Source: an uncultured Gemmatimonadales bacterium
GTDB lineage: Bacteria > Gemmatimonadota > Gemmatimonadetes > Gemmatimonadales > GWC2-71-9
Direction: 5' to 3'
Assembly (NCBI GenBank): GCA_963795085.1
Contig: CAWCFX010000006.1
Span: 512,001-576,000, forward strand
DNA: 64,000 nucleotides
A program made the translations under genes and the position numbers. This document shows positions 1-64,000 of the stretch, in pieces. The notes beneath the pieces are model-generated. The model worked only from the letters and a program-made list of their open reading frames with translations, was not told the origin of the DNA and did not search any database. Every line of letters starts with the position of its first letter. The first letter of the stretch is position 1.

Positions 1-901
<901 letters not shown>

Positions 902-1053
902 CGTTGTCTCCTTACAACTGTGGTCTGGTCACACCGTGGACCGGGGGGTACAAGCTTACTCCCGGATCTCTATGCAATTTGCGCGCACTGACGCCGACAC
1001 CCCACATAACGGGGTCCAGCGGTCCCACCAGCGCGACACCACGACACCATAAC

Positions 1054-1071
1054 TGTTGCAGACACGCCACA
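1054..1071. promoter_or_regulatory. Putative upstream activator sequence (bEBP site), TGTTGC-N6-GCCACA
   Basis: TGTTGCAGACACGCCACA; the same 18-bp palindrome recurs at 40816, 42202 and 63023, each time upstream of a sigma54-like motif. Confidence 0.55.
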
Positions 1072-1194
1072 GAATGGCAAGGGCGAACCGCTCCGACCAC
1101 TATCAAAAGGGTCAACAAACACGGTGGGCGGAGCGTAGCCTGAATTACCTTGGCCCCCGCAATGGGGGAGCCCAGGCTTGACCCGGGCAGAACA

Positions 1195-1210
1195 CGGTAT
1201 CTCCTTTGCG
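1195..1210 (+). promoter_or_regulatory. Putative sigma54 (-24/-12) promoter for wzc
   Basis: CGGTATCTCCTTTGCG: GG-N10-GC with TTGC, 65 nt upstream of the ATG at 1275. Confidence 0.5.
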
Positions 1211-1274
1211 TACAGCAGTTGAGCCCCCATCCCTTTTCGGGGGCCACGCCCTAGTCACCCGGAGCCGTCTCCGC

Positions 1275-3713
1275 ATGTCCGGTAACCTGATTCCGTCCCA
1301 TGGACCTCAATCGCTCGAGCCCCAGCAGGACCTGGGTCTCCAGGGTGGGGCGCCCTACGATGTCCCACCCGCCGACACCGGCGACGGCGTCCAGTGGGGC
1401 CGGTATATTTCGGCGCTCCGGCGGTACCGCTGGTTCATGCTCCTGGTCGTATTGCTGGGAACCGGGATCGGGGTGGGCATCACCCGCTTCATCGATCCCG
1501 AGTACGTGGCCCGCTCTACCCTGTGGATCGAACAGGGAGGGGGCAAGGGCGGCCCCATTCAGTCCAAGCAGCTGGTCGGCGGGAACCAGTGGACCGAACT
1601 GATCCGGAGCTTTGTGGTCATCGACACCGTGGTGCTCCGGCTTTCGCTGTTCGTGGAGCCCAGGAAAACGGCCGATTCCACGGTGTTTCGCGGGTTTTCG
1701 CTGGCCCGGCGGTTCGTCCCTGGGAAGTTCTCCATCAAGGTGAACGAGGCGGGCGACCGCTATTCGCTGGTCTCTAATGAAGGGGTAGACGTCGAAACTG
1801 GCGTCGTGGGCGATTCCGTGGGCCGCAAGATCGGCTTTCTCTGGCAGCCCGCCAAGCGGGCCCTGGGCCGGGACCGGACCATCAAGTTCACCGTCACCAC
1901 CCCGCGAGAGGCGTCGAACCAGCTGCTGGCCCGGTTCAACGCGGGCATGCAGGTGGAGAGCAACTTCCTTCGGCTGACGCTCAAGGATATCGATCCGTAC
2001 CGCGCCGCGGCCACCCTGAACATTCTCGACACTCAGTTCGTCAATCTTTCGGCCGATCTCAAGAAGAAGCAGATCGCCGAGCTGTCGCTCATCCTGAAGA
2101 GCCAGCTGGACACGGTCCAGGCCCAGCTGCGCGACGCCGAAAACAAGTATAAGAACTACCAGATCGCGATCATCACCGAGCCGACTCAGCAAATCGGGGT
2201 CAGCCCCGGCCTGCTGTCCACCTCGGCGCAGTCCACCAGCATGTACTTCCAGCAGAAGATGCAGCTGGACGCGGTGACCAAGGACCGCGAGGCCATCGAG
2301 CAGGTGCTGGGCCGGCTCCGGACCGGTGAAGCGACGGTGGACGCGTTTCAGACCATCGGCATCGTCCGGACCTCCCCGGCCCTGTCCGGGGCCCTCACCG
2401 AGCTGTCCCAGAAGGAATCGGAACTGCGCGCCCTGCTCTACCGGTACACGGACGAGCACAAGCCGGTGCAGGACGTCAAGGTGATGATCCAGACGCTCAA
2501 GGAGCAGACGATTCCGGAACTGGCCAACGCGCTGGTCACCCAGTTGCGCAGCCAGGAAGGCAATCTGGGGCAGGATCTCAGGGGGGCGGAGGCCGACCTC
2601 CGACTGATCCCGGTCCGGGCCATCGAGGAGGCCCGGCTGGCCCGCGACGTCCAGGCGCTTACCATGCTGGCCACCGACCTCAATAACCGGTACCAGCAGA
2701 ACGCCCTGGCGGAGAAGAGTTCGCAGGCGGACGTGCGCATTCTCGACGATGCCCAGCCGCCCCTCAAGCCGACCAGCAACACGGCGCCCAAGATCATCCT
2801 GATGGCGTTCGCGGCCAGCCTTGGCGCGGCGCTGGCGCTGGCGATCCTGCTGGATATGCTGGATAAGCGGTTCCGCTACCCGGAGCAGGTATCCCGGGAA
2901 CTGGGGCTGAGTATCCTGGGCGCAATTCCCGGGATCAAGCGCTCCAACGGCCGGCAACTCAAGGCCGAGGAGGCGGCGCAGGTGGTCGAGGCCTTCCGCA
3001 CGGTACGCCTCAACCTGGCCCATTCCTACGGGGCGGCGGGTCCGGTCATGCTGACCGTCTCCAGTCCGGGCTCCGGCGACGGCAAGTCGCTGGTGTCCTC
3101 CAACCTGGCTCTTTCCTTCGCAGAAGCGGGCTACCGGACGCTGCTGATCGACGGCGATATCCGGCGCGGGGAGTTGCACCGGATGTTCAGCCTCGACCGG
3201 CGGCCCGGCTTGCTCGACTACCTGGTCGGCGATTCCACGATGGACGCGATCGTGCGGACTTCGACGCACGAAGGGCTCTCGGTGATTCCCTGCGGCACCC
3301 GGCGGCAGCAGGGGCCCGAGTTGCTCGGTTCCGCCGCGATGAGCCACCTCATGGCCGAAATGAAGACCCGGTTCAACGTGATCATCGTGGACAGTCCGCC
3401 GCTGGGTGCCGGCATCGATCCCTTCGTGCTGGGCACGGCGACCGGCCACATGCTGATGGTGTTCCGGTCCGGCGAGACCGACCGCCAGATGGCGGAGGCC
3501 AAGCTGAAGCTGCTGGACCGCCTGCCGGTCCGGGTACTGGGCGCGGTGCTCAACGACATCCAGGCCGATGGCGTGTACAAGTACTACTCCTATCTCTATG
3601 GCTATACCGCGGACGAGGAAGGAACCCGGCAACTCGCCGGTCAGACCGCCGATACCCCGGGCAATGGCAACGGGGACGGAGGCGGTGGGGAAATCGAGGT
3701 GGGGACCAAGTAG
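1275..3713 (+). CDS. wzc: Polysaccharide co-polymerase / BY tyrosine kinase (Wzc/GumC-CpsD type)
   Basis: Two TM helices flanking a coiled-coil periplasmic region; Walker A SPGSGDGKS, A' LLIDGDIRR, B IIVDSPP; C-terminal Tyr cluster YKYYSYLYGY. Start moved to ATG 1275 (GGAG at 1261). Confidence 0.93.
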   Translation: MSGNLIPSHGPQSLEPQQDLGLQGGAPYDVPPADTGDGVQWGRYISALRRYRWFMLLVVLLGTGIGVGITRFIDPEYVARSTLWIEQGGGKGGPIQSKQLVGGNQWTELIRSFVVIDTVVLRLSLFVEPRKTADSTVFRGFSLARRFVPGKFSIKVNEAGDRYSLVSNEGVDVETGVVGDSVGRKIGFLWQPAKRALGRDRTIKFTVTTPREASNQLLARFNAGMQVESNFLRLTLKDIDPYRAAATLNILDTQFVNLSADLKKKQIAELSLILKSQLDTVQAQLRDAENKYKNYQIAIITEPTQQIGVSPGLLSTSAQSTSMYFQQKMQLDAVTKDREAIEQVLGRLRTGEATVDAFQTIGIVRTSPALSGALTELSQKESELRALLYRYTDEHKPVQDVKVMIQTLKEQTIPELANALVTQLRSQEGNLGQDLRGAEADLRLIPVRAIEEARLARDVQALTMLATDLNNRYQQNALAEKSSQADVRILDDAQPPLKPTSNTAPKIILMAFAASLGAALALAILLDMLDKRFRYPEQVSRELGLSILGAIPGIKRSNGRQLKAEEAAQVVEAFRTVRLNLAHSYGAAGPVMLTVSSPGSGDGKSLVSSNLALSFAEAGYRTLLIDGDIRRGELHRMFSLDRRPGLLDYLVGDSTMDAIVRTSTHEGLSVIPCGTRRQQGPELLGSAAMSHLMAEMKTRFNVIIVDSPPLGAGIDPFVLGTATGHMLMVFRSGETDRQMAEAKLKLLDRLPVRVLGAVLNDIQADGVYKYYSYLYGYTADEEGTRQLAGQTADTPGNGNGDGGGGEIEVGTK

Positions 3714-3721
3714 CCACGACA

Positions 3722-3746
3722 AAGGGCCGGTCGAGGACCGGCCCTT
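3722..3746. terminator. Hairpin between convergent genes, probable bidirectional terminator
   Basis: AAGGGCCGGTC-GAG-GACCGGCCCTT, a perfect 11-bp stem just after the wzc stop. Confidence 0.75.
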
Positions 3747-3762
3747 CTGTTACCGCCGGGAC

Positions 3763-4725
3763 TCAGGACAGCGACTTGACGGGCACCTGCTCGAAGGCCT
3801 TGATCCGCTCGCCATTGCCCTCGGTGCGAAGGTGGCGGAGGGCGGTGGTGGCGCGAAGCAGCATCTCGACCGCGTCCACCGACGATTCGGCGAAATCGGG
3901 CACGGCGCAGTACCCCGCCCGGATGCGAAGCCGTTTCTCAAGATCGCCCAGGTTGACGCTCTCCGACTCGATGCTCTGCCCCAGTCGCTGCATCAGGCGG
4001 AGCGCTCCCTCGGCCTCGGTGCCGGGGGCGATGACCGCGAATTCGGACCGGCCCAGCCGGCCGATGGCGTCGGAGGCACGGCCGTGCTGGCGAATGATTT
4101 CGCCGACCCGCTCGGCGACCCTGAGGGCGATCTCTTCGGTGGCCTGATCGGTGTGGTCGGAGGCGGCGGATTCGGGATCGGGCGAGAAAACGATGCAGGC
4201 GAGGGCGTGGTGGCGGCGAAAGGCTTCGGACCCGATTTCGCGAGCCCGCTTGGCGAGGCCCCGCATGTTATAAAGCCCGGTCAGCTGGTCCAGCAGGCTT
4301 TCATCACGAACCCGGTCGATTTCAAACTTGGCCCGGATGAATGTCTGCAGCTTGAGCAGCAGCGCTTCGCCGTCGAGCGGCTGGCCCAGGAACTCCCATG
4401 CGCCGGCGCGGTAGGCTTCCAGCCGCTGAGCTCTTCCGGAGGGGCCGCTGGTGGTGATGATGATCGGGACCGTGCCGCTGAAGCGGGCATCATCCTTGAG
4501 CGCCCGGCACACCTCGACCCCATGCATGTCCGGCATCTGGGCGTCGAGGATGATCAGGTCCGGCTGCGCGGTCCGGGCCCGGTCAAGGGCCTGCTGCCCG
4601 GTATAGGCGCGGAGCACGGCAAAGCCGTTGGGCGCGAGAATGCTCTCCAGCGAGCGGGCAGACCATTCCTGGTCATTCGCGATGAGGACGAGAGGTGGGC
4701 GTGACGCCTTTTCGCGGTCGGTCAT
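3763..4725 (-). CDS. Atypical receiver + degenerate GGDEF protein, probable c-di-GMP receptor
   Basis: REC: VLIANDQ...LIILDAQMPDMHG...FLGQP (conserved K replaced by Q). GGDEF region: DQLTGLYN...RASD-AIGRL-GRSEF. Start taken at ATG 4725. Confidence 0.85.
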   Translation of the reverse strand: MTDREKASRPPLVLIANDQEWSARSLESILAPNGFAVLRAYTGQQALDRARTAQPDLIILDAQMPDMHGVEVCRALKDDARFSGTVPIIITTSGPSGRAQRLEAYRAGAWEFLGQPLDGEALLLKLQTFIRAKFEIDRVRDESLLDQLTGLYNMRGLAKRAREIGSEAFRRHHALACIVFSPDPESAASDHTDQATEEIALRVAERVGEIIRQHGRASDAIGRLGRSEFAVIAPGTEAEGALRLMQRLGQSIESESVNLGDLEKRLRIRAGYCAVPDFAESSVDAVEMLLRATTALRHLRTEGNGERIKAFEQVPVKSLS

Positions 4726-4731
4726 TATCTC

Positions 4732-4790
4732 TCGCTCGGGGAGCCGGTCTTGGACTTCGCTCGGGGAGCCGGTCTTGGACTTCGCTCGGG
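4732..4790. repeat. Tandem direct repeat, 25-bp unit x about 2.4
   Basis: TCGCTCGGGGAGCCGGTCTTGGACT at 4732-4756 and 4757-4781, then TCGCTCGGG at 4782-4790; no spacers. Confidence 0.9.
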
Positions 4791-4871
4791 TCGGACGCGG
4801 AACTTCTGGTTCTGACTGCAGGACTCGTGCGGGACCGGTCTGAGCCCGCAAGACAATACAAATCTTAGTCT

Positions 4872-4885
4872 TATATTGCAATATA
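4872..4885. promoter_or_regulatory. Perfect 14-bp AT-rich palindrome, possible operator
   Basis: TATATTGCAATATA in a divergent intergenic region of a GC-rich sequence. Confidence 0.45.
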
Positions 4886-4917
4886 GTTTGCAGGGCGGCA
4901 GTCCGGGCGCAACATCG

Positions 4918-5018
4918 CTACAGCCTTGAAACCACAAGACTTAGTCCGGGGATGTCGGCGCTCGCTCCCTTCGCCAGCCATGATTGACATGGTAAGTTGT
5001 TATAATTACTTGGCTTAC
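4918..5018. promoter_or_regulatory. Two IHF-like 27-bp AT-rich sites (4918-4944 and 4992-5018)
   Basis: CTAAGTCTTGTGGTTTCAAGGCTGTAG (minus) and GTAAGTTGTTATAATTACTTGGCTTAC (plus); similar to the sites at 42262 and 55151, with partial matches to the IHF core CAA-N4-TTR. Confidence 0.35.
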
Positions 5019-5334
5019 ATGGTGCGACGGGGACCAAGCCAGTGGGTGAAGACCGGGAGGGAAAAGGGCGGGGACCTCCCGGTGCCGAAACTTGCCCCTT
5101 AACGGCGCCGAGGAGCCCGCGAACCCGATCTCCGGACCTGGAGAGCCCGGGATTCCAATCGACCTGTGGCACAGCCACCTCACTTAGTGTAAGCGATTGC
5201 CAACATTGAGACTTCCAAGACTTTCCCGGGTTCTGTATCACAGGGCTATTCCTATGGTATCTCTTAGCTTGATCCACCGGGCGCCAGTGTGGGGTCCACT
5301 CAACTCTAGCACGAGGGATGCACCGGGGGAGTGC

Positions 5335-6171
5335 ATGATAGAGCCTATTCGCCATCAATCGCGCCGGCGCCTGACGCCATCGGTATACGCTTTGCTCATC
5401 CTTCTGATCGGTGCGGCCACCGCAGCGGCCCAGGTGGCTCCCACCATGGACCGGAGGCCCCAGGCTTCGCGAGCGGACCTGGAATCCACCCTGGTGGACA
5501 TCGAGAAAATTATCGCGTCGCCGGCTTACAGCGACGAGGTCAAGCGGCAGAAACAGATGGAAGCCGCCTCCATCCGGACCCGCCTCCAGGATGGCGACTT
5601 CCAGGTGGGCGACCAGTTGGCCATCACCCTGTCGGTCCCCATCCAGCCGGGGGGGCAGCCGATCAACAACGGAGTCTTCGCGGTGGGCCCGGACCAGATG
5701 CTGCAGCTTCCAGACATCGCGGCGATCCCGTTGCGCGGGGTGTTACGGTCGGAGGTGCAGACCTACCTGACCGAGCAGCTCCGCCGACTGTTCAAGGACC
5801 AGACGGTGCTGGTGGTGCCGACCATCCGGCTCACCATTCTCGGCGGGATCGGCAATCCCGGCTTCTACCAGTTGCCGGCGGACACCCCGCTCCCCGACGC
5901 CATCATGAAGGCGGGAGGGCCGGGCGGCAATACCGAACTCAACAAGTCCGTGATCCGGCGAGGCACCGAAGAATTGTGGGGAGAGGAAGAAGTCGCCGCC
6001 GCCATCACGGCCGGTACTACGCTGGATCAGCTCAACCTGCGCGCCGGGGATGAGCTGGTCATTGGCCAGAAATCCACTACGAACTGGTTCACCACATTAC
6101 GGACATACGCGCTCATCCCATCTCTGATCCTGAGCCTGGTCGCCCTCGGCCGGTTGTTCGGGATCATTTGA
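5335..6171 (+). CDS. Polysaccharide export protein with SLBB domain (Wza/OPX-like)
   Basis: Signal peptide, then FQVGDQLAI...VGPDQMLQLPDI (Poly_export-like), TILGGIGNPGFYQL...DAIMKAGG (SLBB), LRAGDELVI and a C-terminal hydrophobic helix. GGGGGAG precedes ATG 5335. Confidence 0.8.
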   Translation: MIEPIRHQSRRRLTPSVYALLILLIGAATAAAQVAPTMDRRPQASRADLESTLVDIEKIIASPAYSDEVKRQKQMEAASIRTRLQDGDFQVGDQLAITLSVPIQPGGQPINNGVFAVGPDQMLQLPDIAAIPLRGVLRSEVQTYLTEQLRRLFKDQTVLVVPTIRLTILGGIGNPGFYQLPADTPLPDAIMKAGGPGGNTELNKSVIRRGTEELWGEEEVAAAITAGTTLDQLNLRAGDELVIGQKSTTNWFTTLRTYALIPSLILSLVALGRLFGII

Positions 6172-6929
6172 CGGCCCCGGTCGACGTGCCGATGCCGCAC
6201 GGCGGGTCCAAGGCGGCCCGGGTCACGCCGCGTGAGCGAAGCCTGCGGCTGGTCGAGGAGGCGGCGCGCGCGCCGGTGGTGCAGCCGCGGTCAGAACTGC
6301 TGAACCGGGCGGTGAACGTCGTCGTCGCGTCGCTCGCGCTGATTCTCCTGTCGCCGGTGTTCCTCCTGATCGCGGTCCTGATCAAGTTTACCTCCCGGGG
6401 CCCGGTGTTCTATTCCCAGACCCGGGTCGGTATCGACCGCCGGGCCGGGCGTTCCACCGCCCCCAGCCACCGGCGGATCCAGGATCTGGGCGGCCACATC
6501 TTCACCATCTACAAGTTTCGCACGATGCACGTCAACGCGGAGCACCTCTCGGGCGCCGTGTGGGCTACCCGGGAAGACCCGCGGGTCACTTCCATCGGCG
6601 GGCTTCTCCGGAAGTACCGGCTCGACGAACTGCCCCAGTTGATCAACGTGCTCACCGGCGACATGAACATCGTGGGCCCCCGCCCGGAGCGTCCCAGCAT
6701 TTTCATGAAGCTTCGCAAGGACATCCTCGGGTACGCTTTCCGGCAGCGGGCCAAGCCGGGCATCACCGGGCTGGCCCAGATCAACCAGCACTACGACGCC
6801 ACGGTCGAGGACGTCAGGAACAAGCTCCGCTTCGACCTTCTTTACCTGGGCCGGCAGGGCCTGCTCGAGGATCTCAAGATCATGCTCAAGACGGTGCCCG
6901 TGATCCTGTTCAAGCGGGGAGGCTGGTAA
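6168..6929 (+). CDS. Priming sugar transferase (polyprenyl-phosphate glycosylphosphotransferase, Bac_transf family)
   Basis: One TM followed by GPVFYSQTRVG, FTIYKFRTM, DPRVT, RLDELPQLINVL-GDMNIVGPRPE and KPGITGLAQIN. Confidence 0.93.
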   Translation: MTAPVDVPMPHGGSKAARVTPRERSLRLVEEAARAPVVQPRSELLNRAVNVVVASLALILLSPVFLLIAVLIKFTSRGPVFYSQTRVGIDRRAGRSTAPSHRRIQDLGGHIFTIYKFRTMHVNAEHLSGAVWATREDPRVTSIGGLLRKYRLDELPQLINVLTGDMNIVGPRPERPSIFMKLRKDILGYAFRQRAKPGITGLAQINQHYDATVEDVRNKLRFDLLYLGRQGLLEDLKIMLKTVPVILFKRGGW

Positions 6930-6933
6930 GCCA

Positions 6934-7830
6934 GTGGCCACGACTGCAGACCAGGTGGCGAGCCGGGGAGCGCGCGACTTCATGAGTTACGCGCCGCACC
7001 TGCTCACGGCCGTCGCTTTTATCATCCTGTTCTCCCACCCGATGACGCTGCTGGCCCGCGACTGGTGGAACGACCCCGAAGCGGGTCACGGCCTGCTGCT
7101 GGCGCCGATCTCCATCTGGCTGGCCTGGAAGGCCGGTATCCGGCCCGGCAGCCGCCCCAGCGTGCTGCTGGGGTCGCTGCTGATCCTGGGCGCGGTGGGC
7201 CTGCGGTACCTGAGCGGGCTGGCGGCGGAGCTGTTCACCATGCGGATGTCCATGGTGATCGCGCTGGCCGGGATCATCGTGTTCTTCTGGGGCGTGCGCC
7301 AGGTACTTCACTGGTGGCTGCCTTTCGCACTGTTCATGCTGTCCATCCCGATTCCGGCGGTGCTGATCAACGCCCTCGCGTTCCCGCTCCAGCTCAAGGC
7401 CTCCTCGATGGGCGCCGCCCTGCTGGAGTTCCGTCACGTCCCGGTCAAGCTCATGGGCAACGTCATCCTGCTGCCCGGGCGACAACTCTTTGTCACCGAA
7501 GCCTGCAGCGGCCTGCGCTCGCTCACCGCGCTGCTGGCGCTCGGGCTCCTGGTGGGCGGCATGTTTCTCAAGCATCCGCTCAGCCGGGTCCTGCTGGTGG
7601 GGATCACCCTCCCGGTGGCCATCGTGGTCAATGCCTTCCGGGTGTTCCTCACCGGGTTCCTGGTATTCTACGTATCGCCCGAAATGGGCGAAGGTTTCAT
7701 GCACATGAGCGAGGGCTGGCTGCTCTTTATCGTGGCGTTCGTCATCCTCGGACTGATGGCCTGGGTGATGCGCATCGCGGAGCGGCAACTGGCCGCCCGC
7801 CGGACCGGGAGGATTGCGGCTGATGACTAA
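6934..7830 (+). CDS. epsH: Exosortase (EpsH family); start could be ATG 6982
   Basis: About 8 TM helices; HGLLLAP, catalytic Cys in VTEACSGLRSL, Arg in NAFRV, His in FMHMSEG; followed by EpsI. Confidence 0.92.
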   Translation: MATTADQVASRGARDFMSYAPHLLTAVAFIILFSHPMTLLARDWWNDPEAGHGLLLAPISIWLAWKAGIRPGSRPSVLLGSLLILGAVGLRYLSGLAAELFTMRMSMVIALAGIIVFFWGVRQVLHWWLPFALFMLSIPIPAVLINALAFPLQLKASSMGAALLEFRHVPVKLMGNVILLPGRQLFVTEACSGLRSLTALLALGLLVGGMFLKHPLSRVLLVGITLPVAIVVNAFRVFLTGFLVFYVSPEMGEGFMHMSEGWLLFIVAFVILGLMAWVMRIAERQLAARRTGRIAADD

Positions 7831-8458
7831 CTGGAAACTCTGGGTGCCCGGCGGAATGCTGGGCGTCGGCTGCCTGTTTACGCTGTTCATCGACCGCCAG
7901 TCGGAGATGCCGTTGCGGGCCCCGCTGACCAACCTCCCCGCCGAGATGGCCGGGTATGCCGGCATCGACCGGGTGGTGAGCGAAGAAGAGCAGCGGGTGG
8001 CCGGGATGACCAGCTATTCGTTCCGCGAATTTGTCCGGGACAGCCAGCTGGTCTTCACGACCTACGTGGGCTACTACGATCACCAGACCCAGGGGAAGAC
8101 CATCCATACCCCCAAGAACTGCCTGCCGGGATCGGGATGGGAAGCGTTGCAGCAGTCGGAGGTCGCCGTGGCTACCCCGCGGGGGCCGGAAACGGTCAAT
8201 CGCTACCTCCTCCAGAATGGCCAGCAGCGGGTCCTGGTGTTCTACTGGTACCAGGGACGCGGGCGGGTCGCCGCGAACGAGTACCGGGTGAAATGGGAGC
8301 TGTTGCGGGACGCCGCGATCTCGGGCCGCTCCGAGGAAGCGCTGGTGCGGATCGTGGTCCCGCTTCGCCCGGACCGGGACGAGGCCCAGGCGGTGAAACT
8401 GGCGACGGCCGTCGCCAGCGACCTGATTCCCTCGGTGTACGCCGTACTCCCGACCTGA
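7823..8458 (+). CDS. epsI: EpsI family periplasmic partner of exosortase
   Basis: YVGYYDHQTQGKTIHTPKNCLPGSGWE, VFYWYQGRGR and RSEEALVRI motifs; overlaps the exosortase stop. Confidence 0.9.
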   Translation: MTNWKLWVPGGMLGVGCLFTLFIDRQSEMPLRAPLTNLPAEMAGYAGIDRVVSEEEQRVAGMTSYSFREFVRDSQLVFTTYVGYYDHQTQGKTIHTPKNCLPGSGWEALQQSEVAVATPRGPETVNRYLLQNGQQRVLVFYWYQGRGRVAANEYRVKWELLRDAAISGRSEEALVRIVVPLRPDRDEAQAVKLATAVASDLIPSVYAVLPT

Positions 8459-8492
8459 CGGAACCACGGGTTCGGCGAGCCGGTCGCGCCGG

Positions 8493-9665
8493 TCAGGACT
8501 GGACCGGCCGCCGGGTCGGTTCCCAGATCGGGTTCCGCTCGCCGCGCAGCGCCTTGACCCAGGCCAGGACGCCGGCCAGGTTGGCGGCGAACCCAAACGC
8601 AAAGACCGTGAGAATGCGGGGCAGCCGCCGGGTATCGGCGGCCCGCATCGCCGCCGCGCCCACCACGATTCCCGCCAGCACCAGCGCCAGCAGTACCCGG
8701 GCCGCGTCCGACCAGAGGGCCAGGTAGCCCAGCCCCAGTAACGCGCCCGGCAGGGTGAAGAACACCAGCCACCGGCACAGCTTGTGGCTGATCAGCTTGA
8801 GCGCGAAGCCGCCATGGACCAGCGGGTTCATGAGGTGGCGCTTGTACCAGAGGGTGTCCAGCCCGCGGGCCATCGTTCGCACCTTGCGCCGGAACTCCGA
8901 CCGCAGCGTCCCCGCCCGGGGGACCAGGCAGACGGCCTCGTCTACCGAGACCGCCCGGTGCCCCTGCTCCTGGCTGATGAGCGCCGCCGCAAAGTCGCGG
9001 CTCAGCGCCTCGGGAAACAGCGACACGTGCAAGGGCCGCCGGATAGCATAGAAGCACCCGCTGGCGCCGATGATTCCCCCCAGCCGGGTTTCCATGGCGC
9101 GCACCTTCATTTCATATCCGACATAGCCCGATTCGCTCTGGTTGGCGTCCGAGGTAATATCACCGACACTGAGGTCCCGCCCGCTCGCCACCCCGATGGT
9201 CGCGTCCTGGAAGACCCGCACCAGCGGCTTGACAGCCTCCGGGAGGATCCGGATGGTCGCATCGGTATTGATGATGATCTCGCCGGTCAAATGGGGGCCC
9301 GCGGCGTTCTCGGCGGCGGTCTTGCCGCCCCGGCGCTCCAGCCGAAGCAGATTGACACCCTGGCCAGCGTACTCCCGCACGATGTCATCGGTCCGGTCGG
9401 TGGAGGCATCGCTGATGACCAGGATCTGGCGCCGCTCGTCGGGATAGTCGATCGCCAGCAGGGCATCCAGAGTTCGGCGGATCGAACTCTCCTCGTTGTA
9501 GGCCGGCAGCGAGAAGCTCACCGTGGGCCAGGGCTCCGGGTCGGCCAGGGACGCCGGTGGGCGGCGCACCCGGCCCAGTGCCCACAGGATCGCTGGATAC
9601 ACGAGGTAGCTGTAGGCGAAAAAGGCCGGCGGCAACAGCACCAGGACGAGGGCGAAATTCTTCAT
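8493..9665 (-). CDS. Family 2 glycosyltransferase, membrane-bound
   Basis: N-terminal TM; LPAYNEE, ISDASTDRT, GGKTAAEN, NTDAT (DxD-like), GASGCFYAIRR, EFRRKVR; C-terminal TMs. ATG 9665 overlaps the upstream stop. Confidence 0.9.
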   Translation of the reverse strand: MKNFALVLVLLPPAFFAYSYLVYPAILWALGRVRRPPASLADPEPWPTVSFSLPAYNEESSIRRTLDALLAIDYPDERRQILVISDASTDRTDDIVREYAGQGVNLLRLERRGGKTAAENAAGPHLTGEIIINTDATIRILPEAVKPLVRVFQDATIGVASGRDLSVGDITSDANQSESGYVGYEMKVRAMETRLGGIIGASGCFYAIRRPLHVSLFPEALSRDFAAALISQEQGHRAVSVDEAVCLVPRAGTLRSEFRRKVRTMARGLDTLWYKRHLMNPLVHGGFALKLISHKLCRWLVFFTLPGALLGLGYLALWSDAARVLLALVLAGIVVGAAAMRAADTRRLPRILTVFAFGFAANLAGVLAWVKALRGERNPIWEPTRRPVQS

Positions 9666-10816
9666 GCCAGGGAGCCGAGTCGGGGTGAGACGATGGAGCG
9701 ATAGAGCCGGTCGTATTGGTCCAGCCATTGGTCCAGGCCATAGACATCCCGCAACCGCGCCGCGGCGTTCGTCGCGCGGCGCCGGGCTTCGCCGCCATCC
9801 TCGAGGGCGCTGGCCAGGGCCGCCGCGAGGGCGGCTGGATCCTCGGGCGGAACCAGCCACCCGGTTCCTTCGGCCAGGACGTCGGGCACCCCGCCGACCG
9901 CGGTGGCTACGATGGGCACCTCGGCTGCCATTGCTTCGAACAGGGAGATGGGCGTCCCCTCGGTTCGAGAGCTGAGGACGAACCGGTCGAATGCGCGGTA
10001 GAGCCTTCCCGCGCCCGGCAGCAACCCATGCCAGCGCACCCGGTCGTTCAGCCCGTGCTGGTGCACCAGGGCATCGAGAGAGGCACGTTCGCCGCCGCTG
10101 CCGACGATCGAAAGAATGACGTTCCTGTCGGGAAGCCGGGCGAGGGCCTGAAGCATGACGTCGGCCCCCTTTTCCCGGCTGAGCCGCCCTACCCAGCCGA
10201 GGACGGTGGCCTCCGGGGGTAGGCCGAGGATCGCCCGGGCCTCTTCGCGGGACAGCACCGCTGCCCGGGTATCGAACCCGTTGGGAATTGTGGCCAGGGC
10301 CGCCGGGGGGACGCCGCGCCCCAGAAGCCGGGCAGCCAGCGGGGCGGAAACCGCAACCACTGCCTCAAAGCGCTTAAAGGCACGCAGCTGGAGGCGTTCG
10401 TAGATCCGGTTCTTCCAATCCCCTCCGGTAAAGCCGTGTACGGTGGTCACCCGGCAAATCCCCAGAGAGCCGGCCACTACCCCGGCCAGCACGTCACTCC
10501 GGTATCCGTGGGTGTGGACCACGTCGGGCCGGAGCCGGGAGAAGATATCGCGATAGTGAGCCCGTTCCCGGCGGTAGGCCCGGGGGGGCAGGGTCACCGC
10601 AATGACCTCAACTCCCGCCGCCGCGAGACTGCCATGCAGCCCCGGCTCGGCCCCGCCCCGGTCCACCACCGAAACGGCACCGACCCGATGGCCCCGGGCC
10701 TGTTGCCCGGACGCCAGCGACGCCACGACGCTCTCCAGCCCCCCAGCCGGCCCGGGAGCCAGGACGTGCAGGACGGTAAGGGGAGATGTTACAGAAGCCG
10801 AAGTGGATGCGATCAC
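9662..10816 (-). CDS. Family 4 (GT-B) glycosyltransferase; start uncertain
   Basis: GGLESVV, VVHTHGY, IPNGFD, VGRLSREKG, SSRTEGTPISLFEAMAA (E-x7-E), TAVGGVPD. Confidence 0.9.
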   Translation of the reverse strand: MIASTSASVTSPLTVLHVLAPGPAGGLESVVASLASGQQARGHRVGAVSVVDRGGAEPGLHGSLAAAGVEVIAVTLPPRAYRRERAHYRDIFSRLRPDVVHTHGYRSDVLAGVVAGSLGICRVTTVHGFTGGDWKNRIYERLQLRAFKRFEAVVAVSAPLAARLLGRGVPPAALATIPNGFDTRAAVLSREEARAILGLPPEATVLGWVGRLSREKGADVMLQALARLPDRNVILSIVGSGGERASLDALVHQHGLNDRVRWHGLLPGAGRLYRAFDRFVLSSRTEGTPISLFEAMAAEVPIVATAVGGVPDVLAEGTGWLVPPEDPAALAAALASALEDGGEARRRATNAAARLRDVYGLDQWLDQYDRLYRSIVSPRLGSLA

Positions 10817-10828
10817 GCGATTTACAGG

Positions 10829-10845
10829 AGCAAGTTGAGTACCAG
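10829..10845 (-). promoter_or_regulatory. Putative sigma54 promoter for the GT4-GT2 pair
   Basis: Minus strand CTGGTACTCAACTTGCT (TGGTAC-N5-TTGCT), immediately upstream of GTG 10816. Confidence 0.6.
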
Positions 10846-10948
10846 AGGAGGTTTCCGGTTCGCCACCTCGTGCCTCGTCCGGGGGAGGGGGATAAATTCC
10901 CTGTTTAGAATTACCCTGCGGCCGGCCCTTCGCCGGCGGGAGCAACGT

Positions 10949-12718
10949 TTGCTGAAGACAGTCGCGCGGGTCACCATCCTGCTGGCAACACTCACCGGGT
11001 GCGGGGAGAGCGGGTCTTCCCCCACTATCACCGTCGCATCGGTCTCGGTGTCGCCGGCGAACTCGATCCTCGGCCTCGGCTTGACCGAGCGTCTGACCGC
11101 TACGGTGCTCGACGACCAGGGGCGAGCGGTGCCGGGCGCCCCAGTCAGCTGGCGCAGCCTTAACACCCGGATTGCCACCGTGGACGGCCGCGGCACCGTC
11201 ACCGCCCTCTCCGTCGGCACGGTAAGCATAATCGCGACCGCCGGCGGAAAGGACGCGTCGGCCACGATTCAGGCGTCCGCGACCCCACCGGGCGCCCTGC
11301 AGCTCATTTTTTCCACCTACCTCGGCGGCAGCCAGCAGGACCAGGTGCGGGACCTTGCCACCGACGCCGCGGGCAATATCTACGTCACCGGGGGCACCTC
11401 CTCGAGCAATTTTCCGGTCACCGGCGGGAGCCTCGACCAGTCGTTCAACGGCACCTACGACGCATTCGTCGCCAAGCTGACACCTTCCGGAAGCATGGTC
11501 TGGGCGACCTATCTCGGGGGGCCCAATTATGACCGGGCCTACGCTATTGAAGTCGACGCCAGCGGCTTCGTGTACGTGGCGGGGAGGGCGGGCGCCGGGT
11601 TCCCGGTCACTCCAGGAGCGTTTCAGACCGCTTTCCAGGGCAGCCCCGACGATCCGCCCTACGGGCCGCAGGACGGATTCGTCTGCAAGATCACTCCCAA
11701 CGGCGACGCGATCGTCTTCTGCAGTTACTTCGGAACCAGTGATCCGCAGATCGTGCGGGACGTGGCGGTGGATGCGCAGGGGGCCATGTATCTCGGCAGC
11801 AGTTCGAGTTCAGGGACCTTTCCGGCCGGCTGGTTTGCGGGGGCCTACCGGCCCAGTCCGGCGGGAGGGCTGGACGGCGTCATCGCCAAGATTTCGCCGG
11901 ATGGCTCCCAGGTTGTCTGGGCGACGTACATCGGGGGCAGCCAGGACGAGGCGGGGGAGGCATCGATCCGGGTGAATGGCGCGGGCGAAGTCTACGCCCT
12001 GTACACCACCGGTTCCGCCGATGCCCCGACGCCGGGAGGCTTCGACCGCACCCTGGGCGGTGGCCGCGATGCCTACCTGGTCAAACTGTCCGCCTCGGGA
12101 CGCAGCCTGTTGTTCGGGACATACCTGGGTGGGAGCGGAGGAGAATCGGTGGAGACGCACGAACTGGTGCTGGACCCCGAGGGGAACCCGGTCGTCGCGA
12201 CCGGCACCCGGTCCACCGACTTTCCGACAACGCCGGGCGCCTACCAGCGAACCTTTGGCGGGGCCGGCGGGCCGACGACCGGCGGCGGCACCAACTACGG
12301 AGGGGATGTGTTCATCGCCCGGATCTCGGCCAGCGGCGGCCAACTGCTCGCGAGCACCTACGTGGGTGGTTCCGAGGGGGAAGGAGCCGAGGGAGTCGGG
12401 GTAGATGCCCAGGGCAACATCTACATATCTGGCGCCACTTACAGCGCCGGGCTGAGCTTCATGCTGAGCGGGCGGCAATCACAACTGGGCGGCGAGGCCG
12501 ACCTGTTCGCGATCAAGTTCGCGCCGGACCTGAGCCGGATCATCTACGGCACCTACCTGGGCGGGACCGGCCAGGATTTCGGCCGGACAGCGACGGTCAG
12601 CAGCAACGGGGATTTTCTCATCGGCGGCAACATTCTTTCGACCAACTGGCCGGTGCTGGGCGCGCTGCAGGGCCAGTCGGGCGGCAGCCTCGACGGGGCG
12701 ATCGCGAAATTCAGGTAG
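10949..12718 (+). CDS. Lipoprotein with Ig-like (Big_2) domain and SBBP beta-propeller repeats
   Basis: Lipobox LTGC after TTG 10949; VSWRSLNTRIATVDGRGTVTALSVGTVSIIAT (Big_2); repeated [S/A/G]TY[L/I/V]GG...D...GNIYVTGGTSSSNFP units. Confidence 0.8.
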   Translation: MLKTVARVTILLATLTGCGESGSSPTITVASVSVSPANSILGLGLTERLTATVLDDQGRAVPGAPVSWRSLNTRIATVDGRGTVTALSVGTVSIIATAGGKDASATIQASATPPGALQLIFSTYLGGSQQDQVRDLATDAAGNIYVTGGTSSSNFPVTGGSLDQSFNGTYDAFVAKLTPSGSMVWATYLGGPNYDRAYAIEVDASGFVYVAGRAGAGFPVTPGAFQTAFQGSPDDPPYGPQDGFVCKITPNGDAIVFCSYFGTSDPQIVRDVAVDAQGAMYLGSSSSSGTFPAGWFAGAYRPSPAGGLDGVIAKISPDGSQVVWATYIGGSQDEAGEASIRVNGAGEVYALYTTGSADAPTPGGFDRTLGGGRDAYLVKLSASGRSLLFGTYLGGSGGESVETHELVLDPEGNPVVATGTRSTDFPTTPGAYQRTFGGAGGPTTGGGTNYGGDVFIARISASGGQLLASTYVGGSEGEGAEGVGVDAQGNIYISGATYSAGLSFMLSGRQSQLGGEADLFAIKFAPDLSRIIYGTYLGGTGQDFGRTATVSSNGDFLIGGNILSTNWPVLGALQGQSGGSLDGAIAKFR

Positions 12719-13394
12719 AGCGGTAGAGCGCGCGATAGAGCGCCGATTCAATTCGCTGAAAGGACCGGACCGCAAAGGGAAAGCTCTGCCGCGCAAGGGT
12801 AGGCACCTTGATGGACCGGATGCCCGCCAGATTGGCCCCCGCGATATCGGTGAAATACTGGTCGCCGACCATGTACACCTGATCGCGGGGAGGCGACCCG
12901 GCGGCTACCAGGGCAAATTCGATCAGCTCCGCGCTGGGTTTTTTCACCGGGTGGCGCTGGTCCGCCGGGGGCGGTTCCACCGCACTCCCGTCCAGGCCGC
13001 TCCACCGCTCGCTCCTTCCTGACCAGCTCCGCAACACCACTTTACCGTCCGCCCGGGTGTAGGCTTTGAGGACCGGTATTTCGGGGAATATTCGCCCCAG
13101 TTCCGAAAAACGGGTTTCGCCGCAGTTTGACAGAATGATCTGGCGGACGTCCGATCGTTCCGCGATCCGGGCCATGGTAGATTGAAACTCCTCCGCCACA
13201 CAGGTGTGGTGATGGGCCATCAAGGTCCCATCCACGTCCCAGATCAAGGCGGCCACCCGGTGCTCGGCCAGGAACGCCTCGTCAATGGCCCTGATATCTG
13301 CTAAGTGATGGGTGGGCTTAAGCTTGGAGACCAGCTTGAAGAAGCTGGGGAGAGCCTGCCGAGTGGTGGTAATCCAGTCGCTGGGAGCGGCCAT
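12711..13394 (-). CDS. HAD IIIA phosphatase, YqeG / PGP-phosphatase-like
   Basis: Motif I WDVDGTL, motif II ILSN, motif III KKP, motif IV VGDQYFTDIAGANLAG. Confidence 0.85.
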   Translation of the reverse strand: MAAPSDWITTTRQALPSFFKLVSKLKPTHHLADIRAIDEAFLAEHRVAALIWDVDGTLMAHHHTCVAEEFQSTMARIAERSDVRQIILSNCGETRFSELGRIFPEIPVLKAYTRADGKVVLRSWSGRSERWSGLDGSAVEPPPADQRHPVKKPSAELIEFALVAAGSPPRDQVYMVGDQYFTDIAGANLAGIRSIKVPTLARQSFPFAVRSFQRIESALYRALYRST

Positions 13395-13657
13395 GGCGGG
13401 CGATTATTCCTCGGAGATTCAGCCGTGCGGGGCACCCGGTCGGGCCGGGGCGACCGCAATGCTGCATTGGTGTCACAGCCAGCGCGGAGTACCCAATTGC
13501 ACGATCTGTGCATAGGATTCCCGCCGTTACGATATTCAAGCCAAAATCATTGCGCTGCCGGGGGTTACCCCGTGCGTAAGACCCAAGCCAAGCCGCCCGG
13601 GGCAGAAAAGAAGATAATCCTGACCGCCGTCTTCGAGCTAACCATTCGCACCTCCCG

Positions 13658-15478
13658 ATGACCGGATCCAAACCCCTCGTGGACGGGCCTCTACAGGTCC
13701 TTCGCCTGGCAGCCTGGTTCGGCCTGTTGACCGGCCTCGGCGAAGTGGCCCTGCTTGCCATCCGGAAGTACCTGCTGCACCGGTTCCTCTTTGCCAGCAT
13801 GGACTCCATCTGGATGGCCCCGCTGGCGGACACCCTGCTTTTCCTGGGAGCGGGCGGGCTGCTGCTCCTGGTGCGGGCGGTGCTGCCCCGGCGCCTGACG
13901 CCGTCCCCGGTGCTGGTCTTCACGGCACTCTCCGCGTTCACCATTCTCCTCATGTACGGGCCGCTTTCGCGCTGGGCCCTCATGATCCTGGCCCTGGGGC
14001 TGGGTGTGCAAGCCTCGCGCGTGGCCCGGCGGCACCCCGAGGGCTTCGGCCGGCTGGTCCGCCGTACTCTTCCCGCGTTTCTGATCCTGGTGGTCCTCGC
14101 CGGCGCCGGGCTCCGGATCTGGATGGCGACCGGCCAGCGGCGTTCGCTGGGCGGCTCTACCGCCCGGACCGGCGCGCCCAACGTCCTGCTCATCGTTCTG
14201 GACACCATCCGGTCCTGGAACCTGGGCGTCTATGGGTATTCGCGAAACACCACGCCTGAGTTGGTGAGCTGGTTCGGGGACGGGGTCCGTTTCGACCATG
14301 CTCTCTCCTCCACTTCGTGGACCCTGCCTTCTCACGCGACGATGTTCACCGGCCGCTGGCCGCACGAGCTCTCCGCCGACTGGTTGACGCCCCTGGACCG
14401 CCGGCACCCCACGCTGGCCGAGGTGCTCGGCTCCCAGGGCTATTCCTCGGCGGGATTCGTGGCGAACACCACGTACGCCAGCTATGAGAGCGGGCTGGGC
14501 CGGGGATTCGGGCATTATCGCGACTACCCGGTGACGTCCGCCCAGGTCGTGCTCAGCTCGGGTCTGGGGCGCTACCTCGCCGGCAGCCGGTTCGTCCGCC
14601 GGAAGTTGCTGCGGGTGAGCGCGGAGGATATCAACCGGAAGGTCCTGGGCTGGCTGGACGATCGGGACCAGGACCGGCCCTTCTTCGTCTTCCTGAATTA
14701 CATGGATGCCCACGGCCCGTACCAGCCTCCCGAGCCCTACGACACGCTGTTCTCGGCGCCGGGATCGTCGGCCTACATCGAGCACCTGCGAGAGGACACG
14801 CCGGCCCGGGAGTGGACCCCGGCGGCCCGGCAGGCGGCTCTCGACAAGTACGACGAATCCATCGCCTATCTCGATGCCCAACTGGGCCGGCTCTTCAGCG
14901 AACTCAAGAGCCGGAATCTCTGGGACAACACCCTGGTCATTGTCACCTCGGACCATGGCGAGGAGTTCGGGGAGCGGGGGATTTTCTACCATGGCAACAG
15001 CCTCTACCGTGCATCGGTGGAAGTTCCCCTGCTGCTGCGACTGCCGGGCCGGGTGCCGCCGGGCGCCACGGTTCCCGCGGCGGTGTCGCTCCGGGACCTG
15101 GCGGCGACCATCCTGGATCTTTCCGGTGCCACCGGCCGGGAACGGCTCCCCGGAAAGAGCCTGGCCCGCTTCTGGGACGGCGGCAGCTCCAGGCCGGACA
15201 CTGTCCTCATGGAACTGAGCTACCTGGCCCGGCTGCCCAAGGGTACACCCATCGCCCGGGGCCCGATGAAGTCCCTCATGGTGGATCACATGCGACTGAT
15301 CAGTAACGGGGACGGCCAGGAAGAGTTGTACGATTTCCTGGCCGATTCAACCGATAGCGTGAACCTCGCGGCCCGACCGGACCAGCAGGGTGTGCTGGCG
15401 GACCTTCGCGCGGCGCTCCAGGCCATGTTCCCCCGCCGGCGGCCCCGGCTGGCCGACACGACCGCGGGCGCCCGATGA
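13658..15478 (+). CDS. Membrane-anchored sulfatase-fold (AlkP superfamily) protein 1, Thr nucleophile
   Basis: About 5 N-terminal TMs; [42 protein letters not shown]...HG. Confidence 0.88.
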   Translation: MTGSKPLVDGPLQVLRLAAWFGLLTGLGEVALLAIRKYLLHRFLFASMDSIWMAPLADTLLFLGAGGLLLLVRAVLPRRLTPSPVLVFTALSAFTILLMYGPLSRWALMILALGLGVQASRVARRHPEGFGRLVRRTLPAFLILVVLAGAGLRIWMATGQRRSLGGSTARTGAPNVLLIVLDTIRSWNLGVYGYSRNTTPELVSWFGDGVRFDHALSSTSWTLPSHATMFTGRWPHELSADWLTPLDRRHPTLAEVLGSQGYSSAGFVANTTYASYESGLGRGFGHYRDYPVTSAQVVLSSGLGRYLAGSRFVRRKLLRVSAEDINRKVLGWLDDRDQDRPFFVFLNYMDAHGPYQPPEPYDTLFSAPGSSAYIEHLREDTPAREWTPAARQAALDKYDESIAYLDAQLGRLFSELKSRNLWDNTLVIVTSDHGEEFGERGIFYHGNSLYRASVEVPLLLRLPGRVPPGATVPAAVSLRDLAATILDLSGATGRERLPGKSLARFWDGGSSRPDTVLMELSYLARLPKGTPIARGPMKSLMVDHMRLISNGDGQEELYDFLADSTDSVNLAARPDQQGVLADLRAALQAMFPRRRPRLADTTAGAR

Positions 15479-17262
15479 CGATCATCCTGCTCGCGCTGGG
15501 AATCGGCGTGGCCACCGGCCTCGGCGAGGTCGTGCTGTTCTGGGCCCAGACCCATCTTCTCCAGCGGTTCATCTTCGTCGGCCGGGACATCACCTGGATG
15601 GCGCCGCTGGCGGAAGCAATCATCTTCCTGGGCCTGGGCCTGGTGCTGGCGCTGATCCAGCGCCTCTGGCGGGGGTTCACGCTCACGATGGCCCTGGGCG
15701 CCCTCGCCACGCTGTCGTTCCTGGCTCTCCTGATGATGTATACCCCGCTGCACAAGGGAGCCGCGCTGGTCATGGCGCTGGGACTCGGTGTGCACACGTG
15801 GCGGATCGGCCGGAAGCACGAAGCCGGGGTGCGCCGGATGGCCGCCAGGGGAACCCCGCTCATGCTGGCCATGGCCCTGATACTGGGCGCCGGCAGCCAA
15901 GGCGTCCGGGCCTGGCAGGAACACCGGGCAGTGGCGGGCCGAGGGCCGGCGGCGGCCGATGCGCCCAACGTCCTGTTCATCATCCTGGACACCGTCCGCG
16001 CGATGAGCCTCTCGGTCTACGGTTATGAGCGGCCCACCACGCCCAACCTGGAAGCATTCGCCCGTGCCGGGGTGCGATTCGACTATGCCTTCAGCAACGC
16101 GCCGTGGACCTTGCCCTCGCACGCCAGCTTCTTCACGGGCCGGCTGCCTATCCAGCTCTCCGCCGGATGGCTGAACCCGCTCGACGACCGCGACCCGACC
16201 ATCGCGGAAGCCCTGGCCGCCCGGGGATACCGTACCGCCGGCTTCGTCGCCAACACCCTCTACGGCGACACCGAAAAAGGTCTCGACCGCGGCTTCCACC
16301 ACTGGGAGGATTTCCCCGTCACCTTAGGGGAGGTGTTCCGCAGCTCGGTCCTGGTCCGCGACCTTGCCACCCGGCGGGCCGTCCGGGAACCGCTTCACAC
16401 CTTCGAGCTGCTGGGACGGAAGAAGGCCGGGGAGGTTACCGGCGGCTTCCTGGACTGGCTCGCCGGCACCGAGGGCGATCCGTTCTTCGCGTTCCTCAAC
16501 TACTTCGACGCCCACGCGCCGTACCTGCCGTCGGCGGATTTCGAGCGGCGCTTTCGGACGCCCGGCCTGGTGCACCCCTACGGGGAATGGGCGCGGCTTC
16601 GCGGAAGGCCCCAGGGGGACTCGCTGATTCCGGCGTGGGTGCAGGACAACCAGGATCGGTATGACGCGGCCATCGCCGAGGTGGATGCCGAGCTGGGCCG
16701 GCTCTTTGCGGAGCTCGAACGGCGGGGGATTCTCGACCGTACGATCGTCATCGTGAGCTCGGACCACGGGGAACAGTTCGGTGAGCACGCGGTCATGGGC
16801 CATGGCAACAGTCTCTACCTGCCGGTCCTGCATGTGCCCCTGCTGATTCGCTACCCGCGCCGGGTGCCGGGCGGGAGCACGGTCTCCCGGCCGGTCTCGC
16901 TCCGCGACATCCCGGCGACCATCACCGACCTGGCCGGCGCGAGCGGCGCCCGATTTCCGGGGCGGAGCCTGGCCCGGTTCTGGGACGGGTCGGACCAGGC
17001 CTCCGCGCCTGACACCCTGTTGATGGCCGTGGAGTACAACCCGCGGCTCCCGAAGGGCAACCCGATCGACCAGGGCTCGATGCGAGCCATCATTCTCGAC
17101 AGCCTCCACTACATCAGGAATGGAGACCGGCGGGAAGAGCTCTACCGGTTCCGGACCGACCCGGCACAGGTCACCGACCTGGCGGGCCGGGCCGCCGAGG
17201 AGGGCGCACTGGCCCGGCTCCGGGGAGCGCTCACCACCCTGGATCCGGAGACGAAGCCGTGA
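15475..17262 (+). CDS. Membrane-anchored sulfatase-fold protein 2, Thr nucleophile
   Basis: N-terminal TMs; [43 protein letters not shown]...HG; ATGA overlap with the previous gene. Confidence 0.88.
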   Translation: MTIILLALGIGVATGLGEVVLFWAQTHLLQRFIFVGRDITWMAPLAEAIIFLGLGLVLALIQRLWRGFTLTMALGALATLSFLALLMMYTPLHKGAALVMALGLGVHTWRIGRKHEAGVRRMAARGTPLMLAMALILGAGSQGVRAWQEHRAVAGRGPAAADAPNVLFIILDTVRAMSLSVYGYERPTTPNLEAFARAGVRFDYAFSNAPWTLPSHASFFTGRLPIQLSAGWLNPLDDRDPTIAEALAARGYRTAGFVANTLYGDTEKGLDRGFHHWEDFPVTLGEVFRSSVLVRDLATRRAVREPLHTFELLGRKKAGEVTGGFLDWLAGTEGDPFFAFLNYFDAHAPYLPSADFERRFRTPGLVHPYGEWARLRGRPQGDSLIPAWVQDNQDRYDAAIAEVDAELGRLFAELERRGILDRTIVIVSSDHGEQFGEHAVMGHGNSLYLPVLHVPLLIRYPRRVPGGSTVSRPVSLRDIPATITDLAGASGARFPGRSLARFWDGSDQASAPDTLLMAVEYNPRLPKGNPIDQGSMRAIILDSLHYIRNGDRREELYRFRTDPAQVTDLAGRAAEEGALARLRGALTTLDPETKP

Positions 17263-19085
17263 CCAGCGGCGCCTCCCGGTCTTCAGTCTCGAGCGGCATG
17301 GTCATCGGGCTGGGGCTCTGGTTCGGGCTGGTCACCGGCCTGATGGAGGCGCTGGTGCTGGGCGTCCGCTCCTACCTGCTGGGACAGCTGGTCCACGTGA
17401 GCTGGCATTTCCCCTGGATGGCGCCCCTGGCCAACGCGGGGTTCTTCCTGTTTCCGGCCCTCGTCCTCGCGCTGGCGGCGGCGGTTGCGCCGAGGCTGGT
17501 GACCTTCCGGCTGGCCGTCTTTGTCTTCCTGGCCATGGGCGCCGCGGCGCTCCTGCTGATGTACCCCAGGATTCTTCCCTGGGCGTCGGCCCTGCTGGCG
17601 GGGGGGCTTGGGTTCCAGTTCTCCCGGACTATCGCCCGCCACCGGGTTGGCATGGAGCGGCTGGTCCGCCGTTCGCTGCTGCCGTTGCTGGGCGTGGTCG
17701 CGATGGCCGCGGCCTCCATGGCCGGATACGGCAAGTTCCGCGAACCCTACCTGCTCTCCCAGTTGCCGGCGGCGGCGAAAGGGGCTCCCAACCTCCTGCT
17801 GATCATTCTCGACACGGTGCGGGCCGCGAACCTGAGCCTCTACGGCTACCAGCGGGAGACCACGCCCAACCTGTCCCGGCTGGCGGCCCGGGGTACCCGG
17901 TTCGACCAGGCGATGTCCCCCGCGCCGTGGACCCTGCCCTCGCACGCCAGCATCCTCACCGGCCGCTGGCCGCACGAGTTGTCGGCCGACTGGGTGGTGC
18001 CGCTCGACGCAACCTACCCGACCCTGGCGGAACACCTGGCGTCCCGCGGGTACGCCACCGGCGGATTCGTCGCCAACGTGGGTTACGGCAGCTGGGAATT
18101 TGGCCTGGACCGCGGATTCAGCCGCTACGTGGACTTTCCGCTTACCCTCGCCACGATCACCGCCAGTTCCTCCATCGGCCGGCAGCTGGACCGGAACCTC
18201 CGGGTCCGGAACCTTCTCCGCACCGATCAGCACCTGGTCCGGGTGAACGCGCCCCACGTCAGCGGGGATTTTCTGGAGTGGATCGACGGACGGGGCAGCC
18301 GGCCCTTCTTCGCGATGCTCAACTTCTATGACGCCCATGGCCCGTACCTGCCGCCGGCGCCGTTCGACCGGAAATTCGACTCCGCGGGGCGCCAGGCCAA
18401 CCTGAGTCCCCTGCACCGCTACCTGGCCCGGCCCCGCCGGACGCCGCTGCCGCCCGAGGTCGTGGCCGCCGAGATCGCGCAATATGACGGGGCCATCGCG
18501 TACCTGGACCAGGAACTGGGAACCCTGTTCGCCGCGCTGGACGCGCGCGGCCTGATGCAGAACACGATCATCGTGGTTACCGCGGACCACGGCGAAGAGT
18601 TCGGAGAGCACGGCATCTATGATCACGGCAACACCCTGTACCGACCCTCGGTGCATGTCCCCCTGGTCCTGGTGGCACCGGGTCAGTCGCCCGGCGTGGT
18701 GACGTCGCCGGTCAGCCTGCGGGACATTCCCCACACGCTGGCCCGACTGGCCACCGGCTCGGGGATGCCCTTTCCCGGACGTCCGCTGAACCAGGCCGCG
18801 GGCGACTCCGTCTCTCCCCCCGTGCTCGCCGAGGTGCGGCAGGGACTCCGGACCCCCGCATGGCACCCGGTGACGCTGGGAGACATGCACTCCGTGATCC
18901 GGGACAGCCTCCGCCTGATCCGCAACGGCGACGGCAGCGAGGAGATCTACCGGGTGTACCGGGACGGATGGGAAACCAGCAATCTCGCCGCCGACTCGGC
19001 GACGCTGGCCGCCGGCCTCCGGGGGCTGTTGCCGCCGATCCGCGGCGATGCCGGCACCGCGATTCAAACAAGGAGAACGCCGTGA
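17259..19085 (+). CDS. Membrane-anchored sulfatase-fold protein 3, Thr nucleophile
   Basis: N-terminal TMs; NLLLIILDTVR, WTLPSHASILTG, NFYDAHGPY, TADHGEEFGEH...HG; GTGA overlap. Confidence 0.88.
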   Translation: MTSGASRSSVSSGMVIGLGLWFGLVTGLMEALVLGVRSYLLGQLVHVSWHFPWMAPLANAGFFLFPALVLALAAAVAPRLVTFRLAVFVFLAMGAAALLLMYPRILPWASALLAGGLGFQFSRTIARHRVGMERLVRRSLLPLLGVVAMAAASMAGYGKFREPYLLSQLPAAAKGAPNLLLIILDTVRAANLSLYGYQRETTPNLSRLAARGTRFDQAMSPAPWTLPSHASILTGRWPHELSADWVVPLDATYPTLAEHLASRGYATGGFVANVGYGSWEFGLDRGFSRYVDFPLTLATITASSSIGRQLDRNLRVRNLLRTDQHLVRVNAPHVSGDFLEWIDGRGSRPFFAMLNFYDAHGPYLPPAPFDRKFDSAGRQANLSPLHRYLARPRRTPLPPEVVAAEIAQYDGAIAYLDQELGTLFAALDARGLMQNTIIVVTADHGEEFGEHGIYDHGNTLYRPSVHVPLVLVAPGQSPGVVTSPVSLRDIPHTLARLATGSGMPFPGRPLNQAAGDSVSPPVLAEVRQGLRTPAWHPVTLGDMHSVIRDSLRLIRNGDGSEEIYRVYRDGWETSNLAADSATLAAGLRGLLPPIRGDAGTAIQTRRTP

Positions 19086-20728
19086 TCCGCTGGCTTCGGG
19101 AGACCGATCGAACCGCCTGGCTGCTCTTCGGGCTGGCGGTCCTGCTGTACGCGCCCGGGCTGGTGTGGGGGCTGCCCTACGCCACCAGCGAGGTCACCAT
19201 CCGGGGCTGGGATGTGGACAGCATCGCCGGCATCGGCCCGCTCTCGGAACTGCACAACCTGCTGGTGGAGCCTCGCGAAGGGTGGTATTTCGCCTATCCC
19301 CTGTTTCACTACCTCGTCCTGGGAGCGGTGTACGCTCCCTATATGGCGTTTCTCTGGCTGACCGGCGGCCTGGCTGCCCCCTCGGCAGGGTACCCCTACG
19401 GATTTGCGGACCCGGTGCAGGCCCTGGCGACCCTGGCCTTCCTGGGACGGGCGGTCAGCGTGCTGATGGGCGCCGGCACCGTCCTGGGCGTGTATCTCGC
19501 CGCTCGTACGATCTGGGACCGGCGCACCGGCATCATCGCGGCGGTCACCATGATGCTGTGCGGCCCCCTTGTCTACTACGCCCATGCCGGGAACCTCGAC
19601 GTGCCGGTCCTCTTCTGGCTATCGATGTGCGTGTACGCCGGCGCGCGAATCCTGCGGCACGGGTTGACGGTCCGCCGCGCGATGGGCTTCGGCATCCTGG
19701 CGGCGATCGCGGTCGCCACCAAGGACCAGGCCTATGGCCCCCTGGTGCCCGCCGTGCTGATCCTCATTGTGGCGCACCTGGTGGCGACGCCCGCGGGCGC
19801 CGCACGATGGCGGGCGCCGATGGCGCTGGTGCTGGCTGGACTGGTGGCCTACGCGGTGGCTAACGGAATCGTGTTCCGCCCGTCCCGGTTCATCAACCAC
19901 GTCAAGTTCCTGCTCAACTTCGAGCAGACCTTCGTCAACGTGGTGCATCTCGACGTCGTCCGGGAAAATTCGGCCCGCGGCTATCTCCTCGTCCTGTGGG
20001 ACGTGACCAAGGCGATCTACGAATCGCTGGGCCCCATCATGCTGGCCGCGGCGCTGGCCGGGATCGTGGCAACCTGGCGCGCCGGACGGGACGCCGTCAA
20101 CCGCACGTTTACCTGGCTGCTGCTGGGGATGCTGGGCGGCTACCTGTTCCTCGTGCTGGCACCGATCCGCCACATGCAGTACCGCTGGGCCATGGTGCCC
20201 GCCCTGCTGCTGGTGTTCTTTGCGGCCCGGCTCATCGCGCTGGGACTGGCGGCCGGAGGCGCCCGGCGCAGCGTGGCGTTCGGCGCCGCCGTGCTGGGCA
20301 CCGGCTGGCTCGCCGCGTGGGCCGTGGATCTCCGCTACCAGGTCTGGAATGATGCCCGGTTCGGCGCCAGCGAATGGCTCGACGCCAACGCCCGGCCGGG
20401 CGACAAGGTGGCCTTCTTCGGATCGGTGGGGCAGCTTCCCCGAATTCCCCGGAATGTGGAGCCGATCTCGATGCCGACCGATTCGACCGCCTCCGCCGCC
20501 CTGGCGGACAGTGGCGTCCGGCTGGTGCTGGTGATTCCGGATTACTCCAGCCGGGGCATGCTGGACCGAAGCCAGTACCTGCCGCTGGCCACCTACCGGC
20601 AACTGCAGGATGGCAGCCTCGGCTTCACCCGGTCGGCGCACTTCAGGACCAAACCGCTGCTGGGCCGCGAACTGTACAACCTGCCGATCGTGAACCCGCA
20701 GGTGCAGATCTTCGAGCGGACCCGGTGA
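19082..20728 (+). CDS. GT-C fold (ArnT/PMT-like) integral membrane glycosyltransferase
   Basis: About 12 TMs; acidic first loop WDVD, YPLFHY, YYAHAGNLDVP, AVATKDQAY; C-terminal periplasmic domain. Start GTG 19082 overlaps the previous stop. Confidence 0.75.
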   Translation: MIRWLRETDRTAWLLFGLAVLLYAPGLVWGLPYATSEVTIRGWDVDSIAGIGPLSELHNLLVEPREGWYFAYPLFHYLVLGAVYAPYMAFLWLTGGLAAPSAGYPYGFADPVQALATLAFLGRAVSVLMGAGTVLGVYLAARTIWDRRTGIIAAVTMMLCGPLVYYAHAGNLDVPVLFWLSMCVYAGARILRHGLTVRRAMGFGILAAIAVATKDQAYGPLVPAVLILIVAHLVATPAGAARWRAPMALVLAGLVAYAVANGIVFRPSRFINHVKFLLNFEQTFVNVVHLDVVRENSARGYLLVLWDVTKAIYESLGPIMLAAALAGIVATWRAGRDAVNRTFTWLLLGMLGGYLFLVLAPIRHMQYRWAMVPALLLVFFAARLIALGLAAGGARRSVAFGAAVLGTGWLAAWAVDLRYQVWNDARFGASEWLDANARPGDKVAFFGSVGQLPRIPRNVEPISMPTDSTASAALADSGVRLVLVIPDYSSRGMLDRSQYLPLATYRQLQDGSLGFTRSAHFRTKPLLGRELYNLPIVNPQVQIFERTR

Positions 20729-22494
20729 AATCACTCCTCCGGCTGGCCGCCTGGTTTGCGCTGGCCGCGGGCCTCGTCGAAGCCGCACTCCTGGTGGCGC
20801 ACGGGCGACAGATTCACGGCTTCATCTACCTGAGCCCTCACCTGGTGTGGATGGCGCCGGCGATGAACCTGGTCTGGTTCGGGATGGCCGCGCTGCTGCT
20901 GGGAGGCCTGGGCCGGATCCGCCCCTCCTGGAGCTCGCCGCGCGCGGCGATCTTTGCATTCACGTTTCTGGCCGCCCTCGCGATCCTGCTCCTCCCGTCG
21001 CAGCTGCATCGCCTCGCCGCGGTGGTGATCGCGCTGGGCCTCGCGGCCCAGGCGACCCGGATGCTCACCCCGCGGCTGGACTGGTTCGCCCGCCTCACCG
21101 CCCGCACGCTTCCGCTGATGGCCGCGCTCGTCGTGCTGGCGCTGGCGGGCACGGCCGGCTGGAGCGCGTGGCGGGAGCGCCGGGCCGTCGGGGCCCTGGG
21201 TCCCGCTCCTCCGGGAGCGCCCAACATCCTGCTCATCGTGCTGGACACTGTACGCCGCGCCAGCCTGAGCCTCTACGGCTACGAGCGGCCTACCTGGCCG
21301 CACATGGAGCGGTGGGCCGCGCGGGGGGTGCGATTCGACCACGCGTTCGCCACGGCCTCGTGGACGCTGCCCTCCCACGCCAGCATGTTCAACGGCCGGC
21401 TGCCTGGCGACATGAGCGCGGGATGGTTGGCCCCGCTCGACGATGCCCACCCGGTGCTGGCGGAGCGGCTGCAGGCCGCGGGTTATGGCACGGCGGGCTT
21501 CGTCGCCAATGTCCTGTACGGCAACCGCAGTTTCGGGCTGGGCCGGGGATTCCTGCGGTACGAGGACTATCGCATCTCGCCCGGTGAAATGCTGGTCAAC
21601 TCTTCCCTGGGCCGGGCGCTCTCGGAGTGCCGGCTGCTGCGCCGGCTGACCGGATGGTACGATATCGCGGGCCGCAAAAGCGGCCGGCAGGTTACCAACC
21701 GGTTCCTGGCCTGGCAGGCGCGGCAGCGGGACCGCCCCTGGTTCGCGTTCCTGAACTATTTCGATGCCCACCAGCCCTACCTGCCCCCGGCCGAACTCGC
21801 CGGCGCGTTTGGGCCGGTGGATGACCGGAACTTCGGCCTGCTGGAGCTTCGCCCCTACATGGGCAAGCTCGAAGCTGCCGAAACGGCGCTGACGCCGGCG
21901 CAGGTGGAGTCGGAACGGAACGCCTATGAGGCCACGCTGGCCTACCTGGACCGGGAGATGGACCGGCTGCTCGGCGAACTGGAACGGCGGGGCGACCTGG
22001 AAAACACGATTGTCGTGATTACGTCCGACCATGGCGAACAGTTCATGGAGCACGGGCTGTTCGACCATGGCAACAGCCTCTACCGGTACGCAACCGAGGT
22101 GCCGCTGGTGATGATCGGCGGACCGGCGGCGCCGGGAGGGGTGGTGACGGAGCCGGTGTCGCTTCAGCACCTCCCGGTCACCCTCCTCGGCCTGGCCGGG
22201 GTGGACCGGACCGGTTTCCCCGGCACCAGCCTCCTGGGCCAGGACCGTAATGGGGCGCCCCCGCCGCCGGTTATTTCGGAGACCCGAGGCCCGGGTCTCG
22301 ACCGGCGATTCCACGCGGTGGTGGCCCAGGGGTATCATGCCGTATGGAGCGCCGATTCCGTGGAGTTGTTTGACTTCGGCGAGGATCCCGGGGAACAGAT
22401 CAACCTGGCCCGGAGCCCGGCTGGCGCCGCCACCCTGATCCGGCTCAGAAGTTTTCTGGACTCGGCCATCGCGGGACGGCGAGGAAACCCGTAA
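20725..22494 (+). CDS. Membrane-anchored sulfatase-fold protein 4, Thr nucleophile
   Basis: Start GTG 20725; TMs; [43 protein letters not shown]...HG. Confidence 0.88.
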   Translation: MKSLLRLAAWFALAAGLVEAALLVAHGRQIHGFIYLSPHLVWMAPAMNLVWFGMAALLLGGLGRIRPSWSSPRAAIFAFTFLAALAILLLPSQLHRLAAVVIALGLAAQATRMLTPRLDWFARLTARTLPLMAALVVLALAGTAGWSAWRERRAVGALGPAPPGAPNILLIVLDTVRRASLSLYGYERPTWPHMERWAARGVRFDHAFATASWTLPSHASMFNGRLPGDMSAGWLAPLDDAHPVLAERLQAAGYGTAGFVANVLYGNRSFGLGRGFLRYEDYRISPGEMLVNSSLGRALSECRLLRRLTGWYDIAGRKSGRQVTNRFLAWQARQRDRPWFAFLNYFDAHQPYLPPAELAGAFGPVDDRNFGLLELRPYMGKLEAAETALTPAQVESERNAYEATLAYLDREMDRLLGELERRGDLENTIVVITSDHGEQFMEHGLFDHGNSLYRYATEVPLVMIGGPAAPGGVVTEPVSLQHLPVTLLGLAGVDRTGFPGTSLLGQDRNGAPPPPVISETRGPGLDRRFHAVVAQGYHAVWSADSVELFDFGEDPGEQINLARSPAGAATLIRLRSFLDSAIAGRRGNP

Positions 22495-22513
22495 TTCGAT
22501 GTGGCAATTGGCG

Positions 22514-22530
22514 TTGGCCCGATTCTCGCC
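22514..22530 (+). promoter_or_regulatory. Possible internal sigma54 promoter
   Basis: TTGGCCCGATTCTCGCC (GG-N10-GC) in the only intergenic gap of the sulfatase-like array. Confidence 0.4.
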
Positions 22531-22623
22531 ATACCGGTCTGGCTCCCCCGGCTGGCCGGCCGGAGGCCCTTGAAACCGCTGTTGACGCGCCTAAACTGAT
22601 CCACTGCCCCGGAGGTCTGCCGC

Positions 22624-24474
22624 ATGGCGGCCACAGGACAACAGAACCAGTCTCGATTGCCCCACCTGCTGCTGCTCACCCTGTGGCTGGCCCTCGTATC
22701 GGGGCTGGCGGAGGGAGGGTTCCGGCTATTCCAGAAATTCGTCCAGGGCAAGCTGATTCTGATGAGCCCCCATGTCATCTGGATGGCCCCCGTGGCCGAC
22801 CTGGTCTGGATCGGGATGCCGGCCCTGCTGCTACTGCTGGCACGCCGGGTCTGGCCCGGCCGGGTGAGCGCAGGCTTGGTGCTCGGCGTGCTTTCCGCGG
22901 CCGCGCTCCTGCCCCTGGTCCTGCTGTACACTTCCATGCACAAGGCGGTGGCGGTGTTCCTGGCCGCGGCCCTGGGCTTTCAGGCGGCCCGGCTGCTGGC
23001 GCCACGGCTTGAGGGGCTGAGCCGGGTGGTCCGCCGCACCGTCGTCCCGCTGGCCCTGCTTGCGGCCGTGGGCGGTGTGACCATCGCCGGAATCCGGACC
23101 TATCGGGAACGGCAGACCCTGGCCCAGGCCCCCGCGCCGCGCGATGGAGTCCCCAATGTCCTGCTCATCATCTGGGACACCGTGCGGGGCCAGAGCCTGA
23201 GCGTCTACGGCTACGATCGCCCCACCACGCCCTATCTCGAGCAGTTTGCCCGCGAGGGCGTCCGCTTTGACCTCGCGATGAGCACCGCGCCGTGGACCCT
23301 GCCCGCTCACGGCAGCATGTTCACCGGGCACCGGCCGCGCGACATCATGAACAGCATCTTCCGGCCGCTGGTGGACAGCTTCCCAATCCTGGCCCAGGTC
23401 CTGACCGACCAGGGCTATGCGACGGGAGGCTTCGTGGCGAACATGGCATACACCTCCCGGGAACACGGGCTGGGCCGGGGCTTCGCGCGCTACGAGGACT
23501 ACACCATCAGCTGGGGCAACGTGCTGCTCTCGTCCCGGCTCGGTTTCGTCCTGGCGGACCAGGCCTGGATCCGGCCGCTGGTCGGCAGCTGGAACCAGCC
23601 GGCCCGCAAGGACGCGGCGCTCATCAACCAACAGTTTCTGGGGTGGGCTGAAGGCCAGGACCGGCCCTTCTTCGCGTTTCTCAATTACTTCGATGCCCAC
23701 CGGCCCTACGTCTCGGTGGAGCCGTACCGGTCGCGCTTTGTACGGGACAGTTCGGGCCGCTACCACCCCTGGCTGGAGCATGTGGAGTTCAAGGACCTCA
23801 CCGAAGCGGAGATCCGCTGGGCCAACGACGAATACGACGCCACCATCGCGTACCAGGACGAGCAGGTTCGCCTTCTGATGGAGGAGTTACAACGGCGGGG
23901 GCAATTGGAGAACACCCTGGTGATCATCAGCTCGGACCATGGCGAACACTTCGGTGACCATCGGCGGATGGGGCACATGAACTCCCTCTACCGTTCCCTG
24001 ATCCAGGTGCCTCTGCTGATCCGCTATCCCGCCGGCATTCCGGGTGGTACGGTCGTGCGCCCCCCGGTAAGCCTGCGCGATATCCCGCAGACGGTGCTCG
24101 ACCTGGCCGGGCTGGCCGGCCGGGACCGGTTCCCCGGGGCGACCCTGGCCCGGTTTTGGGACCCGGCCAAGGCCGACCCCAACCGGGCTGAAGAACCGGT
24201 GCTTTCGGAGATCGCGACCCGGAAGAACCGGGGTCCGTATTCGCTGATGCAGGGAGATTATCATTACATCGCGTGGCAGGGGCAGGACAAGCCGGAGGAG
24301 CTGTATCACCTCGCGAATGACCCCTTCGAGGAAGGCACCGTCGCAGCCCAGCCGGAACTGGCGGACATAATCCGGAGCTTCCACGATTGGAGTTACCGGC
24401 TGATGGGCAACCAGGTCTTCGAGAAGCGGAATGCCCCGGCAGCCGAGGCCGACGAAGGGCCGTTGCCCCAGTGA
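22624..24474 (+). CDS. Membrane-anchored sulfatase-fold protein 5, Thr nucleophile
   Basis: TMs; NVLLIIWDTVR, WTLPAHGSMFTG, NYFDAHRPY, SSDHGEHFGDH...GH. Confidence 0.88.
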   Translation: MAATGQQNQSRLPHLLLLTLWLALVSGLAEGGFRLFQKFVQGKLILMSPHVIWMAPVADLVWIGMPALLLLLARRVWPGRVSAGLVLGVLSAAALLPLVLLYTSMHKAVAVFLAAALGFQAARLLAPRLEGLSRVVRRTVVPLALLAAVGGVTIAGIRTYRERQTLAQAPAPRDGVPNVLLIIWDTVRGQSLSVYGYDRPTTPYLEQFAREGVRFDLAMSTAPWTLPAHGSMFTGHRPRDIMNSIFRPLVDSFPILAQVLTDQGYATGGFVANMAYTSREHGLGRGFARYEDYTISWGNVLLSSRLGFVLADQAWIRPLVGSWNQPARKDAALINQQFLGWAEGQDRPFFAFLNYFDAHRPYVSVEPYRSRFVRDSSGRYHPWLEHVEFKDLTEAEIRWANDEYDATIAYQDEQVRLLMEELQRRGQLENTLVIISSDHGEHFGDHRRMGHMNSLYRSLIQVPLLIRYPAGIPGGTVVRPPVSLRDIPQTVLDLAGLAGRDRFPGATLARFWDPAKADPNRAEEPVLSEIATRKNRGPYSLMQGDYHYIAWQGQDKPEELYHLANDPFEEGTVAAQPELADIIRSFHDWSYRLMGNQVFEKRNAPAAEADEGPLPQ

Positions 24475-26264
24475 ACGGCCAGCCCTCGCGCGGGGCAGCC
24501 CCGCCGATCCCCATTCTGTTCCTGGCTCTCTGGCTGGCACTTGCCGCCGGGGTGGCGGAGGGACTGGTCCGGCTGACCCAGAGCCTGGCGTTCGGAAAGG
24601 TGATCGGAGTCAGCCCGCATATCATCTGGACCGCTCCCCTGGCGAACCTGGCATGGATCGGAGTTCCGGCGCTGCTCCTGGCGGGCATGGGCAGGCTCCT
24701 GCGCTGGCCAGGGCGCCAGAGAATCACGGCGTTTGTGCTGGTGGGCCTGGCCGTCAGCAGCCTGGCTCTGCTCTACCCTTCCATGCACAAGGCCGTCACG
24801 CTGTTCCTGTCCGCGGCGATCGGGTGGAAGCTCTCCGGGTGGATGCTGGGATCCCCGCGGTTCTCCCGGCTGGCCCACCGGAGCGTGCCGATGCTGGTCG
24901 GTGCCGCGGTGCTCGGCGGGCTGCTGATCGCCGGATCCCGCCGGCTCCACGAGCGGCGACTCCTCACGGCGGCGCCGGCGGCCGGCCTGCCGAACGTGCT
25001 GCTGATCGTCCTCGACACGGTGCGAGATGAAAACATGAGTGTTTCGGGATACGGCGTCTCGACCACGCCGTTCCTGGAGCGATTCGCCGCGGAGGGGACC
25101 CGTTTCGAACGCGCCATGTCGACCGCCCCGTGGACCCTGCCGGCCCACGCGTCCATGTTCACCGGGCGATTGCCCGCCCAGCTGAAGGCCGCCTGGCGGA
25201 CGCCGTTGCAGCCCCGTTTCGCCGTGGTGGCCGAGAGCTTCGGCCAGGCCGGGTACCGGACCGGCGGGTTCACCGCCAACATGGCCTATACCACCCGGGA
25301 ACACGGCCTGGCCCGGGGTTTCGGACGCTACGAGGACTATGACCTGTCCCCGGTCGGGATCCTGGCCAGTTCCCGGATGGGGCGGCTGATTACCTATCTC
25401 AAGCCGGTACGGCGGGCGCTCGGATTCTGGGATATCCCCGGACGAAAAACGGCAGAGGACGTCAACCGCGATTTCACGGACTGGATGGAGGACGGCGGGG
25501 CGCGTCCGTTCTTCGCGTTTCTCAACTATTTCGACGCGCACCAGCCCTACCTGCCGGAGGAGCCGTATCGGAGCAAGTTCGTGAAGCCGACCGGCCGGCC
25601 CTACGAGCCGACCCCGGAGGGGGCGCCCTTCGACCAGATGACCGCGCCGGAGATCCAGACCGAGCTGGAGCACTACAACGCCGGCATCGCGCAGGAGGAC
25701 GCCGCGCTGGCGGCGCTCATGGAAGATCTCCGGCGGCGCGGCCTCCTCGACCGAACCCTGGTGATCATTACGTCCGATCACGGTGAACAGTTCGGCGAGC
25801 ACCGCAAGATGGCCCATGGCAACAGCCTGTACCGGCAGGTCCTGGAAGTTCCGCTCCTGATGCGGCTGCCCGGGGCGGTGCCCGCCGAACTGGTGGTTGA
25901 AGAACCCGTGAGCATCGCCGATCTGGCCCGAACCATGCTCGGCCTGGCCGGACAGGCCGATACGGCCCGTTACCCCGGTGCGTCGCTCGCCAGATTCTGG
26001 GAGGCTGGTCAGGGTGCGGTGCCGGAGGCGCCGGTCGTGAGCATCATGTACGGCCCGGGTGGTTCCGCCTGGTCGTTCATCGACGGTGAGTATCACTACT
26101 TGCACTGGTTCCGCGAGGACCCGGAACTGTACGCGCTGGACGACGAGCAGGAAACCCGGAACCTGGCCAGCGCGCCGGGCATGCAGGCCCAGCTGGATCA
26201 CTTTGCCAACCTGCGGGCGTCCTATGCCCGCCAACTGTCCGACCAGGGGAGATCATCGCAGTGA
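24471..26264 (+). CDS. Membrane-anchored sulfatase-fold protein 6, Thr nucleophile
   Basis: Start GTG 24471; TMs; [43 protein letters not shown]...HG. Confidence 0.88.
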
Positions 26265-28119
26265 CACAGGCCAAGACCGGAACGCCCACCGCCCCAGAGC
26301 CGGCCGCGCGGACTTCGTCCGAACCGGAGACGACGTCCAAGCAGCAGATGAACATCGTGATCGGCGGCCACGTGGACCATGGCAAGAGCACGATCATCGG
26401 CCGCCTGATGGCGGATACCCACTCCCTGCCCGACGGCAAGCTGGAGCAGGTCAAGGCGCTCTGCGAACGGACGGCGAAGCCGTTCGAGTATGCCTTCCTT
26501 CTCGACGCCCTGAAGGACGAGCAGGCCCAGGGCATCACCATCGATTCGGCCCGGGTGTTCTTCAAGACCGCCCAGCGGGACTACATCATCATCGATGCTC
26601 CCGGACATATCGAGTTCCTCAAGAACATGGTGACCGGCGCCAGCCGGGCCGAGGCCGCCCTGCTGGTGATCGACGCCAAGGAAGGGGTCCAGGAGAACAG
26701 CCGCCGCCACGGGTACATGATGTCCATGCTGGGCATCCGGCAGATCGCGGTGCTGGTCAACAAGATGGACCTGGTGAACTACGACCGGGCCGTGTTCGAC
26801 CAGATCGTGCGGGAGTACACCGCGTTCCTCACCAACCTCAAGGTCACTCCGGCCGCGTTCATCCCGGTAGCGGGACGGGATGGCGAGAACATCGCCACCC
26901 AGTCGGCCCGGATGCCCTGGTACACCGGCCACACGGTGCTCGGCATGCTGGACGCCTTCGAGAAGGAGCCAGCGCCGGTGGCGGCCCCGTTCCGGATGCC
27001 GGTGCAGGACATCTACAAGTTCACCAAGCAGGGCGACGACCGGCGCATCGTGGCCGGCACCATCGATACCGGCACCATTCACGTCGGCGATGAGGTGGTC
27101 TTCTATCCTTCCGGCAAGAAGAGCCGGATCAAGTCCATTGAAGGGTTCAACCGGCCGCCGCAGGCCCGGGCCGAAGCAGGCCAGGCGGCCGGATTTACGC
27201 TGCAGGAACAGATCTATGTCGCCCGGGGCGAGATGGCCACGCTGGCGACCGAGCCGAGGCCCAAGGTGACGACCCGGCTCAAGGTGAATCTGTTCTGGCT
27301 GGGCAAGAACTCCCTGGTCACCAAGAAGGACTACCTTCTCAAGCTGGGCACCACCCGGGTGCCCATGCGGCTGGAGGAGGTCCACCGGGTCATCGATGCA
27401 TCCGACCTCTCCACCAAGGACTCCAAGCAGCGGATCGACCGGAACGACGTGGCGGAGTGCACCATCAAGCTCAACCGGGCCATCGCCTTCGACCTGGCCG
27501 ATGAGATCGCGGCCACCAGCCGGTTCGTGGTCATTGACGATTACGAGATCCGGGGCGGCGGCATCATCCGCGAGGCGCTGCCGGACCGGCAGACCTGGGT
27601 GCGGGACAAGGTCCTGCTCCGGAACTACAAGTGGGAATCCAGCATCATTCCGCCCGAGCGGCGGGCCGAGAAGCTCAACCAGCGCTCGGTCCTGCTGCTG
27701 ATCACCGGGGAGCAGGAGGCCGACCGGAAGAGCCTCGCCAAGGGCCTCGAGTCCCGCCTCTTTGAGGACGGCAAGGTGGTGTACTACCTCGGCATCGGCA
27801 ACGTGCTCTACGGCGTGGACGCCGACATCGAACGGAAGGACGAGAACCGGCAGGAGCACATGCGCCGGATGGCGGAGGTCGCGAACCTGATGCTCGATGC
27901 CGGCGTGATCCTGATCGTCACCGCGGCGGAACTGACCCAGGACGATCTCGAACTGATCAAGGCCACGGTGGAGCACGACAAGATCGAAACCATCTGGGTG
28001 GGCGACCAGGTCACCACCGATATCGCCTGCGACCTGGTGCTGACCGACCCGGAGCAGGAAGTCGAACGGGTGGACCGTATCAAGAGCCTGCTGCAGGACA
28101 AGGGCGTGATCTACCGGCC

Positions 28120-28126
<7 letters not shown>
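26261..28126 (+). CDS. cysN: Sulfate adenylyltransferase GTPase subunit with degenerate C-terminal APS-kinase-like domain
   Basis: [28 protein letters not shown]. The C-terminal kinase-like region reads [11 protein letters not shown] where the P-loop should be. Confidence 0.9.
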
Positions 28127-29445
<1,319 letters not shown>

Positions 29446-29513
29446 ACCCATCGCCCGACCGGCGAGTATCGCTGCCCGTTTGGCGGCTGAACCACTAAAT
29501 CAGAGGCGGAACG

Positions 29514-30395
29514 ATGGACCACCTGGAACAGCTGGAAAACAAGAGCGTACACATCCTCCGCGAAGCGTACGCCAACTTCAAGCAACTCGGCATGCTCTGG
29601 TCCATCGGAAAGGACAGCACGGTCCTGCTCTGGCTGGCCCGGAAAGCCTTTTACGGCCACGTGCCGTTTCCGCTCATCCACATCGACACTTCGTACAAGA
29701 TCCCGGAGATGATCCACTACCGGGACCAGCTGGTCGCCGAGTGGAACCTGAACCTGATCTATGGCGAGAACCGGGGAGCGCTGGATGCGAAGCGGACCTT
29801 TCCCGACGGTGCGGTGGACCGGATCACCTGCTGCGGGCTGCTCAAGACCGAGGCACTCAAGCACACCCTCTCCGGCGAATGGCCCCGGTACCGGTTCAAT
29901 CATGCGAAGAAGGAGTACGAGCGCGACACCAACACGGAGCCCTTCACCGGCGTCATTGTCGGCGCCCGGGCGGACGAGGAAGGCAGCCGGTCCAAGGAGC
30001 GCTACTTCTCCCCCCGCAACACCAACAACCTCTGGGACGTGGGCGACCAGCCGCCGGAGTTCTGGAACCAGTACAAGACCGATTTTGCGCCGGGAACCCA
30101 CCTCCGGATCCACCCGCTGCTGGACTGGACCGAGCTGAACATCTGGGAGTACATCGAGCGGGAGAACATCCCGACCGTGTCGCTCTACTACGACAAGGGT
30201 GAAGGCAAGCGGTACCGGTCGCTGGGCTGCGGGCCCTGCACCAACGTGGTCGAGTCAGGTGCCCTGAACGTCGCCGATATCATCGTGGAACTGAAGACCG
30301 GCAAGTTCGCCAACATCGCGGAACGGTCGGGGCGCGCCCAGGACAAGGATGACGGCGGCGGGTTGGAAACGCTCAGGAAAGACGGGTATATGTGA
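29514..30395 (+). CDS. cysD: Sulfate adenylyltransferase subunit 2
   Basis: SIGKDS PP-loop, [60 protein letters not shown]-terminus. Confidence 0.93.
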
Positions 30396-30399
30396 GCAA

Positions 30400-30473
30400 A
30401 AGGGGGCAAGAGGGTAAGGGGGCAAGGGGCAATTGAGAAGGACCCTGTTGCCCCCTGGCCCTCTTGCCCCCTT
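30400..30473. terminator. Long inverted repeat between convergent genes (terminator or REP-like)
   Basis: AAGGGGGCAAGAGGG (30400-30414) pairs with CCCTCTTGCCCCCTT (30459-30473), with inner GGGGGCAA/TTGCCCCC arms. Confidence 0.6.
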
Positions 30474-31153
30474 CAGTACGTCACTCCCACCGCAACAAAC
30501 CCCAAATTGCCATCCACCCGAAGACGCGTACTGCCGTTCTGCAGCGGCGTCTCTGATTCGTATTCGGCGACGAAATGGCTGATACCGGCGCGGAGAATAG
30601 TCCTGGCACCGGCCCGCCACCCCAGGTAAAACTCGGAGTTAAGCGTGCCCCGATCGTTGACGCCGCCCTGAAGCAGGTTGAACCCGGTGGGCCGGCCGGC
30701 AAGCGCGGGGTCGCCGAGGTTCTCTGAAGCGAGCGCCCGCTCGGGCCCGAAGCCGACGCCGATCACGTCGATGTTGAAGCCCAGCTCGATGCGGCGCGAC
30801 GCCTGGAAGTCCAGATGAAAAACCAGGTTGACCGAATGGATCGCGGACTCCGCCACCCGGGCGTGATCGGTGGGGCCGCCGTTGAGTTCGTCCTTGTCGG
30901 CGGTGCGGTACCGGAGGTTATCGCCCGAGAAATAGGAGTAGCGGACGCCGTAGCCGACCCGGGCCCGACGGTTGACGGCCAGCCCGAAATGGTGGGAAAA
31001 CGCCAGGGATCCGGCGAACCGGTCGGCACCGACGCCGCCGGCCAGGTCAATCCGCGGTTCCCGGGAAGGATAGGGCTCCTGCGCCCGGGCCGCACCCACC
31101 GGGACGGCCAGGGCAAGGAAGGCAAGCAACTGGCTAGTGAGCCTGTAGTCCAT
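30473..31153 (-). CDS. Hypothetical exported protein, probable small outer-membrane beta-barrel
   Basis: Signal peptide ending ARA-QE, alternating amphipathic strands, C-terminal FVAVGVTY. Confidence 0.6.
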   Translation of the reverse strand: MDYRLTSQLLAFLALAVPVGAARAQEPYPSREPRIDLAGGVGADRFAGSLAFSHHFGLAVNRRARVGYGVRYSYFSGDNLRYRTADKDELNGGPTDHARVAESAIHSVNLVFHLDFQASRRIELGFNIDVIGVGFGPERALASENLGDPALAGRPTGFNLLQGGVNDRGTLNSEFYLGWRAGARTILRAGISHFVAEYESETPLQNGSTRLRVDGNLGFVAVGVTY

Positions 31154-32267
31154 TTGCACCCAGGGGTACGCCGGTGGTGGTTCCCAATGCGGTCAGGTCG
31201 CCGTCGGAGCTCACCGAGAATGCGGAGATGGACCGGCCGGCTGCGTTCAACGTATAGAGGTACCGGTTTCCCACAAGGTCCATGTCGATGGGCCCGGCGC
31301 CGGTCTGGCCAGTCACTCCCCCGGCATCAAGCAGGCGCAGGCTGCCGTCGCGCCGGACCCGGAAGCCGGACACAGTGCCCGATCCCGTGTTGGTCACATA
31401 GGCGAAGCGGCCATCCTTGGTGAGTGCCACCCAGCACGCGGCCGTTTCGGTCGTCGCGGTCGCGGGCGAGACCCCGACCCAGCCTCCAGGACCGGAGCGG
31501 TAGCTGGACAGGACGCTCGCGTCGGCTGCGCCGCCGGCCGCCTCGGAGACCAGCAGGGCGCCGCCGGGAGCAAAGGCAAACCCGAACGGCGTGGGCGCCG
31601 CCGAGGGGGTCGTCACCGGGACGCCAAGAAGTCCCTGGGCATCCACGGGGAAAGTCACCAGGAGGTTGGTGGCTTTCTCGGTGACCACCAGGAACCGCCC
31701 GTTCGGCGAGAAGCTCGCCTGGGCCGCGTCGGGCGCAACACCGGAGAGCGCCCGCGCCGAGTTGGCGACAGGGTGAAGGGCACCGCCCACCCCGATCCGG
31801 AACCCGTTCACGCCCGGGGAAGCGCCATCGTGAAGGACGTATAGCAGGTTCCCATGCACCGCGATGGAAATGGGGAGATTTCCACCGGAAGACCAGGTCC
31901 CGATCCGGTCCAGGGTGGAGCCCTTGATCCGAAAGGCGGTGACCTGGTCGGAACCGGGATTAATGGCGAACAGCAAGCGGCGTCCTTCCACCAGCACCAG
32001 CCCTCCCTGGTTGCCCAGCCCGGTGCCGCTGCCCCGCCCCCCGGTGGAAAACCCGGCGGGCGCCGCCAGCGTTCCGTCCGGTGCGCGGGGAAAAGCGAGG
32101 ACGGCGTTATCGGTTGGGTCATTGCTGAGGACGTACACGGCGCCCGGTTCATCCGCCGCCGCGGCCGCAATGCCGAAGTCGGGGGAAACGAACGGCTCGG
32201 ACGGGCTATCGGAGCAGGCGGCCACCAGCAGCGAGGCGGGAAGCAACGCGAGCAGGATTCTTGGCAT
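31134..32267 (-). CDS. Lactonase-family 7-bladed beta-propeller lipoprotein
   Basis: Lipobox VAAC; AVYVLSN, STGGRGSG...LGNQGGL, SGGNLPISIAVHG, PFGFAF, CWVALTKDGRFAYVTN. AGGAG RBS. Confidence 0.8.
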   Translation of the reverse strand: MPRILLALLPASLLVAACSDSPSEPFVSPDFGIAAAAADEPGAVYVLSNDPTDNAVLAFPRAPDGTLAAPAGFSTGGRGSGTGLGNQGGLVLVEGRRLLFAINPGSDQVTAFRIKGSTLDRIGTWSSGGNLPISIAVHGNLLYVLHDGASPGVNGFRIGVGGALHPVANSARALSGVAPDAAQASFSPNGRFLVVTEKATNLLVTFPVDAQGLLGVPVTTPSAAPTPFGFAFAPGGALLVSEAAGGAADASVLSSYRSGPGGWVGVSPATATTETAACWVALTKDGRFAYVTNTGSGTVSGFRVRRDGSLRLLDAGGVTGQTGAGPIDMDLVGNRYLYTLNAAGRSISAFSVSSDGDLTALGTTTGVPLGANGLQAH

Positions 32268-32297
32268 GAGGCATCTCCTGGGAAAGGTTGGTCTCAG

Positions 32298-32325
32298 GAA
32301 ACGCCACCAGGCACCGATCGGATCT
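32298..32325 (-). promoter_or_regulatory. Putative ECF sigma promoter (target gene)
   Basis: Minus strand AGATCC-N16-CGTTTC; same spacing as the site upstream of the ECF sigma gene. Confidence 0.55.
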
Positions 32326-33029
32326 TACAGCTCGAGGTGGGCCAGTTCCTTGCCGCGGGGAACCTCGATGGATCCGCCGGCTGGTTCCATGGTCAGGGCT
32401 CCGCCGCGGACGGCGCGGGCGCCGGGCGGCATGTCCAGCATCAGCACCGCCGGATTGCGTTCATCGCAGATGACCTCGGCGCCGTGCACCATGCCGTCCG
32501 CGGTGATGAACCAGAAGGTATAGCGCTCGCCGGCGGGCGCCGCGGGGATACCGTGGACCACCACTTTCCACCGGTGCGTCGTCTCGTCCGCGAAGATCAG
32601 CATGCCTCCCTGTTTGCCGTCCATGGTGATGGAAGCCTGGAGGATGCGTTCCGCCTGCAGCACCGACAGCGTGTCCCGGGCGGCGGCGAGGTCCCTTTCC
32701 AGCCGGTGGAGCTCCCCGCGCTGACGCAGCGCCGCGCCGGCGAGGGCCAGCGCGGCGAGCACGGCGGCGGCAAGCGCGGGAACCAGCCAGCGAGACCGGG
32801 CCGGGCGCCGGGTCACCTGGTGCACGACCTCGCTGGTAAACCCGGGGCGCGGGGTCACCGGGGTGACGCCCATGGGAAGCCAGGCCAGGTCGCGTTCGGC
32901 AGCGGCGACCGCGTCTCGGCAGTCACCGCAGTGCGCCAGATGCGCGTGGAACAGGCGCTCCTGTGCCGCGTCAAGGACCCGGGCGGCGAATTCGTCGCGG
33001 TGCTCGATATACCAGTCGTGGGTGCTCAT
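32325..33029 (-). CDS. Anti-sigma factor, RskA-like, with ZAS zinc motif
   Basis: HLAHCGDC (H-x3-C-x2-C), one TM, coiled coil, then YTFWFI...LTMEPAGGSIEVPRG. Confidence 0.85.
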   Translation of the reverse strand: MSTHDWYIEHRDEFAARVLDAAQERLFHAHLAHCGDCRDAVAAAERDLAWLPMGVTPVTPRPGFTSEVVHQVTRRPARSRWLVPALAAAVLAALALAGAALRQRGELHRLERDLAAARDTLSVLQAERILQASITMDGKQGGMLIFADETTHRWKVVVHGIPAAPAGERYTFWFITADGMVHGAEVICDERNPAVLMLDMPPGARAVRGGALTMEPAGGSIEVPRGKELAHLEL

Positions 33030-33661
33030 ACGACCCAGTCCTTGAGTTCCGCCAGGCTGCCACGCAACCGGTCGAGAGCCAGACGCAGGCGGGTCTTCAC
33101 GGTTCCCAGGGGGATCGCCAGCCGCTCCGCCACTTCGGAATGGGAATGCCCCTCGAAGTAGGCCAGCCGGAGCGCCTGCTGCTGCTCCGCCGGCAGCTCG
33201 GCGACCGCCGAGTGGACGGCGGTATGCACGTGCCAGCCGGGAAGCGCGGCCTCGTTGGGTTCCGCCGCCGCCGTGAAGGTTTCCTGGCTGGCGGTCACCC
33301 GCTCCCCCAGCGACCAGCGGCGGCGGCGGGCCCGGAGCCGGTCAATTGCCCGGTTGCGGGCCACCTGCACCAGCCAGGCGAGCAGGCCGCGGGGGCCGTG
33401 GTCCGGCGGCGGCACTTTCTCCCAGGCGATTCGAAAGGTCTCCAGCACGATGTCCTCGGCCTCATCGGCGTCCCCCAGCATGGCCTGCACGATCCCCAGC
33501 AGCCAGGGCGAGAGCAGCTGCACCAGCTCAGCCAGCGCCTGCTCGTCCCGTGCCGCGAGCCGGGCACGTAGATCGTCCTCCCTCGCGTCGGTGATCAGGC
33601 GGGGGGTTCCCCGGCCCGGCGGCGTGCCGGTTCCGGCCTGGGAGTGGCGGGTGGAAGCCAT
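33026..33661 (-). CDS. ECF sigma-70 factor (SigK-like)
   Basis: Region 2 DEAEDIVLETFRIAW and WLVQVARNRAIDRLR; region 4 LAYFEGHSHSEVAERLAIPLGTVKTRLR. Confidence 0.92.
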   Translation of the reverse strand: MASTRHSQAGTGTPPGRGTPRLITDAREDDLRARLAARDEQALAELVQLLSPWLLGIVQAMLGDADEAEDIVLETFRIAWEKVPPPDHGPRGLLAWLVQVARNRAIDRLRARRRRWSLGERVTASQETFTAAAEPNEAALPGWHVHTAVHSAVAELPAEQQQALRLAYFEGHSHSEVAERLAIPLGTVKTRLRLALDRLRGSLAELKDWVV

Positions 33662-33672
33662 GGTCTGGCAAG

Positions 33673-33700
33673 GTAACGCCCCAGCCGGAGAGTTGGATCC
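33673..33700 (-). promoter_or_regulatory. Putative autoregulatory ECF promoter
   Basis: Minus strand GGATCC-N16-CGTTAC, ending 11 nt before the sigma ATG. Confidence 0.55.
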
Positions 33701-33733
33701 CGGCAGGGGCGAAGCGCGCTGGTGTTGAGGCGG

Positions 33734-35071
33734 CTACGACGCCGCGGTCGGGGCCGGCGGCGCTCCGCGGGCAATCGCGAAGGCCTTCTGCATGTGAGGG
33801 GGCATTTCGTCCGACTCGGGTGGTTCGCCCGCCGCGTCCATGATCTGGGTGAGGTCCACCCGGTCGTACCCGCCCGACAGCAGCACCACGAACCGCTCCC
33901 GGAGCAACGGGATCTGGCGGGCCCGGCTGATGATGTTGTTGGCGTCCTTCCGCTCCAGAATGCCGTACCAGTTGTAGATCATCTTGAAAATCGAATACAT
34001 CGGGTGCTTGATCCGGCGCTCGTAGGGCGCCAGCAGCTCGGCCGAGAACCGGTCCTGGCGGAAGCAGTCGAGAATACACTCCGAGGCGTACACCCCCCCC
34101 CGCATGGCCAGGGTCACCCCGGCCGAGAAGATCGGGTCGATGAACATCGAAGCATCCCCCACCAGGACGAAGCCGTCCCCCACGAACCGCTCGTTCAGGT
34201 AGGAGATGTTGGAAATAGTCTGCATCTCCATGGTCTGCTCCGCGCCGGCGACCCATTCGCGTACCCGGTCGCAGCTGGCGACCGCCTTGTCATAGCGCTC
34301 CTGGGGGGTATCGCCCAGGCTCTTGGCGAACTTGGCATCGAGCACCACGCCGACACTGACCACGTCGTCGGCGAGCGGGATGTACCAGACCCAGCCGCCA
34401 TCAATGGTATGGATGTCGGTGGTGGTCGAGGTGGGCATGATCTCGCCCACCGTCACCACTTCGGCCGGGTCCCGCCGGATGCCGCCCTTCACGTGGGTGA
34501 AATGAGAGATCTTGTTCAGCGTCGGATCCGGCTTGCGCCACCCCATCTTCCGGGCCACGAGGCAGTCCCTGCCGGAGGCATCCACCACCACCCGGGCGTT
34601 GATCCGGTGCGGTTCGGCGCCATTGGGCCCGGCCATCACGCCCACCGCCTGGTCCCCCTCGAAGACGACTTCCTTGACCGACCATTCCTCGCGAACCTCG
34701 GCGCCGCGCTTACGGGCGTGGTTCAGCAGGATCTCGTCAAACCGGGCCCGCTCCACGTGGTAGGTCCAGGGCCGCAGGAAACACTCCGGGTACTCGGCGG
34801 TCAGCAGTTTGACGTCTTCCTTCGCGTTGAACATCCCGAACATGATGCCCTGCTTGATGACAAACCCGGCCTGCTCGAGATCGGCCGAGATGCCGAGGCG
34901 TTCCCAGATTTCCCAGGCGCCGGGCAGCAGCGACTCGCCGATGTGGAAGCGGGGAAATTTCTCCCGCTCCAGCACCAGGACCTTGAGCCCTTCGGGCGCG
35001 AGCATGGCCGCCGTGCTGGAGCCGCCCGGGCCCCCGCCGATGACCACGACATCGAAAGTTTCCTGTTTCAT
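33734..35071 (-). CDS. Flavin-dependent halogenase-like protein 1 (PltA/CmlS type)
   Basis: GGGPGG, FPRFHIGESLLP, conserved Lys in GFVIKQG, HVERARFDEIL, WVWYIP (WxWxIP), GDASMFIDPIFSAGV. Confidence 0.8.
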   Translation of the reverse strand: MKQETFDVVVIGGGPGGSSTAAMLAPEGLKVLVLEREKFPRFHIGESLLPGAWEIWERLGISADLEQAGFVIKQGIMFGMFNAKEDVKLLTAEYPECFLRPWTYHVERARFDEILLNHARKRGAEVREEWSVKEVVFEGDQAVGVMAGPNGAEPHRINARVVVDASGRDCLVARKMGWRKPDPTLNKISHFTHVKGGIRRDPAEVVTVGEIMPTSTTTDIHTIDGGWVWYIPLADDVVSVGVVLDAKFAKSLGDTPQERYDKAVASCDRVREWVAGAEQTMEMQTISNISYLNERFVGDGFVLVGDASMFIDPIFSAGVTLAMRGGVYASECILDCFRQDRFSAELLAPYERRIKHPMYSIFKMIYNWYGILERKDANNIISRARQIPLLRERFVVLLSGGYDRVDLTQIMDAAGEPPESDEMPPHMQKAFAIARGAPPAPTAAS

Positions 35072-35120
35072 CTATTCTGCCCTTTGAGCCTTGAGAACCG
35101 GGGAAAACGACGGCGCCGCA

Positions 35121-36476
35121 CTACCCCGCTCTACTGACGGGTTCCACGATCTTGAGCGCGGACAGTGATTCCGACTTGTCCGAGATGAACTCGTCATCGG
35201 TCTCCGGGTTGAGACCGGCCTCCCGCACCATCCGCCGCAGATTATCGGACCGGTTGGTAGTCGCCGCGGCCGTCAGGGCCAGGCCCAGCTCGTTGGGGGG
35301 CATGGACAGGATGAAGTTCCGGACCCCGGCGGCATCGATGCCTTCGCCGCCGAAATCGCCGAAGGCGAGCAGCCGGGAGAACCCGTAGTACTCGAGCAGC
35401 CGGCGGCGGAACATCTCCCGGAAAAACGGTTCCCGGGCCGGCTTTTTCATGGCCTGGTCGATGGCCCAGGTGCAGACCGTGGCGTTGTACATGCCGGTGG
35501 TCACCCCCTGGGAAAAGATCGGGTCCACGAACGAGGCGGCATCGCCGATGCAGAAATAGCCGTCGCCGACCACGTTTTCGGAGTAGTAGGAGTAGTCGGG
35601 CCTGAAGAAGAGCGAATCCGGCACGTAGGTGGCACCGGCCAGCAGGTCCCGCAGATAGGGAATGCCCGTCACGGTCCGGAGGAAGTACTCCTCCTGGGCC
35701 TTCTTGTTCATTCCCTTGGTGGCGTCGGTATTGATCACCAGCCCGATGCTGGTCGTGTCGCGCAGGATAATGTGCCACGCCCACCCGTCCTTGTAGGACA
35801 GGACAAAGGTGACCGGCCGGGCCTGGTAGACCTGGTTGGCCTCATACACCTCGCGGTCGGCGCCCAGGAAGCGGGCGTTCTTGAAATATCCCCACATGCC
35901 CAGGTACTTCCCGTCTGCGCTGACCCGGCGCCGGGCATTGGCCTGGCCCGCGATCACGCCGCTGATCCCGCTGGCGTCCACCACGTAGCGGGCGACGACA
36001 CTGCCCTCCGCGCTGCTCCCTCCGCGCCGATCCTCGTAATGCACCACGGGCGCGTCTCCCCGGCTCAGGTCCACCCGGCGCACCGTAACCTCCTCGTGGA
36101 CCTGGGCGCCCACCGACTCGGCGTGGCGAAGCAGGAGATGGTCGAAGCGGTCCCGCTCCACGTGCAGGGCGGCCCGCTGGACATACCCGAACCGGTCGAA
36201 CCGGATCTGCCGGATCTTGCCGTCCCACACCACGATCCCGCCCGCCTTGGTGACGAATCGCTCGGCATCCACTTTCGCGGTCACCCCCAGTGCTTCGGCG
36301 AACTTCCAGAAATGGGGGATCAGGCTCTCGCCCACCGTGGGGCGGGGATGCCGGGCCTTCTCCAGCAGCAGGGTCTCGTAGCCTGCCCGCGCCAGGAGGT
36401 TGGCCACGCTGCTGCCCGCTGGCCCGCCGCCGATCACGACGACATCGGCCCGGGATGGAATAGTGGTGGTCGTCAC
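35121..36476 (-). CDS. Flavin-dependent halogenase-like protein 2
   Basis: Start GTG 36476; GGGPAG, HPRPTVGESLIP, RFVTKAGG, HVERDRFDHLL, WAWHII, GDAASFVDPIFSQGV. Confidence 0.75.
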   Translation of the reverse strand: MTTTTIPSRADVVVIGGGPAGSSVANLLARAGYETLLLEKARHPRPTVGESLIPHFWKFAEALGVTAKVDAERFVTKAGGIVVWDGKIRQIRFDRFGYVQRAALHVERDRFDHLLLRHAESVGAQVHEEVTVRRVDLSRGDAPVVHYEDRRGGSSAEGSVVARYVVDASGISGVIAGQANARRRVSADGKYLGMWGYFKNARFLGADREVYEANQVYQARPVTFVLSYKDGWAWHIILRDTTSIGLVINTDATKGMNKKAQEEYFLRTVTGIPYLRDLLAGATYVPDSLFFRPDYSYYSENVVGDGYFCIGDAASFVDPIFSQGVTTGMYNATVCTWAIDQAMKKPAREPFFREMFRRRLLEYYGFSRLLAFGDFGGEGIDAAGVRNFILSMPPNELGLALTAAATTNRSDNLRRMVREAGLNPETDDEFISDKSESLSALKIVEPVSRAG

Positions 36477-36490
36477 GATAGCTCGTCCGT

Positions 36491-37954
36491 TCAGAATTTC
36501 AGGGTGACTTCCGCGTACCCGAACTGCCCGGACCGGTCCGGGTAGATCGCCTGGACGACCTCGCCGGCAAACGCGTGGCCGGCATAGACGTGGAACGTGG
36601 CCAGGGCGCTGGGATCCCAGGTTACCCCGAGATCGACCAGGGTTGCCAACTGGGTTTCGCCGTTGGAGGGCCTGCCGCCGTACCCGAAGTTGCCCCGGCG
36701 GCGGAACGCGCCCGATCCGGCATACCAGAGATCGGCCGCCTCGGCGAGTTCCAGTTTTCGCAGGTCGGTCCGCAGGGATAGCTTGCCGGGCACCGGCCGG
36801 AGGATCGCCTGCAGGAACAGCTCCTTCGTGTTCATGGCATTGAAGAATGGAAACTGGGCATACTGCCGCACCGTGGTGAGCGCAGGGAAAAAGGTCCGGT
36901 GGGTGCCGTCCCCGGCATCGTCGTCGCCGGAGCCCTGGAAGTAGCCGGCGCGGATCCAGGGCCGCCAGGGCGCCCGTGGCTGGTAGCCAGCCTCGGCCGC
37001 GACGGCCCAGGCCCGATGCCGGAGCATACCCCACTCGCCGGTCTGCGCCGTTCCCCAGAGCATCAGGTCGGCGTCGCCACCTCCCAGCTTCATGGCGCGG
37101 GCGATGTGCCCCCCAAACATCGAGATGCCAATATCCTCTCCGTCGGCAGCCCGCGCCGGAGCGGGGCGGTTGTCTACTTTGGTCACCGTGTCCGCGGCAT
37201 TCCGGGAGTCACGGTAGCCGTAGAAGAAGAGGCGAACGTCGGTGCGGTCCAGCAGGGCACCCGGCTTGAGGGTAAGACTGCCGCCGCCGATCGATACTTC
37301 GCCGATCCGGTCCATGCCTTCCAGCTCGAAGCCGCCCTGCCGCGGATAGAGCAGAAGCGCAGTGGCATTAACGGGGCCCCGGGTGACCGAGGCCTGCCCC
37401 CCATCGAAGCTGCGTCCCCCGTGGCTGAAGGCGAAGGTCCCGATCAGCCGCGCGGAGAGCCGGACCCGCTTGAGCCAGTCAATCGTCGGATCCCCGCTCA
37501 TCACCTCGAGGCCGTCCAGGTATTCCATGCGGCCCAGCCGCAGAAACGTCTCGGGCCGGCTGGCGCGCAGCGTCACATACGCCTGGTTGAGAAATACCCG
37601 GCTGATATCCCGCTCCTGGTGCTGCGCGAAGTAGGTGGCCCCGAGTCCCAGGTCGCCGGCGGGCGGTGCAGCGGTCGCGTCATCGGGCAGGCCGAGCAAC
37701 GTGGAGTTCTGGAGATCCACCCGGGCATCCAGCCAGCGGGGCGCCCGGTAATTCAGCACCAGGTTGGTCCGGGCGGCCAGAAACCCGTAGCTGTTGTCAG
37801 CTGCGGACGCGGCGGGCTCGAACCAGTTCCATTGTTCGTACCGGACCCGGGAGGTCGCGTTCAGACGCACTTCATGGCGCGCCGGTGCCGGTGTCTGCGC
37901 CAGAGCCTGTCCGGCCAGGACACCCGCCATGGACAGCAACGCCAGGGTACGCAT
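36491..37954 (-). CDS. Alginate-export-family (AlgE-like) outer-membrane beta-barrel
   Basis: Signal peptide from ATG 37954; RVRYEQW, LNQAYVTL, LRLGRME, GRSFDG, GSGDDDAGDGTHRTF, C-terminal Phe (VTLKF). Confidence 0.75.
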   Translation of the reverse strand: MRTLALLSMAGVLAGQALAQTPAPARHEVRLNATSRVRYEQWNWFEPAASAADNSYGFLAARTNLVLNYRAPRWLDARVDLQNSTLLGLPDDATAAPPAGDLGLGATYFAQHQERDISRVFLNQAYVTLRASRPETFLRLGRMEYLDGLEVMSGDPTIDWLKRVRLSARLIGTFAFSHGGRSFDGGQASVTRGPVNATALLLYPRQGGFELEGMDRIGEVSIGGGSLTLKPGALLDRTDVRLFFYGYRDSRNAADTVTKVDNRPAPARAADGEDIGISMFGGHIARAMKLGGGDADLMLWGTAQTGEWGMLRHRAWAVAAEAGYQPRAPWRPWIRAGYFQGSGDDDAGDGTHRTFFPALTTVRQYAQFPFFNAMNTKELFLQAILRPVPGKLSLRTDLRKLELAEAADLWYAGSGAFRRRGNFGYGGRPSNGETQLATLVDLGVTWDPSALATFHVYAGHAFAGEVVQAIYPDRSGQFGYAEVTLKF

Positions 37955-38793
37955 CAGCGGGCCCCCGTTGAACCAGGTGGAGCCTTCGGGTGGGTCGCTT
38001 CGTGCTGCTCTTCCAGCCGGTGGACCATGGTTTCCCAGGGGAGGGCCGATGGCGACAGGCCCAGCTCGGTCAGCACCCTCTCCTTGAGAGCCACCAGCAT
38101 GAGGCTGGACATGATCCGGGGCTGCGGAATATTTACTTCGACGACGCACTTGACCCGGCCGGGCCGAGGCGTCATGACATAGATCCGGTCGGCGAGGTGA
38201 AGAGCTTCCTCGACATCGTGGGTCACCAGCAGGCAGGTATGCCGGTCCTGCGCCAGGATGCGGAGGAGCTCGCCGCGCATCTTCATCTTGGTCAGTGCAT
38301 CCAGCGCCCCGAATGGCTCGTCCATGTAGAGCAGGTCAGGCTTGGCCATCAGGGCGCGGGCCACCTCCACCCGCTGCAGCATACCGCCGGAGAGCTCGTG
38401 GGGATAGCGGCCTTCGAAGCCTTCGAGGCCGACCAGTTCGATGTAGTGCCGGGTCAACCGCTGCCGCTCGGCATCCGGACTGCCGTTGAGTGCCAGCTCC
38501 AGGTTGCGGCCCACCGTCATCCACGGAAAGACCGACCCCCGCTGGGTGATCATGATACCCCGGCGGCTGGGCTCCCCCACCGGGCGGCCGCCCACCAGCA
38601 CCTCGCCCCGGTCCGGCTGGTCGAACCCGGCGATCATGTTGAGCAGGGTGGATTTGCCGCAGCCCGATGCGCCGACGATGGCGACGAACTCCCCGTCCGC
38701 CACGGTGAGCGACATGTCCTCGAGAGCGGAGATCTGGCCCTCCGAGGTGGGAAAAGTCTTGTAGACGCCCTGGACAGAAATACTAGCGCCCAT
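37954..38793 (-). CDS. ABC transporter ATPase (TauB/SsuB/NrtD family)
   Basis: GASGCGKST, FPWMTV, YPHELSGGMLQRV, YMDEPFGALD, VTHDVEEA. Confidence 0.95.
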   Translation of the reverse strand: MGASISVQGVYKTFPTSEGQISALEDMSLTVADGEFVAIVGASGCGKSTLLNMIAGFDQPDRGEVLVGGRPVGEPSRRGIMITQRGSVFPWMTVGRNLELALNGSPDAERQRLTRHYIELVGLEGFEGRYPHELSGGMLQRVEVARALMAKPDLLYMDEPFGALDALTKMKMRGELLRILAQDRHTCLLVTHDVEEALHLADRIYVMTPRPGRVKCVVEVNIPQPRIMSSLMLVALKERVLTELGLSPSALPWETMVHRLEEQHEATHPKAPPGSTGAR

Positions 38794-39529
38794 TGGCGTA
38801 CCTCCAGCGAACTTCTTTCAGGGTCTCCAGTTGGCGCATCAGGATATCCAGCAGGAACCCGATCACGCCGATGATCACCATGCCCGCGACCACGAGGTCA
38901 TAGCGCATCCCGGCATTCCGGGAGTCGATGATCAGGTATCCCAGCCCCGAATTGATGGCGACCATCTCGGCCGCAACCACCACCAGCCAGGCCACACCCA
39001 GCGCCACCCGCATTCCGGTAATGATCTGGGGAAGGGCCCCCGGGAAGATCACGGTGGTGAACAGCTTGAGCCCGGAAATGCCGAAATTCTTGGCGGCCCG
39101 GATGTACTGCCGCTCCACCAGGTGCACACCGGCCGTGGTGGACACCGCGATGGGGAAAAAGGAGGCCAGGAAGATCAGGAAGATGGGCGAGGCATCGCTG
39201 ACGCCGAACCAGAGGATCGCGAGCGGAATCCAGGCGATGGGCGAGATCGGCCGCAGCATCTGGATCAGGGGATTGAGCGCGCTGAAGGCCCGGCCGTACC
39301 AGCCCATGGCGATCCCGATGGGTACCGCGGTCAGCACCGCGAGACCGTAGCCGGCCGTCACCCGGTAGAGCGAGGCGGCGATATGCTGGGTCAGCGTGCC
39401 CTCTTCCCAGAGCGCACGGATCCCGGTCACCACCGCCAGCGGGGTCGGAAAGATGATGCTGCCGCTGGCCGCGATCCACCAGAGACCCAGCAGCGCGGCG
39501 ATGACCAGAACCGGCAGCAGCCGGTTCAT
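38783..39529 (-). CDS. ABC transporter permease (TauC/SsuC/NrtB family)
   Basis: Six TMs; LRPISPIAWIP, YIRAAKNFG, WLVVVAAEM, GLGYLI. Confidence 0.95.
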   Translation of the reverse strand: MNRLLPVLVIAALLGLWWIAASGSIIFPTPLAVVTGIRALWEEGTLTQHIAASLYRVTAGYGLAVLTAVPIGIAMGWYGRAFSALNPLIQMLRPISPIAWIPLAILWFGVSDASPIFLIFLASFFPIAVSTTAGVHLVERQYIRAAKNFGISGLKLFTTVIFPGALPQIITGMRVALGVAWLVVVAAEMVAINSGLGYLIIDSRNAGMRYDLVVAGMVIIGVIGFLLDILMRQLETLKEVRWRYANGR

Positions 39530-40695
39530 GGCAGCGACTGGCTGAGATCCACCGGCCTGGCGTTCTTCATGAACGTCTCGTCAATGTAGGTCTGGTAGGG
39601 GATCTCGTGGGTGATGATCCCGGCCTCCAGCGACAGCTTCATCAGTTCCTCGAATTCGGCGTGCACCAGGTTGAGGTCCCCGTAGGTCACCCGGTCCGCG
39701 GGCCGCTCCATCACCCAGCGGATCAGGTCGAAGGCCTGGTTGAACATGGACTTGTCCGACGCAATCCGGGCGGCCGTGACGCGGTTCTCCGGGCTGGTTT
39801 CCAGCCACTGCCCGGCCGCCAGCACGTGATCCACCAGCAACTGCACCGTCTCGGGATCTTCGTCAATCAGTTCCTGCCGCACCGTCAGGACGCAGCAGAT
39901 GTAGGTCGGCCATTCGTTCCGGGTCATGTGCAGGATCCGGGCGTAGCCGTCCATTTCCGAGCGGGCGCCGAACGGCTCCCCCGTGGCGTACGCATCCACC
40001 GCGTTGGCCAGCAGGGCGGCGGGCATGTCGGGCGGGGCGATCTCGACCATTTCGATGTCCGCATCCACCAGCCCGTGCTCACGCATCAGCCGGCGGACGA
40101 AGATATGGTCCACCGCGAACCGGCTGGGAATCGCCACCCGCTTCCCGCGGAGATCCCCGAAGGTGCGGTAGGGCGAGTCCTTCTTGACCATGATCACCGC
40201 GCCGGACCGGTGCCCCAGTGCCACCACCTTGACCGGGACCCCCTTGTCGGCCAGGTCCATTGCCATCGGCGCCAGCATCATGGCCACCTTGAGCCGCCCG
40301 GCCACCAGGGCCTCCTTCAACTCGGGCCACCCGCTGTAGCGGACATAGGTCGCGATCTGGGGCACCCGCGCGGCCAGCGACTCGGCCTGCTCCGCCGTGG
40401 GCATGTCCATCCCGGGCATTCCCGCCATGGGACCGCCCGAAGTGTCCATGCCATCCGCCATGTTGATCGGCTCACCTTCGGTCGTCATCGCCCTACAGGC
40501 GATCGGAATGGTGAGGTTTCAGGTAACCGGTAACGCGCCGATCTCGAGCAACTCGCCCGCGCCTTTGGTCGTCCCGGGGCGGTCCTGTCCCCGCCGGTAG
40601 GCGACCGTGATGAACAGGGCCCAGCCGAGAATTGCCGCGATCACCAGCGGCCTGCGGTACCGCTGCCAGTACCGGGAAATGCTTGCGCTCGCCAT
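39526..40695 (-). CDS. ABC substrate-binding protein (NrtA/SsuA-like), probable selenoprotein with Sec at codon 59 (TGA 40519-40521)
   Basis: The track ORFs 40519..40785 and 39526..40488 are in the same frame with a single TGA between them: TM anchor...EIGALPVT*NLTIPIACRAMTTEG...YSGWPELKEAL...YICCVL. A stable hairpin follows the TGA. Confidence 0.75.
40471..40515 (-). other. Bacterial SECIS-like stem-loop
   Basis: After UGA-AAC: CUCACC-AUUCCG-AUCGCC-UGUAG-GGCGAU-GACGACCGAA-GGUGAG. The apical loop starts 22 nt after the UGA and has GU at its positions 2-3. Confidence 0.65.
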
Positions 40696-40815
40696 GGGAG
40701 AGAAGCTCCAGTCCGCCGTAGTGTGCCCCCCGGGGAAGCAGGCCGCCATTGGCCCGCCCCAAGTCAAACCCAGATCCGCCGTCAAGGGGAACAGAGAAAG
40801 GGTACTGCCGCTACA

Positions 40816-40833
40816 TGTTGCTTGCCAGCAACA
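40816..40833. promoter_or_regulatory. Putative upstream activator sequence
   Basis: TGTTGCT-TGCC-AGCAACA, perfect 7-bp arms; best copy of the recurring 18-bp motif. Confidence 0.6.
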
Positions 40834-40988
40834 CCTTGCAGACTATGGACGCCGGATGCTCGCCCTGTCAACCTCGGGCCAGCCTTGCCCTGGGGCTCCG
40901 CACGAGGGGGGAGCGCCCGACCGGCCCGTTCAAAGCACAAAACATGCCTTCCGGGAGTTGGCCCGGGGTCGGGAGCGGGTGATATTTC

Positions 40989-41004
40989 CGGTACGAACCC
41001 TGCT
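40989..41004 (+). promoter_or_regulatory. Putative sigma54 promoter for the acyl-CoA dehydrogenase
   Basis: CGGTACGAACCCTGCT (GG-N10-GC), about 45 nt before ATG 41049. Confidence 0.5.
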
Positions 41005-41048
41005 CCAGCCAGTGTCGGCTTTCTTCTCAATTCTCCCCGAGGCCCTCC

Positions 41049-42197
41049 ATGGATTTCTCCTGGTCGAGCGAACAGCTCGAGTTCAGGCAGACGGTCGTTG
41101 ATTTCGCGCGGAAAGCCCTCCAGGACGACCTGATCGCGCGGGACCGGTCGGCGACGTTTTCCCGCCCGCTCTGGAGCCGTTTGGGGGAGTTCGGCATCCT
41201 GGGCCTGCCCTTTCCCGAAGAATTCGGCGGGGCGGGCAGCGATATCCTGACCACCATCCTGGCGATGGAGGCCCTGGGCTACGGGTGCAAGGACAACGGC
41301 CTGCTCTTCGGCATCGCGGCCCAGATGTGGAGCGTCCAGATGCCGATCTTCAAGTTCGGCACCCCGGAAGCCCGGGCAAAGTACCTGCCCCGCCTCAATT
41401 CGGGAGAATGGATCGGGGCCCACGGGATGAGCGAGCCCGACAGCGGGTCGGACGCATTTGCGCTGCGGACCACCGCCGACCGGCGGGGCGACAGCTATGT
41501 CCTCAACGGCACCAAGACCTTCGTCAGCAACGGTCCCTCGGCGGATCTCTTCCTGGTATTTGCCACCCTGGACCGGACCAAGGGTTTCCTGGGCCTCACC
41601 GGCTTCCTGGTCGAGCGCACGACCCCCGGCCTCAAGGTGAGCAAGGAGATCGAGAAGATGGGGCTGCGCACCTCCCCGATGGCCGAGGTGATCATGGAGG
41701 ATTGCGTCATCCCGGTGGAGAACCGGATCGGGCGGGAGGGGCGCGGAGGGGCGGTCTTCAACGATTCCATGGAATGGGAGCGGGGCTGTATCCTCGCCAG
41801 CTACCTCGGGTCCATGGAACGCCAGCTGGAGTCCTGCGTGCGCCATTCCCAGGAGCGGAAACAGTTCGGCCAGGCGATCGGCCAGTTCCAGTCGGTGGCC
41901 AACAAGATGGTGGACATGAAAGTGCGGCTGGAGACGGCCCGCCTCATCCTGTACAAGGCGGCGTGGAGCAAACAGCAGCAGGGCAAGCATGCCGGTGAGG
42001 ACGCGGCGATTGCCAAGCTCTATCTCAGCGAAGCGTGGGTCAAATCCTGCCTCGATGCCGTCCAGATCCATGGAGGCTATGGATTCACAACCGAGTACGA
42101 GGTCGAGCGGGACCTCCGGGATTCCATCGGCGGTACCCTCTACTCGGGGACATCGGAGATCCAGCGGACCCTGATCGCGCGGCAGCTCGGGTTGTAG
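41049..42197 (+). CDS. Acyl-CoA dehydrogenase family, probable L-prolyl-S-carrier-protein dehydrogenase (PltE/RedW-like)
   Basis: ACAD motifs MSEPDSGSD, LNGTKTFVSNG, KMGLRTSP, RKQFGQAIGQFQ, QIHGGYG, TLYSGTSEIQR. MEALGYGCKDNGLLF and SMEWER resemble prolyl-PCP dehydrogenases; clustered with a carrier and a Pro-coded A domain. Confidence 0.8.
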   Translation: MDFSWSSEQLEFRQTVVDFARKALQDDLIARDRSATFSRPLWSRLGEFGILGLPFPEEFGGAGSDILTTILAMEALGYGCKDNGLLFGIAAQMWSVQMPIFKFGTPEARAKYLPRLNSGEWIGAHGMSEPDSGSDAFALRTTADRRGDSYVLNGTKTFVSNGPSADLFLVFATLDRTKGFLGLTGFLVERTTPGLKVSKEIEKMGLRTSPMAEVIMEDCVIPVENRIGREGRGGAVFNDSMEWERGCILASYLGSMERQLESCVRHSQERKQFGQAIGQFQSVANKMVDMKVRLETARLILYKAAWSKQQQGKHAGEDAAIAKLYLSEAWVKSCLDAVQIHGGYGFTTEYEVERDLRDSIGGTLYSGTSEIQRTLIARQLGL

Positions 42198-42201
42198 TGC
42201 G

Positions 42202-42219
42202 TGTTGGAGTATCGCAACA
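42202..42219. promoter_or_regulatory. Putative upstream activator sequence
   Basis: TGTTGGAGTATCGCAACA, about 95 nt upstream of the sigma54 motif at 42315. Confidence 0.55.
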
Positions 42220-42261
42220 TGCGGGAAACCCCGAGCCCTTGCATGACCTGGCTTTGGTTTC

Positions 42262-42288
42262 TCAAGTTATTGTCTCAAATCGCTTTAC
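42262..42288. promoter_or_regulatory. IHF-like site between the UAS and the sigma54 promoter
   Basis: TCAAGTTATTGTCTCAAATCGCTTTAC; the minus strand contains CAA-TAAC-TTG. Confidence 0.45.
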
Positions 42289-42314
42289 CTCAGATGCCGC
42301 CGGCTGTGGCGAAG

Positions 42315-42330
42315 TGGCACGGCGGTAGCA
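42315..42330 (+). promoter_or_regulatory. Sigma54 promoter for the MBOAT-MBOAT-carrier-A-domain operon
   Basis: TGGCACGGCGGTAGCA, one mismatch from TGGCACG-N4-TTGCW. Confidence 0.7.
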
Positions 42331-42397
42331 GGCAGGTAGAGCTTTCCGGCCCGCGGGCCGCCTCCTGGACGTCAATCGAATGCATCGGAGCAGCAAC

Positions 42398-44902
42398 ATG
42401 ACGGTGGGCAGTCTCACGGCCTCCCTGGGCGACCGGGTACGTACCAGCCCGGAATGGCTGGCCATCCTGCGGCTGGCGGGTTTCACCGTCCAGCTGGGGC
42501 TGGGCATCCTGGTGATCCGGGAATTCTCCCTGGAGGGTCCCACCTTCTACACCATGATCCTGCTGGCGGCAGTCGGGTTCTTCGTGAACGCCGTGCTGCC
42601 CCGGGCCTACCGGCAGGCCTGGTTCATCCTGGTCTCGCTGGTGGCGATCGGGATGGTGTTCGGGGTGGGAGACGGGCTCTGGCTGGTCGCGGTGGGCCTG
42701 GGTCTGATCGGCCTCTGCCACCTGCCGGTCAACTGGTGGCTCCGGGTGGCCATTATTCTGTCGGCGGCGGCGGTGCTGGCGTTCACCCGGATCGGCTGGC
42801 TGGGGGCGCCGTTTTCGATGGGCATCTGGCCCATCCTGGGCTCCATGTTCATGTTCCGGCTGATGGTGTACCTGCACCACATCAAGCACAATCCCAAGGT
42901 CACCGCGGGCCGGTCGCTGGCCTACTTCTTCATGTTGCCGAACATCTCGTTTCCCCTCTTTCCGGTGGTGGATTACAAGACCTTCGACTCGGTCTACTAC
43001 GACCAGGAGCCGAACGCCATCTACCAGGCCGGGCTCCGGTACATCGCCCGGGGCCTGCTGCACCTGGTCACCTACCGGTTCATCTATTACTACGTGGCGC
43101 GGGACCCGGCCGAGGTCACCAATCTCGGGGAGCTGCTGACCTACGTGGTCTCCACCTTCCTGATTTACGTCCGCGTCTCCGGCCAGTTCCATATCATCGT
43201 GGGGGTGCTCCACCTGTTCGGGTGGCGGATGCCCCCGGCCAACAACCTCTACTACCTGGCCACCAGCTTCACCGAGGTCTGGCGGCGGAACAACATCTAC
43301 TGGAAGGACTTCATGATGAAGCTGGCGTACTATCCCAGCTTCTTCAAACTCCGCGGCCGGGGCGGCAGCATCGCGCTCATCGGCGCCACGATCATGGTGT
43401 TCCTGCTGACGTGGCTGCTCCACTCCTACCAGTGGTTCTGGATCCGGGGCGAGTTTCCGCTGACCGCCACCGACGGCCTGTTCTGGGGCCTGATCGGGGG
43501 ATTCATGCTGGTGGAAATGCTGCGCGACACCCGCAAGGGCCCGGCTGCCCGGGTCCCGGTCCGCCGAGGGTGGAGCGCCAGCCGGGCCTTCCGGACGGTC
43601 GGGTTCTTTCTGCTGATGTCAACGCTCTGGGCGCTGTGGGACAGTCAGTCCATCGGTGATTTTATTTCGCTGTGGGCAGTGGCGACGCGATTCGACGGAG
43701 AGACCCTGCTCCGGATCGGCCTGCTCCTGGCGGCGGCCCTCGCCATTACCGGGTGGCCGTGGACGGTGCAAACCCTTCAGAAAGAGGAGGGACAGCAGCC
43801 GCTCTGGCGCCGGCAGGATGTCCAGACCGTCTTCGTGTGCACCGGCCTGCTGGCTATCGCCCAGCCCGGCGTTACCAATCTGGTGGCGCCCTCGGTCACC
43901 GAGTTCGCCCAGTCGCTGCGACAGACCAGGCTCAACGCCCGGGACGCCGCCTCCCAGCACCGGGGCTACTACGAGCAGCTCAACGTGGCGGCCGGCAACC
44001 TGGGCGGCGGCGAACTCCAGGCGGTGAACGAGGAGCGGCCCGCCGACTGGGTCCCGCTGACCGAAACCGCCGTGTACCGGGAACTGGAAGCGTCCTTCCT
44101 TGGCGGCGAGCTGGTGCCCGGATCGAGCACCGAGTTCAAGGGGGAGACCCTGAGCGTGAACCCGGCCGGCCTCCGGGACCGGGACTACGCGGTCCAGAAG
44201 CCGGCGGAGACCTACCGGATCGCCGTGATGGGGCCCTCCGACGTCATGGGCGCCGGCGTCGCCGATTCCCAGACGTTCGAGAATCTGCTGGAAGACCGGC
44301 TCAACCGGGAGCGGGTCGGCGGGCGGCGGTACGAGAGCATCAACTTCGGGGTGGTGTCCTTCAGCATCCTGCAGCAGATGCAGCTGCTGGAAGAGCGGGC
44401 GCTGCGGTACGACCCCGACATGGTGATCATCTCGTATCACGCGATCTCCGAAGCCCGGTTCGCCTTCCAGTACCTGGCCAACCGGGTGCGGTTCGGCCAG
44501 CCGGTGCCCCACCCCGAGCTGCGGGAGATCGCCGAGCGGGCCGGCGTGAAGCAGGGCATGGAGCAGCCGGACGCGTTCCGGAGGCTCAAGCCGTACGGCG
44601 ATGAACTGGTCCGGTGGTCGCTGGACCGGGTGGCCGGCATGGCGAAGGCCCGCGGCATCCAGCTGGTCCTGTTCATTCGGGACATGCCCGGCGAGATCTC
44701 CGACTCCACGCCCCCCGTCCTGGCATACGCGGACAGCCTGGGGTACGCCGTGGCCGATACCCGCGACGCCTTCGCCGGGCGGGATCCCAATACGCTCCTG
44801 CTGGCCGCCTGGGACAAGCATCCCAACGCACTGGGCCACCGGCTCACCGCCGAGCGCCTGTACGAAGAGCTGGTTGTGCGCCAATCCCTCCTCAAGCCCT
44901 GA
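42398..44902 (+). CDS. MBOAT (AlgI/DltB-like) fused to a periplasmic SGNH domain, copy 1
   Basis: Many TMs; FPLFPVVDY, ATSFTEVWRRNNIYWKDF...YYP, His in TWLLH. SGNH half: NPAGLRDRDY, IAVMGPS, INFGV, WDKHPNALGH. Confidence 0.85.
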   Translation: MTVGSLTASLGDRVRTSPEWLAILRLAGFTVQLGLGILVIREFSLEGPTFYTMILLAAVGFFVNAVLPRAYRQAWFILVSLVAIGMVFGVGDGLWLVAVGLGLIGLCHLPVNWWLRVAIILSAAAVLAFTRIGWLGAPFSMGIWPILGSMFMFRLMVYLHHIKHNPKVTAGRSLAYFFMLPNISFPLFPVVDYKTFDSVYYDQEPNAIYQAGLRYIARGLLHLVTYRFIYYYVARDPAEVTNLGELLTYVVSTFLIYVRVSGQFHIIVGVLHLFGWRMPPANNLYYLATSFTEVWRRNNIYWKDFMMKLAYYPSFFKLRGRGGSIALIGATIMVFLLTWLLHSYQWFWIRGEFPLTATDGLFWGLIGGFMLVEMLRDTRKGPAARVPVRRGWSASRAFRTVGFFLLMSTLWALWDSQSIGDFISLWAVATRFDGETLLRIGLLLAAALAITGWPWTVQTLQKEEGQQPLWRRQDVQTVFVCTGLLAIAQPGVTNLVAPSVTEFAQSLRQTRLNARDAASQHRGYYEQLNVAAGNLGGGELQAVNEERPADWVPLTETAVYRELEASFLGGELVPGSSTEFKGETLSVNPAGLRDRDYAVQKPAETYRIAVMGPSDVMGAGVADSQTFENLLEDRLNRERVGGRRYESINFGVVSFSILQQMQLLEERALRYDPDMVIISYHAISEARFAFQYLANRVRFGQPVPHPELREIAERAGVKQGMEQPDAFRRLKPYGDELVRWSLDRVAGMAKARGIQLVLFIRDMPGEISDSTPPVLAYADSLGYAVADTRDAFAGRDPNTLLLAAWDKHPNALGHRLTAERLYEELVVRQSLLKP

Positions 44903-44912
44903 AGGCGCGCCT

Positions 44913-47444
44913 ATGTCAGCCGGTTCGATAGCGATGGCGGAAAACTCCGGGGCAGCCCGGGTCGGGTGGGTGGCGGCCGGGCGGATGCTGGCCGCAGTGG
45001 TGCAGCTCGGCCTCATCGTGCTGGTGATTCGCCAGTTCGAGATTGAAGGGACCGGGTTCTACCGCCTCTCCCTGCTGGCGGCCGGAGGCTTCGCGGTCCA
45101 TGCCCTGCTGCCGCTCCGGCTGCGGCTGCCTTTCTTCCTCGCGCTATCCCTGGCCGGCATCCTGCTGGTGATGGGCATCGTCAACGGGCTCTGGATCCTC
45201 GGCCTGGGCGCGCTGCTCATCGTGCTGAGCCACATTCCGGTCCGCTTCAGCGTGCGGATCGCCATCGTGCTCGCCGCCGCCGTGGTGCTCGGCCTGTTCC
45301 GGTCCCAGCTGCTGCCGGGCGGGATCCCCGGGGCCGTCTGGCCGATCCTGGCCTCGATGTTCATGTTCCGGCTGGCCATCTACCTGTATGATCTCACCCA
45401 CGGGGTGGAGACCGGGCCGCCAGCCCGGGTGCTGGCGTACTTCTTCATGATCCCGAACGTCGCCTTTCCGCTGTTCCCCGTGGTGGATTACAAGACCTTC
45501 GCCCGCACCTATTACAATGACGAGGACTGGCGGATCTACCAGCGGGGCCTCAAGTGGATCGTGCGGGGCCTGACCCACCTGATCGCGTACCGCTTCGTCT
45601 ATCACTACATGGCCATGGATCTGGCCGCGGTCCGGACCGGTCCCGACGTGGCCCAGTACATCTTCAGCTCGTTCATGCTGTACCTGCGGGTCTCCGGCAT
45701 GTACCACCTCTCGATCGGCATGCTCCACCTGTTCGGGTTCCGGCTGCCGGAGACCAACCACTACTGGCTCTTCTGCCAGAGCTTCACCGATCTCTGGCGC
45801 CGGATGAACATCTATTTCAAGGACTTCATGATGAAGCTGGTGTATTATCCCAGCTACTTCAAAGTCCGCAAGCGGGGCATGCGGCAGGGAATCGCCCTGT
45901 CCCTCCTGATGGTATTCTTTGTGACCTGGGCCCTCCACGTGGTCCAGTGGTTCTGGCTCCGGGGCAGCCTCCTCCTCACCTGGCAGGACAGCCTGTTCTA
46001 CGTGGTACTGGGCGCCCTGGTGATCCGGCAGGCCATGAAGGACGCGGCCCCCGGCCGCAAGCGGGCACTGGACACTGGAGAGGCCCGGTGGAGCCCCCGC
46101 CGCGCAGTCAACGGGCTGCTCACGATGGGAATCCTGATGACGGCCTGGTCCTTCTGGACGGCCGACTCGGTGGACCAGTGGCTGGCAATGTTCCAGGGCA
46201 TGGGCGAATGGCCCCGGAACGGCACCCTCGTCCTGGCCAGCGTGCTGGCCGTGTACCTGGCCCTCGCCGGCCTTCCCTGGACGTCGCCCGAACTGGCTGA
46301 CCGGAAAGAGGGCACCCTGGTCGGCCCGGCCCTGCTCACGGTCGGCACCCTGGGCGGCCTGCTGTTCCTCGCCGAGCCGCGGGTGCACGAGCGGTTCACG
46401 CCGCGGGGGGTCGAACTGGTCCGATCGCTCAAGCAGAACAAGCTCAACCAGCGGGACCAGGCCGTGCTGCTGCGCGGGTACTATGAGAAAGTGGATAACA
46501 AGACCACACTGACCAGCCAGGTCTGGGAACTGGGACAGGGAACGCCCGAGGACATCCGGATCACCAGTACCCCGGCCTTCCGGGAACGCGCCGATTTCCT
46601 GGGCGGGGAGCTGGTGCCGTCGTCCCGGATCGTGTTCAAGAACGAGCAATTTGTCGCCAACCGCTGGGGCATGCACGACCAGGAGTACGAACGGGCCAAG
46701 CCGGCCGGCACCCACCGGACGGCGCTGCTGGGCCCTTCCGACGTGATGGGCCCGGGCGTGCTGGCGTCGGAAACCTTCGAGGCCCTGGCCGAGGCCCGTC
46801 TCAACCAGCACGGCGGTAAGTTCCAGCGCTACGAGATTCTCAATTTCGGGGTGGCCGCGTTCACCGTCCTCCAGCAGGCCGCCATGCTGGACGACCGGGG
46901 CCTCGGTTTCGACCCCGACCTGATCGTGATGACGTTCCACCCCGGGTCCGACCCGCCCACGACGCTGCGCTACCTGGTGGACGTCGTCCGGGCCGGCAGA
47001 CCGGTTCCCTACCCCGACCTCGCCGCTATCGTTCGGCGGGCCGGGATCGACAGCGGCATGACCGACGGCGTGGCCAAGCGGAAGACCTGGCCCCACATCC
47101 AGGAAATCATGCGCTGGAGCTTCCGGCATATTGCGGAAGCCGCGAAGTCCCGTAATATCCCGGTCGCGCTGCTGGTGACTGACGCCATCACCGAGCCATC
47201 GGCGCCGGACCAGCCGCTCATCCGCTACGCGGACAGCCTGGGCTTTACGATCCTGGACCTGCGCAGCGCGCACGTCGGGCACGAGCCCAGGACGGTAATC
47301 CTGGCCGAGAATGACCGGCATCCCAACAAGCTGGGCCACCGGCTCCTGGGCGAGGCGCTGTACCGCAAACTGATGGCACTCGGCGACACCCTGGGCCTGG
47401 GACTGGGCCCGCAACCATCGCAACTCAACCAGGAGGGGAAGTGA
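44913..47444 (+). CDS. MBOAT-SGNH fusion, copy 2
   Basis: Paralog of copy 1: FPLFPVVDY, QSFTDLWRRMNIYFKDF...YYP, TWALH; ALLGPS, LNFGV, NDRHPNKLGH. Start ATG 44913. Confidence 0.85.
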   Translation: MSAGSIAMAENSGAARVGWVAAGRMLAAVVQLGLIVLVIRQFEIEGTGFYRLSLLAAGGFAVHALLPLRLRLPFFLALSLAGILLVMGIVNGLWILGLGALLIVLSHIPVRFSVRIAIVLAAAVVLGLFRSQLLPGGIPGAVWPILASMFMFRLAIYLYDLTHGVETGPPARVLAYFFMIPNVAFPLFPVVDYKTFARTYYNDEDWRIYQRGLKWIVRGLTHLIAYRFVYHYMAMDLAAVRTGPDVAQYIFSSFMLYLRVSGMYHLSIGMLHLFGFRLPETNHYWLFCQSFTDLWRRMNIYFKDFMMKLVYYPSYFKVRKRGMRQGIALSLLMVFFVTWALHVVQWFWLRGSLLLTWQDSLFYVVLGALVIRQAMKDAAPGRKRALDTGEARWSPRRAVNGLLTMGILMTAWSFWTADSVDQWLAMFQGMGEWPRNGTLVLASVLAVYLALAGLPWTSPELADRKEGTLVGPALLTVGTLGGLLFLAEPRVHERFTPRGVELVRSLKQNKLNQRDQAVLLRGYYEKVDNKTTLTSQVWELGQGTPEDIRITSTPAFRERADFLGGELVPSSRIVFKNEQFVANRWGMHDQEYERAKPAGTHRTALLGPSDVMGPGVLASETFEALAEARLNQHGGKFQRYEILNFGVAAFTVLQQAAMLDDRGLGFDPDLIVMTFHPGSDPPTTLRYLVDVVRAGRPVPYPDLAAIVRRAGIDSGMTDGVAKRKTWPHIQEIMRWSFRHIAEAAKSRNIPVALLVTDAITEPSAPDQPLIRYADSLGFTILDLRSAHVGHEPRTVILAENDRHPNKLGHRLLGEALYRKLMALGDTLGLGLGPQPSQLNQEGK

Positions 47445-47704
47445 CCAACGAAGAGATCATCCGGACGGTGAAGGAGTACATACTCCAGACCTTCCTTCCG
47501 GGCGAGGATCCCAAGGCGCTGACCGAAAGCACCCAGCTCATCACGGGCGGCGTGCTGGATTCCCTGGCCACGCTCGAGCTGGTGTCCTTCCTGGAACAAA
47601 AGTACGGCATCGAACTGCAGGCCCACGAGGTGGATGCCGCCAACCTCGGCACCCTGACCGCCATCGCCGGGCTGGTGCAGACCAAGGTGGGCGCCGGGAA
47701 GTGA
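47441..47704 (+). CDS. Stand-alone acyl/peptidyl carrier protein
   Basis: 87 aa, acidic, with phosphopantetheine site GVLDSL; translationally coupled on both sides. Confidence 0.92.
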   Translation: MTNEEIIRTVKEYILQTFLPGEDPKALTESTQLITGGVLDSLATLELVSFLEQKYGIELQAHEVDAANLGTLTAIAGLVQTKVGAGK

Positions 47705-49263
47705 GCGCCGCCACGCTGCACGCCCAGCTCGACGCCACGGTTCGGCGGTTCCCCGCGCGAACCGCGGTGGAGGATCCCGGCAAGGGGCAGTTGACCTATG
47801 CTGAACTGGGTGAGCTGTCGGACCGGCTCCGGGACCGGCTGGCGCTCCTCGGCGTGGAGCCGGGGGACCGGGTCGGACTGTACATGGCCAAGTCGCTGGA
47901 CGCGATCGTCACCATTTTCGGCGCCCTCAAGACGGGGGCGGCCTACGTGCCCGTGGATCCGGGCGCCCCGCCGGCCCGCTGCGCCTACATTCTCAACAAC
48001 TGCTCGGTCCGGGTCATCGTCACGGAGCGGCGGCTGAGCCAGGCTCTCACCGAGGAACTCCAGAAACTGGGAAGCGTCCCGCCCCTCCTGCTGCTGGACG
48101 ACGCGGCCGAGGCAAACCTCCCCGTTGCCGCGATGCTGGACCGGGAAGCCGGGACCCGCCCCGCGCCGGCGGCGGCCACCAGGGACCCCGGCCCCGACGG
48201 GCTGGCCTACATCCTGTACACTTCCGGATCCACCGGCAAACCCAAGGGCGTGATGCTCACGCACCGCTGCGCGGTGAGTTATGTCGACTGGTGTTCGGAC
48301 GTGTTCCAGCCCACGGAGGCAGACCGGTTCTCTTCGCACGCGCCGCTGCACTTCGACCTGTCCATCCTGGACCTCTACGTCCCCCTCAAGCACGGGGCCA
48401 CGCTGGTGCTGATCGGCGAGGAACTGGGCAAGGACCCGCTCAACCTCGCACCGTTGATCGCCGAGAAGCGAATCACCGTCTGGTATTCCACGCCCTCGAT
48501 CCTGAGCCTGCTGGCCCAGTACGGCAAGCTGTCCCGCTACGATTACTCGGCGCTGCGCTTTGTGTTCTTCGCCGGCGAAGTCTTCCCGGTGCCGCAGCTC
48601 CGCGCCCTCAAGGCACTGTGGCCGCATCCCCGGTACTTCAACCTGTACGGGCCCACCGAGACCAACGTGTGCACCTACTACGAGGTGCCCGCCGAGATCC
48701 CGGCCGGCCGCACCGAGCCGTTTCCGATCGGGAAGACGTGCGAGCACCTGGCCTGCCTGGTGATCGACCAGGACGGGAGCGTGGTGCCGAAAGGCGAGGA
48801 AGGCGAGCTGGTGGTGTGGGGACCCGGAGTCATGACCGGCTACTGGAACCTGGCGGAGCAGAACGCCGCCGCCTTCATCGAGATCGGCGGCAAGCGCTGG
48901 TACCACACGGGGGATCTGGTGGTCGAGGAGCCCAGCGGCGACTACATCTTCCACGGCCGCCGGGACCGGATGGTCAAGCGGCGGGGCTACCGGGTGGAAC
49001 TGGGCGAAATCGAAGCGGGCCTCGCCACCCATCCCCAGGCGAAAGAGGTGGCGGTGGTGGCGCTGCCGGACAAGGATGCCGGCGTCAAGATCCGGGCGTT
49101 TCTCTCGATCAAGGACGGCGTCAAGCCCAGCATCATCGAGATGAAGTCGTTCTCGATGGACAAACTGCCCAAGTACATGGTGCCCGATACCTTCTCGTTC
49201 CTCGAGGCGCTGCCCCGGACCTCGACCGACAAGATCGACTACCAGACGCTCAAGACTCTCTGA
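47701..49263 (+). CDS. Stand-alone adenylation enzyme, probable L-proline--carrier protein ligase (PltF/RedM-like)
   Basis: A3 YTSGSTGKPKG, A4 FDLS, A5 NLYGPTE, A7 YHTGD, A10 PRTSTDKID. Specificity code extracted by hand: D-L-L-Y-F-A-L-V-C-K. Confidence 0.85.
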   Translation: MSAATLHAQLDATVRRFPARTAVEDPGKGQLTYAELGELSDRLRDRLALLGVEPGDRVGLYMAKSLDAIVTIFGALKTGAAYVPVDPGAPPARCAYILNNCSVRVIVTERRLSQALTEELQKLGSVPPLLLLDDAAEANLPVAAMLDREAGTRPAPAAATRDPGPDGLAYILYTSGSTGKPKGVMLTHRCAVSYVDWCSDVFQPTEADRFSSHAPLHFDLSILDLYVPLKHGATLVLIGEELGKDPLNLAPLIAEKRITVWYSTPSILSLLAQYGKLSRYDYSALRFVFFAGEVFPVPQLRALKALWPHPRYFNLYGPTETNVCTYYEVPAEIPAGRTEPFPIGKTCEHLACLVIDQDGSVVPKGEEGELVVWGPGVMTGYWNLAEQNAAAFIEIGGKRWYHTGDLVVEEPSGDYIFHGRRDRMVKRRGYRVELGEIEAGLATHPQAKEVAVVALPDKDAGVKIRAFLSIKDGVKPSIIEMKSFSMDKLPKYMVPDTFSFLEALPRTSTDKIDYQTLKTL

Positions 49264-49282
49264 CCGCCGGGCGGGGGACGGC

Positions 49283-50257
49283 CTACCGGTCGATCCACCG
49301 CTCTTCGCCCGCCAGCGCCCTCGGCCGTATCCAGAAATACCAGAGCCGGGGCGCCTTTTTCATCCGGTCCTTCAGGTCTTCCGCCACCTCGTGCACCCGG
49401 CCCCGAACCCGCAACGCGGCGCCCGCCGCCGGCTCGGCGGGCTGGTACCCGAACTGCTGCATCAGCGGTCCCGCCGTCCATTCCACCAGGCGCACCTGTT
49501 CCGGCGTCAACTGGTTCTTCCAGGATCCCAGCCGGTCCCGGCTCAACGATCCCTGGGCCCGCTCGAACCAGGGCCGGTCGGCCCGGGCCGGCTGCTTCAC
49601 CTCCAGCATGGCCGGGCTGAAAGTCTCGCCGACGAAGCGGCAGACCTCAGCCAGGCGCTGCTCCGGCTGCTCGACCAGGTCCTCGTAGCGAATCCGCATG
49701 AAGCGGGGATCGTCCCGGGAGGCCTCCGCGGCCGCCGTGAGGCTGGCCCAGAGCCGGCCGTTGGCCGCGGCGCTCTTCCGGCCCCACGGCACGTTGAAGA
49801 GCGAGGCCGTCACGTCCCGGGGGTCGCGAAGCAGGTGGATGACCCGGGCGCCCGGGTACCAGGCGAGCAGGTCGGCCGTATTCCAGGCGTGGTGGGGGGT
49901 CTTCTCGCCCGGCCGCACCTTGCCCATCGATTCGGCGTAGAACGCAAGGATCGCCGCGAAAAACGCGGGGTAGCTGGTGCCCTGGGCCATCAACCGGTCC
50001 GCCAGGGCGGGCAGGTCGATCTTCAGCCGCTGCATCCGGGAAGTTGCGGTGTAGCTCGCGACGAGCCGCTTGCGGTTCTCCGGATCGGCCAGGTCGCCGA
50101 ACGCCCGCCGCCGCAGGTGGACGTAATAGAAAAAATAGGTCTCGTCGCAGAGCCCTATGCGGGGGTGCCGGTTGAGCATCGCCCGGAGCAGCGTCGTCCC
50201 GCTCCGGGGAGCGCCCACGATGAAAATGGGCTGGAACGCGGCCAGGTCCATGGTCAC
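49283..50257 (-). CDS. PAPS-dependent sulfotransferase (Sulfotransfer_3-like)
   Basis: 5'-PSB loop IVGAPRSGTTLL, GEKTP, 3'-PB motif RDPRDVTAS, RYEDLV; no signal peptide. Confidence 0.9.
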   Translation of the reverse strand: MTMDLAAFQPIFIVGAPRSGTTLLRAMLNRHPRIGLCDETYFFYYVHLRRRAFGDLADPENRKRLVASYTATSRMQRLKIDLPALADRLMAQGTSYPAFFAAILAFYAESMGKVRPGEKTPHHAWNTADLLAWYPGARVIHLLRDPRDVTASLFNVPWGRKSAAANGRLWASLTAAAEASRDDPRFMRIRYEDLVEQPEQRLAEVCRFVGETFSPAMLEVKQPARADRPWFERAQGSLSRDRLGSWKNQLTPEQVRLVEWTAGPLMQQFGYQPAEPAAGAALRVRGRVHEVAEDLKDRMKKAPRLWYFWIRPRALAGEERWIDR

Positions 50258-51162
50258 GGTTTCCCGGTGACGTAGCCGATCATCTCGCCCAGGCTCCAGG
50301 TGGCCAGCAGCAGGAATACCGCCGGGCTGGCGGCCAGGAATTGGCGGGCGGTGCGCTTTTTCCGGGCCTGGTGCGCGGCCAGCCGGTAGAACAGCACCAG
50401 CGGCAGAAGCGGCGCCGTCGCCGCAAGCAGCAGGCGCCTGCCGATCCCGATCTCCCGCGCGCGGGTGTACGCGAACAGCCGGCCCCAGCCGATGCGCTCT
50501 CCCACCAGCCGGCCCACGGTCAGGTCGTCCCGCATCTGGTCCACGGCGAACTGGTCCGAGAGATAGAGAACCTCGCCGGCCCGGGCCAGCGCCCAGTGCA
50601 CGGTGGTCTCATGATAGCGCTCCTTCCAGAGGTCCCGGGTCTGCTCCAGCGCCCCGCGCTTGTAGCCGATGTTGACGTCGGTGACATACTCCCGGGGACC
50701 CGCGGCGTAGGGAAGCTGGTAGCGGCCGAAATCGCAGAAGTACACCGCCCAGTTGAGAAGCCGGTCGCGGCCGTTCTCGACCGCTCCGCCAATCACCGCA
50801 TGAGGCAGCCGCTCGTGGGCCTCCACCAGTGCTTTGGCCCACGCGGGCCGGGGCACCCCGCGGTCCTCCACGATGGCGACGACCTGGCCCCGCGCCCGGG
50901 CCAGCCCGGCGGAACGCCGGCGGTCGAACAGTTCATGCTGGCCCGCGGGACCCTGCCGGGATCGCCGGGTATCCACCTGGCCGATCGGCAGGAAGTGAAA
51001 GGTGGGAAACTTTGCGACGATGGGCCCCATGCCCAGGACGCTCTCGTCGTACGGCACGATGACTTCGAGGCTGGGGCCGCCCTCCTGCCGGGCCAGGGCA
51101 GCCAGGCAGCGCTCGAGCGTATCTCCGCCATCGACCACGGTGACGACCACTGAAAGAAGCAT
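50254..51162 (-). CDS. Family 2 glycosyltransferase-like protein with C-terminal membrane helices
   Basis: LSVVVTVV...LERCLAAL...EVIV, GLARARGQVVAIVED, IGGAVEN, NIGYKR. Confidence 0.7.
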   Translation of the reverse strand: MLLSVVVTVVDGGDTLERCLAALARQEGGPSLEVIVPYDESVLGMGPIVAKFPTFHFLPIGQVDTRRSRQGPAGQHELFDRRRSAGLARARGQVVAIVEDRGVPRPAWAKALVEAHERLPHAVIGGAVENGRDRLLNWAVYFCDFGRYQLPYAAGPREYVTDVNIGYKRGALEQTRDLWKERYHETTVHWALARAGEVLYLSDQFAVDQMRDDLTVGRLVGERIGWGRLFAYTRAREIGIGRRLLLAATAPLLPLVLFYRLAAHQARKKRTARQFLAASPAVFLLLATWSLGEMIGYVTGKP

Positions 51163-51244
51163 CAGGAAATCTTCGTGACGGGGAAATCAAGGATCAAGGA
51201 GCCGTCCACTCTGCACTCTGCACGTTGAACTCTACCCTCTGCCC

Positions 51245-52846
51245 TCACACCATCCCCGCCACCCGAACCGCGTTCGCCATCAGCGTGTAGGTCAGGTTCT
51301 TGGCCGGCAGAAACGGAAAGGTCGCGCCGTCGGCCAGGATCAGGTTCTCGAAGTCATGGCTCCGGCAGGCCGGCGAGGCGGTGAGCGGTTTCGCCGAGCG
51401 GGACATGGGGATGGTGCCCGCGTAATGAATGCTGGAGCCCAGGGGGAGAACCTTGGTCATGCCCGGCGGCACGACTGCCCCCAGCCGCCAGAGCGCCCGC
51501 TTCACCGTCTTGAGCGCGCGGCCGACCCGCTCGGCATCGTCCGGCGCCGCCGAGTAGCGGATAACCATCTTCGAGCGGCCTCCCGGTTCCGGCCGGATGG
51601 AGAGCGTGTTGGCTTCGCGCCGCCGGTCGTGCAGCCACACGTTGGCGACGCCGAGGGCGGCATGGGTGGAGCGAAAGATGCCGAGGGCGGCACGCATGTC
51701 CACCGGCATGCTGTGCACGATCGGGTGAATGGACGCGGCCTTCAGGGCGGTCATCTGGCCGTGGACGTACTCGTCGGGCCGTTCGCCTTCGATCCCCAGC
51801 GCCAGCTGGTGGAACTGGTAACTGTGGGTGGAGACCGGCCGCCCCAGCATGCGCAGGGTAAGAAACGGGATCATCAACTGCCGGTTGTCCATCAGCCCCG
51901 TCAGCTCGGCCACCTGGCCGGTGGCCTGGTACAGGGAATCGAGCAGGATGCGGGACGAGCAGAGGGTGCCCGCTGCCAGGACGTAGTGATCGGCGGCGAG
52001 CGGGACCGGGTCGCCCCCGTCCACCGGCCGCGCCACTACTCCGGACACCTTCCCCGCGGTACTGGTGAAATGCTCGACCCACAGTCCGGGGAGGTAGCGG
52101 AACCGGGGATGGCCCCGCAACTGGCGCAGGGTCATCCCGGGCGCGTAGAGCGATTCCCTCGGGCAGCCCCAGAGACAGCGGCCGAGATAGTCACACGCCT
52201 TGCGGCCGTGGAGGTCGCGGCTCAGCACCGCGACCCGGGAGCGTCCGAGGTGAAACCGGAGGCCCTGCTGCAGGCGGCGTCGCTTTCGCCCGTAGCGGTC
52301 CAGCAGGAGTCGGGTGTGCTCGTCGGGGTCCAGCGCCGGCTGGTACTCGGGCGACATCGGCGTGAAGCGGGCCAGGTCATCGTCGGCCGCGCTGATCCCG
52401 ATCCGGCGGTCCACCTCCCGGTAGTGCGGCTCCAGGTCCGCGTAGCTCAGGGGGAAGTCCGCCAGCTCGGCATCGTTCAGGGCATAGACGCCGCCGGTCC
52501 ACGCCTCGGCGAGCCCGCCGGCGGCAAAAGAGGTCACCGGCTCGAAGCCGGTGGTATCGGAGGCGAAGGGGGCGGGGCTTCGGAACACGTAGGACTTACT
52601 GGGGGGAAAGCCATAGAACTTGGCCACCGGGCTGGGATACACCACCGCCTCGCCGCGGGTGCCAAGGAAGTATCCGGCGGGATCGTCGAGCGAGTCTTTC
52701 AGCGCGTCGAAATCGGCGTCGGGCGCGATGGGATCGGGGCGGGGGTGCCCCACGTCCACCATCGTCACCTCGTGGCCCCGCTCCAGCGCGGTCGCCGCGA
52801 AGTGTACGCCCGTGGCCCCGGAACCGACGATCAGCACGCTGCTCAC
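51245..52846 (-). CDS. GMC-family FAD-dependent oxidoreductase
   Basis: IVGSGATG, GGLAEAWTGG, CDYLGRCLWGCP, VLAAGTLCS, IHYAGT, ADGATFP...NLTYTLMANA. Confidence 0.85.
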   Translation of the reverse strand: MSSVLIVGSGATGVHFAATALERGHEVTMVDVGHPRPDPIAPDADFDALKDSLDDPAGYFLGTRGEAVVYPSPVAKFYGFPPSKSYVFRSPAPFASDTTGFEPVTSFAAGGLAEAWTGGVYALNDAELADFPLSYADLEPHYREVDRRIGISAADDDLARFTPMSPEYQPALDPDEHTRLLLDRYGRKRRRLQQGLRFHLGRSRVAVLSRDLHGRKACDYLGRCLWGCPRESLYAPGMTLRQLRGHPRFRYLPGLWVEHFTSTAGKVSGVVARPVDGGDPVPLAADHYVLAAGTLCSSRILLDSLYQATGQVAELTGLMDNRQLMIPFLTLRMLGRPVSTHSYQFHQLALGIEGERPDEYVHGQMTALKAASIHPIVHSMPVDMRAALGIFRSTHAALGVANVWLHDRRREANTLSIRPEPGGRSKMVIRYSAAPDDAERVGRALKTVKRALWRLGAVVPPGMTKVLPLGSSIHYAGTIPMSRSAKPLTASPACRSHDFENLILADGATFPFLPAKNLTYTLMANAVRVAGMV

Positions 52847-53298
52847 GGCACCGCCTGGCCGGGCGCCCGGCGGCCGCGGAGAAACGGATGCATCGGTCCG
52901 AACAGCAGCATCCCGGCGACCAGCGCGGCCCCGAACGCGAGAATTCCTCCGGCAATGGCCAGCAGGGCTTCCGCCAGCCCGCGTCCGCCCCGGGTCAGGG
53001 AGCGATGGGTGCCGGGCGCATTCTCGAGCACGGCGAGCAGGAGGGTCAGCTTCTGGCGCAGCACGCCGTGAGGCCGGAAGAAGCGCGCGTAGGCATCCGC
53101 CATCCGGGCCCGGCGGGGGCCCTTCGAAGCGACCAGGGTGAGCATGATATCCAGGGCATCGTATCCCGACCGGCGGTAGGGAATGGCGTGATGCCCTTCC
53201 CGGTAGCGGCTTCGCACGTACTCGCTCGGATCGTGGCCGGTGAGATAGCGGGAGAAGACCCGGGACTCGATGTCGAGGCGGTCAGCGGGCGTGGACAA
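52843..53298 (-). CDS. Hypothetical protein with a C-terminal TM helix
   Basis: Fills the operon gap and overlaps both neighbours; hydrophobic C-terminus; no recognised motif. Confidence 0.6.
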   Translation of the reverse strand: MSTPADRLDIESRVFSRYLTGHDPSEYVRSRYREGHHAIPYRRSGYDALDIMLTLVASKGPRRARMADAYARFFRPHGVLRQKLTLLLAVLENAPGTHRSLTRGGRGLAEALLAIAGGILAFGAALVAGMLLFGPMHPFLRGRRAPGQAVP

Positions 53299-54205
53299 GC
53301 GACTTCAACAGGGTATCGAGAGGCGGCATACCAGGCCGCAACGCGAGCGCGAGGTCATTGGGCGAGGCCACGCCGTCCTGGGTGAACGGTACCAGCTGCC
53401 CCGGGCCCACCGGGAATCGGGATCCCAGTAGCCGGCCCGCGGCCACGAGCGAGAGGCGGAGGGGTGCCATCGGGACCTTCACCAGCGGAGTCTGGCTCTT
53501 TCCGTGGGCCGCCCGGATCCGCCGGATCAACTGTTCGAAGCTGAGCTCTTCGGGGCCGCCCAACTCGAGGATCTCGCCGGAGAACCGGCTCCGCTCCACC
53601 AGCATGGCCATGCCGCGGACGACGTCCTGCACGTCCACCGGCTGGACGCGGGCGCGGCCGTTCCCCAGCACGACCGGCAGGGGAAGCGTGGCCATCGCCC
53701 GGAGCCGCTGCCAGACCGGACTGCCGGGACCCAGGACGATCGTGGGGCGCAGGATGGTGTAATCCATCCGGCCGGCCCGCACGAGTTCCTCCGCCTGCCG
53801 CTTGGAACGGCCGTAGGGATATCCGGAAAGATCGGGATACCCGGCCGCAATGGAGCTGATGTACAGGATGCGATTGACTCCCTGCCGTTCGCACTCCCCG
53901 AGCAGGCGGCCGGTCGCGTCAACGTTGATGCGGGTGAGATCGGCGGGTGAAGCATTTCCGGTGGCGGCGGCCAGATGGACCACGATGTCGGCCTGGGCCA
54001 GCAAATCGGCGTAGGAGGCCGGGGAAGCCAGGTCGCCTTCTCGGTGGCTCCAGCCGGGAAGTCCGGCCGGCCCGGCGGGCGGAGTGCGGCTGAGACAGGT
54101 GACCCGCTCGAAGCCGCGGGCCCGCAACTCGGCCAGGAAGCGCCGGCCGATGAACCCGCTTCCGCCGGTCACGAAGATGGAGGCGGAGAGGGCGGAGGGT
54201 GCCAT
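53282..54205 (-). CDS. NAD-dependent epimerase/dehydratase (extended SDR); start uncertain
   Basis: VTGGSGFIG, VVHLAA, YISS, YGRSK (YxxxK), ILRPTIVLG. Confidence 0.88.
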   Translation of the reverse strand: MAPSALSASIFVTGGSGFIGRRFLAELRARGFERVTCLSRTPPAGPAGLPGWSHREGDLASPASYADLLAQADIVVHLAAATGNASPADLTRINVDATGRLLGECERQGVNRILYISSIAAGYPDLSGYPYGRSKRQAEELVRAGRMDYTILRPTIVLGPGSPVWQRLRAMATLPLPVVLGNGRARVQPVDVQDVVRGMAMLVERSRFSGEILELGGPEELSFEQLIRRIRAAHGKSQTPLVKVPMAPLRLSLVAAGRLLGSRFPVGPGQLVPFTQDGVASPNDLALALRPGMPPLDTLLKSLVHAR

Positions 54206-54240
54206 CGCGCCGGGCGCCGGGTCGAGCGCGGGGGGGGCGG

Positions 54241-55047
54241 TTACGACGCGGCCCGGTTCACCGGCGCGCGCTGCGCCGCCGGTGTCACCATGTCGCGCCA
54301 GAGCTTCCACCGGAGCCGGAACACGCCCTTGATGTCCTCCCAGGCCGTTTTGACGATCCTGACCCGGCTGTCCGCGTCGTCGATCCATGTCACTGGGATG
54401 TCCTTGATGCGGTATCCCTGCTTCTCGGCGAGCACCAGCAACTCGGTATCGAAGAACCAGGATTGATCCTTGATCTGGGGCACCAGTTCCAGGACGGCGC
54501 GATGACTCACCGCCTTGAAGCCGCACTGGGCGTCGCTGAACGAGGTGAAGAGGACGATCTTGATGAGGTAATTATAACTCCGGGAAATGAACTCGCGCTT
54601 GAGGCCGCGGGTCGTCCGGGATTCCCGCATGAGGCGGGAACCAGTAGAGATATCGTAGCCGTCGTGGAGGATGGCGTGGACCATCTTGGGCAGGGCGGCC
54701 AGCTCGGTCGAGAGGTCCACGTCGGTATAACACATGACGTCGGCTTCGCTCTGGGTCCAGGCGTGCCGCAGCGCGCGCCCCCGGCCCCGCTGGGGCAACT
54801 GTACGAAACGCACATCGCTGAATCGTTCGACCAGTTCCCGGGCGACCCGGTCGGTGCCGTCGGTGGAGCCGTTGTCCACCACCACTACCCGCCAGCGCCA
54901 CTGGGGATGCCCGGCGAGAAACCCCCGGACCGCGGTCACGCTCTTTTCCAGAACGTGGGCCTCGTTGAGCACCGGGATGACCAGGTCCACCAACGGCATC
55001 GCCGCGGGCTTCCTGGGCGCCGTTTCCGACGAATTGATCGTGGCCAA
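54241..55047 (-). CDS. Polyprenyl-phosphate glycosyltransferase (GT2, DPM/DPG-synthase-like)
   Basis: VIPVLNE, VDNGSTDGT, GRGRAL, YTDVDLS, GSR, DAQCGFKA, WFFDTELL, IPVTW. Start TTG 55047 with GGGGAG upstream. Confidence 0.88.
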   Translation of the reverse strand: MATINSSETAPRKPAAMPLVDLVIPVLNEAHVLEKSVTAVRGFLAGHPQWRWRVVVVDNGSTDGTDRVARELVERFSDVRFVQLPQRGRGRALRHAWTQSEADVMCYTDVDLSTELAALPKMVHAILHDGYDISTGSRLMRESRTTRGLKREFISRSYNYLIKIVLFTSFSDAQCGFKAVSHRAVLELVPQIKDQSWFFDTELLVLAEKQGYRIKDIPVTWIDDADSRVRIVKTAWEDIKGVFRLRWKLWRDMVTPAAQRAPVNRAAS

Positions 55048-55093
55048 TCTCTCCCCCGGGTGATGGTAGGCTGCCCCCCGACCGATGCAGGGA

Positions 55094-55109
55094 CGCAACA
55101 GTTCGGCCT
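55094..55109 (-). promoter_or_regulatory. Possible internal sigma54 promoter
   Basis: Minus strand AGGCCGAACTGTTGCG (GG-N10-GC with TTGC), with an IHF-like site about 42 nt upstream. Confidence 0.4.
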
Positions 55110-55150
55110 CCTGCGGGACGCCGGGGATGACCCCGACGCGGCACAAACTG

Positions 55151-55177
55151 CTAAGTTGTTGTATAACGATTAGTTAG
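55151..55177. promoter_or_regulatory. IHF-like AT-rich site
   Basis: CTAAGTTGTTGTATAACGATTAGTTAG; the minus strand contains CAA-CAAC-TTA; shares TAAGTTGTT with the 4992 site. Confidence 0.45.
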
Positions 55178-55218
55178 ATGGCTCTTTCCGAGCATAAGTT
55201 GGCAAGTTTGATACCAAC

Positions 55219-56751
55219 CTACCCTCTCGGAAGATCGGTCATAGCGCCTTTTTCCAGCGGCTTCCATGGCTCCCGGACCCGCCAGACCAGGGCCACCACC
55301 GCGCCGGTCACCAGCATGATAAACATGGGAGAGACGGCGCCGAGCCAGGGCGCATACTGGGACGCCGTTTTCCCCAGCACGGTGAGCCACGGCAACTGGG
55401 GTCCTTCCAGCACCACCCGCTGGACATTTTCCGCCACGGTTCCCTGGCTCCGCACCATGGCCAGCGACCAGTTGACGATAACGGTGACCAGCACGATTCC
55501 CCAGGCGAGAATCCGGGGGAGCCGGACCAGCACCGCGATCGAGGCCAGGAACACGAAGGGAAAGATGGCGGCGAGGTACCGGATGCCGGTGACCCACTGG
55601 AGCCGGGTGTACTGGACGGTACTGAAAAAGAGCACGAACATCAGCGTCATGCCGAGGCAGAGCCAGGCTTCCCGGGCCGGCAGGAAACTTTTCCCCCGTC
55701 GAACGACAAAGGGCGCGGCAAGAGCCAGCAGGAAGAGGGGCGTCGTGACGAAGAGGCCGAAGCGGGTGTCGAAGAGCAGCATCTGGAACAGGTCCGCCCC
55801 GAATCCTCCCACGCCCTGGTAGCCGATGTCCACCCACTCGACTGGCGGCATCCAGTGCTGGGGGGGGCGCCAGAACGATCCGAAACTGGCCCACTGATAC
55901 CACCAGAGCGCGAGCACCCCGGGGAGCACGCCGAGGCAGTACCAGAGCGTATCCTGCAGGGCCTGTCCCCAGCCTGGCACATCGTCCCGCCGGCGGACCA
56001 GTGCGTAGAGCCCGAGCAGGGCGGCCACCAGGGCGCCGCTGTAATCGTACAGGAAGCAGAGCCCGGCCATGACCCCCGCCAGGACATAGCGGGCCCGGAA
56101 CCGGGTCCGGCTCAGCCGGGCCGGATCCCACAGCAGTACGAAAGAGAAGAACGCGAAGATGCCCAGGCCCAGGTTCTGGTTCAGGTACCCGGTGCGGAAG
56201 AAGACGGGCGTCCCGAAGGCGTAGAGCAGCGCCAGTCCCAGCGCCGCGCGCTGGGTCAGTCCGAGGGAGAGCAGCAGGCTCAGCATCACCACGGCGCTCA
56301 CGGCGCTCATCGGGGCCTGGAACAGCGATTGGGTGATGGCCCCCACCAGCCCGAACTTGATGTCGAGTCCCCGCTCCCGGACTTTCTTGTAAAACTCCAC
56401 CCGGCGCCAGCGAGGATCGTCATACCTGACGGCGGTATCCGGCTTCTGTTGCCGGCCGGCCAGCACGCGCTGATTGACCCGGTCGACCGCCGGCCGCAGC
56501 AGCGTGTAGGGAATCGCCGCCAGCATGGACACGCCCGGGTTGGCCCCGTGGTGGGCGCCCCGGACCGGGGCGCTGTCCGGATTCCAGAACAGGTCCACGT
56601 GCAGGTCGGCGTATGGATCCAGCCGGAAGGTGGCGTCCTCCGCGATGCTCACGACCAGGTAGTGCTCCCGGACGAAATCGGTCGCGAAGTGGATCACGTA
56701 GATGATCCAGCAGGTGAAGAAGAGGCGCCACTTGAGAGAAACCGGGGTCAT
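55219..56751 (-). CDS. Polytopic membrane protein, probable GT-C glycosyltransferase; start could be 56814
   Basis: About 11-12 TMs; acidic first loop TDFVREH, NPGVSMLA, YAFGTPVFF, GIRYL. Confidence 0.6.
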   Translation of the reverse strand: MTPVSLKWRLFFTCWIIYVIHFATDFVREHYLVVSIAEDATFRLDPYADLHVDLFWNPDSAPVRGAHHGANPGVSMLAAIPYTLLRPAVDRVNQRVLAGRQQKPDTAVRYDDPRWRRVEFYKKVRERGLDIKFGLVGAITQSLFQAPMSAVSAVVMLSLLLSLGLTQRAALGLALLYAFGTPVFFRTGYLNQNLGLGIFAFFSFVLLWDPARLSRTRFRARYVLAGVMAGLCFLYDYSGALVAALLGLYALVRRRDDVPGWGQALQDTLWYCLGVLPGVLALWWYQWASFGSFWRPPQHWMPPVEWVDIGYQGVGGFGADLFQMLLFDTRFGLFVTTPLFLLALAAPFVVRRGKSFLPAREAWLCLGMTLMFVLFFSTVQYTRLQWVTGIRYLAAIFPFVFLASIAVLVRLPRILAWGIVLVTVIVNWSLAMVRSQGTVAENVQRVVLEGPQLPWLTVLGKTASQYAPWLGAVSPMFIMLVTGAVVALVWRVREPWKPLEKGAMTDLPRG

Positions 56752-56838
56752 GGACAATCCGGGCGATTGGATGATCAACGATTGGCCATTCACCAGTGGG
56801 ATGTACCGGTCCATGGCGGATGGCCGATGCCGAATGGA

Positions 56839-57882
56839 TCAGATCTGGCTGAGCTTCACCGGCTCCCCGCGGGCCGCGCTCTGGTACACCGCGTGGGCGA
56901 TCTCCACCGCCCGGAACCCCGCCACGCCATCCGCGAGGGCGGTGCGCTCTCCCCGGGTCATCCGCAGGAAATCCGCCAGCTCCTCTTCGAACGAGAGCAG
57001 CGCGGTGGAGGTCCAGCTCTTGAGCTTCTCCCGGACCATGATCTCGGGATACAGCTTCCGCACCTTGCGGCGGGGGCCGCCCGGCTTGTCCTGGGTGATC
57101 AGCAGGTTCTGCATCGGGGCGTAGTACCCGCGTACCATCCCCTTCTCGCCGTACACTTCGACGAAGAACCGGTAGCCTTTCCATTCGGTCCAGGTGGCGT
57201 GATACACTGCCGGGATGCCGGTGGGACTCTTGAAGATGGCGAGGGCATTGTCTTCCGAGCCCGGCACCTGCCACACCCGGTTGCTCGCGATGCCGTACAC
57301 CGACTCGACCTCGCCCAGGATGTAGCGGCCCAGGTCGGTCATATGGATGCCCACGTCCATCATGGCCCCGCCGCCGGACACCGGGGACTTGTACTGCCAG
57401 TCGGCCCGGAAGTTGTGGAGGCCATCGTGGCCGCCGAAGATGCGCACGTGGTCCACCGCCCCGATCCGCCCCTCGTCCACCGCCTGCTTGAGGAACTTCA
57501 TGGATGGGTAGTAACGGTGGTTAAAGCCGGTCGCCAGCGTCTTGCCTGCCTTGCGGGAGGCCTCCACCATGCGGCGGCAGGCCTCGACCGTATTGGCCAG
57601 CGGCTTCTCGCAGAGCACATGCAGCCCTGCGTCCAGCGCGGCAACCACCGCCTCCTCGTGGAACTGGATCGGCGAGGACACCATGACCGCCTCGAGTCCG
57701 GGCAGGTCGAACAGGCCGCGCCAGTCGGACAGGGCGCGCCCTCCGCTCCCCTGCACCGCCCGTTCCGCGCTGGCCACCGCCGGATCCGCCACGCCGAGCA
57801 GCTCGGTGCCGGGATTGGTCTTGATGGTCTGGGCCCTGAGCTGGCCGATGGTGCCCGCCCCGATCACGCCGAATTTCATCAC
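56839..57882 (-). CDS. Gfo/Idh/MocA family NAD-dependent oxidoreductase
   Basis: GVIGAGTIG, HVLCEKPLA, GFNHRY, GGGAMMDVGIHMTD. Confidence 0.92.
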   Translation of the reverse strand: MMKFGVIGAGTIGQLRAQTIKTNPGTELLGVADPAVASAERAVQGSGGRALSDWRGLFDLPGLEAVMVSSPIQFHEEAVVAALDAGLHVLCEKPLANTVEACRRMVEASRKAGKTLATGFNHRYYPSMKFLKQAVDEGRIGAVDHVRIFGGHDGLHNFRADWQYKSPVSGGGAMMDVGIHMTDLGRYILGEVESVYGIASNRVWQVPGSEDNALAIFKSPTGIPAVYHATWTEWKGYRFFVEVYGEKGMVRGYYAPMQNLLITQDKPGGPRRKVRKLYPEIMVREKLKSWTSTALLSFEEELADFLRMTRGERTALADGVAGFRAVEIAHAVYQSAARGEPVKLSQI

Positions 57883-57903
57883 GTCTCCTTATCCGAGTGA
57901 CAC

Positions 57904-59328
57904 CTAGTCTTCGACCACGTGGGTCGCGAAAATTTTCCGGTAATTCTCCCATTTGGCCTGATCGAACCTCCCGTTCTCCAGGCAGTCCACCGCGCTGTAG
58001 GCCATGAACAGCGCATGATGGGTGTTGTCATGCGCGAAGAGCCCCTGCCGCCCATAGCTCAGCAGCCGGGGCAGTCCTTCCACCCAGGCATCCAGCGTAT
58101 TGAACGGGACTTCGTAGCCCTGGGTATAAATGGGGTAGGCCTGGCGAAGCCGGCGGGTGTGGACCCGGACCGGAGGGCGCGACAGCGGGATACCGGCGCG
58201 CGCCAGGTCCTCGGCCACCACCCGGCCCAGCCCTTCGTCGTCCAGGCTCCACCAGGGATCGTCGGGGGAGCAGGGCAGTTCCGCGCACAGCGTGGTGCGG
58301 CCCCGGGGTTCCGCCAGGGCCGCGTAGTTCTTGGGCTCCGACAGCCGGGTAATCCGGATGTTCGCGGCCGGGAAGTAATGCGCGTCGTACTCGGTGAACT
58401 GGTCCACGTCCAGCTCAAGGTAGACCAGCAGCATGGAGCGATACTCGATGGCCCCGCTGGCCGCCTTGACGTCCGCCGGCACTCCGTTCGCCATGGCCCG
58501 GGCCAGCACCGTGATGGGAATGGTGGACCAGACGTAGTCGGCCTCCAGCACCCGGCTCGACCCGTCTTTCTCCACGTGCACCTTCCAGGCGTCGTCGGTT
58601 CCCGGCGGCGGCTCCAGCCGGACCACTTTCCACCCCATCATGAACTCGGCCCCCGCCCCCTCGGCGGCCCCGGCGAACGCTTCACTGATCTGCCCGAATC
58701 CCTTCCGGGGGTAGAAGAATCGCCCCTGCCCCGGCGGCTTGAGGCCCGGGACGGCGGAGAGCACCTTCTTGATCAGCTTGCCGAAGGAGCCGGCGGACAC
58801 CCGGCGGCGGGCCTGGATGCCCGACAGCGTCTCCGGATCGCGGCCCCAGATCTTCCAGGCGTAGGGGAAATAGAACTCGCGGCAGATGGTGGGGCCGAGG
58901 TTGGCCATCAGCACCGACGCGAAGCTGTGCCCCTCGTCAGGGGCCTTACCCGCGGCCTTCGCCGCCATGTCTTTCAGGGTGCCGGCGGCGAATCCCTTGT
59001 CCAGCCGGAGCAGCAGGTCCACCGGCTTGAGCGGAAAGTGAATCAGCTTGCCGCGCAGGTGAATGCGGCCGTGTCGGGGCCGGTCCAGCAGGTCGTCGCC
59101 CAGCAGGTTTCTGATTTCGGCCATGAGGTGCGGTTCGGTCGCGGGGTGCAGCCGGTGGCTGCCGTAGTCCAGCCGTTGGCCCCCGGCCTCGAAACTCCCG
59201 GCGTTGCCTCCCACGACCTGGTTCTGCTCGATCACGGTAACCCGGGCCTTATGCTGGCGCCGCAGCTGGTAGGCGGCGCCGACGCCGGCGGGTCCGGCTC
59301 CGAGGATGACGATACGGGGTTCAGACAT
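57904..59328 (-). CDS. FAD-dependent oxidoreductase (UDP-galactopyranose mutase / HemY-like fold)
   Basis: ILGAGPAG, VGGNAGS, LDYGSHRL, PYAWKIWG, FFYPRKGFGQI, AYPIY, GRQGLFAHDNTHH. Start ATG 59328. Confidence 0.8.
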   Translation of the reverse strand: MSEPRIVILGAGPAGVGAAYQLRRQHKARVTVIEQNQVVGGNAGSFEAGGQRLDYGSHRLHPATEPHLMAEIRNLLGDDLLDRPRHGRIHLRGKLIHFPLKPVDLLLRLDKGFAAGTLKDMAAKAAGKAPDEGHSFASVLMANLGPTICREFYFPYAWKIWGRDPETLSGIQARRRVSAGSFGKLIKKVLSAVPGLKPPGQGRFFYPRKGFGQISEAFAGAAEGAGAEFMMGWKVVRLEPPPGTDDAWKVHVEKDGSSRVLEADYVWSTIPITVLARAMANGVPADVKAASGAIEYRSMLLVYLELDVDQFTEYDAHYFPAANIRITRLSEPKNYAALAEPRGRTTLCAELPCSPDDPWWSLDDEGLGRVVAEDLARAGIPLSRPPVRVHTRRLRQAYPIYTQGYEVPFNTLDAWVEGLPRLLSYGRQGLFAHDNTHHALFMAYSAVDCLENGRFDQAKWENYRKIFATHVVED

Positions 59329-60295
59329 GGGCAGTCGAGGTGCGGGCGGTTTTGGCGATGTCCAGGGCATCCCGGATCCGGAGACCCCGGCGCCGGCTCA
59401 GGGCCAGCCAGAGCAGGCCGCCGAGCAGGCCCCCGGCGATCAGGACGCTTTGCCAGAGCAGGGACGTGAGCACTCCGAGGGCCAGCGGCACCCCGAACGG
59501 CGCGAGGAGGGCGGCGAGACTGGCCTCCCGCACGGCGAGGCCGCCCAGACTGATCGGCATCAGGCCGGCGACCTTGGCCAGCGGCCAGGCGAGGAACCAG
59601 ACGGCGAGGGGGACCCGGACGCCGATGTGATGACCCAGCCAGGCATTCAGGAGCACGAATCCGCCCTGGATGGTGAGCGAAAGCGCGAGCCCGCCGATCG
59701 CGGTCCGGGGGCGGCGCGCCAGCCGCCGCAATGCGACCAGGCTGCGGCCCACCGGCCGGCGGATTCTGCGGGGCCAGCGGGCCAGTGGGCGGCGGAGGAC
59801 GAAGGGCAACAGGATGACGCCCAGCACCATGGTGAGCACCAGCGCGACCGTGAGCAGCTGGGCTCCCCACCCCGGCAGCGCATCCCGGGCAAAGAATCCG
59901 CCCACTGCCACCAGGATGGCCAGCGCGGTCACGTCGGTCAGCCGGTCCAGGACGCCCCCCCAGAGCGCGGCCTCCGGCCGCCGGGTGAACTTCCCCGCCA
60001 TGGCCATCCGGAGGAAGTCGCCGCCGATGATGCTGGGCAGGCAGAGATTGGCGAAGAGGCCGGCGGCGTAACACTGGGCCGCGTCGATTGCGCGAAGCCC
60101 GCCCCGGCCGGCATTCACGAAGAGCCGCCACTTGAAGATGCCCAGGACGTGTCCCAGCACGAACCCGCCCCAGACGCCGAGCCACACGGTGGAGGGAAGC
60201 TGGGTCAGCGCCTCCCACACCTTACCCCACGGCAGGAGAACGAAGATCAGGCCGAGCAGGACGCCACTGACGGCGACCTTGATCCAGAGCTTCAC
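59321..60295 (-). CDS. LPG-synthase TM-domain (UPF0104) flippase-like membrane protein
   Basis: About 8 TMs; KWRLF, FANLCLPSIIGGDFLR, LDRLTD, PISLGGLAVRE. Confidence 0.85.
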   Translation of the reverse strand: MKLWIKVAVSGVLLGLIFVLLPWGKVWEALTQLPSTVWLGVWGGFVLGHVLGIFKWRLFVNAGRGGLRAIDAAQCYAAGLFANLCLPSIIGGDFLRMAMAGKFTRRPEAALWGGVLDRLTDVTALAILVAVGGFFARDALPGWGAQLLTVALVLTMVLGVILLPFVLRRPLARWPRRIRRPVGRSLVALRRLARRPRTAIGGLALSLTIQGGFVLLNAWLGHHIGVRVPLAVWFLAWPLAKVAGLMPISLGGLAVREASLAALLAPFGVPLALGVLTSLLWQSVLIAGGLLGGLLWLALSRRRGLRIRDALDIAKTARTSTAHV

Positions 60296-61233
60296 CGTTT
60301 CATCGCCATGCGGGCGTTCTGGTCGGCCAGCAGCCCGACGGCGAACACGATCAGCGCCCCCAGAAAGAGCAGCACGGCGCTCTCCGACAGGTTGTCCCTG
60401 GTAACGTCATAGGCAAACTTGGCCAGCCCCCCCAGGGTGAGCAGCCCGGCGATCGGGATGAACACCTTGAGCGGGTTGAAGAACACAATGGTCCGCAGGA
60501 TCAGCAGGGTGAAATCGTAGGCGTGGCGGGGCCGGATCTTCGATTGCCCCAGCCGCGCGTGATAGTTGATCGGGATGTACTCCACCGGGTGGGCGTTGAC
60601 CGCGGATGAGAGCGTGATGGTCGTGGTGAACGAGAATCCCTCAGGAAGCAGGTGCTCGTATTTCTGCACCAGGTCCCGCCGCATCAGCCGGAGCCCCGAG
60701 TTGATGTCGGGCAGGTGCTGGCCGGCGAGATAACTGGCCAGCCACCGGAGAAAGGCCTTGGCCGGTCTCCGCACCAGGGGCACCTGCACGGTCTGGCCGG
60801 TCCGGGCGCCCACCACCATCGCGTTGTATTCGCTGGCGGCCAGCAGCGCGGGAATCGACTCGGTGGGGTAGGTGCCGTCCGCGTCCGTGATCAGGATCCA
60901 GGGGTGGCGGGCGGAGCGCACACCCAGCTTGAGCGCGGCGCCGTAGCCCCGGTTCTTGCGCCGCCTGAGCACCCGAACGCCGGTCGTGGCGGCCTGTTCG
61001 GCGGTGTCATCCCCGCTGCCATCGTCCACGACGATGATCTCGTATTCCCAGCCGGAGCCGCGCATGACGGCGTCCACGGCGCGGACCTGGTCCGCCACGT
61101 GAGCCGCTTCGTTGTAGGCGGGGATCACCACGGTTACCGCCCGCGGGAGGGTGCCGGACTGGTCGTCGACAACCTCCTCGATCCGGGACCGGGACGCCGG
61201 GGTCGCCGGCCGGGGTTCAACGCTGATGCTCAT
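60292..61233 (-). CDS. Polyprenyl-phosphate glycosyltransferase (GT2) with two C-terminal TMs
   Basis: VIPAYNE, VDDGSGDDT, NRGYGAAL, TDADGTY, DINSGLR, FSFTTT, PINYHARLGQSK. Confidence 0.88.
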   Translation of the reverse strand: MSISVEPRPATPASRSRIEEVVDDQSGTLPRAVTVVIPAYNEAAHVADQVRAVDAVMRGSGWEYEIIVVDDGSGDDTAEQAATTGVRVLRRRKNRGYGAALKLGVRSARHPWILITDADGTYPTESIPALLAASEYNAMVVGARTGQTVQVPLVRRPAKAFLRWLASYLAGQHLPDINSGLRLMRRDLVQKYEHLLPEGFSFTTTITLSSAVNAHPVEYIPINYHARLGQSKIRPRHAYDFTLLILRTIVFFNPLKVFIPIAGLLTLGGLAKFAYDVTRDNLSESAVLLFLGALIVFAVGLLADQNARMAMKR

Positions 61234-61249
61234 GCCGCGACATGACCTT

Positions 61250-62920
61250 TCATGGGTTCCTCGATTTCATGACCACGATGGCGCCGCCCCCGATGGTGCC
61301 GGGGAACCGGGCGGCCTCGGTGTACCCGGACTCCAGGCGCTGCCAGATCTGGGGCTGCACCACGGCCAGCCGGATGGGGAAGGTATAGAGCACCCAGGTC
61401 AGCCGGTCGGCGGCCTCGATGCGGGTGAGTTGAGCCAGACTGTCCACCGGGATGTAGTCCCTGCGGTAATAGGCCTGGTAGGGAAACCGGGTCAGGTCCA
61501 CGGTGACGATGGAGTCTCCCGGCCGCACCGAGGTGTCGAGGAACTCGCTGGCCCGGGTAAAGTCCTGCTTGGGATACCAGGCCCGGGGCACGGTGGTGGC
61601 GCTGGCCGCGATGACCAGGGCCGTGACTGCCGGCGCCACCAGCGCCAGCCGCCCCGGCAGGATCCGCTCCACCAGGGCGTACCCGCCCCGGATCACGATC
61701 AGGATGCCGAAGCCGGCGCTGAAGAAGAAGAACCGGGGCCACAGGTTGTGCTGCAGCGCCAGCAAGGCCGCGGCGCTCACCGCGGCCGGCAGCAGCATGA
61801 CGGCGAGGATGGCCCGGCCGCGCCGCCAGTAGCTGGCCAGCCCGGCCGCAACCACCAGTCCGCCCAGGCCCAGGGTCAGCCAGCCACCCGGAATCCCCTG
61901 CCGCAGGCCCCGGAGTGACTCCGTCAGAAACCAGAGCGGGCTCTGCCACTCGGTGGCGGCGGCGCCCCTCGGCGGGTTGAGCACGGTACCGAAGACCTGG
62001 GGCAGCACCAGCGCATAGAGCTGCAGCGTCAGCGTTGCGGCGAAGGCCATGCCGAAAAACGGGATCCATCCGTCCAGCCCCCGCGGAGAGGGCGCCCGGA
62101 AAAACAGCACCAGCCAGGTGATGAAATGCGCCACCACCACCAGCACCGCGGTGATGTGGGTGTAGGCGGCCAGCGCCATGCAGGCGGCGTAGAGCATCGC
62201 CAGCAGCCAGGGCCGCTGGTAGCGGCCGGTTATCAGCCGGAGAAAGCAGGCACTGCCGAGCAACGTCCACAGCAGAAGCCCGGTGTACCCCCGGGCGTTC
62301 TGGCTGAACCAGACGTGGTGGTACGAGAACGCCAGGAACGCGGCGGCCAGCACCGACTCGGTGCGGCCGGTGACCAGCCGGGCGAAGAGATACACCGCCC
62401 ACAGCGAGAGAATCCCCATGGCGGCCGCCGGGAGCCGGAGCGCCAGGGCGCTCTCCCCGAACAGGTCAAAGGCCAGGCGGGCGAGCACCGAGTAGAACAG
62501 GTGCTGGTTCTGGCTGTCGTACGTGGTGAGGATCTGGCCCATCGGCCGGCGGACGTACTCGACCAGGGTCTGGATCTCGTCAAACCAGAGCCCGTTGGGC
62601 AGCTGGTACAGCCGGAGAAGTGCCCCCACCAGCAGGATGGCCGCCACCAGGGCCCACTCGTAGCGGGGGGCCCGCGCGGTCGGCTCCTGGGTCATCGGCG
62701 AGAGGGCGGCCGACCGCACCCGGAGCATGGGAATGGCGGGGATTGCCGCAATCAGCACCGCGTGCAGCACCAGGCCGGCCTTGAAGCACCAGACCCCCGC
62801 CCGGACGGTCGCCAGCATGGGCGAGCCTGCCCCGGCCAGACCGATGGCAACGGCGTCGGTCGGCAGCAGGATCCCAAGCAGGGCCAGCCCAGCGGCAAGG
62901 ACGATGCTAGTTCGTGACAT
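61250..62920 (-). CDS. GT-C fold (GT39/GT83-like) integral membrane glycosyltransferase
   Basis: LRLYQL...GLWFDE, ALRLPAA, FSQNARGY, AAYTH, WPRFF; many TMs and a C-terminal periplasmic domain. Confidence 0.85.
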   Translation of the reverse strand: MSRTSIVLAAGLALLGILLPTDAVAIGLAGAGSPMLATVRAGVWCFKAGLVLHAVLIAAIPAIPMLRVRSAALSPMTQEPTARAPRYEWALVAAILLVGALLRLYQLPNGLWFDEIQTLVEYVRRPMGQILTTYDSQNQHLFYSVLARLAFDLFGESALALRLPAAAMGILSLWAVYLFARLVTGRTESVLAAAFLAFSYHHVWFSQNARGYTGLLLWTLLGSACFLRLITGRYQRPWLLAMLYAACMALAAYTHITAVLVVVAHFITWLVLFFRAPSPRGLDGWIPFFGMAFAATLTLQLYALVLPQVFGTVLNPPRGAAATEWQSPLWFLTESLRGLRQGIPGGWLTLGLGGLVVAAGLASYWRRGRAILAVMLLPAAVSAAALLALQHNLWPRFFFFSAGFGILIVIRGGYALVERILPGRLALVAPAVTALVIAASATTVPRAWYPKQDFTRASEFLDTSVRPGDSIVTVDLTRFPYQAYYRRDYIPVDSLAQLTRIEAADRLTWVLYTFPIRLAVVQPQIWQRLESGYTEAARFPGTIGGGAIVVMKSRNP

Positions 62921-62967
62921 TCAATGGGTTAGGTAAGCACAGTGCGGCCAAATCGCGCCCCCTTAAG

Positions 62968-62984
62968 AGCAATGTCCGTTCCAG
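62968..62984 (-). promoter_or_regulatory. Sigma54 promoter heading the long minus-strand glycosylation operon
   Basis: Minus strand CTGGAACGGACATTGCT, one mismatch from TGGCACG-N4-TTGCW, about 48 nt before ATG 62920. Confidence 0.7.
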
Positions 62985-63022
62985 CAACCCACTTGGGGAC
63001 GCGGGCGCGATGCACTAAGATG

Positions 63023-63040
63023 TGTGGCAGGCGTGCAACA
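63023..63040. promoter_or_regulatory. Putative activator/regulator site
   Basis: TGTGGCAGGCGTGCAACA, fourth copy of the 18-bp palindrome. Confidence 0.5.
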
Positions 63041-63220
63041 AACAAGCCGGTTGAATATCCGTGGCGCTAGCATCCAACGTGCAGCGCCGGAAGAACCCGT
63101 CCGGCAGGAACGGCCGATTTACGGTCCCGGGCGCCGCCCGGTTGGCTGGATGAACCGGCTCGGTAGTTCGCCTGCCGGCGGCCGTCGGCCGCCGACTCAC
63201 TTCCGTTTATAGCGACCAGG

Positions 63221-64000
63221 ATGATCACAGCCGACGCCGGGAAGACAGCGCCGACAGGGGGTTCGGGCCGGACCGGCATGCGGCTGACCCCGGCCGGCGC
63301 CATCCTGTTGGGGGTCGCGGGCTGGCTGGCCTACGTGCTCGCCCTCGAGATCCGCAACCCTCGCCTGGTCGCGTCCTGGCACGGCTTCCTCCACACCGCG
63401 ATTGCGAACCGGCCGGCCTCGGGGGGCATGATTCCCGAGAATCCGTTTTTCGCCGGGGAGCCACTTCCCTATTACTGGTTCTTTCACCGGATCGCGGGTA
63501 CGCTGGCCGGCGGGTTCGGCATCGACCCCCTCAGCGCGCTCCGCCTGCTGACGCTGGCCGGCCTCGTCCTCCTGGTGATCACCGCGGTGATGGTGGGTTG
63601 GAAAGTGCTTCGGTCCGCCGAAGCCGGCCTGGTCATCGGCCTGCTGGCCCTGACGGGACTCAATCCGCTGGGCCCGGGGATCGCCGCCGCGCGACACTAC
63701 ACCCAGGGCGCGGAACTCTTCGAACGGGATTCCGGCGGAGCGGCGGTGGAGACGGCGTTCGTCTCCAACGAGGCCGCCGACCAGCTGATGAGCCGGAACC
63801 TCCTGGGCCGCATGTATTTCTCGACCGACTGGCGGCACGGGGAGAACATCACCTGGTTCCTCGACATCTCGTCGCGGGGCCTGGCGCTGGCGCTGATCAT
63901 GCTGCTGGTTGCGCTGACCCTGCGGGAGCGGCCGACAGCCGGCCGCCTGGCCTACACCGGGCTCACCGCCGCGATGCTCGCGGCGCTCAATCCGATCGTG
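63221..64000 (+). CDS. Polytopic membrane protein, probable GT-C / DUF2298-like, 3' end beyond the window
   Basis: Not in the ORF track; translated by hand: MITADAG...AILLGVAGWLAYVLAL...SWHGFLH...IPENPFFAGEPLPYYWFFH...; open to the end of the window. Confidence 0.65.
   Translation, partial: MITADAGKTAPTGGSGRTGMRLTPAGAILLGVAGWLAYVLALEIRNPRLVASWHGFLHTAIANRPASGGMIPENPFFAGEPLPYYWFFHRIAGTLAGGFGIDPLSALRLLTLAGLVLLVITAVMVGWKVLRSAEAGLVIGLLALTGLNPLGPGIAAARHYTQGAELFERDSGGAAVETAFVSNEAADQLMSRNLLGRMYFSTDWRHGENITWFLDISSRGLALALIMLLVALTLRERPTAGRLAYTGLTAAMLAALNPIV

Follow-up and report, generated by a model that had tools for sequence, protein, structure and literature searches.

The window analysed here (the whole stretch of DNA, 64 kb in length) carries on its minus strand a complete gene for a predicted selenocysteine-containing ABC substrate-binding protein of the NMT1/SsuA fold (39526..40695, 389 aa). 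In the ORF list the gene appears as two same-frame pieces, 40519..40785 (88 aa) and 39526..40488 (320 aa), which the initial annotation had read as a single gene split by one UGA. Read-through translation of the minus strand bore this out: an ATG (40695-40693), with GGAG ~10 nt 5' of it, opens one frame that runs to a terminal TGA (39528-39526) and is crossed by a single internal TGA (40521-40519), yielding a 389-aa product with the context ...EIGALPVT-U-NLTIPIAC.... The UGA codon (40519..40521) falls at residue 59 (U59), a position occupied by Cys in all non-TGA homologues. The vicinal cysteine pair that had been pointed out within YICCVL was likewise present (39892..39897; C267 at 39897-39895 and C268 at 39894-39892) and is found in 79 of 80 genes. 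Upstream of the UGA, residues 2-37 (40585..40692) constitute a membrane anchor or putative export signal that forms a single long helix in the structure model, and full-length homologues are hydrophobic or lipoprotein-like (..AACG..) at the same place.

The binding-protein gene lies in an operon on the minus strand. Its stop TGA overlaps the ATG of an ABC permease gene (ATGA; 38783..39529, BPD_transp_1), whose product contains no Cys, and an ABC ATPase gene follows (37954..38793); the two are adjacent in 70 and 63 of 78 related loci, respectively. The locus thus has what an NMT1/SsuA-type binding protein calls for, namely a cognate permease, an ATPase and a putative N-terminal export signal. 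Directly downstream on the same strand is an alginate-export-like outer-membrane beta-barrel gene (36491..37951; PF13372, 68 bits), a possible outer-membrane entry, which is not conserved: only 1 of the 78 loci had a match, and it was non-adjacent there. Other neighbours in the window encode a PigA-like acyl-CoA dehydrogenase, two FAD halogenase-like enzymes, sulfate-activation proteins and a sulfotransferase. At four other Gemmatimonadota loci the flanking genes vary. We considered whether the PigA-like and halogenase-like genes are functionally connected with the operon but set the idea aside, because they recur in just 7 to 10 of the 78 loci, all from close relatives, so that shared ancestry explains their presence as well as function does.

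The binding protein matched Pfam NMT1_2 at 111.3 bits (cut-off 24.7), and its structure model (pLDDT 83.6) matched the solved structures 3un6, 2x26, 3uif and 6ssy at a probability of 1.00. The match to SsuA_fam (TIGR01728), which spans residues 117-377, reached 117.2 bits against a cut-off of 163.5, and that to TauA 28.6 bits against 304; a sulfonate or taurine transporter reading was rejected because the protein lies below every curated sulfonate/taurine cut-off. Four conserved Cys/Sec positions stand out, U59, C67, C267 and C268, all of which are invariant Cys in 20 full-length homologues. Among 31 genes of the TGA form, residue 67 is Ser in 5 and the U-x7-C spacing is kept in 26. Residues about 68-113 (40357..40494) form a Met-rich insert, counted as 54 aa, with 7 Met arranged in MxM and MxxM runs; it is disordered in the model (pLDDT <50 at 74-96 and 106-109).

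Related loci number at least 562 among species-representative genomes. At the residue-59 column, 79 sites in 77 of the 78 related loci compared carried TGA (30), TGC (43) or TGT (6), and neither TAA, TAG nor any other codon occurred there. The LPVT and NLT motifs flank the column at all 79 sites, the peptide being conserved on both sides. The initial annotation had left room for Trp at this position and for a TGA private to one assembly; homologues instead carry Cys, both in the 20 full-length proteins and at the 49 TGC/TGT sites, and the 30 further TGA sites come from 29 other assemblies. These sites together with the window gene make up the 31 TGA genes, which we compared with the 49 Cys genes. 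All TGA forms fall in one 37-gene clade (31 U, 6 C) for which the tree requires just 3 state changes, and because they share that clade they are not independent of each other. The TGA was also unchanged across sequencing runs: in Logan contigs, those of two runs are identical there and those of a third, related but otherwise differing run agree, with the qualification that runs X1 and X2, which possibly represent the source sample itself, do not count as independent.

In bacteria, a SECIS element is a stem-loop that closely follows the UGA on its 3' side and has a conserved G (GU) in the apical loop. The core hairpin at this locus (40487..40503) starts 15 nt after the UGA and consists of AUCGCC (40503-40498), the loop UGUAG (40497-40493) and GGCGAU (40492-40487), so that the apical loop begins 22 nt past the UGA, as had been claimed. 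An outer, lower tier (40471..40515) pairs CUCACC (40515-40510) with GGUGAG (40476-40471). Both tiers of the hairpin originally described are present in the minimum-energy fold, but only the inner one is conserved: it is found in 31 of 31 TGA genes, while the outer tier has all 6 pairs in this register in 1 of 31, the window gene itself, and so is peculiar to this genome. The inner stem (+19-24 with +30-35) forms 6 of 6 pairs in every TGA gene versus 1 of the 49 Cys genes, and RNAalifold independently recovered the same helix. Position (+19 to +35 after the UGA) and loop agree with the bacterial pattern, the apical loop being NGUNN in 31/31 TGA genes. The loop GU is supplied by the Cys67 codon UGU; the residue-67 codon is UGU in 26 and AGU in 5 TGA genes and never UGC, which is the codon used in 35 of the 49 Cys genes. 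Synonymous sites in the stem are frozen in the TGA genes only, with N60 fixed as AAC, A66 as GCC and A69 as GCG in 31/31, and outside the element each of the 68 invariant degenerate columns of the TGA genes uses more than one codon.

Several more general tests gave the hairpin no support. The covariation test found no compensatory base changes in the hairpin, five of the six pairs never varying, and the case for a SECIS therefore rests on the contrast between TGA and Cys genes and on the frozen synonymous sites. As a single sequence the fold is unexceptional (z = -1.67; 15 of 200 shuffles fold as well), and whole-segment folding energies averaged -20.4 kcal/mol for TGA versus -22.3 kcal/mol for Cys genes (p = 0.10); because folding energies failed to discriminate, they were replaced by position-specific pair counts. 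An Rfam scan of 40380-40600 returned chance-level matches alone and no SECIS family. The comparative sequence evidence nevertheless supports the reading that the inner hairpin behaves as a SECIS.

The Sec machinery anticipated by the initial annotation was found in full in the same genome, with selA (507.6 bits), selB (313.9 bits), selD (384.9 bits) and tRNA-Sec (68.4 bits) all above curated cut-offs. Across genomes, all 5 of those compared that carry the TGA form had selA above its cut-off, whereas none of the 5 that carry the Cys form had it. A separate observation is that selD of this genome itself has an in-frame TGA. We consider it very probable, from these sequence comparisons, that the gene split by a stop encodes one intact selenocysteine-containing ABC binding protein. 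That the TGA is a real stop, marking a pseudogene, a split gene or a sequencing error from which a 320-aa piece or nothing would be made, has in its favour that gene callers yield exactly such a truncated 320-aa form (P0002), rather than the pseudogene call that had been foreseen, and that 97 of the 120 best database matches cover <=82% of the query, just the part after the UGA. This explanation is nonetheless highly improbable given that TGA, and never TAA or TAG, recurs at exactly the same column, that the coding sequence is conserved upstream of the TGA in the part holding the sole export signal, that selection acts on the hairpin and its synonymous sites, that selA tracks the TGA form and that the TGA persists in contigs of other runs. 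Decoding of the UGA as an ordinary residue (Trp, Cys or Arg, by a near-cognate tRNA or an altered genetic code) would restore the frame as any read-through would, with nothing specific to commend it, and we give it similarly little credence since the gene itself also ends in a TGA stop, the neighbours are open in table 11, the Sec machinery is complete and the hairpin position and loop GU are those of the bacterial SECIS consensus.

Among solved structures, the ligand-binding component of a Staphylococcus aureus ABC importer (PDB 3un6) was the best match of the predicted selenoprotein both by sequence (E = 2e-40, 23% identity) and by fold (E = 3.3e-23, target TM-score 0.87). It keeps the G-x-LP-x-T, GH-x-x-G and YCCV motifs of the window protein but has His (LPITH) where the U59 family has LPVTC/U, and it is without the Met-rich insert; its title, cut short at 'with Zin..', lists it with zinc and not copper. 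SsuA, TauA, NrtA and CmpA of the NitT/TauT family share the fold and the three-gene operon architecture. These proteins bind oxyanions, and we know of no Cys/Sec cluster in any of them.

Apart from sulfonate and taurine binders, the sole specific NCBIfam match of the binding protein was SaoX (NF040735), the extra substrate-binding lipoprotein of the SAO system, at 61 bits (cut-off 300) and over residues 124-379 alone. The best NCBIfam match of the permease was SaoP (182.9 bits, cut-off 295), and SaoA was among the top three for the ATPase (198.4 bits, cut-off 360); no other SAO family was found among the nine neighbours scanned, an SAO locus comprising nine genes. According to the available part of the preprint describing the system, including SaoX and SaoB (Haft and Gwadz, bioRxiv 10.1101/2022.07.06.499078), SaoX, which has the SsuA/NMT1-type fold in common with the window protein, also resembles it in having conserved Cys (50, 192, 224 and 225) that include a CC pair, placed by the authors in a metal-binding cleft, and in having selenoprotein forms, which are rare. 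The two differ in the position of Sec, which in SaoX takes the second place in a CC motif (191-192) and here lies in the first strand-loop motif, LPVT-U-N, and in their hosts, those of SAO being described there as exclusively anaerobic and those of the U59 family being, judging by record titles, soil Gemmatimonadota and other soil lineages. SaoB (NF040727) is, on the same source, an ABC binding protein with a Sec next to Cys that is proposed to bind metal; selenoproteins account for more than 60% of the family, and its database entries are truncated in the same way. The window protein had no NCBIfam match to SaoB at E 0.001 and carries T-U-N rather than CU, and the authors relate SaoB to other solved binding proteins (3VVE, 4ZV2). 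The binding-protein family that carries U59 is apparently uncatalogued.

Evidence bearing on copper comes entirely from the loci of relatives. SCO1/SenC is encoded in the operon of 52 of the 78 related loci, a conserved small protein in 47 and PCuAC in 12, with copper-chaperone Pfam scores of 115-137 bits; one locus (L049) encodes a Sco-PCuAC fusion. The small protein has an invariant C-x2-H, and its model (pLDDT 88.3) matches cupredoxins, among them CupA, which is a Cu(I) chaperone. Neither SCO1, PCuAC nor cupredoxin-like matches were present in the operon or the 64-kb window studied here, and the genome as a whole had no SCO1 match. The distribution of the Met-rich insert is complementary: all 25 genes with such an insert (39-70 aa, 4-11 Met) are in loci without SCO1, and of the 54 short-insert loci, 52 have SCO1, and at the remaining 2 the contig breaks off directly behind the gene. 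A soft-metal ligand, as guessed in the initial annotation, would fit both the SCO1/SenC, PCuAC and cupredoxin-fold proteins of the relatives and the insert.

We propose that the gene encodes a membrane-anchored extracytoplasmic binding protein of 389 aa belonging to a three-gene ABC importer (binding protein, permease and ATPase). The SECIS hairpin 15 nt past the UGA would recruit SelB with Sec-tRNA, so that Sec would be inserted at residue 59, and U59, C67 and C267-C268 would form a thiolate/selenolate site in the cleft of the NMT1/SsuA-type fold that may bind the imported ion, a thiophilic metal and most likely Cu(I). The Met-rich loop beside this site could, in this lineage, stand in for the periplasmic chaperones (SCO1/SenC, PCuAC and the cupredoxin-fold protein) of relatives. 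This explanation as a whole, from Sec decoding through to import of a thiophilic metal, we regard as probable; a metal-binding role for the Cys/Sec cluster is likewise a likely prediction, and for Cu(I) itself as the ligand we see roughly an even chance.

A Sec binding protein with a ligand other than copper (Zn, Hg, Cd, As(III), or a sulfur or selenium species held on the Cys/Sec cluster) is the alternative with most to recommend it. For the closest homologue of solved structure the listing names zinc, the fold family usually binds sulfonates, taurine, nitrate or bicarbonate, and sulfate-activation and sulfotransferase genes are among the window neighbours. In addition, the Ser67 of five TGA genes leaves a three-ligand site, and a three-ligand Cys/Sec site would also suit As(III) or Hg(II). 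The resemblance of the permease and ATPase to the SAO transporter points the same way, its authors having linked that transporter, in the available part of their account, to a mercury-like metal. We nevertheless judge a non-copper ligand possible but rather unlikely, because three copper-chaperone families occur inside the operons of relatives, because loci lacking these chaperones have instead a Met-rich insert of the kind typical of Cu(I) sites and because the scores against curated sulfonate and taurine families are too low.

A second alternative is that Sec59 is redox-catalytic, for example by pairing with C67 or the ligand in a selenosulfide, and so captures or releases a thiol-reactive substrate. 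Sec has a redox role in most known selenoproteins, as stated in the available part of PMC13188914, the U-x7-C spacing prevails among the TGA genes, and SCO1/SenC has a thioredoxin fold with Pfam AhpC-TSA and Redoxin matches as well. However, the Ser at residue 67 in some TGA genes means that a U59-C67 pair is not obligatory, and, among the partners, PCuAC and the cupredoxin-fold protein are metal chaperones rather than oxidoreductases; a catalytic Sec59 is therefore distinctly improbable.

Returning to copper import, a broader picture can be sketched only tentatively, as something we hold to be somewhat less than an even proposition: the window protein may be the Sec form of a widespread, undescribed ABC importer of Cu(I) in soil bacteria, an aerobic copper-handling cousin of the SAO transporter of anaerobes. 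In relatives, SCO1/SenC, PCuAC and a membrane-anchored cupredoxin would feed the Cys3/Sec site; in Gemmatimonadota the protein's own Met-rich loop would have replaced these separate chaperones as copper donor; and in Sec-making lineages selenium may sharpen or protect the metal site. Of known copper importers, CcoA/CalT (MFS) and CopD/YcnJ resemble this scheme in bringing copper into the cytoplasm for cuproenzymes by way of Met motifs but belong to protein families other than ABC binding proteins (PMC7558416); in the available portion of that article, ABC transporters appear for export and as NosFY only, with no binding-protein-dependent copper importer.

Sec is rare in transport proteins, and the available part of a 2026 review names only SaoB, SaoX and BtuF as Sec-containing binding proteins. 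The U59 family would be the fourth, set apart by where its Sec lies and by the organisms that carry it, and since its genes are truncated in databases to the part after the UGA, annotation pipelines miss it. If the copper reading is true, the family would represent a binding-protein-dependent ABC route for copper uptake and would offer a natural series, Sec or Cys combined with insert or chaperone, in which selenolate and Met-rich loop tune Cu(I) capture. Cultured and harmless hosts of the Cys form exist (Massilia, Duganella and Telluria), which makes the copper reading directly testable.

On the minus strand, the binding-protein gene occupies positions 40695 to 39526: a GGAG precedes its ATG (40695-40693), and its terminal TGA (39528-39526) shares bases with the start ATG of the following gene. 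The initial annotation had proposed that two in-frame pieces are joined by one TGA; the frame was confirmed, its single interruption being the TGA at 40521-40519 (-), at which the mechanical ORF list had split it into 40519..40785 and 39526..40488. Read-through yields a 389-aa product containing ...LLEIGALPVT-U-NLTIPIACRAM..., with YICCVL at residues 265-270, and the gene is single-copy in the window's genome.

When the read-through protein was used as a database query and the 120 best matches were considered, 97 covered 82% of the query or less and started after the TGA position, among them the window's own called protein (320 aa), and 23 were full-length. Cys occupied the TGA column in 20/20 aligned full-length homologues (51-65% identical), in which L55 to L61, A66, C67, C267 and C268 were invariant too. 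A genome scan with one genome per species returned at least 600 pattern matches, 562 of which, among the matches listed, encode a relative; the best 80 matches, representing 78 distinct loci of the at least 562 encoding a relative, were kept for comparison, and the motif was readable in 77 of these 78 (locus L043 has no N-terminus). Across 79 sites in the best 78 loci, the codon at the column was TGA (30), TGC (43) or TGT (6), with no other codon and no other stop, and the peptide was conserved on both sides. The homologues carried either Cys or a conserved TGA at this position (20 proteins; 79 sites). TGA forms in the best 78 loci were mostly labelled Gemmatimonadota, the remaining labels being Vicinamibacterales, Rokuibacteriota, Binatia, Verrucomicrobiia, Deltaproteobacteria and Methylomirabilota, some of them possibly wrong through MAG binning. 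One Gemmatimonadota contig (L036) carried two TGA-form paralogues, at 6187 and 12027, ~5.8 kb apart and both with the hairpin. Sequencing error was addressed with contigs of three runs, all of which kept the TGA: those of two runs, possibly from the source sample, matched the window identically across it, and those of the third, related sequences with other differences, had the TGA unchanged and differed at the adjacent synonymous base 40522.

The Sec machinery was present in the window's genome (3.89 Mb, 6 contigs, 93% complete), where selA (507.6 bits), selB (313.9), selD (384.9) and tRNA-Sec (68.4) each scored above the curated cut-off. The selD match itself (G000:C4:64282-65202, locus L010) contains one in-frame TGA, so that SelD is probably a selenoprotein in this organism as well. 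Among relatives, selA was above cut-off in 5/5 TGA-form genomes (L026, L033, L040, L049, L051) and absent from 5/5 Cys-form genomes (L044, L046, L076, L082, L069), the latter being assemblies of unstated completeness.

A two-tier hairpin had been described directly after the TGA. Both tiers are present in the window: the inner hairpin, AUCGCC/GGCGAU around the loop UGUAG, at 40503-40487 (-), and the outer tier, CUCACC (40515-40510) with GGUGAG (40476-40471), also on the minus strand. The outer tier did not hold up in relatives, its 6/6 pairs being in register in 1/31 TGA genes (30 sites in relatives plus the window), namely the window. The window fold alone was not significant (z -1.67; 15/200 shuffles fold equally well), and no Rfam family matched the hairpin region. 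Numbered from the U of the UGA codon (position 1), the inner stem pairs 19-24 with 30-35, exactly the helix that unguided RNAalifold produced; its six pairs were complete in 31/31 TGA genes versus 1/49 Cys genes, and the five-base loop was NGUNN in 31/31 TGA genes. No compensatory covariation was found in the stem, five pairs being invariant and the sixth A-U or G-U. As a control for relatedness, codon usage was compared only within the 31 TGA genes: outside the element, 0/68 invariant degenerate amino-acid columns used one codon (mean codon entropy 1.18 bits), and inside it N60 (AAC), A66 (GCC) and A69 (GCG) were fixed in 31/31 and L61 was CUC in 29/31. The loop GU comes from the residue-67 codon, which in TGA genes was UGU (26) or AGU (Ser; 5) and never UGC, the codon used by 35/49 Cys genes. 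The Cys67-to-Ser change occurred in a TGA-form clade (L049, L063, L066, L067, L094) via UGU to AGU, which keeps the loop GU and makes RNA and protein constraints visible together on one codon. Hairpin position and loop GU fit what we take to be the bacterial SECIS consensus. Overall, the follow-up found the observation to be real and supported its interpretation as a selenoprotein.

A quick maximum-likelihood tree, built from 80 genes after masking the trait column, put every one of the 31 TGA forms into a single starred clade of 37 members (31 U, 6 C), and a second clade of 43 genes, nearly all labelled Pseudomonadota, was all Cys; a minimum of 3 changes between Sec and Cys was needed. Given this confinement and number of changes, the 31 TGA forms are not independent events but an ancient trait kept across deep branches.

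Pfam placed NMT1_2 (111.3 bits), NMT1 and Phosphonate-bd on the binding protein. Matches in NCBIfam release 20.0 were all sub-threshold (SsuA_fam 117.2, cut-off 163.5; SaoX 61, cut-off 300), with taurine binders below 32 bits and no match to SaoB. The AlphaFold2 model (pLDDT 83.6) showed an N-terminal helix (2-37), a two-lobed alpha/beta body and disorder at 74-109. The best solved match was 3un6, an S. aureus ABC binding protein (profile E 2e-40, fold E 3.3e-23) whose title ends 'with Zin'. In the profile alignment its IGYLPITHS lies opposite vgalPvtcn and YCCV is kept; the His of LPITH faces the Sec column, so this nearest structure holds a residue of a likely metal-ligand type there.

The binding-protein gene is directly followed by an ABC permease (38783-39529; adjacent in 70/78 best loci) and then an ABC ATPase (37954-38793; adjacent in 63/78). 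The permease's top NCBIfam match was SaoP, ahead of TauC, at 182.9 bits in the window and 195.1 in the relative L082 (cut-off 295), and SaoA was within the top three matches of the ATPase. These profile scores place the transporter closest to that of the anaerobes' SAO system, and outside it.

Copper-chaperone-type genes accompanied the transporter in many relatives. SCO1/SenC lay inside the operon in 52/78 best loci (Pfam 123-137 bits), with the C-x3-C-P motif kept in L082, and was then followed in 47/78 by a conserved ~130-aa protein with an invariant C-x2-H, usually then x4-M. Pfam matches of the latter were weak (Cupredoxin_1 E 0.02, Copper-bind E 0.0055); the best PDB matches of its model (pLDDT 88.3) were all cupredoxins (a Nitrosopumilus cupredoxin, amicyanin, a copper-bound Cupredoxin_1 protein and the Cu(I) chaperone CupA). 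PCuAC was additionally present in 12/78 best loci (115-123 bits), including 8/8 TGA-form loci having SCO1. In L049 both are encoded as a fusion by one ORF downstream of the transporter (8539-9543; SCO1/SenC 123.5 bits, PCuAC 123 bits).

Between the LPVT-x-NLT..AC motif and GWPE, 25 genes carried a long insert (39-70 aa, 4-11 Met): that of the window, three Cys genes from Longimicrobium and 21 further TGA genes of Gemmatimonadota type; none of their loci had SCO1. The insert was short (13-28 aa, 0-2 Met) in the remaining 54 loci; 52 of them have SCO1, and the contigs of the other two stop no more than ~1.1 kb past the gene. The window gave no match to SCO1, PCuAC or a cupredoxin-like protein, nor did its whole genome give any to SCO1. 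Among periplasmic Cu(I) motifs, Met-rich MxM and MxxM runs are typical. We therefore read the insert as a putative built-in substitute for copper chaperones; on this contextual evidence, the most likely ligand is Cu(I). Against copper stand the window's own neighbours, which are not copper genes, the listing of 3un6 with zinc, and a permease without Cys. In locus L035, the gene immediately before a Met-rich binding-protein gene of the TGA form encodes a 1386-aa protein (1545-5705) that resembles galactose oxidase or glyoxal oxidase, a family of copper radical oxidases.

The window's neighbours include a PigA-like acyl-CoA dehydrogenase (454.9 bits, cut-off 500), two FAD halogenase-like enzymes, an alginate-export-like porin, an ECF sigma/anti-sigma pair, sulfate-activation genes and a sulfotransferase. 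The transporter is flanked (33734-37034 (-) and 41049-42197 (+)) by the PigA-like L-prolyl-carrier-protein dehydrogenase and the two FAD-dependent enzymes, which resemble halogenases or QhpG. Genes of these types turn up to one side or the other of the transporter in 7 to 10 of the 78 best loci, every one a close relative, and the flanks of four other Gemmatimonadota loci were heterogeneous. The enzymes may represent a halopyrrole-type pathway, for which no adenylation enzyme or carrier protein was seen near the transporter. The alginate-export-family outer-membrane barrel (36491-37951 (-)) lies between the ATPase and the halogenase-like genes and overlaps a long ORF (35121-37034), whose true start is probably near 36470. 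The sulfate-activation genes comprise a CysN/CysC-like fusion, a CysQ-APS-kinase fusion and a CysD-like gene; they and the sulfotransferase are found within 10 kb (26261-30395 (+) and 49283-50257 (-)), and the CysD-like gene and CysQ-kinase fusion recur in L026.

In the covered text of Haft and Gwadz (bioRxiv 10.1101/2022.07.06.499078), SaoB, SaoX and SaoP, from exclusively anaerobic bacteria, are described as the first ABC-transporter selenoproteins, with CU or CC motifs proposed within metal-binding clefts. The covered main text of a 2026 review (PMC13188914) names SaoB, SaoX and BtuF as binding-protein selenoproteins and no NMT1/SsuA/NitT-type, sulfonate or bicarbonate binder (PF13379, PF09084). 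In the openly accessible literature, we found no description of selenocysteine in SsuA/NMT1/sulfonate-binding proteins (top-ranked items) or, for copper uptake, of an operon like this one that pairs an ABC transporter with SCO1, PCuAC or cupredoxin; the covered text of a copper review (PMC7558416) has 'ABC transporter' in two places, one concerning export and the other NosFY. Within the literature covered, the family appears undescribed so far. It is a new selenoprotein family among Sec/Cys metal-type ABC binding proteins, set apart from the known ones by where its Sec lies, by its hosts and by its partners, and brings a testable copper hypothesis.

What the first reader, a model, noticed from the sequence alone, without database searches (positions are those of the whole stretch)
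41049..49263. Dlt/AlgIJ-like machine that appears to put pyrrole-2-carbonyl groups on a surface glycan
Seen: an acyl-CoA dehydrogenase, a stand-alone carrier (GVLDSL) and a stand-alone A domain flank two MBOAT-SGNH fusions. The MBOAT2-carrier-A genes are translationally coupled, and the window has no PKS, condensation or KS gene. The hand-extracted A-domain code is DLLYFALVCK. Known: Pro-activating enzymes of pyrrole pathways (PltF, CloN4) have the code DLLYLALVCK as I recall it, and the triad A domain + PCP + ACAD (PltF/L/E, RedM/O/W) makes pyrrolyl-2-carboxyl-S-PCP. MBOAT plus SGNH pairs (AlgI/AlgJ, PatA/PatB, DltB/DltD) move acyl groups across the membrane onto glycopolymers, and DltB takes them from a carrier protein. 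Inference: a secondary-metabolite starter pathway has been rewired to acylate an exopolysaccharide or glycoprotein glycan with pyrrole-2-carboxylate. I do not know a described system with this architecture.
Basis: partly seen in the sequence, partly recalled or inferred. Interest (0 to 1): 0.92.

Follow-up and report, generated by a model that had tools for sequence, protein, structure and literature searches.

The report
Proline-derived surface acylation gene cassette
A conserved, so far unnamed set of genes that most likely loads proline on a small carrier protein, oxidises it (here probably also halogenates it) and passes it through a membrane enzyme to decorate a polymer on the cell surface, much as Gram-positive bacteria put D-alanine on teichoic acids.

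Summary
At 41049-49263 lie a prolyl-carrier-type flavin dehydrogenase, two paralogous MBOAT-SGNH fusion proteins, an 87-aa carrier and a free-standing A domain with code DLLYFALVCK. The MBOAT part is invisible to Pfam, but the fold model's nearest solved structure is DltB (Z 21.3).

- Two flavin halogenases lie 4-7 kb upstream and abut the cassette in close relatives.
- The dehydrogenase is closest to AnaB, which stops at dehydroproline.
- The whole window is an exosortase-type exopolysaccharide island with sulfation genes.
- The four-gene module recurs widely: 51 of 79 related loci from about a dozen phyla carry all four genes, 50 of them on one strand. 33 of 59 A-domain ORFs examined carry the code read for PltF.

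The genome has no condensation domain, no PKS-type KS and no other A domain.

Best reading (0.6): a second, Dlt-like, carrier-protein-dependent MBOAT-SGNH pathway. It moves a proline-derived acyl group (pyrrolyl or dehydroprolyl, probably halogenated here) across the membrane, via a conserved GYYE tyrosine and the SGNH serine, onto an envelope glycan.

The acyl group's oxidation state and the acceptor are inferred, not shown. I found no description in print. It is a new variant of a known kind, and of high interest.

The parts
41049..42197 (+). FAD-dependent prolyl-carrier-protein dehydrogenase (ACAD fold)
   Evidence: Pfam finds all three ACAD domains. The best NCBIfam matches are PigA at 454.9 bits (cut-off 500) and RedW at 421.9 (cut-off 650); the next ACAD family scores 310.7. 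The best PDB matches are 4irn 'Prolyl-ACP dehydrogenase' at 469 bits, 6cxt at 340 and 5zw0 at 330; generic ACADs score 297 or less.
42380..44902 (+). MBOAT-SGNH fusion, paralog 1 (MBOAT core about residues 50-430, two further TM helices, GYYE linker 529-532, SGNH about 560-840)
   Evidence: AF2 model with pLDDT 87.1. DltB aligns at Z 21.3 and CgnD/SGNH structures at Z 15-21. N305, H348, Y530, Y531, S620, N655, D812 and H814 are invariant in 52 sequences. The database copy of this protein is 834 aa, so the start may be 42398.
44913..47444 (+). MBOAT-SGNH fusion, paralog 2 (43% identical to paralog 1)
   Evidence: One search gives 43% identity at E 3.5e-211. It is a row of alignment A2, so it keeps all the invariant residues. 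The tree shows a lineage-specific duplication.
47441..47704 (+). Free-standing carrier protein; Ser41 of the LDSL motif is the likely phosphopantetheine site
   Evidence: PP-binding scores 21.1 bits. The best NCBIfam match is an ACP family at 98.7 bits, below its cut-off of 130. S41 is invariant in 39 orthologs. The GTGA overlap with the upstream gene is seen.
47701..49263 (+). Free-standing adenylation enzyme, proline-type code DLLYFALVCK
   Evidence: TIGR01733 scores 378.8, above its cut-off of 317.4. For the pocket region the best PDB match is PltF 6o6e at 178 bits, against 132 for the next. It is the only A domain above cut-off in the genome.
33734..35071 (-). Flavin-dependent halogenase 1
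   Evidence: Pfam Trp_halogenase scores 127.3 bits. PDB matches are 8zop 221, CndH 204, ChlB4 183, PltA 181 and Bmp2/Mpy16 about 166 bits. GGGPGG, K73, GWVWYIP and FIDPIFSAG are read; that these are signature motifs is my recall. Its 71-75% identical orthologs abut the ACAD in L001, L002 and L004.
35121..36473 (-). Flavin-dependent halogenase 2 (the start at GTG 36473 is inferred)
   Evidence: Pfam Trp_halogenase scores 85.9 bits. The best NCBIfam match is CmlS at 182 bits, far below its cut-off. GWAWHII and FVDPIFSQG are read, and the upstream frame. Together with halogenase 1 these are the only Trp_halogenase-family genes in the genome.
49283..55146 (-). Likely linked glycan genes: sulfotransferase 49283-50257, GT2 50254-51162, GMC oxidoreductase 51245-52846, epimerase 53282-54526, GT2 54241-55146
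   Evidence: Pfam. They are syntenic with the cassette in relatives: L002 has all but the last GT2, L003 has the sulfotransferase, first GT2 and GMC, L010 has all but the sulfotransferase, and the short contig L001 reaches only the sulfotransferase.

Best explanation
This is a carrier-protein-dependent trans-envelope acylation system, the nearest thing to a Gram-negative-type counterpart of Dlt.

Proposed steps:
1. The A enzyme adenylates L-proline and loads it on Ser41 of the small carrier. The code supports this step strongly.
2. The AnaB/PigA-type flavoprotein oxidises the tethered prolyl group. The product is either pyrroline-5-carboxyl (2 electrons) or pyrrole-2-carboxyl (4 electrons). 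In this lineage I favour the pyrrole, which the two flavin halogenases would then chlorinate or brominate while it is still on the carrier. This step is inferred.
3. The acyl-carrier docks on the cytoplasmic face of the MBOAT domain. His348, with Asn305, passes the acyl group to a tyrosine of the invariant GYYE motif. That motif sits on a flexible linker after two extra TM helices on the outer face. This is inferred by analogy with DltB/DltX and PatA.
4. The fused SGNH domain (Ser620, Asn655, Asp812, His814) takes the acyl group on its serine and esterifies an extracytoplasmic acceptor. The acceptor is most likely a sugar hydroxyl of the sulfated, exosortase-type exopolysaccharide encoded around it.

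My odds: the general scheme 0.7; the group is a pyrrole in this genome 0.5; the acceptor is a glycan 0.6.
For: Proline donor:
- The window's code DLLYFALVC differs at one position from the code I read for PltF.
- Of 59 A-domain ORFs examined, 33 carry DLLYLALVCK, 12 carry DLLYFALVCK and 8 carry one-residue (or, in one ORF, gapped) variants. The other 6 are unrelated second ligases.

Dehydrogenase:
- Its best matches in two libraries are all prolyl-carrier dehydrogenases, about 145-170 bits above generic ACADs.
- It shares 'SMEWERG' and 'YSGTSEIQ' with AnaB.

MBOAT-SGNH fusion:
- DltB is the top solved structure: Z 21.3, rmsd 4.2, 359 residues aligned. Other MBOATs score 17-19.
- The SGNH domain modelled alone has pLDDT 94.9 and matches SGNH structures at Z 15-21.
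- hhalign places H348 on the canonical 'WHG' histidine.
- The catalytic residues and G529, Y530 and Y531 are invariant in 52 of 52 sequences; E532 is kept in 51 of 52.
- Two helices (440-457, 479-499) follow the DltB-like core, and the GYYE stretch has low pLDDT. This matches the published 'two extra TM helices plus acyl-shuttle tyrosine' of PatA-type MBOATs (PMC12148441, passages).

Functional linkage:
- Of 79 loci, the carrier is found in 69, the A domain in 55, the ACAD in 57 and all three in 51.
- 50 of those 51 have all four genes on one strand, in six different orders, with a median span of 5.5 kb.

No other consumer:
- The genome has no C domain, no PKS-type KS and no other A domain.

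Halogenases:
- They are the only two in the genome.
- They are present in 9 of 79 loci.
- All 10 members of the MBOAT-SGNH clade that holds both window paralogs come from halogenase-bearing loci. Halogenases were gained at least 4 times on the tree.

Glycan context:
- The window carries an exosortase, Wza-like and Wzc-like proteins, a priming transferase, glycosyltransferases, PAPS synthesis genes and a sulfotransferase.
- 20 of 35 long loci carry a GT, against 12.1% of same-sized windows of this genome.

Carrier docking:
- The co-fold of residues 20-560 with the carrier gave weak support: score 0.57, best of 3 controls 0.00. That mark was reached by 116 of 157 solved complexes and 2 of 215 mismatches. 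At 0.60 or under it was reached by only 18 of the 157 solved complexes and by both mismatches. The runs agree in at least 84% of contacts, and the partner's pLDDT is at least 81. Because DltB-DltC is solved, this may reflect likeness only.
Against: - There are no biochemical data for any member.
- Pfam does not see an MBOAT. The hhalign match to a canonical MBOAT has only 54% probability (E 1.3e-4). The first conserved histidine of bacterial MBOATs ('RWH') is Asn305 here.
- The dehydrogenase is nearest to AnaB, whose product is the 2-electron pyrroline-5-carboxyl-ACP (PMC3252866). It is below the PigA and RedW equivalog cut-offs.
- Halogenases accompany only 9 of 79 loci. They could act on something else. 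They are no closer to PltA than to CndH or ChlB4.
- GYYExL departs from the published FXYXXF motif.
- The outward topology of the SGNH domain is inferred from the PatA/DltX analogy, not computed.
- No acceptor-synthesis gene travels with the cassette. 47 of 79 loci, and 15 of 35 long ones, have no GT that I could detect. My GT profiles were built from these same loci, which inflates the contrast with the baseline.
- The nearest solved SGNH structure is the hydrolase CgnD. PatB scores only Z 11.9, so transferase versus hydrolase cannot be told.
- Two loci with ample flank (L051, L053) have the proline-type A domain and the carrier but no dehydrogenase.
Confidence: 0.6

Rival explanations
1. The machine is the same, but the group transferred is not a pyrrole. 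It is dehydroprolyl (pyrroline-5-carboxyl or an enamine tautomer), or plain prolyl where the dehydrogenase is missing. The halogenases then act on an enamine/enol form or on another substrate.
For: The dehydrogenase scores 469 bits against AnaB, against 340 for 6cxt and 330 for 5zw0, the L-prolyl-carrier dehydrogenase I take to be PigA-type. AnaB stops at pyrroline-5-carboxyl-AnaD (PMC3252866, passages). L051 and L053 have the proline-type A domain and carrier without a dehydrogenase. The best NCBIfam match of both halogenases is CmlS, which as I recall acts on a non-aromatic carbon.
Against: In all characterised carrier-dependent cases that I recall, halogenases of this clade act on aromatic or pyrrole substrates. 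Their repeated recruitment next to the cassette, at least 4 gains, fits an electron-rich pyrrole. Sequence alone has no established marker that separates 2-electron from 4-electron enzymes.
Confidence: 0.3
2. The acceptor is not a polysaccharide. It is another envelope molecule, such as lipid A or LPS core, a membrane lipid, peptidoglycan or a surface protein.
For: The cassette is self-contained and sits in many different neighbourhoods. 47 of 79 loci have no detectable GT within the flanks held, which are 10 kb at most. Its patchy, horizontally mixed distribution (13 of 201 genomes of the phylum; the tree) would suit a universal acceptor. Membrane 'Sulfatase'-family (EptA/LtaS-like) genes recur in 9 of 79 loci and six times in the window.
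Against: All bacterial MBOAT-SGNH pairs described in PMC12148441 acylate glycopolymers. GT genes are enriched (20 of 35 long loci against 12.1% of control windows). Here the cassette lies inside an exosortase EPS island, and the downstream sulfotransferase, GT2, GMC and epimerase genes are syntenic with it in relatives.
Confidence: 0.25
3. It is a small-molecule pathway. A (halo)pyrrole carboxylate is made on the carrier and merely released or exported, with the SGNH domain acting as a thioesterase or esterase and not as a transferase.
For: The nearest solved SGNH structures are hydrolases: CgnD, EstA, TesA. Thiotemplated halopyrroles are classic secondary metabolites.
Against: The hydrolase is fused behind an MBOAT core and two further TM helices, with an invariant tyrosine motif. 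That is needless for simple hydrolysis in the cytoplasm. The genome has no PKS, NRPS or other tailoring partner. The context is glycan biosynthesis.
Confidence: 0.08

Closest known systems
Dlt pathway (DltA, DltC, DltB, DltX, DltD) for D-alanylation of teichoic acids
   Same: An adenylating enzyme loads an amino acid on a small free-standing carrier. An MBOAT takes the acyl group from the carrier, and an SGNH protein delivers it outside. DltB is the nearest solved structure (Z 21.3). The co-fold with the carrier gave weak support.
   Different: The code is for proline, not D-Ala. DltA scores only about 194-226 bits, against 335 for PltF. An on-carrier dehydrogenase, and here halogenases, are added. 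MBOAT and SGNH are fused in one chain. There is no DltX; a GYYE motif sits in the linker instead. The host phyla are, as far as I know, diderm and lack teichoic acids. The carrier is below the DltC cut-off (24.5 against 68).
PatA/PatB (also AlgI/AlgJ/AlgX and WssH/WssI) MBOAT-SGNH O-acetylation systems
   Same: The MBOAT core is followed by two extra TM helices that carry a tyrosine motif facing the SGNH partner. The acyl-Tyr then acyl-Ser relay is as described in PMC12148441.
   Different: Those systems use acetyl-CoA and, according to that paper, lack a carrier protein, and their MBOAT and SGNH are separate proteins. Here the donor is a carrier thioester, the two domains are fused, and the motif is internal and reads GYYExL, not FXYXXF. 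PatB matches the SGNH domain only at Z 11.9.
Thiotemplated pyrrole starter modules (PltF/PltL/PltE with halogenase PltA; RedM/O/W; PigI/G/A; Bmp) and AnaC/AnaD/AnaB
   Same: The triad of a proline-specific A enzyme, a carrier and an ACAD-fold dehydrogenase. The code is identical or nearly identical to that of PltF. The best matches are AnaB, 6cxt (Bmp3 by my recall) and the PigA-type 5zw0. Flavin halogenases are adjacent.
   Different: No KS, C domain or PKS takes the product. The dehydrogenase is below the equivalog cut-offs. The product goes to a membrane acyltransferase. The carrier resembles ACPs more than the named PCP families.
OatA-type AT3-SGNH fusion acyltransferases
   Same: A single chain joins a membrane acyl-translocating domain to an extracytoplasmic SGNH domain, with a tyrosine intermediate (PMC12148441).
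   Different: The membrane domain here has the MBOAT fold, not AT3, and the donor is a carrier protein, not acetyl-CoA.
Exosortase A-associated acyl-CoA ligase/ACP genes (TIGR03098 neighbourhood)
   Same: TIGR03098 is the second-best NCBIfam match of the A enzyme (289 bits). The window holds an exosortase EPS locus.
   Different: The score is far below the cut-off of 592, so it is a different family. That the TIGR03098 neighbourhood holds an ACP but no dehydrogenase or MBOAT-SGNH fusion is my recall.

Membership tests
MBOAT superfamily | Multi-helix MBOAT core fold | tested here: met
   Model residues 53-430 align to DltB 8jem_A with Z 21.3, rmsd 4.2 and 359 of 417 residues. PORCN scores 18.7, HHAT 18.2, LPCAT3 18.0 and MBOAT7 17.5. 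Foldseek E-values are 5e-7.
MBOAT superfamily | Invariant catalytic histidine | tested here: met
   H348 is invariant in 52 of 52 sequences. hhalign aligns it with the 'WHG' histidine of a canonical Pfam MBOAT from the same genome, although the alignment has only 54% probability.
MBOAT superfamily | Match to the Pfam PF03062 sequence model | tested here: not met
   Neither paralog gives a hit at E<=0.01. In the genome search PF03062 finds only another gene, on contig C1. The family is a divergent branch recognised by fold.
SGNH/GDSL hydrolase-transferase fold | Ser (block I), Asn (block III) and Asp-x-x-His (block V), plus the fold | tested here: met
   S620 (GPS), N655, D812 and H814 are invariant. 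The domain model has pLDDT 94.9, with CgnD at Z 21.1 and EstA at 15.5. Pfam GDSL_2 is sub-threshold.
Dlt-type carrier-dependent MBOAT pathway | Free-standing carrier and adenylating enzyme encoded with the MBOAT and SGNH parts | tested here: met
   The carrier is next to the fusion in 69 of 79 loci, and all four genes are present in 51 of 79. Of those 51, 50 have the genes on one strand.
Dlt-type carrier-dependent MBOAT pathway | D-alanine-specific DltA and DltC equivalogs | tested here: not met
   DltA models score 284 and 273 bits against cut-offs of 476 and 560. DltC scores 24.5 against 68. The code is of the proline type.
Dlt-type carrier-dependent MBOAT pathway | Carrier docks on the MBOAT | tested here: inconclusive
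   The co-fold gave weak support: 0.57 against a best control of 0.00. The mark was reached by 116 of 157 solved complexes and 2 of 215 mismatches. At 0.60 or under it was reached by 18 of the 157 solved complexes and by both mismatches. The result may reflect the solved DltB-DltC complex.
Acyl-shuttle tyrosine motif (FXYXXF) of DltX/PatA | Invariant Tyr in a conserved hexapeptide after extra TM helix/helices, on the outer face | tested here: inconclusive
   G529-Y530-Y531 are invariant in 52 of 52 sequences, E532 in 51 of 52, and L/V/I is at 534. The motif follows helices 440-457 and 479-499 in a stretch of low pLDDT. Its sequence differs from FXYXXF and it is internal, not C-terminal. Topology was not computed.
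L-prolyl-carrier-protein dehydrogenase (PigA/RedW/PltE/Bmp3/AnaB) | Sequence membership in the clade | tested here: inconclusive
   All the best hits are from this clade: PigA 454.9, RedW 421.9 and AnaB 469 bits, against generic ACADs at 311 or less (NCBIfam) and 297 or less (PDB). The protein is nevertheless below both equivalog cut-offs of 500 and 650.
L-prolyl-carrier-protein dehydrogenase (PigA/RedW/PltE/Bmp3/AnaB) | Four-electron oxidation to pyrrolyl-carrier | not testable with these tools
   This needs intact-mass MS of the carrier. The nearest relative, AnaB, performs a two-electron oxidation (PMC3252866).
Proline-activating A domains of pyrrole pathways (PltF type) | Specificity code | tested here: met
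   8 of 9 aligned code residues equal those read for PltF 6o6e. 33 of 59 ortholog ORFs carry DLLYLALVCK. Position numbering is recalled from PheA.
Thiotemplated pyrrole natural-product pathway | Downstream KS, C domain or acyltransferase of a PKS/NRPS that takes the pyrrolyl unit | tested here: not met
   PF00668 gives 0 hits. PF00109 gives only two strong hits, in 423- and 461-aa open frames of FabF/FabB size. There is only one A domain above cut-off in the 93.4%-complete genome.
Flavin-dependent halogenases | GxGxxG, catalytic Lys, WxWxIP and FxxPxxSxG (motifs recalled) | tested here: met
   Halogenase 1 has all four. Halogenase 2 has WAWHII (Pro replaced by Ile) and the other three. Pfam Trp_halogenase scores 127 and 86 bits.

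The most novel reading that the evidence does not exclude
Bacteria of about a dozen phyla carry a mobile four-gene cassette that esterifies their envelope polysaccharides with pyrrole-2-carboxylate made on a carrier protein. This would be a second carrier-dependent MBOAT pathway after Dlt and the first built as an MBOAT-SGNH fusion. In this Gemmatimonadota-like lineage the pyrrole would be halogenated before transfer, giving a sulfated, halopyrrole-decorated exopolysaccharide. No such polymer chemistry is known to me.
Probability: 0.3. Interest if true: 0.92.

Novelty: new variant of a known kind. Interest (0 to 1): 0.8.

Why it matters
MBOAT-SGNH acylation of envelope polymers shapes antibiotic resistance, phage and immune recognition, and biofilm properties. 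So far only Dlt is known to draw its acyl group from a carrier protein (PMC12148441).

This family is large: 1591 representatives at E<=1e-30 and 503 stretches in the species-representative genome collection. NCBI records mostly label it 'hypothetical protein' and JGI labels it 'DltB (MBOAT superfamily)'. If the reading is right:
- Natural-product style thiotemplate chemistry (proline oxidation, halogenation) would be used to build cell-surface decorations.
- Heteroaromatic or imine esters, and possibly organohalogens, would be added to the repertoire of polysaccharide modifications in soil bacteria.
- The fusion would offer a single-chain model for the acyl-tyrosine relay.

Tried and rejected
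- Pfam and NCBIfam gave no family for the large proteins.
- The carrier's best NCBIfam match, 'ACP_for_OlsHI', led to the OlsH/OlsI ornithine-lipid paper (PMC12493201; listing, passages). OlsI is an alpha/beta hydrolase and no MBOAT is involved, so I dropped this lead.
- CgnD, the top SGNH structural match, is a slow esterase-like leader protease of a RiPP pathway (PMC10070186, passages). It says nothing about the acceptor.
- DltD, AlgJ and AlgX did not appear among the 50 rows shown for the SGNH domain. That is an absence from a list, not evidence of difference.
- Exosortase lies within the held flanks of only 1 of 79 loci. In the window it is 34 kb from the cassette, so this test had little reach.
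- The IQ-TREE run of the fusion family did not finish in time, so I used FastTree.
- I could not build a reference phylogeny of the dehydrogenase against PltE, RedW, PigA, Bmp3 and AnaB. No tool gave me those sequences as usable records, and I did not type them.
- Prior-art searches found no description of this system: (codes). The library lacks most subscription papers, including the 2023 DltX paper cited as reference 25 of PMC12148441. I did not see that paper, and its bioinformatic survey might mention such fusions.
- I considered chance adjacency of unrelated genes and rejected it, given 50 of 51 same-strand cassettes in six gene orders.

Full report
WHAT IS THERE. The region 41049-49263 holds five co-directional genes:
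- an ACAD-fold flavoprotein (41049-42197);
- two large membrane proteins (42380-44902, and 44913-47444 within ORF 44601-47444);
- an 87-aa carrier (47441-47704);
- a 520-aa adenylation enzyme (47701-49263).

The last three are joined by GTGA stop/start overlaps, the first preceded by AGGAGG. A 10-nt gap separates the two large genes. Pfam and NCBIfam confirm the ACAD, the carrier (marginally, at 21.1 bits against a cut-off of 20.8) and the A domain (TIGR01733 at 378.8 against 317.4). They give nothing for the N-terminal 500 residues of the large proteins, and only sub-threshold GDSL hits for their C-termini.

THE LARGE PROTEINS ARE MBOAT-SGNH FUSIONS.
- An AlphaFold2 model built on 52 homologs has pLDDT 87.1 and pTM 0.85.
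- Its residues 53-430 align best to DltB (8jem_A: Z 21.3, rmsd 4.2, 359 residues). PORCN, HHAT, LPCAT3 and MBOAT7 follow at Z 17-19. Foldseek gives E about 5e-7 for HHAT and DltB.
- The C-terminal domain modelled alone (pLDDT 94.9) has an SGNH fold: CgnD Z 21.1, many esterases Z 13-15.5, SsfX3 12.7, PatB 11.9.
- A profile-sequence comparison with the one canonical Pfam MBOAT of the same genome is weak (54% probability, E 1.3e-4). It aligns 'FWRR-N305' with the canonical 'FWARW-H', and H348 with the canonical 'WHG' histidine.
- N305, H348, S620, N655, D812 and H814 are invariant in all 52 sequences, including the second paralog.
- After the DltB-like core come two more helices (440-457, 479-499). 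They are followed by a low-confidence stretch carrying LNxRD...[RK]GYYExL[DN]. In it G529, Y530 and Y531 are invariant in 52 of 52 sequences and E532 in 51 of 52.
- The JBC 2025 paper on PatA/PatB (PMC12148441, passages read) describes exactly this layout for non-Dlt MBOATs: two extra TM helices bearing an FXYXXF 'acyl shuttle' tyrosine. That tyrosine receives the acyl group and hands it to the serine of the SGNH partner.
- The same paper states that those pathways use acyl-CoA, lack a carrier protein, and have separate MBOAT and SGNH proteins.
- Here the motif is divergent and internal, and the SGNH domain is fused. Calling GYYE the shuttle is my inference.

THE DONOR MODULE.
- For the substrate-pocket region of the A domain, PltF (6o6e, 'L-proline--[L-prolyl-carrier protein] ligase') is by far the best solved match, at 178 bits against 132 for the next. 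Over the whole protein it ranks second, behind the A domain of LgrA module 2.
- Read off that alignment, the code residues are DLLYFALVC in the window and DLLYLALVC in PltF. The position numbering is recalled from PheA.
- I examined 59 of the 66 A-domain ORFs clustered from the related loci and the window; the 7 shorter than 430 aa were dropped. Of these, 33 read DLLYLALVCK, 12 read DLLYFALVCK and 8 read near variants. The other 6 are unrelated second ligases elsewhere in their loci.
- The flavoprotein's best matches are all prolyl-carrier dehydrogenases. In NCBIfam they are PigA at 454.9 and RedW at 421.9, with the next family at 310.7. In the PDB they are 4irn 'Prolyl-ACP dehydrogenase' at 469 bits over the full length, 6cxt at 340 and 5zw0 at 330, with generic ACADs at 297 or less.
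- It lies below both equivalog cut-offs.
- It is closest to AnaB, which according to a review (PMC3252866, passages) yields (S)-pyrroline-5-carboxyl-AnaD, a two-electron product.
- The oxidation state of the transferred group is therefore open.

(a) Two flavin-dependent halogenases lie at 33734-35071 and 35121 to about 36473 on the minus strand. They are the only Trp_halogenase-family genes in the genome. In the close relatives L001, L002 and L004 the 71-75% identical ortholog directly abuts the dehydrogenase gene, and in L010 a more distant halogenase (about 31% identical) does so. In the window, an ABC transporter and an Alginate_exp porin lie between them.
(b) The whole window is an exopolysaccharide island. 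It holds:
- a sigma-54 response regulator, a Wzc-like GNVR/P-loop protein and an SLBB (Wza-like) protein;
- a Bac_transf priming enzyme and the exosortase EpsH;
- GT2 and GT4 glycosyltransferases;
- six tandem membrane 'Sulfatase'-family paralogs;
- PAPS synthesis genes (CysNC-like, CysQ-APS kinase, CysD-like);
- downstream of the cassette, a sulfotransferase, GT2, GMC oxidoreductase, epimerase and GT2.
(c) The genome (3.89 Mb, 93.4% complete) has no condensation domain, no PKS-type KS and only this one A domain above cut-off.

IT IS A WIDESPREAD CASSETTE.
It has 1591 representatives at 50% clustering with E<=1e-30.
- In the species-representative genome collection, 573 stretches matched the search patterns and 503 of them encode a relative. 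The best 80 were kept, giving 79 distinct loci.
- Those 79 loci come from Gemmatimonadota, Acidobacteriota, Pseudomonadota, Myxococcota, Planctomycetota, Verrucomicrobiota, Chloroflexota, Spirochaetota, Calditrichota, Rhodothermota, Binatota, Methylomirabilota and others.
- By tblastn (HSP at least half the query, E<=1e-5), 69 of the 79 have the carrier, 55 the proline-type A domain (at least 45% identity), 57 the dehydrogenase (at least 40% identity), 51 all three and 9 a halogenase. Many of the 28 incomplete loci are cut contigs.
- Of the 51 complete cassettes, 50 have all four genes on one strand. They occur in six different orders, with a median span of 5.5 kb.
- Clustering all ORFs of the loci found nothing else that is widely conserved. 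Counted with profiles built from those clusters, the next most common genes are GT4 (21 loci), an epimerase (12), GT2 (11), a carbamoyltransferase (10), the membrane sulfatase family (9), a sigma-54 activator (9), asparagine synthase (8) and Bac_transf (8).
- 32 of 79 loci have a GT. Among the 35 loci of at least 20 kb, 20 have one, against 228 of 1886 (12.1%) same-sized windows of the window's own genome. The profiles were built from the loci, which biases this contrast.
- Within the phylum the family is patchy: 13 of 201 sampled genomes, including the window's own.
- The FastTree of 82 fusion proteins mixes phyla.
- Both window paralogs fall in one clade of 10 rows (SH-like support 92), made up solely of halogenase-bearing Gemmatimonadota loci. 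The duplication is therefore lineage-specific. Halogenase association needs 4 changes on the tree, against a shuffled mean of 12.3, and 0 of 500 shuffles were as low.
- Variants exist. L022, L028, L034, L063 and L073 have the fusion without the proline-type A domain or the dehydrogenase; all but L073 also keep the carrier.
- L057 has other AMP-binding enzymes. L051 and L053 have the proline-type A domain and carrier but no dehydrogenase.
- The fusion with its carrier looks like the core, and the acyl-supply module looks exchangeable.

HOW IT MOST LIKELY WORKS.
- Proline is loaded on the carrier. This is well supported.
- It is oxidised on the carrier. The enzyme class is well supported; the product is not.
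- In this lineage it is halogenated. This is inferred.
- The acyl-carrier then docks on the MBOAT domain. The co-fold gave weak support: score 0.57 against a best control of 0.00. The mark was reached by 116 of 157 solved complexes and 2 of 215 mismatches, but at 0.60 or under by only 18 of the solved ones and by both mismatches. The runs agree in at least 84% of contacts and the partner's pLDDT is at least 81. The solved DltB-DltC complex may explain this result.
- The acyl group then passes by way of H348 to a GYYE tyrosine, to S620, and on to an outside acceptor. These last steps are analogy.
- In this genome the acceptor is most plausibly the sulfated exosortase-type EPS.

RIVALS.
- A dehydroprolyl or prolyl group rather than a pyrrole (0.3).
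- A non-glycan acceptor (0.25).
- A released small halopyrrole (0.08).
These address different parts of the model, so their odds are not meant to sum to one.

NOVELTY. Seven full-text searches found no description of a proline/dehydrogenase-fed MBOAT system or of MBOAT-SGNH fusions. The library lacks most subscription papers, including the 2023 DltX paper, which I did not see.

I file this as a new variant of a known kind: an MBOAT-SGNH envelope acylation system that is Dlt-like in its donor logic, PatA-like in its membrane layout, and supplied by a natural-product-style proline module.

Noticed in passing
window 2-13394: Exosortase-type EPS core genes: sigma-54 response regulator (2-901, minus strand), Wzc-like GNVR/P-loop protein (1206-3713), response regulator-GGDEF (3763-4881, minus), SLBB/Wza-like protein (5197-6171), Bac_transf (6168-6929), Exosortase_EpsH (6934-7830), GT2 (8493-9860, minus), GT4 (9662-10945, minus), a Big_2/SBBP protein (10436-12718) and a HAD hydrolase.
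   Followed up: partly
window 13658-26264: Six tandem paralogs of a roughly 600-700-aa membrane 'Sulfatase'-family protein (EptA/LtaS/arylsulfatase-like), with a PMT_2 protein (18860-20728) among them. The same family recurs in 9 of 79 cassette loci. Their function is unexplained.
   Followed up: partly
window 26261-30395 and 49283-50257: A full PAPS supply (CysN-APS kinase fusion, CysQ-APS kinase fusion, CysD-like PAPS_reduct protein) and a sulfotransferase flank the cassette. This suggests a sulfated product.
   Followed up: no
window 36491-40488: An Alginate_exp-family porin and an NMT1-type ABC transporter (binding protein, permease, ATPase) lie between the halogenases and the dehydrogenase. 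In L001, L002, L004 and L010 a halogenase abuts the dehydrogenase directly, so this block looks inserted.
   Followed up: partly
L022, L028, L034, L063, L073, L057: Relatives of the fusion with full flanks but without the proline-type A domain or the dehydrogenase; all but L073 also have the carrier. L057 has two other AMP-binding enzymes instead. L028 has GT4s, UDP-glucose dehydrogenase, methyltransferases and a sulfotransferase. This suggests exchangeable acyl donors.
   Followed up: partly
L051, L053: The proline-type A domain and carrier lie next to the fusion, but no dehydrogenase is found within several kb of flank. These may be plain prolyl-transferring variants.
   Followed up: no
L006, L069: Other loci with two fusion genes. 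L006 also has two carrier genes. In L069 the two copies are each other's closest relatives.
   Followed up: no
window 57904-62920: An amine oxidase, LPG_synthase_TM, GT2 and PMT_2 (ArnT-like) block on the minus strand. It looks like a lipid-linked periplasmic glycosylation set.
   Followed up: no
window 32325-33661: An ECF sigma factor and an RskA-type anti-sigma factor lie immediately beside halogenase 1. They may be a regulator of the locus.
   Followed up: no
window 47441-47704: The carrier is unusually conserved across phyla: 39-91% identity over 39 sequences, with an invariant 'PGE' stretch and Ser41. Its best NCBIfam match is the planctomycete 'ACP_for_OlsHI' family, below cut-off.
   Followed up: partly
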